NCBI GenBank assembly: GCA_048941015.1
Contig: JBHLNZ010000045.1
Coordinates: 1-25,981 of the forward strand
From: Promethearchaeota archaeon
GTDB taxonomy: Archaea > Asgardarchaeota > Lokiarchaeia > Sigyniarchaeales > SOKP01
Reading direction: 5' to 3'
Length of the DNA: 25,981 bases
Positions 1 through 25,981 of the stretch are shown here, in pieces (positions within the stretch are counted from its first letter, which is position 1; the number at the start of each line of letters is the position of its first letter). The translations under genes were made by a program, and so were the position numbers. The notes beneath the pieces are model-generated. The model searched no databases and was not told the DNA's origin. It worked only from the letters and a program-made list of their open reading frames with translations.

Positions 1-952
1 TATCTTTAATATCTTTTAATTTCTTTATTTTTCTCTCAGGTCCAACAATCTTTTCTATTACCTCATTTACTATCTGTAGATCTTTGTATGATTTGAAACT
101 TTCATAGGTTTGGGTTTCTATAGTTCCCATCCAAGGTTTCATTTTTGGTAATGATTCAATTCTTCTTAAATCCCAATTCATTTGTCTTTTAAACTCATCC
201 GTAATCGGTTTTAGGGATTCTTCATCCCACTTTTTAATAACCCAAGGGGCATAAGAATGTAGTTTATCATAATCAAGTTCTAAATCTTCTCGCCATTCAT
301 ACTGATGATCCCAGTTAGCAGTAGCGAGGAAATTATCATTTTTAGTTTTTTCATAAGGAAAGAATCTCCAAGCATTTCTGTTAATCTTTTCAGATTTAAA
401 TGGAATTCCTTCTCCGTTTTGAAAAAAGTATCCCATAGTAATAAGATTGTCTGCATTATCATTTTGTGTTTTAAGATACACTTCAATTTGAGTCACATCA
501 ATTTTACTCTTCAAGATTTCATCTTGATATAATTTATAGATTATATTTTTTGCGTTATTTGGAAGACTTTTTCCTGTAAAAATTGGACAATATGAAAAGC
601 AATAATATTTTTCTTTTGCTTGGAAAATTTCAATCCAACATTCTATAGGTTTGATTGAGACGTTAGAACGTATGTAATTTATTATTAGGAACGCATCGAT
701 AATAGCTCCAATTATAATTATTATTAGAAAAAAGACTAGACTAAAAGAGATCAAATTAAAGATTATTGATAATGAGATATAGATAAATAACCCTCCCGTA
801 ATGAAGAAAAACGCAATTAATGAATAAAAAGCCTCAGGTTCTTTATCTTTTTTTGAATATAAGATGGTTGGAGCATTTTTAATTACAATATTTTTATTAA
901 ATTTATTAATGAATTCTTGAAAACTAACTTTGTTCCATTCAGTTTGAGCCAT
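1..952 (-). CDS. Hypothetical membrane protein, partial (3' end runs off the window); two N-terminal TM helices followed by a Trp/Tyr-rich soluble domain
   Basis: Manual translation of the minus strand from ATG at 952 gives an uninterrupted frame of 317 codons to base 1: MAQTEWNKVSFQEF...AFYSLIAFFFITGGLFIYISLSIIFNLISFSLVFFLIIIIIGAIIDAFLII...ANWDHQYEWREDLELDYDKLHSYAPWVIKKW...KIKKLKDIKD. It is missing from the ORF track because there is no stop codon inside the window. Confidence 0.9.
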   Translation of the reverse strand, partial: MAQTEWNKVSFQEFINKFNKNIVIKNAPTILYSKKDKEPEAFYSLIAFFFITGGLFIYISLSIIFNLISFSLVFFLIIIIIGAIIDAFLIINYIRSNVSIKPIECWIEIFQAKEKYYCFSYCPIFTGKSLPNNAKNIIYKLYQDEILKSKIDVTQIEVYLKTQNDNADNLITMGYFFQNGEGIPFKSEKINRNAWRFFPYEKTKNDNFLATANWDHQYEWREDLELDYDKLHSYAPWVIKKWDEESLKPITDEFKRQMNWDLRRIESLPKMKPWMGTIETQTYESFKSYKDLQIVNEVIEKIVGPERKIKKLKDIKD

Positions 953-1135
953 TTTTAAATGAAAGATTTATGATTTATATCAATTTTGGCATATTCTAAT
1001 TAAAAGCTTTGCTATTAGAGTTAAAATAAAATTTCTCTTCTTTAAATTTTTTCAAAATATTTCAAGAAATTACAAAATTAAACATCCTTTGAAATTTTTA
1101 ATATATATTTTTCATTATTGATATTGAATTAATAT

Positions 1136-3460
1136 ATGGTTAACTTTGAAGATTTTATAAACTATATTAAATCTCAAGAGTATTATAATGGTCAAATCGC
1201 TCATATCGAGCATATCCCAGAATTAAAAGCTAGATTTGATGAATTAGAAAAACCATTGAGAAAAAGATTACAACGTTGGCTCAACAATAGTAATATCAAG
1301 TTATGGAGACATCAAGCTGAAGCCATAAATCAAATTCGTAGGGGTAATAACACCGTAATCGTAACTTCTACAGCCTCAGGCAAATCTTTATGTTACAATT
1401 TATCTATTCTTGATGAAATTTTAAATAATGAAAAAACGACAGCTTTATACGTTTTTCCAACTAAAGCGTTAGCACGGGATCAATTTACAATACTATCCAA
1501 AATATTAGAAGAAACAAACATTAAGAGAGATAGAATAGGTGTGTATGATGGTGATGTTGATCCAAATGAAAAAAGAAAAATTCTATTCAATTCAAATGTA
1601 ATTATCACAAATCCTTATGGATTGCATTTTTATTTGCCATGGTTTAAACAAAAGTGGAGGAGAGTTTGTAGTAATTTAAAATACATCGTTCTAGATGAAA
1701 TTCATATTTATCGTGGAATTTTTGGTTCTAATTTTGCATTATTAATTAGGCGTTTAAAAAGAATTTTGAATTATTATGGTGTAAAACCAATATGGATTCT
1801 ATCGAGTGCTACGATTCGTAATCCAAAACAATTTTGTGAGAAATTGGTAGGTGAAGAATTCTATGTGGTTGATAGGGATGATTCTCCTTCTGGTACTAAA
1901 AAAGTTATTTTATGGGATTTACCATATGATGAAATTTCAAAAAAGTATCACTCAGCTCATCAGGAGACTAAAAATCTATTCATTAGCCATATCAAATATA
2001 AAGGTGGAATTCAAACATTAACTTTTACACTTTCAAGAAAAATGGCAGAATTGATAGCTATTTGGACAAGAAAGGAATTACCATCTATGAAAAATCAAAT
2101 TTTCAGTTATCGTGCGGGTATCAGCAAGAAGAAAAGGAGAGAAATAGAGCAAGGGTTTAAAAGCAGAAATATTCTTGGAATTAGTTCAACTAATGCGTTA
2201 GAACTAGGAATTGATATTGGCTCATTAGATGCAACAATATGTTCTGGCTTTCCTGGTACAATTTCAAGTTTTCGCCAACAAATTGGACGTTCTGGTAGAG
2301 GGAGTGACCTTTCTCTATCGACTTTTATCCCTATGCCTAACCCTTTAGATTTATTTTATATTCATAATCCGGATAAACTATTTGGACCTATCCAAGAAAA
2401 TATATTAATAACCCTGAATAATAAATATATCCTGAAAAATCACATATGTTGTGCAGCAAAAGAAATTCCCTTAATGACAGAAGATTACAAAAAGTTTGGG
2501 CTTCAAAATGTAAATTTATTTAAAGACTGTATTGAGGAGTTAATTTCAGAAGATTTGATAATGAAAAGAGGTAATAAGTTTTATTGGAGGGGAGAATATT
2601 ATCCTAATGAAAAGTATGGGTTGAATGATCTTTCATCAAGGAGTTATAAAGTATTATTAAAAACAGCAGGTACTGAGGAACTTTTAACTATTGAGGATGA
2701 AAGCTATGTTTTTAGAGATTTACATCCCGGAGCTGTATATCTTTATGAAGCCGAAACTTATATAGCTCAAGAACTTGATATTAAAGAAAGAATTGTATAT
2801 CTAACAAGAGCGGATGTTGAATTTTATACTCAATCACTGAAGCACACAGAAATCACTCCCTTAGAAACAATTTTTCAAAACGAAGTTAGGTTTAAGGATA
2901 CTAAGGAAGAGATAGAATACTATTTTGGTAATGTTAAAGTAGAACATGAATATTATGCTTATAAAGTAATTGATACTTTAACTCAAGAGACTCTTTCGCG
3001 TCATCCATTAGATGATATTCCAATAGTTGAATTTGAGACTCAGTCGGTTTGGTTTGAAATACCATTTGAGTATCAAAAAGATTTGGAACTAAAAGGTTAT
3101 AATCTTGGTGGAACAATACATGCAATAGAACATGGTATGATCGCCATGGCACCAATACTTGCCCAGATTTCTCGTTGGGATTTAGGAGGTGTATCTATAG
3201 ATTTTGATCCTATAAAGCAAAAACCAGTTATCTATATTTATGATGCTTATAAAGGTGGAGTTGGCATATCAGAGCTATTATTTAATAATTTATTAGAATT
3301 GATGAAACTTACTTATAATCTTATCAATTCTTGTAGTTGTAAAGCTGATGATGGTTGCCCTGCTTGTATTATGAGTCCTAAATGCGGAAACAATAATGAA
3401 CCGTTAGACAAAAATGGGGCGTTATTTTTACTATCCAGAATGCTAGCTTTAGAAGTTTAA
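1136..3460 (+). CDS. SF2 DEAH-box helicase with C-terminal DUF1998 Zn-binding domain (MrfA/YprA/SftH/Hrq1 family)
   Basis: Q motif LWRHQ, Walker A TASGKS, PTKALARDQ, DEIH, SAT, TNALELGIDIG, QQIGRSGR, HPGAVY, HAIEH, YDAYKGGVG and C-terminal CSC..GCPAC..PKC. Confidence 0.93.
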   Translation: MVNFEDFINYIKSQEYYNGQIAHIEHIPELKARFDELEKPLRKRLQRWLNNSNIKLWRHQAEAINQIRRGNNTVIVTSTASGKSLCYNLSILDEILNNEKTTALYVFPTKALARDQFTILSKILEETNIKRDRIGVYDGDVDPNEKRKILFNSNVIITNPYGLHFYLPWFKQKWRRVCSNLKYIVLDEIHIYRGIFGSNFALLIRRLKRILNYYGVKPIWILSSATIRNPKQFCEKLVGEEFYVVDRDDSPSGTKKVILWDLPYDEISKKYHSAHQETKNLFISHIKYKGGIQTLTFTLSRKMAELIAIWTRKELPSMKNQIFSYRAGISKKKRREIEQGFKSRNILGISSTNALELGIDIGSLDATICSGFPGTISSFRQQIGRSGRGSDLSLSTFIPMPNPLDLFYIHNPDKLFGPIQENILITLNNKYILKNHICCAAKEIPLMTEDYKKFGLQNVNLFKDCIEELISEDLIMKRGNKFYWRGEYYPNEKYGLNDLSSRSYKVLLKTAGTEELLTIEDESYVFRDLHPGAVYLYEAETYIAQELDIKERIVYLTRADVEFYTQSLKHTEITPLETIFQNEVRFKDTKEEIEYYFGNVKVEHEYYAYKVIDTLTQETLSRHPLDDIPIVEFETQSVWFEIPFEYQKDLELKGYNLGGTIHAIEHGMIAMAPILAQISRWDLGGVSIDFDPIKQKPVIYIYDAYKGGVGISELLFNNLLELMKLTYNLINSCSCKADDGCPACIMSPKCGNNNEPLDKNGALFLLSRMLALEV

Positions 3461-3511
3461 TTCTTTTCTGAAAGAATTTTCTTTTAATATAAAGAAATAT
3501 TAAAGGTGATT

Positions 3512-4642
3512 ATGACTAAGATTGATAATTATGAAATTGTGAGACAAAAATTAAGCCTTGGACCGTTATACGCACCTAAGCATAAAAAAATTTATGAACT
3601 CATGAAGATTTTATGGAATGAAGAAGAAATTGAGCTGCTTACGTATTTAGATGGTGCTGATAGATATAATACACTAGAACAATTAGAACAAAAATCAGGT
3701 ATTCCAAAATCAGAAATTGAAATTGTCTTGAACAGATTGAACGAAAGAGGTACGATAGCTAAAATTGAAACTGAAGAGGACACTTTATATAGTCTTGTTC
3801 CAATTGTTCCCGGTGTCTTTGAAAGATATTTTATCAGACAGAATGATTCTAAAGAAAATTTAAAGAAAGTAGCGGAGATCTATCATGATTTTATCTTTAA
3901 AGATTTTTTACCACCATTACTAACTGAAGCTAATTTAAAATTTTTTCGGCCAAGATTACCTGTTGATGCTAAAGAAAAATTAATTGAGATTGATGAGTCT
4001 ATAAATGCTGAATCTAAAATCCTTCCATATGAGTTAGTATCTCAATTAATTGAAAATTATGATATATTTACTGTTATTCCATGTCAATGTCGATTAATAG
4101 GTGAATATACAGGCGATCCATGTAAAATAGCTCCAGCAGAGATGGGTTGTTTTTTAGCTGGTGAAGGTGCTCTTTCATCTATTGAAAGGGGAGCTCCGAA
4201 AATGAATAAAAAAGAAGCAATAGATTATCTGAGAAAAACTGAGAAAGCTGGTTTGATTCATAGCTGTATCGCAGATGATAGCATTGAATCTACATTGTTT
4301 GTATGTAATTGCTGTAGTTGCCACTGTGGAGCATTAGCAGCAAAAGAAAGTAAATATATTGCCACTATGTCATCAAATTATATACCAAAAATAAATGATG
4401 AGCTCTGTACTAAATGTGAAACTTGCTTAAAGAAATGCCCCATGGAAGCAATTTACCATAAGTTTCCTAATAAGGCAGATAAATCTGATGAGAAAATGTT
4501 TATTAATGAAGAATATTGTATTGGCTGTGGAATTTGCGCAACTAACTGCCCTAATAATGCTATTAAACTGGTAAAGGTTAGAGATAACATTCCTTCGGAA
4601 AAATTCAAATTTGGAACCAAAACATTCTCAGAATTAGTTTAA
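3512..4642 (+). CDS. 4Fe-4S binding protein: N-terminal HTH-like region, Cys-rich middle domain, C-terminal 2x[4Fe-4S] ferredoxin
   Basis: CTKCETCLKKCP and CIGCGICATNCP ferredoxin motifs; additional CQCR..C..C and CNCCSCHC; HTH-like segment (LEQLEQKSGIPKSEIEIVLNRLNERGTI). ATG at 3512 follows an AGGTGA RBS; the track uses GTG at 3506. Confidence 0.85.
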   Translation: MTKIDNYEIVRQKLSLGPLYAPKHKKIYELMKILWNEEEIELLTYLDGADRYNTLEQLEQKSGIPKSEIEIVLNRLNERGTIAKIETEEDTLYSLVPIVPGVFERYFIRQNDSKENLKKVAEIYHDFIFKDFLPPLLTEANLKFFRPRLPVDAKEKLIEIDESINAESKILPYELVSQLIENYDIFTVIPCQCRLIGEYTGDPCKIAPAEMGCFLAGEGALSSIERGAPKMNKKEAIDYLRKTEKAGLIHSCIADDSIESTLFVCNCCSCHCGALAAKESKYIATMSSNYIPKINDELCTKCETCLKKCPMEAIYHKFPNKADKSDEKMFINEEYCIGCGICATNCPNNAIKLVKVRDNIPSEKFKFGTKTFSELV

Positions 4643-4879
4643 ATTAATACTAATAGCTTTTTTACTATTAATTTGCCTTTATTTCTTGGGAGTCGAGATT
4701 ATGTCACATTTCAAATCTAAATTAGCAAATATAAAAGAATATTTTTGAAAAATTATCTAAATCCACTAATTTGATCGCTTAAGAATAAATTCATAACTAA
4801 TTTTTAAAAATCAGTTAAGAAAAAAATAAGATATTAGCTTAAATGATCATTTTTTGACGACTAAATTTTTACTTGGTTA

Positions 4880-4945
4880 TACCCATTTCCTACCCATTTA
4901 TGAGAAAAAGTCATTTTTCTGTCAATAAAAGTCATTTTTCTGTCA
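4880..4945. repeat. Phased direct repeats: TACCCATTT x2 (4880-4888, 4891-4899) and AAAAGTCATTTTTCTGTCA x2 (4906-4924, 4927-4945)
   Basis: Exact repeats read from the sequence, with periods of 11 and 21 bp; GTCA recurs at 4910, 4921, 4931 and 4942. Confidence 0.85.
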
Positions 4946-5014
4946 TTATGCATCATGATTGTAAGTTTAATTATAATTTTTGGGAAAAAGTTCACTAAAA
5001 AATAATGTTTTCCG

Positions 5015-5075
5015 GATTCCGTCAAATTGAATACAAAAAGAGTCAGCTTTTCAAGATTTTAGCCGATTCCGCCAA
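5015..5075. repeat. Dispersed direct repeat GATTCCGYCAA x2 (5015-5025, 5065-5075)
   Basis: 10 of 11 bases identical, 50 bp apart, relatively GC-rich in an AT-rich spacer. Confidence 0.6.
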
Positions 5076-5172
5076 TTCAGAGAAGGAAATTATCCCAATA
5101 CATTTAAATACTAAATCATTCTTATTAAAATTAATAATAAAAATAAAAAGTAATAAAAAAAAGTGAAAAAAA

Positions 5173-5508
5173 ATGTCGATATTAGAACTTCAAGAGAAAG
5201 TAAAAATAATTTCTGATGAACAATTAAAAGAATTATATTCCTTAGCTAGTAAAGTAAGTTTAGACGCAATTGAAGAATTGTGCCCTGCTTTATTAAATAT
5301 TTGTTTAAATGCTGAGGGTGGAGTATTAAAAAATGAACTTGGAAGAGTTATATTCCATTTACAAAAATTAGAAAGATTAAATACAAGAATAGGATTAGAG
5401 AAGCTCTTACATGGTGCTTTAATGGTGAATGCAGAAGAAGTATTTAAACTTTTAGAAGAAGCAGAAGAAAAAGGATTAGCTGATAATATTAAAGAGCTTT
5501 TTCAATAA
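5173..5508 (+). CDS. Hypothetical all-alpha protein (111 aa)
   Basis: ATG start, codon usage like highly expressed neighbours, amphipathic helical Leu/Glu/Lys pattern, T8 tract just downstream; no motif recognised. Confidence 0.85.
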   Translation: MSILELQEKVKIISDEQLKELYSLASKVSLDAIEELCPALLNICLNAEGGVLKNELGRVIFHLQKLERLNTRIGLEKLLHGALMVNAEEVFKLLEEAEEKGLADNIKELFQ

Positions 5509-5515
5509 TTAAAGA

Positions 5516-5523
5516 TTTTTTTT
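5516..5523 (+). terminator. Putative archaeal oligo-T terminator
   Basis: T8 run beginning 7 nt after the stop of 5173..5508. Confidence 0.45.
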
Positions 5524-5613
5524 ACCTTTCTTATTTTAATTTAAAATTATTCTATAATTTAATAAAAAAAAGACTTAGAAATCTATATTTTTTATCATTC
5601 ATTTTATTTTATA

Positions 5614-5895
5614 ATGACAGAAGAAGAGAAAAGGGAAGACTCAGATTTAGACAAAGCTTGGGATTACTATGAAAAGATACATTCAGCACTAACAGGTCTG
5701 TATGATATTCTTAGTATGAGCATGGATAAAAACAATATTTTCTATCAATGTGCGATAGACAATCTGGAAAATTTAAAAGAGACTATTATCAACATGCTAA
5801 AGCATGATTATAATCCAGCTGAAATTAAACGTAAATTAAGAGATTTGGAATTTGACATGAAAAAGTCACTTTTTTTCGAGAAAGAAGGAGAATAG
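5614..5895 (+). CDS. Hypothetical acidic helical protein (93 aa)
   Basis: ATG start, plausible helical-bundle composition; no motif recognised. Confidence 0.8.
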   Translation: MTEEEKREDSDLDKAWDYYEKIHSALTGLYDILSMSMDKNNIFYQCAIDNLENLKETIINMLKHDYNPAEIKRKLRDLEFDMKKSLFFEKEGE

Positions 5896-5963
5896 TAGAC
5901 TTTTATACTTTAAAACTGTTCAGAATTATCAATTACTTATTATTAAACCAAAATTCAAGCTAA

Positions 5964-6599
5964 TTATAGATCCTTTATTCTTATCATTGACCAACTAACA
6001 ATAGATGTGTCTGGTATAATTATTTCTTCAAGAATTCTAAAACCGAAGTGATCATAAATAGCAATATTTCTCTCTATATTAGTTTCCAAATAGATAGGTA
6101 AGTTTTCATTGTCTATACGGTTTAACATTGGTTTTATAAGCTTGGATGCAAATCCTTGTCCTTGATATTCGGGATCGATACCAATAGGCCCAAAATACCA
6201 ATAGGGAACCTTCATATAGATATTACGTATAGAATCATTAACTGCTTGAATAAATGAAATTCTTTTAGTTGATTTTACTCCAAATTTTATAGGAAGCTTT
6301 ATTCCTCCATTTTTAACATATTTCCAATAAGAAATGTTAACATATTTAGGAGAACGCCACATAGCAATCCCCTCTAAATTTTCTGAAGTAGCATATACTT
6401 CACCATATTTTATACCTATTCTTAGGCTTATTTGCCATAAATAGTGAAGCTTTTTAGCTCTGGTATTAAAATCAGGAATCTGCCAGCGGATTACAGGATC
6501 GTTTAAAAATGCTCTGGATAATACTAAACTTGCAGCTTTAATATCTTTTTTTGAAAGACGTAGTAGGTTAGTTAACTCTAGCATTTTTTTTGAACTCAA
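5964..6599 (-). CDS. GNAT family N-acetyltransferase (puromycin N-acetyltransferase-like)
   Basis: AFLNDP, acetyl-CoA motif A IGIDPEYQGQGFAS, YLET..RNIAIYDHFGF. Start is TTG at 6599 or ATG at 6584. Confidence 0.9.
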   Translation of the reverse strand: MSSKKMLELTNLLRLSKKDIKAASLVLSRAFLNDPVIRWQIPDFNTRAKKLHYLWQISLRIGIKYGEVYATSENLEGIAMWRSPKYVNISYWKYVKNGGIKLPIKFGVKSTKRISFIQAVNDSIRNIYMKVPYWYFGPIGIDPEYQGQGFASKLIKPMLNRIDNENLPIYLETNIERNIAIYDHFGFRILEEIIIPDTSIVSWSMIRIKDL

Positions 6600-6747
6600 T
6601 AAAATTCGATGACAGTTAAAGTATATGTAATATTCTTAAAATTTTTAGTTTTTAAGAAATTAAAATCAAAATAGGAATATCGGAAAGTACAAAAGTCTTC
6701 AAATTTTTTCTAAATAAAGAGAATTAAATTAATTTAATGAATATAGA

Positions 6748-7770
6748 GTGTATGACTTTAAATCAGAGATTAATAAAATTGAAGACATTGTTCAAATTAA
6801 GATCGATGTACCTTTTGCCGTTAAATATGTTTGTCTTTACTTGTTTGAAGTGAATGGAAGTCGAGTATTAATTGATGCGGGACTTAATATGGGGAACTGG
6901 AAGCGAAAACTTTTCTCAGCTCTAGAAAAAGTTCAAATATCTCTTAATAATATTGATTATTGCGTCATATCTCACATACATTTAGATCATATCGGACTAT
7001 TAAGAACGATTAAGCTTAAAAATCCTGAAATGAAAATAGTGATGAATGATATAACTCATCAAATTTTCGAATGGGAGACTAATGAGAAAAACGTCTGTGA
7101 GATGGAGCAAGAAACAAAAAGTGTCGCAGATTTAATGGTCAGATATGGCATTCCTGAGGAACAAGCCCAAAAAGTTATTCAGTTTTTTACATTATGGCCA
7201 AGATATTTACAGTATCAAAAACCTGATATAATAGTGAATGATGGTGATACAATTTTAGATAATTTGGAAATTATCTGGACGCCTGGACATAGTTTTGGTC
7301 ATATATGTATTTTTGATAGAAAGAAGAGATACTTATTTGCTGGAGATCATATTCTTTCTAGAATTACTCCTCATATAGGTAATTTTGTTATAAGTCCTGC
7401 TTTAAGAAATAAATATAAATCTCATAATTTTGACAATATTTTAGATCATTATTTAAAATCCTTAGATCGAATTGATAAGTTGGAACCTAAGATAATTTTT
7501 CCAGCTCATCAAGATATAATATACAATCCACATCAGCGTATTTTAGAAATCAAAAAACATCATGATAATAGACTTCAAGAAATCTCAAATCTTATTAAAA
7601 ATAATCCATTGACTCCATTTGAGATATCTAAAATCCATTTTGGAAATGATTTGGATGAGATCAACTCGTATATGGCTATGAGTGAGGTATTAGGTCATTT
7701 AATTTTTTTAGATTACCAAAAAAAAGTAAAAAAATTTGAAAAGAATGGTAAACTTTTTTTTTTTACGTAG
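6748..7770 (+). CDS. MBL-fold metallo-hydrolase with C-terminal winged-helix-like domain
   Basis: LIDAG, SHIHLDHIG (HxHxDH), TPGHS, AGDH and PAH metal motifs; GTG start. Confidence 0.9.
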   Translation: MYDFKSEINKIEDIVQIKIDVPFAVKYVCLYLFEVNGSRVLIDAGLNMGNWKRKLFSALEKVQISLNNIDYCVISHIHLDHIGLLRTIKLKNPEMKIVMNDITHQIFEWETNEKNVCEMEQETKSVADLMVRYGIPEEQAQKVIQFFTLWPRYLQYQKPDIIVNDGDTILDNLEIIWTPGHSFGHICIFDRKKRYLFAGDHILSRITPHIGNFVISPALRNKYKSHNFDNILDHYLKSLDRIDKLEPKIIFPAHQDIIYNPHQRILEIKKHHDNRLQEISNLIKNNPLTPFEISKIHFGNDLDEINSYMAMSEVLGHLIFLDYQKKVKKFEKNGKLFFFT

Positions 7771-7796
7771 AAAACTTAACTCACTAGATTAAGTTT

Positions 7797-8315
7797 TTAA
7801 ATAACTTGTAAGTTTGTTCCACATTCTGCGCAAAATTTACAATGTATAGAAAGTTGGTTGCCACAAATTGGACAAAAGTTTACCTTTTCGCCGATTCTTT
7901 CTTGTCCAGAATAATTACAAATTTGATTAAATTTTTCTGAATAATATTCATCCTTTTTATGCAATAATTTTTTAGGGAGAATTCCCATTTCCAAAGCCCA
8001 TGATTTCATAACATTTTGTGGTACCAACCAAATAAAACCTCTACCAGCCCAAGAGAAAAAAACTTCTACACTTACATAAGTCTTTCTTTCAGAAGGGTCA
8101 TATCCAAATGTCATCTCATAAATTTCGCGAATAGAAGTACCATAGGCATGAACTGACATACCATGCTTTACTTTGAGTTCACGATAGAAAGAATTTTCAG
8201 AAATAAAGGAATTTGTTATTTTTACTGATCGTTTATTTTGCCAAAATGCTAAAGTATTATCCCAAACATCATTTATATGGGAATTTATAATATAATAACC
8301 AAATCTATATGGCAT
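7797..8315 (-). CDS. Hypothetical protein with C-terminal double zinc ribbon
   Basis: C-terminal FCPICG...FCAECGTNL; N-terminal alpha/beta domain not recognised. Confidence 0.85.
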   Translation of the reverse strand: MPYRFGYYIINSHINDVWDNTLAFWQNKRSVKITNSFISENSFYRELKVKHGMSVHAYGTSIREIYEMTFGYDPSERKTYVSVEVFFSWAGRGFIWLVPQNVMKSWALEMGILPKKLLHKKDEYYSEKFNQICNYSGQERIGEKVNFCPICGNQLSIHCKFCAECGTNLQVI

Positions 8316-8481
8316 TTTTAAGGTTTTTTCTATTTTATCAGATATATATTATTATATAAGTAAATATATAAATCTTTTGATCAATAATTCAGTATTAGTT
8401 TTTTTAAGATTTGAGCGTACTTTTCTAAATTTTAAAATATATATCTAGATATCGCTTTTGAAAATTTGAATCAAAAATTAT

Positions 8482-8949
8482 TTAAAATGATACTTTACGC
8501 TCTTGAGATATGGTTTTAATTGGTTTTAATACGACGCATACTCTTTCTACACTTTTAACATCGCTTCGACCGCGGAAATTCTCAACCAAAGCATCTAACT
8601 CAGTAATCTCGGGAACGTTTACTTTAACAAGAACTCCACATTGTCCAGCCAAAAAATATACCTCTTCACATTGGGGTAAAATCTGGGTCTCTCGAAGTAG
8701 TTCTTTCATTTCAGATTCATTCTTGGGAATAAGCGTTATAAAAGCATATATACATCTTTCCTCTTCACGACACACTTTTATAGTAAATTTTTCAATTACT
8801 CCCTCTTCTTGTAATTTTAAAACACGTTTTCTAACTGTTGATTCAGATAAACTTACTTCTGGATCTTCTGCAATATCTTTATAAGCTCTCCGTGAATCTT
8901 CAATTAACATTTCTAATATTCTTTTGTCTTTATCATCTAAATTTTTCAT
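8482..8949 (-). CDS. Lrp/AsnC family transcriptional regulator
   Basis: LDDKDKRILEML..DSRRAYKDIA..LSESTVRKRVLKLQEEGVI HTH plus C-terminal RAM-like domain. ATG at 8949 has a GAAAGGAA upstream; the track uses TTG at 8970. Confidence 0.92.
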   Translation of the reverse strand: MKNLDDKDKRILEMLIEDSRRAYKDIAEDPEVSLSESTVRKRVLKLQEEGVIEKFTIKVCREEERCIYAFITLIPKNESEMKELLRETQILPQCEEVYFLAGQCGVLVKVNVPEITELDALVENFRGRSDVKSVERVCVVLKPIKTISQERKVSF

Positions 8950-8985
8950 AGTCAATTTCTTTCCTTTCAATCTAGGTTTTGTATT

Positions 8986-9014
8986 AAAAAAAATTTTAAA
9001 TTAAAATTAAAAAA
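8986..9014 (-). terminator. Putative oligo-T terminator after metF
   Basis: A6 (9009-9014) and A8 (8986-8993) on the plus strand are T-tracts on the transcribed strand downstream of the metF stop. Confidence 0.4.
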
Positions 9015-9048
9015 TTATTTATTTTTGTTTGTTTCTTTTTTTAGAAAT

Positions 9049-10002
9049 TTACATGACATATTTGGGATAATCCTTTAATAGTGGATCAAAGAGTCTTTCA
9101 TATTCTACCGCCATACAATGAATACCAGCTGCTTTCGTAGTTTTCTTAATTTCTTTGATAAATGGTTCGAAGAATTCAATATTTATTTTATCTAGAGCGG
9201 CATATTTTGCCTGTTTATTTCCTTTGTTATCTTTTTCTGCTTTCTTTAATGATTTTAACAAATCTTTAGGCACTGAAACTCCAGGAATGTACGCATCGAA
9301 ATACCATGCGATTCCATAAGATTTCAGCGGAAATACTCCAAGTAAGACAGGTACATTAAATTGTTCTAACTCCTTAAGAAATTCTTTTGCTTGATCAATA
9401 TCAAAAGCAGTTTGAGTCTGTATAAAATCTACTCCTCTTTCTACTTTACGGCCGACCTTGAGAATTTCAGGTTCTCTTGGATTACTATTTGGATTAGCAA
9501 CACATCCAAAATTCATTTCTATTTTTCCACCTTCAAGTTCATTTCCTTCATAATCAGTTCCCTCATCAATCATAATTGAGAGCATTTCACAGAATTGTGT
9601 ACTATCAATATCATATACCGGTCGCCCTTTTTTGTGATCACCTAAAGCTGTGTGATCTCCTGTGAGTGTTAAGATATTCTTTAATCCCAGTACCGCACCA
9701 GCCACTACGTCTCCAAATAATGCCACCCGATTACGATCTCTAACTGTCACTTGCCAAACAGCTTCTATACCAACTTTTTCTTGAATAAGATAGCTTGGTA
9801 CCAGTGAAGACATATAAGCATCTCCCTGAGGTCCATCTGTTACATTTGCTGCAACAATTTTTCCTGTTTTTTTCATCTCTTCAGCAGAATGAAAGATTTC
9901 ACTGAGATCAAGAATCTTTTTAGGTTCAAGTTCACCAGTAAATACAAAATGACCCTCTTCAATTGCTTCACATAATTTACTATATGCAGGTCTTTTCGCC
10001 AT
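9049..10002 (-). CDS. metF: 5,10-methylenetetrahydrofolate reductase, acetogen-type MetF
   Basis: FTGELEP (catalytic Glu), NVTDGP, RDRNRVAL, LTGDH (catalytic Asp), FIQTQ, PGVSVP, GIHCMA. ATG at 10002 lies 1 nt after the metV stop and follows GGAGG (10015-10019); the track start 10029 overlaps metV. Confidence 0.93.
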   Translation of the reverse strand: MAKRPAYSKLCEAIEEGHFVFTGELEPKKILDLSEIFHSAEEMKKTGKIVAANVTDGPQGDAYMSSLVPSYLIQEKVGIEAVWQVTVRDRNRVALFGDVVAGAVLGLKNILTLTGDHTALGDHKKGRPVYDIDSTQFCEMLSIMIDEGTDYEGNELEGGKIEMNFGCVANPNSNPREPEILKVGRKVERGVDFIQTQTAFDIDQAKEFLKELEQFNVPVLLGVFPLKSYGIAWYFDAYIPGVSVPKDLLKSLKKAEKDNKGNKQAKYAALDKINIEFFEPFIKEIKKTTKAAGIHCMAVEYERLFDPLLKDYPKYVM

Positions 10003-10003
10003 C

Positions 10004-10702
10004 TTATTGTTTCGCCTCCACTTTTTCATCTTCTTCGTTAGTATATTCTTTATATATTGTTATATAGCTTGGACTTGTCGAAGTGCGATAATCTCGGGGT
10101 CCTCGATATTTTTTAAACAAATCGAGTCGGTTAAATTCTTTTAAGCGTTGCCACATCCGTACCCATGCACAAGGAATAGTATATCCACCAACCTCACACA
10201 TACCATCCACCATACCTCCACATGGGCCATTACTCAAATGCTTAGCGCACCCAGCACGCGGACAGACGCCACCAGTTTCTCCAATTATACAATCACCACA
10301 TTCTTCACAATATTCTATAAAGCTATTCTCTCCATTGTTTTGAGCACCACCAAAATGACTATTTTGCGCAGGAAATGTAAGTATATTAGGTAATACTTTA
10401 TTTAACATAACTACGCCGAGACCACAAGCTAATGAAACAATAGCATCAAAATTCTCTATATGAGGTCCTACGGTGGTTGCTGCTATTCTATCATCACATT
10501 GTCTGAGAACTGTTATTGCTTTCCATTTTAATTCTTTTCCTTCAGTTCTAGCTTTTAACTCTAGAAGTTGTCCAAGTACTTTTGCTTCGTTTAATGAGCG
10601 AGGTGGTTGACAGCAACCATCACAACCAGCGATCAAGATTTTATTATAATCTTTAACCATGTCGTAAATTTCGTTTATATCTTTTAGTTGTGTAATTATC
10701 AT
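10004..10702 (-). CDS. metV: Methylenetetrahydrofolate reductase small Zn/Fe-S subunit MetV (MTHFR_C domain)
   Basis: GCDGC, RQCD, LACGLG, CEECGDC..GGVCP..CAKHLSNGPCGG..GMCEV..CAW; lies directly upstream of metF; AAGGAG RBS. Confidence 0.92.
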   Translation of the reverse strand: MIITQLKDINEIYDMVKDYNKILIAGCDGCCQPPRSLNEAKVLGQLLELKARTEGKELKWKAITVLRQCDDRIAATTVGPHIENFDAIVSLACGLGVVMLNKVLPNILTFPAQNSHFGGAQNNGENSFIEYCEECGDCIIGETGGVCPRAGCAKHLSNGPCGGMVDGMCEVGGYTIPCAWVRMWQRLKEFNRLDLFKKYRGPRDYRTSTSPSYITIYKEYTNEEDEKVEAKQ

Positions 10703-10793
10703 ATTACATAACTCCTTTCTTTCAAACTTTTTTGGTTTTTTATTTTAAATTTTTAATTATATCTTATATTGTGTTTAAATAAAATTACACTAA

Positions 10794-11675
10794 TTAGGTT
10801 GTTAATTTCTCAATTAACTTATTTGGTTTAATACTTCTATTAGTTAAACTAAGTTCTTCTAGTTCCACTCCCAAACCTATAGCCATCATCTCAGCTAAAT
10901 AAAGAACCGGAATATCTAATTCTTTACCTGTTCTCCGTGCGATGATTCTTTCTTTCCTATCATACTGAGTAGTACACGCGGGACAGACGGCTATTAAAGC
11001 ATCAACTTCTTCTTCAAGCTCACATAGCTCAGTCATTTTATCTTCTACTAGTTTTTCTCCAATCTCTTCCTGCAGTCTCGCACAGTATCCACAACATTCC
11101 AACTTATTAGCAAAATCTATTGTTTTAGCACCAAGAGCTTGAAGAATTATATCTATTTTCTCTGGTTTTTCTGGGTGATCAAATTGCATTATTTTACTTG
11201 GCCTTACTAAATGACAGCCATAGTGGACTGCGAGATTTAAATTATCTAATGGTTTTATTAATAGGTTTTTGATTTTCTCTAACCATTCTGGTTGACTAAA
11301 TAATTCAACAAAGTGATATACTTTCGTCTTACCAGTGTATTTATAGTTAATTTTTGCTAATATTCCATTGATTTTCTTAAGATATTCCTTGTCTTCTTCT
11401 AATAATACACTTACTGTCTTTAAAGTTTCATAACATCCAGAACAAATGGTTAAAATGTTTAATCCCATTTTTTCAGCAATAGCTAGATTTCTTGCACCTA
11501 ATGCAACCCAAGTATCAATATTTAATGATTGCATTGATACAGGTTCAGGACAGCAACTAACGCCTTCCATTTCTTTCAATTTAACATCTAAAATTTTGGC
11601 AACATCCCTAAAAGCTTTCTCTAAATGAGGTAATTTAAGGGGTATTGTACATCCTAAGAATAGAGCGTATTCCAT
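10794..11675 (-). CDS. hdrB: Heterodisulfide reductase subunit B
   Basis: Two complete CCG domains: FLGC...SCCP...CSGC and HYGCH...ECCG...CPAC. TAATG overlap with the hdrC stop. Confidence 0.95.
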   Translation of the reverse strand: MEYALFLGCTIPLKLPHLEKAFRDVAKILDVKLKEMEGVSCCPEPVSMQSLNIDTWVALGARNLAIAEKMGLNILTICSGCYETLKTVSVLLEEDKEYLKKINGILAKINYKYTGKTKVYHFVELFSQPEWLEKIKNLLIKPLDNLNLAVHYGCHLVRPSKIMQFDHPEKPEKIDIILQALGAKTIDFANKLECCGYCARLQEEIGEKLVEDKMTELCELEEEVDALIAVCPACTTQYDRKERIIARRTGKELDIPVLYLAEMMAIGLGVELEELSLTNRSIKPNKLIEKLTT

Positions 11676-12208
11676 TATTTATCTTCCACCTCTTCTTTTG
11701 CGAGACTACCAAGTCCCGTTTCTTCTATTATAAATCTAATTTCTTCTAAATTTGGTGGAATCAACTCTGGCAATCCCATCCTATTTCTACGTCTATCAAC
11801 ATTATCTTTAAGACCGCCTGTATATGGTACAACATATCCATTATTATAAATTGTTACCACTGTGCTTGAATATTCTTTAGGTATCTTTCCTTCTTTAACT
11901 GCCATGTTTCTTAACAGCGCTAAGATAAATGAGTAATCAACATTCTTAGGGCAGCGTTCAGTACATCTATGACATAATGAACAAGTCCAGATAGCGTTAC
12001 TGGAAAGTACTTCTTCTTTTAAGCCCAAAAGGCAAGCAGCAACAACTCGATGAGGTTGTAAATCTACATATTCAGTAACAGTACAGCCGCTACTACATAC
12101 ACCACATTGAATACATTTAAGAAGGGACTTAGCTCCAACTTTTTCACTAATTTCATATCTAAATGAGTGATCTAATTGTTTAGCATCTTTTTTTAACATT
12201 TCGGTCAT
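11675..12208 (-). CDS. hdrC: Heterodisulfide reductase subunit C
   Basis: CIQCGVCSSGC and IWTCSLCHRCTERCP, C-terminal RRNRMGLP; located between hdrA and hdrB; GGAGG RBS. Confidence 0.95.
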   Translation of the reverse strand: MTEMLKKDAKQLDHSFRYEISEKVGAKSLLKCIQCGVCSSGCTVTEYVDLQPHRVVAACLLGLKEEVLSSNAIWTCSLCHRCTERCPKNVDYSFILALLRNMAVKEGKIPKEYSSTVVTIYNNGYVVPYTGGLKDNVDRRRNRMGLPELIPPNLEEIRFIIEETGLGSLAKEEVEDK

Positions 12209-12211
12209 TTT

Positions 12212-15200
12212 TTATACTGCCTCCTTGACTTTTTCTTTCTTTTGTTTAATTTTATCTCCCGTTTTGGATAAAGGTCCAAGTTCTTTTATTTTATTTACAA
12301 AATCGGTTACAACTTGAGAGAAACGCTTACCTTCACTCGCGGAAACCCATTCGAGTCTATAGCGATCTGGGTTGATACCAACTTTTTCAAGAATTTCATG
12401 AAGCGCATTATACCGTCTTAACATGTCATAATTTCCTTCTAAATAATGACAATCTCCAATATGACAGCCTCCAACCAAAACCCCATCAGCTCCTTCTAAA
12501 AAAGCTTGTAGTATGAAGCGTTTTGGAATTCTACCCGTACACATCACTCTTATAGGCCTAATATTGGTAGGATATTGAAATCTGCTAACACCACATGTAT
12601 CTGCACCAGCATAACTGCACCAATTACACAAGAAAGCTACAATACGAGGTCTTTCATCTATAAATTCTCCTCTGACAGCTTCTTGAATCATAGGATTAAT
12701 TTGCTCATCTGCAAAATGACTCATCGTTATGGCTCCTGCCGGGCATGCTGCAGCACAATCACCACATCCTTTACAAAGTAGCGGATTTGATTCGGAAACT
12801 AATATTTCATTATCAAAATTCACTCCAATAGCTCCAAAATTGCAAACTTCTTCACATTTTTGACATGCAATACATAATGCTGGATTTACAACTGAAACTA
12901 AAGGTTCATTTTCTACTTCTCCAGAAATTAGTGGTATTAATGCATGAGCAGCGGCACCTCTTCCTTGAGAGATTGAATCCGCAATACCTTTAGGTCCATG
13001 ACATGTCCCTGCTAAATAAATTCCATCGGTTGCAAAATCAACTGGTCTTAATTTTACATGTGCTTCTAAAAAGAAACCACTTTGATCTCTTGCACATTTT
13101 ATCTGTTCACCTAGTTTTTGAGTATCGTGAGGAACTAAAGGTGTGGAAAGTACAACCTTATCAGCTTCAATATCTAAATCTGTTTGAGTCAAAATATCTT
13201 TAACATTTACCTTCAATTTACCATTAATAATATCAACAGTAGGATAATCATTAAATCTAATATAATTGATATTCTCCCGAGCTTTCCAATAGTAAGGTTC
13301 TTCATCAGTTCCTACTCGTATGTCTCTGTAAAGTACATAGATATTAGATTTTGGATAATTTTCTTTAACATACAGAGCATGTCTGATAGATTCCGAACAA
13401 CAAATAAGTGAACAATAAGTAAATCCATTGCCGCCTTCTGGTTGCCTTGAACCAACACAATGAATAAAGACAAGAGTTTCTCCATCAGCTAATTCCTTAT
13501 TTCTTAATTTTTCTGACAATTCAAGCTGAGTTATAACATTTTCATTTTCACCATAATGGTACCACCCTTTAGGTTTGTATTCATAAGCTCCTGTGGCTGT
13601 AATAATTACACCAACATTTAACTCAAGTTCTTTCCCGTCAACATTGTTTTTTACCTTAACTTTAAAATTTCCAATAGACCCTTTTACATCAGCTACTATA
13701 GAATTCAAATAAGTTGAAATATTCTTTTGAGAGTTAAAATTCTTTAACTTTTCATTAAGAAATTCTTCCGAATCAATCCTATCAAAATTTATTTTATAAA
13801 TTTGATTTAATTGACCTCCTAATTTGTCTTCTTTTTCTACAAGATGGACTTTAAAGCCTTTATTCGCAATTTCCATTGCTGCACTTAATCCTGAGATTCC
13901 ACCGCCAACAATCAGTGCTTCTGGAACCACATTCCCTTTGATTTTGAATTCTGATTTCTGAGCTCTTACACGAGCTACGCCCATTCTGATTAAATCTTTT
14001 GCTTTATCAGTAGCTTTAGGATTATCGTTCATGTGTACCCAAGAGTCTAATTCTCGAATACTAACGAAATTAAAAAGATATTCATTTAGTCCTGCTTCTC
14101 TGATTGTTTTTTGAAACAATGGTTCATGAGTTCTTGGTGTACAGGCAGCTACAACTACTCTATTCAGATCTAATTCTTCAATTTTCTCTTTAATTATATC
14201 TTGGGTCAGTTGTGAGCAACTATATTTATTTTCCATAGCATAAACAACGTTGGGAAGCGTTTTTGCATATTCTACTAAATTAGGAACATCCATATATCCT
14301 GCGATGTTAATACCACAACGGCAAACAAATACACCTATTCTGGGTTCATCACTGACTTTAACCTCTTTTAAAGGTGGAAGCTCAACTTTTTGTTCCTCTT
14401 CACTTAATGGGATTGCATAACTCGCAGCAAGTGCGGCTGCACCACCCGCTTTTGCAACAGAATTGGCTATGTCATCTGGCGATTGGCAGGAACCAGTCAC
14501 AAATATTCCAGGTTTAGTAGATTTTAAATCCTCAGTTGAATTTGCTGTTTTAAAAAATCCAAATTCATTTTGTTCAATCCCCAATATTTTTGCCAGTTCA
14601 TTCGCATCTTTTCTTGGGGTTACTGCATTTGCAAGTACTACTAGATCATATTCATCTACATCTACTTCTCCTGTATCCAAATTAGCTGATTTAACGATTA
14701 AGTTATGATTATCGGGATGTTCTCTAACATCTCCTGGAATTCCATGATGATATTTTAACTTATATTCGTTCTTTGCTCGAACAGTAAATTCATCTTGATT
14801 CTTACCTATAACTCTTAAATCGTTGAAATAGATTGTCACATTTGTATCAGGAGCATGTTCTCGGGTTACAACTGCTTCTTTGGTTTGATACATACAGCAA
14901 AATTTAGAACAATAAGAACAAAGATCCTCATTTCTAGACCCAACACAACTAACAAATGCAATATTATGCGCATGTACTTTGTCTGAGGGGCGTTGTATTT
15001 CCCCTCCTGTAGGTCCAGAAGCACTTAGTAATCTTTCATACTGCATTGCTGTAATTACATTTGGATATTCGCCGTAATGATATCGATCCAAAACAGAAGG
15101 ATCAAGTTGATCATATCCAGTTGCTACAATAATAGAAGCTACATTGTATTCTACTATTTCATCTTTATCTTCCCAATTTATTGCTCCAGCTTCACATTCT

Positions 15201-15709
15201 TTTTCGCAAAGTTGGCATGCACCTTTCGTTAAATAAAGACATTTGTCTGGATCAATAACAGCTTTCCTAGGAACTGCCTGTGGAAATGGGATATAAATCG
15301 CAGTTCTGTTTCCCATTGCTTCTTCAAATTCCGATGGTATTTTTTTCATAGGACACTTTTCACTACAAGCACCACACCCAGTACACGCATCCCAATTTAC
15401 ATATTTTGCCTTCTTTTTCACTTTCACTTTAAAATCTCCAGCTTTACCAGTTACATTCTGAACTTCGGAATAAGCTAAAAGATCAATGTTAGGATGTCTG
15501 CTAGATTCAACCATTTTAGGGGCAAGAATGCATATACTACAATCTAATGTAGGGAATGTTTTATCTAACTGCGCCATTCGACCTCCTACTGAGGAAGTTT
15601 TTTCTACAAGAATTACTCTGTATCCTTGCTCTGCTAAGGTCAAAGAGGCTTCTATCCCCGAAATTCCGCCACCAATTACCATTATATTACTATTTGCCAT
15701 TTTTGCCAT
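12212..15709 (-). CDS. hdrA: Tandem heterodisulfide reductase subunit A (two FAD modules) fused to a C-terminal MvhD [2Fe-2S] domain
   Basis: Two GGGISG FAD motifs; KTFPTLDCSIC; inserted ferredoxin CTGCGACSEKCP / CQLCEKEC; two CVGSR..CSxxCC cluster motifs; internal HdrA N-terminal domain GVFVCRCG..AACTPRTHE; C-terminal ferredoxin; MvhD motifs FLCNWCSY, MCTGR, GCHIGDCHY, WVSASEG. Confidence 0.95.
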   Translation of the reverse strand: MAKMANSNIMVIGGGISGIEASLTLAEQGYRVILVEKTSSVGGRMAQLDKTFPTLDCSICILAPKMVESSRHPNIDLLAYSEVQNVTGKAGDFKVKVKKKAKYVNWDACTGCGACSEKCPMKKIPSEFEEAMGNRTAIYIPFPQAVPRKAVIDPDKCLYLTKGACQLCEKECEAGAINWEDKDEIVEYNVASIIVATGYDQLDPSVLDRYHYGEYPNVITAMQYERLLSASGPTGGEIQRPSDKVHAHNIAFVSCVGSRNEDLCSYCSKFCCMYQTKEAVVTREHAPDTNVTIYFNDLRVIGKNQDEFTVRAKNEYKLKYHHGIPGDVREHPDNHNLIVKSANLDTGEVDVDEYDLVVLANAVTPRKDANELAKILGIEQNEFGFFKTANSTEDLKSTKPGIFVTGSCQSPDDIANSVAKAGGAAALAASYAIPLSEEEQKVELPPLKEVKVSDEPRIGVFVCRCGINIAGYMDVPNLVEYAKTLPNVVYAMENKYSCSQLTQDIIKEKIEELDLNRVVVAACTPRTHEPLFQKTIREAGLNEYLFNFVSIRELDSWVHMNDNPKATDKAKDLIRMGVARVRAQKSEFKIKGNVVPEALIVGGGISGLSAAMEIANKGFKVHLVEKEDKLGGQLNQIYKINFDRIDSEEFLNEKLKNFNSQKNISTYLNSIVADVKGSIGNFKVKVKNNVDGKELELNVGVIITATGAYEYKPKGWYHYGENENVITQLELSEKLRNKELADGETLVFIHCVGSRQPEGGNGFTYCSLICCSESIRHALYVKENYPKSNIYVLYRDIRVGTDEEPYYWKARENINYIRFNDYPTVDIINGKLKVNVKDILTQTDLDIEADKVVLSTPLVPHDTQKLGEQIKCARDQSGFFLEAHVKLRPVDFATDGIYLAGTCHGPKGIADSISQGRGAAAHALIPLISGEVENEPLVSVVNPALCIACQKCEEVCNFGAIGVNFDNEILVSESNPLLCKGCGDCAAACPAGAITMSHFADEQINPMIQEAVRGEFIDERPRIVAFLCNWCSYAGADTCGVSRFQYPTNIRPIRVMCTGRIPKRFILQAFLEGADGVLVGGCHIGDCHYLEGNYDMLRRYNALHEILEKVGINPDRYRLEWVSASEGKRFSQVVTDFVNKIKELGPLSKTGDKIKQKKEKVKEAV

Positions 15710-15845
15710 TTTAATCCGTTTTTCTCTTTTTTAATTGAAATTTTTATTAAATTTCGTTGTTTTTTTAAAATATTTAGTCCTTTTTGAAAATAATTGTTTA
15801 TTCGAAAAACATTTAAATATATATTGTAGTAATTGAGTTCTTATT

Positions 15846-15861
15846 GTATATAAATATTTTC
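15846..15861 (-). promoter_or_regulatory. Candidate BRE-TATA promoter for the hdr-met cluster
   Basis: The minus strand reads GAAAATA-TTTATATA-C about 140 nt upstream of the hdrA start. The AT-rich background makes this uncertain. Confidence 0.4.
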
Positions 15862-16163
15862 ATGAATGACTGATTTGAGAATTATGCTATCGTAAAATTA
15901 CACAAAAAAATCAAAATTGATCGAAAATCTTAATATTTTTTTTATTTTACAACAATTTTTTTTATAGAAAAAGTTATTAAATAATAAAGTATAGTATTCA
16001 AGTTCTTTACTCATATTTTAATAATGACATTTTCGTGAATTTTTATTTGCTATATTAAAAATCTTTTCCTTTTTCTAGTTTAAATCTGATTCATATTATC
16101 CATATATTAAACAGAATAATAAACAGACAAAGTTAATAAATCAATAATAAATACTCAAAAACA

Positions 16164-16193
16164 AGATTTATCCGACAAAAAATCGGATTATCT
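16164..16193. promoter_or_regulatory. Inverted repeat immediately upstream of the GTPase gene
   Basis: ATCCGA-CAAAAAA-TCGGAT (16170-16188), extendable imperfectly by AGAT/ATCT; the element ends 8 nt before ATG 16202. Confidence 0.55.
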
Positions 16194-16201
16194 CTGCAAA
16201 A

Positions 16202-16882
16202 ATGAAAATTGTAGTTAGTGGTCCGTTGCAGTGTGGAAAGTCAAGTTTTATCCGCAAGCTAGATGAGAATGCGCTAAATGTTGAAGCAAAAGCTCGTGAC
16301 AATAAATACTATACTGTCGGAATGGATCTAGGGTGCGTGAAACTCAATGGATTTGACGTCTTTTTATTTGGTACTCCTGGCTTACTAAGATTCAACGTTA
16401 TGAGAGATGTTGTAATTAGAGGTACAGACGGATTAATTTTTATTTTTGATGCGGCTCATCCAGAAAAAGACGAGGATGCTATCGTAATTTTGAACTCAAT
16501 AAGAAAATTGATTGATCCTGACGCACCAATAGTATATTTGGCTAATAAACAAGATATTGCTGGAGCGCGTCATCCCGAGGTGGTTAAAACTCAAAATTAT
16601 TTACCCCAGGAAGCTATTATCTTTGGTACAAGTACTAAAACTGGAGAAAATCTTGAAGAAGCATTGAAGAATCTTGTCAACCAAATCTATGAAAACTATT
16701 CATCTCTTATTAAAATTCTGAAGACATATGAAGAAGATATCCCTGGTTTAGCGGAAAAGTTAGAAAAAGGCCCGAAAGAAATGAGAGATTTTCTGAATAA
16801 TCTTGAGATTAAAAGATTTATTGAAATTGATCGTCAGAAAAAAACTTTTAAAGTAAAACACGGTTTAAAACTTTTAATTTAA
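16202..16882 (+). CDS. Small GTPase (MglA/conservon/Arf-like) with a C-terminal winged-helix-like extension
   Basis: G1 GPLQCGKSS, G2 TVGMD, G3 GTPGL, G4 NKQD, G5 STK; about 60 extra C-terminal residues in a helix-helix-beta hairpin pattern. Confidence 0.9.
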   Translation: MKIVVSGPLQCGKSSFIRKLDENALNVEAKARDNKYYTVGMDLGCVKLNGFDVFLFGTPGLLRFNVMRDVVIRGTDGLIFIFDAAHPEKDEDAIVILNSIRKLIDPDAPIVYLANKQDIAGARHPEVVKTQNYLPQEAIIFGTSTKTGENLEEALKNLVNQIYENYSSLIKILKTYEEDIPGLAEKLEKGPKEMRDFLNNLEIKRFIEIDRQKKTFKVKHGLKLLI

Positions 16883-16890
16883 TAACTAGA

Positions 16891-17517
16891 TTATTCTCTT
16901 TGCATCTTTTTCTTCTCAATCTTATTAGCTGCTTTAAGAATAAAATAGCTGATTAATGAGCCTACTAGAAAAGGTACTAATATTTGGAGCCATAATAATT
17001 CAATTTCTAATAGATAAGTGGGGGGATCATGCTGAAGATTTGGTGGGATCGTTCTCAGATAATAGGAAAATGCAGAGGTTATCCATGTATAAGCCCATGC
17101 GATAAAAGTGGCAATTCCTAACCATTTTCCCTTTTTATAGATTGAGGCTTTTTTAAAATATGAGATATAGGTTTTCCATATAATTACTGCCATGACAGCA
17201 AAACTTGGCCAAACATGGATATTAAATGAAGGATCTCCTCCTTCAAAGGGGGGGATGTTAAAAATTAATGCTCCAATAAACCCTGATAAACCCGCAAATA
17301 AGCCTAGGAAATACAATGTAGTTGCAAATCCACCAAAAGCTCGGTGAGCTCGAAATAATACGTCATTAGTTTTTAATATTCCTATTTTTTTCTTTTTATA
17401 TGCTGCGTAGGCTCCGGTTGCTAATTGTACCGTAGCACATAAACAACCCAACATAGTTATTATCGTATTGAATTCCGCGACAGAATATGTTATTCCTCCT
17501 GTTGTTGCAAATATCAT
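16891..17517 (-). CDS. Integral membrane protein (about 5 TM) with His residues at helix ends; possibly cytochrome b561/DUF6529-like
   Basis: Five hydrophobic segments; AHRAFG and NIHVWP precede TM2 and TM3. The gene is well supported; the family call is tentative. Confidence 0.75.
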   Translation of the reverse strand: MIFATTGGITYSVAEFNTIITMLGCLCATVQLATGAYAAYKKKKIGILKTNDVLFRAHRAFGGFATTLYFLGLFAGLSGFIGALIFNIPPFEGGDPSFNIHVWPSFAVMAVIIWKTYISYFKKASIYKKGKWLGIATFIAWAYTWITSAFSYYLRTIPPNLQHDPPTYLLEIELLWLQILVPFLVGSLISYFILKAANKIEKKKMQRE

Positions 17518-17595
17518 CTTAAATTGACCTTTATTATATTTTCTTTATTTATTTTAATTAGTAATTAAAAGAATTATAAAATTTTTGAATATAAT

Positions 17596-19509
17596 TTATA
17601 ATTCTGAAGGTAAAATTAAATCTTTATTGTATTGATTCCTTACTTTCTTTAGTTCATCTCTTTGCCTATAAAGAGTTTCCCAGAAAAATTGAGGGATATT
17701 TTTCTCCTTTTTGTAAATCTTTTCAATTCTATCTAATTTTTCAAGTAATTGCGATACTCTTATGGAGAATTGTTCTTCAAAATCTTTTTCAGAATATATT
17801 TTATTAAGATAAGTATTAAAAAGTTGTTTAAGATCGTGATATTTTGGTATATATCCAATAGGGGTCTTTATTACGTCAAATTCATTATTACATCGCCCAT
17901 TTGCCCATAAAACCCAAACCAATTTGTCTAACATCCCATTCAAATACTTTCCCTCTTCATTTTTTAAGAAATAGTTTGTAGCAAAGATTTTAGGTGGATA
18001 TTTCAAACGAGCACCAAATTTCTGATGATTTTTTAAATATTTTCCTATAGGAACCACTATAAAGTCGAGATTTGCCATTGGCTGCCAAGATCTCACACCT
18101 TCAGCACCAAGAGTGGCAGATGTTGTTTCAGATTCAATAGAAGCACCTAAAAAGACTCCATTTTCCCAATCTATGCTTTCAAGTACTGGAGGCATTGTAT
18201 CGCTATCTCTACCTCCATAAAAAATACCATGAATGGGTACTCCATCAGGATTATGAAGATTAGGATCAGTATTGCTAAGTTCTTCAAGACGTATTGTATA
18301 ACGAGCATTTGGATGAGCTAGTGGAATTTCTTTACCATTTTTATCTTTCTTACCTTTATACCAGTTTCCCGAAAAATTAAATCCTTTATCTGGAATTTCT
18401 CTCCCATCTCCAATCCAATAGGGAGTTTCAGTTTCAGTTTCAATAAGCACATTAGAAAAAATAGTCTCTCGAGGTGAAGTTAACGCTTTAAAAATAAGGG
18501 GGTCATCTTTTGCATTCACATCCTTTATAATTCCAAAAATTCCTCTTTCAATGTTTACTGCATGAGCATAACCATCATCCCAAACTCGAAGATATGCTAT
18601 ATCATCTCCGACTATTTGTTGTCCAGGGAGCATTGCAGTGCTTGTTTTTCCACAAGCAGAAGGATATGCTCCACAAAAGTATGTTATTCTGTTTTTGTTA
18701 TCAGGAAGTGCTCCCATAATAAAGTAGTGCTCCGTAAGCCAATCCTCGTTATTTGCTTTATAAATTCCTAATCTTAGAGCAAGTTTTTTCAGTCCTATTG
18801 AATTTCCGGCATATTGATTATTTACTGAGAGGACACGACTTTCTTTCAAATCTATATAAATTCTACGGTTTTCAAGATTTTTCGTAACAGGGGGGTCTCC
18901 AATCAAATCTCCTGAAGAGTGAATAAAGTAAAAAAATTCATCAGAACCTTTTAGTCGTTTAAACTCCTCATAACCAGATCGGTATAGGAGATCTTCAGAA
19001 TGAGCAACATAAAAGGAATCAGTTAATTGCAGAGCAAGAATTGAAAACTTAGAGTTTACAGGACCCAAACAGAAAAACCTTACAAGACATTCATGCCCTT
19101 TCATACAACCATCCATTATTTCCAAGATTTCACTTAATCCTTCGTTTCTATCCATAGTATTTATCCAAGGATATACATTGTCGTCTTCTTTAGGTATCAA
19201 GACTTGTGTATGCTCCTTATCTCGAGCTTGATCATGATTTGCCATAGTTATAAAGCCATCAAAATGAACTGTATTCCCTTCCAATTTTAACTTTTGCTCT
19301 TCTCCGATTTGAATCGTTTTGTGTCTTACGTAATCGATATCTTGTTTAGAATCTGAAATTACTGAGATCTTACTTGGTTTGCATAGATCGGTAAATTGAG
19401 TTATAATACGTAAAACGTGATTATTTTTTAGAGCAAGTAATTTCTCGAAATCTTTTTGTGATAAAAGATCCTTCTTAACGTAATCATTAATTGTATCTAA
19501 AGAATCCAT
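17596..19509 (-). CDS. pckG: Phosphoenolpyruvate carboxykinase (GTP)
   Basis: DQARD, YAGNSIGLKKLALR, WLTEH, YPSACGKTS, VGDDIAY, AHPNARYT, FYGGRD. ATG at 19509 preferred over the track's TTG at 19527. Confidence 0.95.
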   Translation of the reverse strand: MDSLDTINDYVKKDLLSQKDFEKLLALKNNHVLRIITQFTDLCKPSKISVISDSKQDIDYVRHKTIQIGEEQKLKLEGNTVHFDGFITMANHDQARDKEHTQVLIPKEDDNVYPWINTMDRNEGLSEILEIMDGCMKGHECLVRFFCLGPVNSKFSILALQLTDSFYVAHSEDLLYRSGYEEFKRLKGSDEFFYFIHSSGDLIGDPPVTKNLENRRIYIDLKESRVLSVNNQYAGNSIGLKKLALRLGIYKANNEDWLTEHYFIMGALPDNKNRITYFCGAYPSACGKTSTAMLPGQQIVGDDIAYLRVWDDGYAHAVNIERGIFGIIKDVNAKDDPLIFKALTSPRETIFSNVLIETETETPYWIGDGREIPDKGFNFSGNWYKGKKDKNGKEIPLAHPNARYTIRLEELSNTDPNLHNPDGVPIHGIFYGGRDSDTMPPVLESIDWENGVFLGASIESETTSATLGAEGVRSWQPMANLDFIVVPIGKYLKNHQKFGARLKYPPKIFATNYFLKNEEGKYLNGMLDKLVWVLWANGRCNNEFDVIKTPIGYIPKYHDLKQLFNTYLNKIYSEKDFEEQFSIRVSQLLEKLDRIEKIYKKEKNIPQFFWETLYRQRDELKKVRNQYNKDLILPSEL

Positions 19510-19559
19510 TTTTTCTCGATAAATCAATCTATACTTTCAAAAGTGAAAATATCGTTAAA

Positions 19560-19575
19560 ATATTTTCGAAAATAT
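19560..19575. promoter_or_regulatory. Perfect 16-bp palindrome upstream of pckG
   Basis: ATATTTTCGAAAATAT, about 50 nt upstream of ATG 19509. Confidence 0.4.
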
Positions 19576-19604
19576 AAGAATTAAGCTAAAAACAGTTAAA
19601 TTTT

Positions 19605-19617
19605 AAAAAAAAAAAAA
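19605..19617 (-). terminator. Oligo-T terminator of the ThDP enzyme / dehydrogenase pair
   Basis: A13 on the plus strand is T13 on the transcribed strand, 23 nt after the dehydrogenase stop. Confidence 0.55.
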
Positions 19618-19640
19618 TAAAAATATAAATTATTAATTTT

Positions 19641-20654
19641 TTAGGGTTCAACTAATATTTTAATTTCTTTAGTTTCGGGATCCATTGCACATTCGAAACC
19701 CTCTTCAACAATATCATCTAAGGGAATAATTTTTGTTACAATGGGTTCGGGATCTATTAAGTCTTTAGCAACTAACTCGACTGCGTATTCAAAATCCTTT
19801 TTTGTATAAGACCAAGCACCTTGGATTCTAATTTGATTCATTACGTACTTAAGTAGATTGATTTCGACTGCCCTATCCCATATACCTACCTGAACGACTG
19901 TACCACCTTTACGTACAACATCAATTGCTGCGTTAACCAATAAGGGAACTCCTGAACATTCAAATACGTAATCTACACCACCGTAGTTCCGTTTAGGGAA
20001 CCTTTTAATTTTAGCTAAAGCTAATTTATTTAAAGCTAAGTCTGGTTTAAACTTTTTAGCAATTTCTAATCTATAGGGGTTTTTTTCAACTACAGCAACA
20101 GCTCTAGCACCAGCTATACTTAAATATTGGAGTAAGAACTGTCCCATAGTTCCCATTCCTAATATCACACAATAACTTCCTGGGATAAAGTTGGCTTCCC
20201 TTAGAGCAAGTGGAGAGGTAGCAATTTGATCGAAAATAGTACCATATTTATCAGGAATAGTTTCTGGAAGAGGAACAAGATTTTCTTCTTTAACAAGTAC
20301 ATATTCTGCATGCCCTCCATTCTGACCTATACCTATTGAATCTTCATAAATACATAAATTATCATGTCCAGTTTGGCAAAAATGACATTTTCCGCAGCAA
20401 ATACCTGGAAATATCGTGACTCTGTCATTAACTTCCCAATTTTTAACCTCAGGACCCAACTCCGCTATACTACCAGTAATTTCATGACCCAATACAACCT
20501 TCATAGGATATAAACCAGTTTTATACGCTTCGAGATCAGATCCACAAATCCCAGAATATTTTACTTTAACTAAGATTTCTCCCTTTTGAGGAGTAGGTTT
20601 TGGAATATCTATAATACTTATAATACCTTTTCCTTCATACTTTGCTGCTTGCAA
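19641..20654 (-). CDS. Zn-dependent medium-chain dehydrogenase (butanediol/threonine/sorbitol dehydrogenase-like)
   Basis: GICGSD, LGHE, structural Zn CGKCHFC..NLC, GMGTMG Rossmann motif with a downstream Glu (NAD preference); TTG start 11 nt after the upstream stop. Confidence 0.9.
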   Translation of the reverse strand: MQAAKYEGKGIISIIDIPKPTPQKGEILVKVKYSGICGSDLEAYKTGLYPMKVVLGHEITGSIAELGPEVKNWEVNDRVTIFPGICCGKCHFCQTGHDNLCIYEDSIGIGQNGGHAEYVLVKEENLVPLPETIPDKYGTIFDQIATSPLALREANFIPGSYCVILGMGTMGQFLLQYLSIAGARAVAVVEKNPYRLEIAKKFKPDLALNKLALAKIKRFPKRNYGGVDYVFECSGVPLLVNAAIDVVRKGGTVVQVGIWDRAVEINLLKYVMNQIRIQGAWSYTKKDFEYAVELVAKDLIDPEPIVTKIIPLDDIVEEGFECAMDPETKEIKILVEP

Positions 20655-20665
20655 ATTTTATCAAC

Positions 20666-22459
20666 CTATTTTTTAGCTGTTGTTTCTACGGTAACGAATT
20701 TAACTTGCTTTTTTACTTCACGTTCATAAGCACTTGGTTTATAGGCTCCTGCAGCGAGATAATCCATAACGGTATTCACTTTTGGATTGATTCGGACATC
20801 AATTACGGCAGGAAGTTTTGAATCGAAAGCTCTTTGTAATGCAGGACGGATTTGATTGGGATCACTTATTAATTCACCGTAGCAATTAAAAGCTTCAGCA
20901 TATTTGTCATACCTTGTATCATCACTCAAGGAAGAAGCTAAACCGAAAGCCTTCTTACCATGTGCTAATTTCTGGACACGTGCTACCATACCCCATAATC
21001 TGTCATTACTTATTACGACCACAATAGGTAAATTATGTCTTCTAGCAGTATCAATCTCTTTCCCATTAAATAAGAAAGAACCATCACCAGTCAATACTAA
21101 TACTTTTTTGTTTGGATAGACATATTTTGTTGCGATTGCAGCTGGTAACCCTCCACCTAGATGCTGTATTCCTAATCCTCCTGAAAAATAGACAGACTTT
21201 GGGAAGTGAGATTTCAAAAATGTGAGGCCCCATACAGTTGTATCCCCGCCATCTAAAATGATAATATCATCTTTTGACATAAAATCAGCGATTTCCTTTA
21301 CAAGACGTTGTGGTTGAATAGGAATTTTATCAGAAGAACCCTCCTTTTCTATTCTTTCTTCAAATTTTTGAAGTTGATCATGGACAGTTTCATTCCAATT
21401 TGTTTCGGATCGTGGAGAAGATAACATCTCATTAGCAAATTTATTGCATTGCTTTAATACACCTTTTATATCACCTATGATGGGAACATGGATCGCTCGG
21501 TTTCTTCCTAATTCTTCTGCTTTAATGTCTACTTGAATTATTTTTGCTTCATCAGAAAAGCAAGGCATATAACCAAAATTCATAAGTTCGGTAATTCTGG
21601 CTCCTAATAATAAAACTACATCCACCTTCTGCAACAAGACTGTCCCAGGACCATCTAAGGGACTTGCCAATCCAAAATACATAGGATGATCCGGTGGAAA
21701 TGAACCCAATCCAAAACCCCACACACCTACCGGAATTTTAGTTAATTCAGCAAATTTAATTAACTCACTTGAAGCTCCTGAAAAATTTGTTCCAGTTCCA
21801 GCAATTATTAAGGGTCGTTCTGCATTTAATAATAAATCTACAGCCTTTTTAACAAGGTCTTCATTGCCGTAAGGGCCTGCTTTTGCTCTTAGCATTTCGG
21901 TTGGCATAAAGGCTTGTTGAATTATATCTAATTCACCATCACTTTCCTTAACCATAACATCAACTGGAACAAGAAGTAGTACAGGTCCCGGTCGCCCTGT
22001 TGTTGCTATTCTAAATGCCATATTTACATATTCTGGCAATCTTGCCGTTTCATAACAATAACCTGCCCATTTAGTAACTGGTCGAAAAGAAGGAACAACA
22101 TCAACCTCATTCATTGCTAATTTTTCAAAATTCATCATAGGAGTACTGGTACAAATTGCGACGATAGGGATACTTGAATCATAAGCAATTGGGATTGCTG
22201 GGAATAGATCAGTAATACCCGGCCCAGATTGGACAGAGCATACCCCAACTTCACCTGTAGCAAGATAATAGCCCATAGCAGCATGTCCTGTAGCCTGTTC
22301 ATGACGAAAATCAATTAAATCTATACCAGTTTCAGTACACTCCTTATCATTGCAGTAATTATAAATCATATCATTATCGCCGCATAAAGTCCAAATTACT
22401 TTTACTCCTTGATTACTTAAAGCGCGAACAATGAGTTGCGCTCCATTAACTTTTACCAT
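20666..22459 (-). CDS. Thiamine diphosphate-dependent enzyme, acetolactate synthase superfamily (ILVBL/2-hydroxyacyl-CoA lyase-like)
   Basis: RHEQ catalytic Glu, SGPG, GRPGPV, DGGD, GDGSF..NDRLWG ThDP motif; AGGAG RBS; no regulatory small subunit gene nearby. Confidence 0.88.
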   Translation of the reverse strand: MVKVNGAQLIVRALSNQGVKVIWTLCGDNDMIYNYCNDKECTETGIDLIDFRHEQATGHAAMGYYLATGEVGVCSVQSGPGITDLFPAIPIAYDSSIPIVAICTSTPMMNFEKLAMNEVDVVPSFRPVTKWAGYCYETARLPEYVNMAFRIATTGRPGPVLLLVPVDVMVKESDGELDIIQQAFMPTEMLRAKAGPYGNEDLVKKAVDLLLNAERPLIIAGTGTNFSGASSELIKFAELTKIPVGVWGFGLGSFPPDHPMYFGLASPLDGPGTVLLQKVDVVLLLGARITELMNFGYMPCFSDEAKIIQVDIKAEELGRNRAIHVPIIGDIKGVLKQCNKFANEMLSSPRSETNWNETVHDQLQKFEERIEKEGSSDKIPIQPQRLVKEIADFMSKDDIIILDGGDTTVWGLTFLKSHFPKSVYFSGGLGIQHLGGGLPAAIATKYVYPNKKVLVLTGDGSFLFNGKEIDTARRHNLPIVVVISNDRLWGMVARVQKLAHGKKAFGLASSLSDDTRYDKYAEAFNCYGELISDPNQIRPALQRAFDSKLPAVIDVRINPKVNTVMDYLAAGAYKPSAYEREVKKQVKFVTVETTAKK

Positions 22460-22609
22460 TATTAAATAACTCCTATTTTCTAGGTTTTTTTAATTAAATT
22501 ATTTAGTATTTAAACCTAAGAATATTTAATATTTGAATTTCAATAAAAAAATTAAAAGTAAAATTAAACCAAAAAAATTAAAAAAATTAAAGAAAAAGTA
22601 GATTGATTA

Positions 22610-24196
22610 TTAGTCTAATTTTGATTTGCTTCCTTTTGCATTTATGATTCGATCTACTCTTAAGATTAAGTTAGCTAATTCACTTCCGGACTTAATAATA
22701 TGTCTTATTAAGACTGTCGGTTCAATTATTCCTTTTTTGAAATTGTCCCCTATAGTATTAGTAATAGTATCTATACCATACCATTTATCTTCGTCTGTTT
22801 TATGAGAAGCCCTTAATTCAGTTAATTTGTCAATTTCATCCAAACCAGCATTTTTAATCAGAGTTTTAGGAATTTCTTCAAGTGCTAAGGCAAAAGCATT
22901 TATTGCAAGTTGCTCCTTACCACTGATTTCATTAGCATAACCTCTTAATTCTTTTGCTAGTTCTAAATATACTGCTCCTCCACCAGCTACTACCGATTGA
23001 GTATCCATAATCTTAGCAATTACTGAAAGGACATCCTTCAAAGCAAGTTCAGCGGAATTTAATAGTTTATCAAGGCCACCTTTTAATAAAATTGAAACTG
23101 CTTTAGGATTTTTACATCCAGTAAGGATCGTATAATCATCTTTATCAATTTTTTCAAATTTTACAGTCTCTGCATATCCTAAATCTTCTTCTGATAATGA
23201 CAGTAAATCATCTACTCTTTTTGCTCCAACAGCTTTTAATACTGCATTCATATCACTATCTCCTAAGTTTTTTATTGCTACTATGCCTTCTCTTGCCAGA
23301 TATGCACCAAATTTATCAGATATGTCTTGACTATTAATAACCATATTCACTCCTAAATCATTAAATATTTTTAAATAATCTTTAAGTATTTTTTCTTCTT
23401 GGTCTAAGAATTTTTGAATATCACTAGGAGCGGAGATTCGAATTTGGGCATCAAATTCGGTTTTCTTGACGTCTAATTTTCTTCTTACAACAGCGATTTG
23501 TGCATTTTTTATAATATCGGGCATCGCAGGATTTACTTTTTCTTTTTGAATGTAAACTCCATTAATTAATTCAGATTCTTTCAGAGATTTACCCGGTGCT
23601 TTTACTATCTTCACGTTTCCAACCTTAGAAAAAACATTTCCGTCCTCATCAGCTATATGTTTGACAGCATCTAAAGCAAGTTTTGCGAAATGATCTTTTG
23701 CAGCTACGATATCTTTTGAATTCATAGCGGTAATAGCAGCATCTATATATTTTTTATCATCCTCTTTAGATATTTTAGCTGCAATTTTATCTAAAATCTC
23801 TATGGCTTTATCAGATGCTAATTTAAATCCGTGTGTAATTGGTTTCGGATGAATATCTTGTTCAATCAATTCCAATGCATTTGATAATAAAGCGGCAGCA
23901 AATATGACAGCAGAGGTTGTTCCATCTCCAACTTCCTCATCAATAGCTTTTGCAACATTAACCATCATGTTAGCAGCAACATTTTCAATATCTAGCTTTT
24001 TTAAGATCTCAGCTCCATCATTTGTTATAATAATATCGCCTACAGAATCGACTATCATTTTATTCATACCTTTTGGGCCTAATGTTGACTTTACCATCTC
24101 AGTAATTGCCATAATAGCATTGATATTTTGAGTTCGAGCTTCCCGTTCTTTAGTTTCTTCTGTTCCTTCTTTTAAAATTAATATTGGTACTGACAT
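22610..24196 (-). CDS. ths: Group II chaperonin (thermosome/CCT) subunit
   Basis: STLGPKGM, TNDGA, GDGTTS, helical protrusion KKTEFDAQIRI, AGGGA, LRVD; AGGAGGT RBS at 24203-24209. Confidence 0.95.
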   Translation of the reverse strand: MSVPILILKEGTEETKEREARTQNINAIMAITEMVKSTLGPKGMNKMIVDSVGDIIITNDGAEILKKLDIENVAANMMVNVAKAIDEEVGDGTTSAVIFAAALLSNALELIEQDIHPKPITHGFKLASDKAIEILDKIAAKISKEDDKKYIDAAITAMNSKDIVAAKDHFAKLALDAVKHIADEDGNVFSKVGNVKIVKAPGKSLKESELINGVYIQKEKVNPAMPDIIKNAQIAVVRRKLDVKKTEFDAQIRISAPSDIQKFLDQEEKILKDYLKIFNDLGVNMVINSQDISDKFGAYLAREGIVAIKNLGDSDMNAVLKAVGAKRVDDLLSLSEEDLGYAETVKFEKIDKDDYTILTGCKNPKAVSILLKGGLDKLLNSAELALKDVLSVIAKIMDTQSVVAGGGAVYLELAKELRGYANEISGKEQLAINAFALALEEIPKTLIKNAGLDEIDKLTELRASHKTDEDKWYGIDTITNTIGDNFKKGIIEPTVLIRHIIKSGSELANLILRVDRIINAKGSKSKLD

Positions 24197-24416
24197 ATAT
24201 ATACCTCCTAAAATCTATTACATGTTTTTCAATAGAATATTAAAATTTTTGGTATAAACTAACTGAATTTATTAATATACTAGATTTTAAGAATTTTATG
24301 ATTTAGAGATCATTTATAAATAAAAATGAAATTTTTTCACTAGCAAAGATAAATTATAAATGTTTTTTAAAATACATAATATTAGTTTTAAATTTGAATA
24401 ACATTCTATTTCTAAA

Positions 24417-24878
24417 ATGAAAAAAGAAAAGATTCTTGATGAAATCGATCGAAATATTATTCGTATTCTTCAAGAAAATGCGAAAACGTCTTATCGGGAA
24501 ATTCAAGAGAAATTAGGAATTTCTATTGGGACCATTCATAACAGGATTACTAAACTTGAGAATAATCAGATTATTGAGGGTTACACAGTTAATCTTAATA
24601 ACGAGAAACTTGGTTATAAATTAAGCTTTTTAATTAGAATACAAATAGATGGTAAACACACTAGCGAAATCCTAGATAAAATTAAAGATAAACCAGAAGT
24701 ATGTTCAGTTTTTCATACAACGGGTGAACAATCTGCTTGTTTAATATGTCGATTTAAAGAATCTGGAGATGTTCATGATTTTATAAGAGAACTAAATGAA
24801 GAAGAATATGTTACTAAAACGATTTCTAACATGGTTTTAAAAGAATATAAAAATACATCATCCATTATTGGATTATAG
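24417..24878 (+). CDS. Lrp/AsnC family transcriptional regulator
   Basis: LDEIDRNIIRILQENAKTSYREI..LGISIGTIHNRITKLE, TTGE RAM-domain motif. Confidence 0.93.
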   Translation: MKKEKILDEIDRNIIRILQENAKTSYREIQEKLGISIGTIHNRITKLENNQIIEGYTVNLNNEKLGYKLSFLIRIQIDGKHTSEILDKIKDKPEVCSVFHTTGEQSACLICRFKESGDVHDFIRELNEEEYVTKTISNMVLKEYKNTSSIIGL

Positions 24879-24914
24879 ATTGAAAAAAATGATTAATTAG
24901 AGAAATGCTACTTA

Positions 24915-25319
24915 TTACTTTTCCTTTTCTGGATCAAATTTCAAAGAAATGGAATTTACACAGTATCTCAAACCTGTTGGTTTTGGACCATCTTTGAAAA
25001 CATGGCCTAAGTGTCCTTTACAATTTTTGCATAATATCTCTTTCCTAATCATTCCATTACTAAGATCGGTTTCTGTTTCTATATTTGATTGTTCAATTGG
25101 AGCATAAAAGCTTGGCCAACCAGAACCGGATTCAAATTTTGTTTCTGAATCAAAAAGAGGTACACCACACCCAGCGCAGTAATAAGTTCCTTTTTCATGA
25201 TTATTCCAGTATTTCCCCGAAAATGGTCTTTCGGTTCCTTTCTTTCGAAGTACTTCATACTGTTCCGGTGTTAACTTATCTTTCCATTCATCATCTGAAT
25301 TTTTCTTTTTACTCTTCAT
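24915..25319 (-). CDS. msrB: Peptide-methionine (R)-S-oxide reductase MsrB
   Basis: GTERPF, CAGC and CKNC Zn ligands, GWPSF, HLGHVF.DGP, RYCVNS catalytic Cys. Confidence 0.97.
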
Positions 25320-25471
25320 AATATTTAAATAAACATAAAACGAATAGTTATAAGTTTTGATTATAAATCTTTAATAAAATAATCATTTCATTATAAATGG
25401 GATAATAAAATCTAAGTAAAAATATTTGAAATATAATAATCTTGATTAAATTTTAATAAAGTTACCAAAAA

Positions 25472-25888
25472 TTATTTTTCTATATAAACGTGATCTGGTT
25501 CAAATACTTTTTTTCCAATATTTTTAATTTTGTTATCAATGAATTCATTATAGAAGCAGGAATAATATCCTTTATGACAAGCTCCTCCAACTTGTCTAAC
25601 CTTAAAGAGCACAGAATCGTAATCGCAATCTATAATTATCCTTTTTATCTTTTGAACGTGTCCGCTCTGTTCTCCTTTTTTCCACAAAACATTTCGAGAT
25701 CTTGAAAAATAGTGAACTAATCCAGCAGTTAAAGATTTTTTAATTGCTTCTTTATCAGCGAAAGCTAAAATTAAAATCTCATTAGTTTTATAATCTTGAG
25801 TTATAACAGGAATTAAATTACCTTTAATTTTCGAAAAATCAAGTAAATTGATAAAATTATCAATTTCTTTTTCAGATTGGTTTTTCAT
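25472..25888 (-). CDS. hisI: Phosphoribosyl-AMP cyclohydrolase HisI
   Basis: SRSR..LWKKGEQSG, DCDYD, GACHKGYYSCF. ATG at 25888 preferred; the track uses TTG at 25897. Confidence 0.95.
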   Translation of the reverse strand: MKNQSEKEIDNFINLLDFSKIKGNLIPVITQDYKTNEILILAFADKEAIKKSLTAGLVHYFSRSRNVLWKKGEQSGHVQKIKRIIIDCDYDSVLFKVRQVGGACHKGYYSCFYNEFIDNKIKNIGKKVFEPDHVYIEK

Positions 25889-25981
25889 ACATATCAAAAT
25901 ATTTTATTTTGTTAATACTTTTATTATTAATATTATTATAAACTAATTTGAAATTAGAATGTCGTATATTGATCCATGGGG

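Follow-up and report, generated by a model that had tools for sequence, protein, structure and literature searches.

[quoted passage not shown] 2014, via PMC8760232 and PMC9430772). In S. ovata, pull-downs revealed MetV–HdrA and MetF–HdrA/B/MvhD contacts within a loose complex, and the bacterial prototypes have never been shown to bifurcate (PMC9430772). A similar archaeal cluster, described as MetFV, HdrA, and MvhD, has already been published for Ca. Syntrophoarchaeum, alongside ANME-1-type MetF (Chadwick et al. 2022, PMC9012536), i.e., an Hdr-MetVF enzyme has been suggested in the literature for archaea other than the present one. Two further systems provide reference points: the type II MetVF of Clostridium ljungdahlii and Thermoanaerobacter kivui (PMC8515935, PMC8760232), an adjacent gene pair that stands alone and uses reduced ferredoxin, and the methanogen HdrABC-MvhAGD complex (5ODC).

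The window, i.e., the whole 25,981-nucleotide stretch of DNA analyzed here, originates from a Promethearchaeota (Lokiarchaeia) metagenome-assembled genome (MAG) and carries five co-directional genes on its minus strand (ORF listing). A preliminary description, made from the sequence alone, had assigned all five genes and proposed an Asgard host. Pfam assignments bore out each of these identities, and the host is corroborated by MetF, which is 88–97% identical to proteins of Promethearchaeota MAGs, e.g., Loki_b31. The features of the locus are as follows:

12212..15709, minus strand: HdrA-HdrA'-MvhD fusion, 1165 aa (Pfam, PDB alignment, NCBIfam)
11675..12208, minus strand: HdrC-like subunit, 177 aa, two CxxCxxCxxxC motifs (Pfam Fer4_8)
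10794..11675, minus strand: HdrB-like subunit, 293 aa, two complete CCG (CXnCCXnCXXC) motifs (Pfam CCG, twice)
10703..10793, minus strand: hdrB–metV spacer with candidate terminator and internal promoter (T-tract and TATA-like box)
10004..10702, minus strand: MetV, 232 aa, 12 invariant cysteines (Pfam DUF5981, alignment)
9049..10002, minus strand: MetF, 317 aa, catalytic flavoprotein, member of the "paralog A" clade (Pfam MTHFR)
8482..8970, minus strand: Lrp/AsnC-family regulator, co-directional, 78 bp downstream of metF (gene neighborhood)

The intergenic distances first given for the cluster (in gene order, 3 bp, a 1-bp overlap, 91 bp, and 1 bp) agree with the ORF coordinates; the start codon of metF is the ATG at 10002, 1 bp past the metV stop, the ORF-lister start at 10029 being an upstream in-frame ATG. 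GGAGG-like motifs precede hdrC, hdrB, metV, and metF, as had been claimed for four of the genes. Loki_b31 and the variant locus L130 have the same Lrp/AsnC-family neighbor.

The subunits are those of the Moorella and Sporomusa enzymes (MetF, MetV, a two-flavin HdrA, HdrB with two CCG motifs, HdrC, and MvhD, encoded by clustered genes), and what is new here is that the type IV MTHFR of bacteria has an archaeal variant; the machine itself is of a known kind. With moderate confidence, we favor the view that the cluster encodes an archaeal (Lokiarchaeial) Hdr-type ("type IV") methylene-tetrahydropterin reductase, wired as in the mechanism proposed below and using H4MPT as its carrier. The bacterial proteins, compared here by description, differ in several respects: the genes are ordered C-B-A-D-V-F there and A(D)-C-B-V-F here, a departure from the bacterial hdrCBA-mvhD-metVF order (PMC9430772) that the preliminary description had rightly pointed out; MvhD is fused to HdrA here; MetF groups in a separate archaeal clade; and the carrier is probably H4MPT. 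With Ca. Syntrophoarchaeum, the locus shares an archaeal-clade MetVF clustered with HdrA and MvhD, a missing Mer, and a MetF proposed to work on H4MPT (PMC9012536); however, HdrC and HdrB are included in the cluster at 67/70 of the loci surveyed here, and the present genome also has a second, stand-alone MetVF.

The 1165-aa protein combines two FAD Rossmann halves (around residues 8–60 and 598–640) and Fer4 domains with a FlpD/MvhD domain at residues 1023–1145 (177 bits), i.e., the [2Fe-2S] subunit is fused to HdrA (Pfam). Alignment to methanogen HdrA (5ODC) matched residues 8–386 to 145–518, 454–620 to 2–168, and 876–1009 to 514–647, with Cys60 as the equivalent of HdrA Cys197 and residues 1020–1148 aligned to the MvhD chain (5odc_D). 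In half 1, the N-terminal domain is lacking and a 2x[4Fe-4S] ferredoxin domain is inserted into the TrxR/FAD domain; half 2 starts with an N-terminal cluster domain, continues with a TrxR/FAD domain that has no such insert, and closes with a C-terminal ferredoxin domain, ahead of MvhD. The domains of the methanogen protein are thus present, but in a single chain with complementary domain losses instead of a homodimer, and no hydrogenase partner is encoded in the cluster. The Methanosarcina HdrA2 (an HdrA::MvhD fusion) offers a precedent for the fusion, and the NCBIfam HdrA2 model is passed here (1175 bits, cut-off 1100) only by summing three stretches. Profile searches of the 1165-aa protein (Pfam/NCBIfam) found no GltD-type insertion, and matches to NAD(P)-binding models were confined to the two short FAD Rossmann motifs (66 bits, cut-off 516); with no GltD/NAD(P)H module in the fusion, NADH is not a likely donor. 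The preliminary description had claimed an HdrA architecture different from the bacterial one, and this holds in part: the tandem two-flavin HdrA is common to Sporomusa and Moorella (PMC9430772, PMC9012536), whereas the inserted ferredoxin domain kept in half 1 (lacking in S. ovata), the fused MvhD, and the lack of the GltD/NAD(P)H module found in Moorella (1487 aa there, 1165 aa here; PMC9430772) do set this protein apart.

Cysteine conservation in the two remaining Hdr subunits is complete: all 8 motif cysteines of HdrC are 100% conserved (n = 63 orthologues), as are Cys 9, 41, 42, 78, 81 and 154, 194, 195, 231, 234 of HdrB (n = 80 orthologues). An assignment to the CoB–CoM heterodisulfide reductase equivalogs was rejected, HdrC (TIGR03290, 102 bits, cut-off 160) and HdrB (TIGR03288, 268 bits, cut-off 345) both falling below the cut-offs.

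Across the paralog-A clade, Hdr genes lie directly upstream of metVF in 70/70 informative loci, obtained from 80 species-level genomes. The order is A-C-B-V-F, as in the window, in 55 of these, C-B-A-D-A2D-V-F in 12, and HdrA only in 3, and further Asgard families (G169, G037, G168, G397, and the P0121 contig) show the linkage again in different gene orders. The synteny check proposed in the preliminary description thus recovered a conserved linkage. Such neighbors could still be functionally uncoupled, with MetVF-A working by itself as a type II enzyme transcribed from a promoter of its own, and the hdrB–metV spacer lends itself to this reading. In the window, a T-rich tract (TTTTATTT) lies 10 nt past the hdrB stop, followed by an A-rich, TATA-like sequence (TTTAAAATA) ~38 nt before the metV ATG and then by GGAG. 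The earlier observation that no T-run in this spacer exceeds 4 is correct, but the argument for a single operon drawn from it fails: a run of at least five T (T5–T11) starting 0–18 nt after the hdrB stop occurs in 63/67 distinct orthologous spacers, compared to a mean of 3.2/67 in shuffled ones. This conserved oligo-T suggests termination after hdrB and a separate metVF promoter, or attenuated transcription, and a single hdr-mvhD-metVF operon is therefore doubtful. Lokiarchaeia also have many Hdr/MvhD sets, with 13 MvhD matches in this genome. Nevertheless, we regard uncoupled neighbors as very unlikely, given that the linkage holds across three gene orders and several Asgard families, that 17–40 nt, containing an RBS but no T-tract, separate hdrA2D from metV in the variant subclade, and that paralog B, the stand-alone pair, has no Hdr linkage anywhere within family f1.

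Two properties of MetV (PF12225/DUF5981, 95.6 bits, Pfam) likewise argue for coupling. First, a CxxC-CQPPRS loop (CCQPPRS) in its N-domain, at the putative interface, is found in 85/85 A-type (Hdr-linked) and 1/23 B-type (stand-alone) MetV and is, as judged from these alignments, specific to the Hdr-linked paralog. Second, a contact model of MetV with a fragment of HdrA (residues 870–1165 only) scored 0.66, compared to 0.10 for the best control, and passed a mark reached by 58/80 solved complexes and 2/110 mismatched pairs, counts that are approximate here because self-made alignments were used. Contacts were at least 92% in agreement between runs, and the pLDDT of the partners was at least 87. 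Because the structure search found no solved homologue of MetV, and profile comparison shows no similarity of MetV to HdrA or MvhD, this score is not a memory or self-similarity effect. The MetV N-domain is thereby predicted to contact HdrA at its C-terminal ferredoxin/MvhD end, the docking place of the hydrogenase in the methanogen complex.

MetF matches PF02219 (MTHFR) at 91 bits (cut-off 24) over 277/287 positions and stays below every NCBIfam MetF equivalog cut-off; the canonical NAD(P)H-dependent MetF (TIGR00676, 44 bits, cut-off 293.7) was considered and rejected. Paralog A forms a monophyletic clade (99 SH-aLRT) within the archaeal MetF clade. The second MetVF pair (paralog B), on contig C91 of the same genome, shares with the window pair and with type II enzymes the core of adjacent metV and metF genes, but it is the C91 pair, and not the Hdr-linked window pair, that fits the type II description of a stand-alone enzyme using reduced ferredoxin. 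In the sister genera g16 and g18, the stand-alone MetVF is the sole MetVF, and the Hdr link is thus not needed for the step itself. With such an uncoupled enzyme also present in the cell, the Hdr-linked one would be an energy-coupled alternative and not the sole substitute for Mer.

As for the C1 carrier, genes for the H4MPT enzymes Ftr, Mtd, and Mch and for an archaeal CdhC are present, and neither Mer nor formyl-THF synthetase (FTHFS) was found in the genome. Mer is absent from all genomes of the order (0/153), and Mch is present in 130/135 genomes of the family. This gene content makes H4MPT a likelier carrier than folate, contrary to the "folate-type C1 branch" initially suggested, and, in the absence of Mer, its step is probably carried out by the Hdr-linked MetVF. 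"Mer replacement" is not the whole story, however, as Mer and Hdr-MetVF coexist in G168, G169, and G397. Alternatively, the complex may act on tetrahydrofolate-bound C1 units, e.g., methylene-H4F released when serine, glycine, or histidine is degraded, a route that has been proposed for cultured Lokiarchaeia; to our knowledge, all characterized MetF enzymes use folate. A FolD gene is present on contig C46, and a partial H4F branch has been reported for cultured Loki strains (PMC12222021). We nonetheless consider a folate-bound substrate unlikely: FTHFS is lacking, Mer alone is missing from the H4MPT branch, the archaeal MetF clade, which includes the MetF studied here, is proposed to have switched to H4MPT (PMC9012536), and the surviving Mer genes of G397 and G168 adjoin the Hdr-MetVF genes.

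In the mechanism we propose, MetF, through its flavin, would interconvert the methylene and methyl forms of the C1 carrier, presumably H4MPT, and the Fe-S protein MetV would connect it, in a physical MetVF-Hdr complex, to the pseudo-dimeric HdrA-HdrA'-MvhD flavoprotein by docking its N-domain where the hydrogenase sits in methanogen Mvh-Hdr. Of the two branches leaving the HdrA flavin, one would run through the ferredoxin domain inserted in half 1 to ferredoxin, and the other through HdrC and the two noncubane clusters of HdrB to some thiol/disulfide couple. A tentative extension, which we see as possible but less than probable, is that MetVF replaces the Mvh hydrogenase on the Hdr core, with methylene/methyl-H4MPT as the mid-potential partner of flavin-based bifurcation or confurcation, in whichever direction, with ferredoxin and the thiol/disulfide couple. 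The Hdr module could instead be an electron wire that does not bifurcate, passing electrons from reduced ferredoxin or a dithiol through HdrA, MvhD, and MetV to MetF, consistent with the S. ovata enzyme, which was not observed to co-reduce Fd or NAD(P)+ (PMC9430772), and with the in vitro activity of type II MetVF with reduced ferredoxin (PMC8760232). This appears rather unlikely, since two strictly conserved flavin sites, a complete HdrBC with noncubane-cluster motifs, and an inserted ferredoxin domain exceed the needs of a wire, and a simpler MetVF paralog is already available in the same genome.

If MetVF-on-Hdr bifurcation were true, it would constitute a new energy-coupling site in the archaeal Wood–Ljungdahl pathway, assign a function to puzzling Hdr sets of non-methanogenic Asgard archaea, and, through the uncoupled MetVF isoenzyme, give the cell a choice between a coupled and an uncoupled route. 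Asgard archaea have many Hdr/MvhD sets for which we know of no heterodisulfide, and a working complex would tie both this puzzle and the missing Mer step to one enzyme. Since bifurcation is only proposed for the bacterial enzymes too, the single-chain HdrA may offer a simpler system for deciding whether Hdr-type MTHFRs bifurcate. More broadly, a working complex would bear on ferredoxin balance and energy conservation in these relatives of the eukaryotic ancestor.

The window is the entire contig C110 of a 3.59-Mb metagenome-assembled genome (MAG; hereafter G000) that is 95% complete. The five co-directional Hdr and Met genes of the preliminary description, with their gaps, were borne out by ORF coordinates and Pfam matches, and they follow one another in tandem on the minus strand. 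They and their neighbors are as follows:

8482–8970, minus strand: Lrp/AsnC-family regulator
9049–10002, minus strand: MetF, 317 aa (Pfam MTHFR)
10004–10702, minus strand: MetV, 232 aa (Pfam DUF5981)
10794–11675, minus strand: HdrB, 293 aa (Pfam, two CCG domains)
11675–12208, minus strand: HdrC, 177 aa (Pfam Fer4_8)
12212–15709, minus strand: HdrA2D, an HdrA-HdrA'-MvhD fusion, 1165 aa (Pfam FlpD/MvhD, two FAD halves, and Fer4 domains)
16202–16882, plus strand: Ras/Arf-like small GTPase
17596–19527, minus strand: GTP-type PEPCK
22610–24196, minus strand: thermosome

Read from hdrA2D to metF, the intergenic distances measure 3, −1 (an overlap), 91, and 1 bp. A GGAGG-like motif stands ahead of each of the four later genes (hdrC, hdrB, metV, and metF). 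For metF, the true start codon is ATG 10002, with the metV stop 1 bp before it and GGAGG in front. The host had been taken for a probable Asgard archaeon; its MetF, 88–97% identical to proteins of Promethearchaeota MAGs (e.g., the related MAG Loki_b31), and its neighbor genes now place it in Lokiarchaeia. The GTPase, PEPCK, and thermosome genes flanking the cluster are syntenic in Loki_b31. The Lrp/AsnC-family gene lies immediately downstream of metF and is co-directional with it, and because the same neighbor recurs in Loki_b31 and in variant locus L130, it may be a candidate regulator of the cluster. Elsewhere in the window (3506–4642, plus strand), a possible redox-sensing regulator of 378 aa joins a TrmB-like winged-helix N-terminus to a 2x[4Fe-4S] ferredoxin domain at its C-terminus.

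Alignment with the HdrA chain of 5ODC, the solved Mvh-Hdr complex, shows HdrA2D to be a single-chain pseudo-dimer. Residues 8–386 correspond to 5ODC HdrA 145–518, i.e., the FAD domain together with its two-cluster ferredoxin insert (Cys60 being the equivalent of Cys197), while the N-terminal domain is absent from this half. Residues 454–620 match the HdrA N-terminal domain, 876–1009 the C-terminal ferredoxin domain, and 1020–1148 MvhD; the second FAD domain is shorter by about 90 residues and therefore lacks the insert. A complementary two-HdrA fusion, as in the Asgard protein, was described for Moorella by Chadwick et al. (PMC9012536), and the HdrA of S. ovata likewise has a pair of flavin sites (PMC9430772). 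Unlike both bacterial proteins, however, HdrA2D retains the ferredoxin-binding insert in its first half, has MvhD fused to it, and lacks a GltD/NAD(P)H module. HdrB contains two complete CXnCCXnCXXC motifs and HdrC two CxxCxxCxxxC motifs, conserved in 100% of 80 and 63 orthologues, respectively. Both score under the CoB-CoM equivalog cut-offs, which fits a thiol substrate other than CoB-CoM. In-frame stops in some orthologues were considered as selenocysteine codons and ruled out, as they are genuine gene ends overrun by ORF extension. Among the 13 MvhD/FlpD matches in G000, four or five located outside the window carry in-frame TGA codons, one or two apiece (C131:13482–13847, C5:3529–3897, C44:40719–41087, and C137:2211–2576), and may represent selenocysteine-containing MvhD proteins. 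Only one [NiFe]-hydrogenase large subunit was detected in G000 (C53:6241–8670); it adjoins another HdrA::MvhD fusion (850-aa frame), in what looks like a separate Mvh-Hdr-type unit.

We then evaluated the conservation of this gene arrangement. Among 400 sampled Asgard genomes, the window's Hdr-linked MetVF type (paralog A, defined by a MetF at least 60% identical to that of the window) is present in almost every genus of the window's family, and in four further families it is represented by one genome each. The best 80 paralog-A loci from a species-level genome scan all belong to Promethearchaeota-type MAGs; 10 are truncated at contig ends, leaving 70 informative loci. The window's order, HdrA2D-HdrC-HdrB-MetV-MetF, is found in 55 of these, HdrC-HdrB-split HdrA-MvhD-HdrA2D-MetV-MetF in 12, and only HdrA genes upstream of metVF in the remaining three. 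Hdr genes lie upstream of metVF in 70/70 loci, i.e., the linkage first noted in a single contig is kept across related genomes. Loss of HdrCB in subclade g22 was considered and rejected for 12 of the 15 variant loci, in which hdrC-hdrB was found further upstream, preceding the split HdrA and separate MvhD. Beyond clade A, the linkage is found again in other orders: MetV-MetF-HdrA2D-HdrC-HdrB in G397 and in the Asgard-like contig encoding the MetF P0121, and HdrA2D-MetV-MetF in G168. The P0121 contig also encodes a ribonucleotide reductase large subunit split by two intein/LAGLIDADG insertions (L062 1–2662). A bacterial-type Wood–Ljungdahl cluster has HdrA, three genes for MvhD, and MetV ahead of a 1038-aa fusion of MetF with a CdhD/AcsD-like domain (L064 8001–11117), indicating that the Hdr-MetVF theme is widespread.

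Whether the five genes form one operon, as argued from the lack of a long T-run in the 91-bp hdrB-metV spacer (10703–10793), is less clear. The window's spacer, which reads TTTTATTT, indeed lacks such a run, but T5–T11 starting 0–18 nt past the hdrB stop is present in 63 of 67 distinct orthologous spacers, against a shuffled mean of 3.2/67. Archaeal transcription usually terminates at oligo-T tracts, so partial termination after hdrB is likely, together with a separate metVF promoter; an A-rich TATA-like box lies ~38 nt upstream of the metV start. Only 17–40 nt, with an RBS and no T-tract, separate hdrA2D from metV in the variant subclade. A single operon at the window locus is thus doubtful, although the functional Hdr-metVF linkage is not.

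A second MetV-MetF pair in G000 (paralog B, C91:20295–21539; locus L039 9278–10894) has no Hdr neighbors, and its MetF is 47% identical to that of the window. The two pairs are 8–19 kb apart on the same contig in many relatives. Paralog B is followed by a 513-aa Lpd-like pyridine-nucleotide-disulfide oxidoreductase with a dimerisation domain (L039 7582–9123), which was rejected as a conserved partner since it is missing beside paralog B in Loki_b31. A quick-search LG+G4 tree of MetF with 113 rows placed both paralogs within a single archaeal clade (97 SH-aLRT) along with a Bathyarchaeota sequence, paralogs A and B each being monophyletic (99 and 100 SH-aLRT, respectively); the Hdr-linked MetFs of G168 and P0121 fall outside clade A. 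Judged from this tree, whose bacterial side consisted of cluster representatives including one Clostridioides, with Moorella and Sporomusa loci left out, the Hdr-linked MetF is no recent import from acetogens. Asgard MetFs had previously been assigned to one clade with that of Ca. Syntrophoarchaeum (PMC9012536). In the MTHFR type scheme of PMC8760232, G000 encodes one type II-like (stand-alone) and one type IV-like (Hdr-type) enzyme.

To evaluate how MetVF may connect to Hdr, we folded HdrA2D 870–1165 (C-terminal ferredoxin domain and MvhD) with MetV using custom alignments. The pair scored 0.66 (runs 0.66, 0.71, 0.65; best control 0.10), a mark reached by 58/80 solved complexes and 2/110 mismatched pairs, counts that are rough with custom alignments. 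Inter-run contact agreement was at least 92% and partner pLDDT at least 87, and the model supports binding of MetV by the HdrA2D C-terminal end. The predicted interface involves MetV residues 8–66, including CxxC at 27/30 and loop 28–39, the HdrA2D ferredoxin cluster motif (947–951, 989–992), and MvhD residues 1062–1071, 1106–1112, and 1149–1151. This MetV loop, CCQPPRS, occurs in 85/85 Hdr-linked and 1/23 stand-alone MetV. Since no solved homologue of MetV was found, and profile comparison detected no similarity of MetV to HdrA/MvhD, memorization of a similar solved complex is an unlikely reason for the high score. Pull-downs in S. ovata showed a MetV-HdrA contact (PMC9430772).

By analogy with Mvh-Hdr, MetVF would take the hydrogenase's place on the MvhD branch, and the HdrA flavin would join three partners: this MvhD/MetVF branch, ferredoxin via the inserted domain of HdrA half 1, and HdrC-HdrB, ending at a putative disulfide. 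Textbook potentials put the methylene/methyl-H4MPT couple (~ -320 mV) about halfway between ferredoxin and a CoM-S-S-CoB-like disulfide. Thermodynamically, bifurcation would therefore make sense when the reaction runs oxidatively, and confurcation when it runs reductively. Bifurcation has never been observed for the bacterial Hdr-type enzymes (PMC9430772, PMC8760232).

An H4MPT couple is favored by the C1 genes, which leave the folate-type branch initially proposed unsupported. Ftr, Mtd, and Mch are all encoded on contig C94 of G000, archaeal CdhC is also present along with one FolD, and neither a Mer match above cut-off nor a formyl-THF synthetase was found in this genome. None of the 153 genomes sampled from the window's order has Mer, which is present in many other Asgard families. 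Mch occurs in 130/135 genomes of the window's family. MetF was proposed to act on H4MPT-bound C1 instead of Mer in ANME-1, Syntrophoarchaeum, and Bathyarchaeia (PMC9012536), and this is the likeliest reading here too. Two genera (g16 and g18) encode Mch, lack Mer, and have only paralog B, with no Hdr genes within 7–10 kb, so paralog B by itself can cover the methylene/methyl step. Conversely, Mer and Hdr-MetVF co-occur in G168, G169, and G397. In G397, a member of another Asgard family, two tandem Mer genes that each exceed the equivalog cut-off lie 0.66 kb beyond the hdrB end of a MetV-MetF-HdrA2D-HdrC-HdrB cluster (L152, C12:7441–16838). In G168 (L151, C3, minus strand), a Mer that passes its NCBIfam cut-off bears a fused N-terminal extension of 218 residues matching no assigned family (4619–6259), with a 1008-aa double HdrA without MvhD directly downstream (1342–4368); this Mer, 3.3 kb from the HdrA2D-MetV-MetF cluster, could be Hdr-linked.

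The Hdr-type MTHFR is already known from bacteria, and an archaeal cluster of MetFV, HdrA, and MvhD was published for Ca. Syntrophoarchaeum (PMC9012536). We found no description of an Asgard Hdr-MetVF cluster in the literature accessible in full, and an earlier one is possible. The Asgard cluster is a real, conserved variant, to which this analysis adds its architectural variants, a conserved terminator-like tract after hdrB, a paralog-specific MetV interface loop with a passing contact model, a two-paralog split with genera having the stand-alone pair only, and Mer adjoining the cluster in other Asgard families. Taken together, the paralog-B-only genera and the genomes with both Mer and Hdr-MetVF make the Hdr-linked enzyme look like an alternative, energy-coupled route for the methylene/methyl step rather than simply a Mer substitute.

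Follow-up and report, generated by a model that had tools for sequence, protein, structure and literature searches.

A tandem (type II) HdrA with a fused MvhD domain in an Asgard metVF operon as a probable single-chain stand-in for the HdrA homodimer

Flavin-based electron bifurcation (FBEB) of the Hdr type has a central place in how methanogens, acetogens and sulfate reducers conserve energy, and probably also in the energy metabolism of the hydrogen-dependent Asgard archaea that figure in models of eukaryote origin. The canonical HdrA of HdrABC-MvhAGD complexes (5ODC, 8RVU, 9SW2-9SW6) forms a symmetric homodimer made of two complete units and holding 12 [4Fe-4S] clusters and 2 FAD. Cryo-EM work describes a bifurcation unit that spans the protomers, combining the arm of one with the core of its partner (PMC13580544). 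In the route proposed there, electrons pass from the [2Fe-2S] cluster of MvhD to the Cys pair and then the FAD of the partner; the high-potential electron leaves through the partner's HA4 for HdrC and HdrB, and the low-potential electron moves from HA3, a 'shuttle' cluster in the arm, to HA5/HA6 in the partner's inserted ferredoxin. Cys197 of the partner HdrA has been described as a ligand of the N-terminal-domain cluster (PMC9012536); the newer cryo-EM work places the Cys pair between flavin and MvhD cluster and treats it as dynamic, not as a fixed ligand (PMC13580544).

Tandem forms of HdrA have also been described. Type II HdrA, or fused HdrA3-HdrA4, of ANME archaea carries two TrxR-like FAD domains per chain (PMC12054007, PMC9012536). 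One half has lost the N-terminal cluster domain and the other the Cys197-type cysteine, and the chain has been interpreted as a heterodimer complete in itself. In Moorella thermoacetica and Sporomusa ovata, the HdrA that belongs to the Hdr-type methylene-THF reductase (MetFV-HdrABC-MvhD; PMC9430772) consists of an extra TrxR domain followed by the N-terminal domain, a TrxR domain without inserted ferredoxin and a C-terminal ferredoxin. In S. ovata, MetVF and the Hdr subunits did not stay tightly together on purification, and interactions were seen in pulldowns only (PMC9430772). Both the architecture and its heterodimer reading are thus in print for ANME archaea and acetogens (PMC9012536 and PMC9430772, 2022, which reached the same reading; PMC11237513, 2024; PMC12054007, 2025), so that what follows is confirmation and refinement rather than discovery. 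The fusion has already been catalogued in Loki- and Thorarchaeota. Our literature search found no paper on the Asgard MetFV-Hdr cluster considered here specifically, and searches of the PDB and the literature returned no solved structure of a tandem HdrA or an Hdr-type MTHFR.

The window, a stretch of 25,981 nucleotides from a Promethearchaeota archaeon (GCA_048941015.1), contains a single uninterrupted ORF of 1165 aa, P0001, that leads an operon of the order hdrA-hdrC-hdrB-metV-metF. The hdrA, hdrB, hdrC, mvhD, metV and metF functions all lie on the minus strand between positions 9049 and 15709 (Table 1).

Table 1. Features of P0001 and its operon (window positions).
Feature	Size or residues	Position	Strand	Support
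P0001, tandem (type II) HdrA + fused MvhD, whole ORF	1165 aa	12212..15709	-	AF2 pLDDT 90.6, pTM 0.91
Module 1, TrxR-like FAD domain with inserted ferredoxin; E225/K277	1-432	14414..15709	-	phmmer, fold comparison, conservation
DCSIC	56-60	15530..15544	-	gap-free alignment, conservation
Inserted ferredoxin domain, 2x[4Fe-4S], HA5/HA6	~99-190	15140..15415	-	
Module 1 HA4 motif CVGSR...CSKFCC	C255, C267, C271, C272	14894..14947	-	invariant 66/66
Inter-module linker	433-453	14351..14413	-	least conserved segment
Module 2 N-terminal domain, HA3 'shuttle' cluster site	454-590	13940..14350	-	= 5ODC 2-168
Module 2 TrxR-like FAD domain	591-930	12920..13939	-	TrxR fold Z 22-24, pLDDT 93-97
C-terminal ferredoxin domain, 2x[4Fe-4S]	931-1012	12674..12919	-	8 Cys invariant
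Fused MvhD domain (PF02662), [2Fe-2S]	1013-1165	12212..12673	-	1.2e-52
HdrC homologue, two CxxCxxCxxxC motifs	177 aa	11675..12208	-	TIGR03290 102 bits
HdrB homologue, both CCG motifs intact	293 aa	10794..11675	-	TIGR03288 268 bits, PF02754 x2
MetV (PF12225)	232 aa	10004..10702	-	1.4e-27
MetF methylene-tetrahydrofolate reductase (PF02219)	326 aa	9049..10029	-	

A phmmer comparison against the PDB was used to divide P0001 into domains. Residues 8-386 correspond to HdrA 145-518 of 5ODC (TrxR core with inserted ferredoxin), residues 454-620 to HdrA 2-168 (N-terminal domain), residues 876-1009 to HdrA 514-647 (end of TrxR and C-terminal ferredoxin) and residues 1020-1148 to MvhD 5-133. Both halves match HdrA/TrxR structures, placing two TrxR-like FAD-binding domains on one polypeptide, with GGGISG Rossmann starts at residues 13-18 and 602-607. 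In a self-comparison of P0001, the TrxR domains of the two modules are 30-40% identical, the inserted ferredoxin of about 88 residues is missing from module 2 as a clean gap, and module 2 has no Cys at the position equivalent to DCxxC. The N-terminal domain, Cys pair, inserted ferredoxin, C-terminal ferredoxin and MvhD each occur once, and two FAD sites and two HA4 clusters are retained. An earlier note, made from the letters alone, had proposed two complementary, unlike HdrA halves in one chain, which the phmmer split and the self-comparison confirm; its count of exactly one copy of each accessory domain agrees with the alignments to 5ODC, the self-comparison and an alignment of relatives. 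The motifs it quoted are all present, namely DCSIC, CVGSR (255-259 and 751-755), CSKFCC (267-272), CSLICC (766-771), CRCG (463-466) and AACTP (521-525). Its module boundaries stand to within about 15 residues; the C-terminal ferredoxin ends near residue 1012 (window position 12674) and not at 12720.

Conservation was assessed in an alignment of 66 diverse relatives (33-88% identity) and in a second set of 120 Asgard ortholog clusters. Module 1 constitutes the rigid HdrA core: it superposes on 5ODI_A 140-567 with a Z score of 38.2 and an rmsd of 1.2 Å over 426 residues, and cryo-EM chains limited to the core (8RWN_A and 7BKE_A) match it as well. E225 and K277 equal E356/K409, the bifurcation signature whose meaning is given in PMC9430772 and PMC12054007, and are kept in 65/66 and 64/66 relatives, respectively, and both in 120/120 orthologs. 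By gap-free alignment, C57 and C60 are Cys194/Cys197 of M. thermolithotrophicus HdrA (5ODC) and Cys202/Cys205 of M. marburgensis HdrA (8RVU), with C57 present in 65 and C60 in 64 of the 66 relatives and both in all 120 orthologs. The statement in the earlier note that a DCxxC cysteine contacts the partner's N-terminal-domain cluster is borne out, C60 being the counterpart of Cys197, whose role is described in PMC9012536. HA5/HA6 ligands in the inserted ferredoxin are C109, C112, C115, C119, C157, C165, C168 and C172, and its second motif has a 5-residue insertion (CLYLTKGACQLC) relative to 5ODC.

Module 2 (residues 454-1012) comprises the N-terminal cluster domain, a TrxR domain and the C-terminal ferredoxin, which superpose as one body on 5ODC_A 2-652 (Z 33.9, 2.8 Å over 558 residues). 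The cysteines of the HA3 site, to which the shuttle role is ascribed in PMC13580544, are C463, C465, C498 and C523, and are confined in P0001 to this module. Its TrxR domain retains GGGISG and the HA4' motif (C751, C766, C770, C771), the cysteines of which occur in 66/66 relatives and 120/120 orthologs. The Cys pair is absent, and 53 of the 66 relatives have no Cys at all across that region. The Glu/Lys signature is replaced by S732/R776, which are Ser/Arg in 120/120 orthologs; in the wider family, module 2 has Glu in 42/66 and Lys in 32/66. The MvhD domain matches 5ODC_D 5-133 at 2.1e-50 over about residues 1013-1150, and its six cysteines are invariant in orthologs. An unfolded or degenerate second module, which the earlier note had named as grounds against its proposal, is not what we find: module 2 is modeled with high confidence (pLDDT 93-97), it has a TrxR fold, and modules 1 and 2 are equally conserved among orthologs at 83% each. 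All Fe-S ligand cysteines are conserved across both sets, with rare losses among the 66 relatives. The Cys pair is lost in P0224 and P0205, and cysteines of the N-terminal domain are lost in others (P0211, P0227, P0226, P0261); these losses are uncorrelated and, in so few sequences, covariation speaks neither for nor against a fixed Cys60-HA3 bond.

With C57/C60 only in module 1 and the four HA3-site cysteines only in module 2, P0001 shows the complementarity that PMC9012536 describes for fused HdrA. The ANME fusions differ in having the half with the N-terminal domain first (PMC9012536), whereas in P0001 the half with the Cys pair leads; type II HdrA in PMC12054007 has Glu/Lys in both halves, P0001 in module 1 only. 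In addition, P0001 has a fused MvhD, metVF in its cluster and an Asgard host that is not methane-metabolising. Module order and operon partners (hdrB, hdrC, mvhD, metV, metF) are shared with the Moorella/Sporomusa system, and the S. ovata HdrA likewise has the Glu/Lys signature only in its first TrxR domain (PMC9430772). The Moorella HdrA (1487 aa), however, contains a GltD-type NAD(P)H/FAD insertion absent from P0001, the module 1 of which is collinear with 5ODC 145-518, and forms of about 1300-1500 aa carrying this insertion exist elsewhere. For the S. ovata HdrA (942 aa), the description lists just one extra TrxR-like domain, with five [4Fe-4S] clusters; module 1 of P0001, by contrast, keeps the inserted ferredoxin. 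MvhD is a separate gene in the bacterial MetFV-HdrABC-MvhD systems and is fused in P0001.

All domains and cluster-ligand sets of the canonical (HdrA)2 are recognizable in P0001, but as one chain with one unit, predicted to hold 7 [4Fe-4S] clusters, 2 FAD and a fused [2Fe-2S] domain. The canonical HdrA model NF041778 scores 755.5 bits against a cut-off of 1400, in three stretches of permuted order; this score and the architecture exclude P0001 from the single-module HdrA (~650 aa) of ferredoxin:CoB-CoM heterodisulfide reductase. HdrA2 of Methanosarcina acetivorans (NF040770, type Ia) has a C-terminally fused MvhD as in P0001 but a single TrxR domain. P0001 passes the NF040770 cut-off (1175 against 1100 bits) only because its halves add up; neither passes alone (486 and 700 bits), and in view of its two TrxR domains membership was rejected. 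The earlier note had also likened P0001 to a fusion of QmoA and QmoB, a fair analogy: these proteins of sulfate reducers are both HdrA homologues that work together, the larger of the two, QmoB, has an MvhD-like domain (PMC3333476), they match module 1 and 'module 2 + MvhD' of P0001, and proteins of about 720 aa made up of 'module 2 + MvhD' alone exist. Qmo nevertheless has two separate genes, linkage to aprBA and a membrane subunit, QmoC, in which an HdrC-like part is joined to cytochrome b, unlike P0001, whose partners are a soluble HdrC with HdrB and MetVF. With the qmoC model, the neighboring HdrC reaches 64.6 bits where 300 are required, covering only positions 3-100 of 360, and is no membrane QmoC, so that membership in QmoAB(C) was rejected; no QmoA/QmoB model in NCBIfam matched either half at E <= 1e-20. 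The reverse order known from ANME HdrA3/4 (PMC9012536), with module 2 + MvhD ahead of module 1, was unconfirmed in our sequences: the candidates P0207 and P0220 consist of module 2 + MvhD followed by unrelated C-terminal extensions lacking DCxxC.

We consider it probable that P0001 is a type II HdrA with C-terminal MvhD that acts as an intramolecular stand-in for (HdrA)2 with one symmetric catalytic unit deleted. Two bodies of about 430 and 730 residues would not reach the whole-chain pTM of P0001 if they were placed freely, and the value points to a confident, compact arrangement; a paralog in the same genome, 46% identical, is cut into two genes exactly at the linker (G000:C3:57070-60030). 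Here an in-frame TGA in the linker is followed by a GGAGGT ribosome-binding site and ATG, and hence is a stop between two adjacent, translationally coupled genes; selenocysteine at this codon was rejected on the same grounds. The modules therefore also occur as separate interacting subunits. Together with the superpositions of the separate halves and the analogy to described systems, this suggests that the modules of P0001 pack in a dimer-like manner. Module 1 would then give the 'partner' parts of the cryo-EM scheme (FAD with the Glu/Lys signature, C57/C60, HA4, HA5/HA6) and module 2 the 'arm' parts (N-terminal HA3 domain, C-terminal ferredoxin, fused MvhD), from which we infer that the module 1 flavin is the single bifurcating site. 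The module 2 TrxR domain may have been kept as a dimer scaffold, with a flavin site differently tuned by the invariant Ser/Arg and with its own HA4 cluster; as its FAD motifs and all four HA4' cysteines persist throughout both conservation sets, it is presumably more than a scaffold. As a natural 'half-of-sites' construct, a single-chain HdrA with one of two symmetric units would define the smallest set of dimer parts that makes a working unit, and it would simplify structural and mutational work.

Both flavins might instead be active, making each chain a double bifurcase with two FBEB reactions rather than a half-deleted dimer, as proposed for type II HdrA in which both TrxR domains have K409 and E356 (PMC12054007). 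The GxGxxG motif, HA4' and high conservation of module 2 would suit such a reading, and Glu/Lys are frequent in module 2 across the wider family and occur there in other paralogs of the same genome. In the ortholog group of P0001 itself, however, module 2 is uniformly Ser/Arg and has neither Cys pair nor inserted ferredoxin of its own; with the second arm absent, the low-potential exit and the MvhD entry (PMC13580544) exist only once, and we hold two active bifurcating sites to be unlikely.

An arrangement in which the two modules do not pair with each other is very unlikely in our view, be it a domain-swapped dimer of tandems in which each module meets its counterpart in a second chain, or a loose string of domains. 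The linker would be long enough for swapping, with D413 and C463 lying 42-71 residues apart in the relatives, and it has a mean identity of 65% against 83-91% elsewhere in the 120 clusters, but the pTM of 0.91 describes one compact arrangement and the two genes of the split paralog are adjacent and coupled. Pairing of module 1 with module 1 would moreover leave both Cys pairs without an N-terminal domain to face, and pairing of module 2 with module 2 the reverse, so that the conserved complementarity would make no sense. To the notion that an assembly or frameshift artefact joined two neighboring hdrA genes we give practically no credence, despite the two-gene version in the same genome: orthologs of about 1160 aa and 78-89% identity form over 100 independent clusters drawn from many MAGs, collinearity with residues 8-1010 holds in more than 100 clusters at the 50% level, and the linker is modeled at pLDDT 87-94. 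The ORF is thus the product of neither chance nor assembly.

Returning to the single-chain stand-in, its operon would assign the complex to the Wood-Ljungdahl pathway as an Hdr-type methylene-tetrahydrofolate (or methylene-H4MPT) reductase, with substrates and direction predicted from gene content. HdrC (102 against 160 bits) and HdrB (268 against 345 bits) both score under the equivalog cut-offs for true CoB-CoM heterodisulfide reductase. The genome encodes Mch and contains no Mer above the cut-off, and the operon likely marks the methylene-to-methyl step; because of Mch, the C1 carrier may be H4MPT. Reduction of methylene to methyl would take the high-potential electron, and ferredoxin the low-potential one. 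No electron-donor gene lies within the window, and the donor docking at MvhD may be the one [NiFe] hydrogenase of the genome, which adjoins another HdrA. A doubtful but possible extension for the Asgard MetFV-linked group is that only the module 1 flavin bifurcates, and that the module 2 flavin and HA4' form a non-bifurcating relay to another partner, e.g., MetV/MetF instead of a second HdrBC. If so, two former protomers would feed two different acceptor modules, a division of labor that to our knowledge is undescribed for any Hdr. In a search for related loci with a 12-sequence alignment, linkage to metV/metF recurred in 10-13 of 80 loci, from Desulfobacterales, Nitrospirota, Planctomycetota and Asgard archaea.

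P0001, the tandem HdrA-MvhD protein of the window, is encoded by a single unbroken frame of 1165 codons, which lies in AT-rich DNA (G+C of the window 28-36%) and is preceded by an AT-rich spacer of 490 bp. An earlier note had described it as two unequal HdrA modules followed by MvhD; Pfam, phmmer searches against the PDB and self-comparison confirmed this architecture, and the motifs quoted there were all found where stated in the protein sequence. Pfam places two FAD/Rossmann starts at residues 9-46 and 598-636, three ferredoxin-type stretches, and an MvhD/FlpD domain that closes the C-terminus (residues 1023-1145, 1.2e-52). In a phmmer run against all PDB chains, the 654-aa HdrA chain 5ODC_A from Methanothermococcus thermolithotrophicus was covered by P0001 as three pieces in permuted order (see table). 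Residues 621-875, which lack a phmmer alignment, constitute a second, diverged TrxR domain, sharing 30-40% identity with module 1 (residues 1-432) in self-comparison and cleanly missing the inserted ferredoxin of about 88 residues.

Features of P0001, its surroundings and related loci (Cn, contigs of the source genome)
Feature	Position	Strand	Match or remark
P0001 reading frame	window 12212-15709	minus	HdrA-MvhD
TrxR-like domain with inserted ferredoxin	P0001 residues 8-386		HdrA 145-518 (phmmer, 5ODC_A)
N-terminal domain	P0001 residues 454-620		HdrA 2-168 (phmmer, 5ODC_A)
TrxR end and C-terminal ferredoxin	P0001 residues 876-1009		HdrA 514-647 (phmmer, 5ODC_A)
MvhD	P0001 residues 1020-1148		5ODC_D 5-133 (phmmer, 2.1e-50)
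hdrC	downstream of P0001	minus	177 aa, two CxxCxxCxxxC motifs
hdrB	downstream of P0001	minus	293 aa, both CCG motifs intact
metV	downstream of P0001	minus	PF12225
metF	downstream of P0001	minus	PF02219
Small GTPase	window 16202-16882	plus	PF00071, PF00025
PEP carboxykinase, GTP-dependent	window 17596-19527	minus	NF003253, 595 bits
Lrp/AsnC-type regulator	window 8482-8970	minus
Mch, Mer search and second MetF (listed jointly)	C94:19382-20350; C3:41266-42231; C91:20427-21164
[NiFe] hydrogenase large subunit with adjacent HdrA-MvhD-like frame	C53:4339-8670		PF00374
Tandem paralogs L002, L005, L003, L006	C131:6318-9383; C3:53255-56251; C84:~4832-9736; C131:1353-5687
Split tandem paralog L004	C3:57070-60030
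TGA-bearing HdrA/MvhD paralogs	C137:2196-4634; C44:40665-43078; C5:3487-5903; C131:13431-15837
HdrA-like match at L012	6001-11138		Promethearchaeia ABR04

This tandem complementary design is a correct rediscovery of a published architecture, since four studies already describe it. The HdrA of Moorella MetFV-HdrABC-MvhD belongs to the fused kind with two TrxR domains (PMC9012536), domain maps and a one-sided Glu/Lys signature are available for Sporomusa ovata (PMC9430772, 2022), and duplicated-HdrA fusions with a C-terminal MvhD have been catalogued in Thor- and Lokiarchaeota (PMC11237513, 2024). The class has been named type II HdrA and, by inference, traced to one ancient event that joined two distinct type I classes (PMC12054007, 2025). 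Our additions to this picture are small: a one-to-one assignment of the parts of P0001 to a cryo-EM cross-protomer unit, an invariant Ser/Arg instead of Glu/Lys at the second flavin site of the Asgard MetFV-linked ortholog group, and a split tandem paralog within the same genome. The name of the NCBIfam HdrA2 model would be misleading for P0001, as the cut-off is passed only by adding the scores of the two halves (486 + 700 bits).

Because the alignment with solved HdrA is gap-free from residue 8 to the DCSIC motif, C57 and C60 can be equated with Cys194/Cys197 of M. thermolithotrophicus and Cys202/Cys205 of M. marburgensis (8RVU). Alignment to 5ODC HdrA likewise equates E225 with E356 and K277 with K409, the residues used to separate bifurcating from non-bifurcating HdrA flavins (PMC9430772; PMC12054007); their module 2 equivalents are S732 and R776. 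In the crystal structure, Cys197 of one HdrA ligates the N-terminal cluster of the other, creating an obligate dimer (PMC9012536). The cryo-EM scheme (PMC13580544) has the canonical arm serving FAD' of the partner protomer: the MvhD [2Fe-2S] cluster comes close to the partner Cys202'/Cys205' and FAD', the high-potential electron passes from FAD' through the CVGSR/CSxxCC cluster HA4' to HdrB, and the low-potential electron passes from FAD' to HA3, the N-terminal-domain cluster of the arm, whose swing-back delivers it to HA5'/HA6' in the partner's inserted ferredoxin. The parts retained in P0001 match this unit one to one. Module 1 provides exactly the primed parts, namely the FAD with Glu/Lys, the Cys pair, HA4 and HA5/HA6, and module 2 with its fused MvhD provides exactly the arm, comprising HA3, the C-terminal ferredoxin and [2Fe-2S]. 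The mirror-image unit would have been deleted, leaving module 1 without an arm and module 2 without the Cys pair and the inserted ferredoxin. The flavin predicted to bifurcate is that of module 1, the only module with the Glu/Lys signature, and each chain is expected to carry 2 FAD, 7 [4Fe-4S] and 1 [2Fe-2S] clusters, or about 30 Fe. The earlier proposal of one copy of each accessory domain and a single directional electron path is supported and can be refined to these named cross-protomer parts.

PDB chains and the literature were searched for a solved tandem HdrA or Hdr-type MTHFR, and none was found. We obtained an AlphaFold2 model of P0001 from an alignment of 66 collinear relatives with 33-88% identity to it. 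Since its pTM of 0.91 (mean pLDDT 90.6) would be unexpected for freely placed bodies of ~430 and ~730 residues, the model appears to commit to a single compact arrangement of both halves. In this model both halves are HdrA-like, as each superposes on solved HdrA in VIA-align: module 1 (3-434) on 5ODI_A 140-567 (Z 38.2, rmsd 1.2 A, 426 residues), and module 2 (454-1014), as one body, on 5ODC_A 2-652 (Z 33.9, rmsd 2.8 A, 558 residues). Module 1 fits equally well on the 'core-only' chains 8RWN_A 149-575 and 7BKE_A 142-583, cryo-EM HdrA chains with mobile parts left unmodelled. The N-terminal, TrxR and C-terminal ferredoxin domains of module 2 are predicted to keep their crystal-form arrangement. 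The reading of P0001 as a collapsed HdrA dimer, in which the two modules would pack like its protomers, is supported.

Across the same 66 sequences, the eight cysteines of the inserted ferredoxin, the four plus four of both CVGSR/CSxxCC clusters and the eight of the C-terminal ferredoxin show no or almost no variation, and the four N-terminal-domain cysteines are retained in 63-65. C57 and E225 are each kept in 65 of the 66, C60 and K277 in 64; the DCxxC-equivalent region of module 2 contains no cysteine in 53 and a DCxxC in none. The Cys ligands, C57/C60, E225/K277, S732, R776 and six cysteines of the MvhD part do not vary in the 120 closest clusters (120/120). These clusters share 78-89% identity with P0001 and come exclusively from Asgard MAGs, with the labels Prometheo-, Loki-, Thor-, Hermod-, Hod- or Heimdallarchaeota. 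Mean identity in this set is lowest in the linker (residues 433-453, 65%) and reaches 83% in both module 1 and the module 2 TrxR domain. A degenerate second module, which the earlier note had named as evidence against its reading, is not what we find: being as conserved as module 1, module 2 is under selection and not decaying.

HMMER searches of 1.84 billion representatives returned 2840 clusters at E <= 1e-30. In the domain-architecture census proposed earlier, carried out by segment BLAST on the best 150 of these, the tandem order of P0001 (core, N-terminal domain, TrxR, C-terminal ferredoxin) was the commonest, with ~45 exact cases plus variants; ~25 were of the Moorella/GltD type, in which the inserted ferredoxin is followed by a large insertion, ~10 were canonical single-module HdrA, and MvhD was fused in 6. 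At least 596 loci emerged when one genome was scanned for each species; the best 80 include Asgard, Bathyarchaeia, Thermoplasmata/Methanomassiliicoccales, ANME-2, Methanoperedens and Archaeoglobi among archaea, as well as Desulfobacterales, Dehalococcoidia, Planctomycetota, Nitrospirota and others. Within 6 kb, an hdrC-like gene occurs at 50 of these 80 loci and metV or metF at 10-13. At locus L012, MetV and MetF 73-74% identical to those of the window follow a 5.1-kb HdrA-like match, whose much greater length indicates that MetFV-linked HdrA also occurs within Asgard in an insertion-bearing form.

Together with P0001, the genes downstream correspond to those of the Hdr-type methylene-THF reductase, an enzyme proposed in Moorella thermoacetica and investigated in Sporomusa ovata; the HdrA of these bacteria has the same order as P0001, with the extra TrxR first and a second half devoid of the inserted ferredoxin (PMC9430772). 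HdrB and HdrC of the operon fall short of the equivalog cut-offs that define true heterodisulfide reductase, and their presence therefore does not imply a CoM-S-S-CoB function. Mch (356 bits) and a second MetF copy are present in the source genome (3.59 Mb in 144 contigs, 95% complete). The best Mer match reaches 109 bits, below the TIGR03555 cut-off of 348.7 bits; on this basis, MetF may replace Mer in the methylene-to-methyl step of the H4MPT-type Wood-Ljungdahl branch. The genome's sole [NiFe] hydrogenase large-subunit match, a 441-aa frame directly 3' of an 850-aa HdrA-MvhD-like frame, is a candidate donor for MvhD-bearing Hdr complexes. A hydrogenase with the capacity to dock on MvhD is therefore probably encoded elsewhere in the genome; the direction (reductive or oxidative), C1 carrier and donor of the P0001 complex are inferred. 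Divergent from the operon lies a small GTPase of 226 aa that belongs to the Ras/Arf type, a group typical of Asgard genomes, and the operon is flanked by a PEP carboxykinase and a regulator.

At least four further tandem HdrA paralogs (44-47% identity) in the genome share the module order and Cys distribution of P0001. One of L002, L003, L005 and L006 has a frame of ~1520-1665 aa that includes MvhD and a large insertion behind the inserted ferredoxin, and another, of 922 aa, has two TrxR modules without an N-terminal domain; in contrast to S732/R776 of P0001, these paralogs have Glu/Lys in module 2. The paralog L004 (46% identity) carries a TGA exactly in the linker (locus 3169-3171), where the first frame ends in ...IIRGG-TGA, GGAGGT immediately precedes the stop, and an ATG 9 nt downstream starts the module 2 frame. 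Given this position and context, we rejected selenocysteine and read the TGA as a stop; L004 thus comprises two genes coupled in translation, one for a 'core' HdrA and the other for an 'arm' HdrA. Free-standing 'module 2 + MvhD' proteins of ~720 aa without the Cys pair also occur among the representatives (e.g., P0250) and represent a QmoB-like counterpart to the fusion. The occurrence of the same pair in fused and split forms is a classical sign of interacting partners and argues that modules 1 and 2 are such partners. Several paralogs of canonical HdrA and of adjoining MvhD contain one or two in-frame TGA codons, in keeping with the HdrA/MvhD selenoprotein pairs described from Asgard archaea (PMC11227280).
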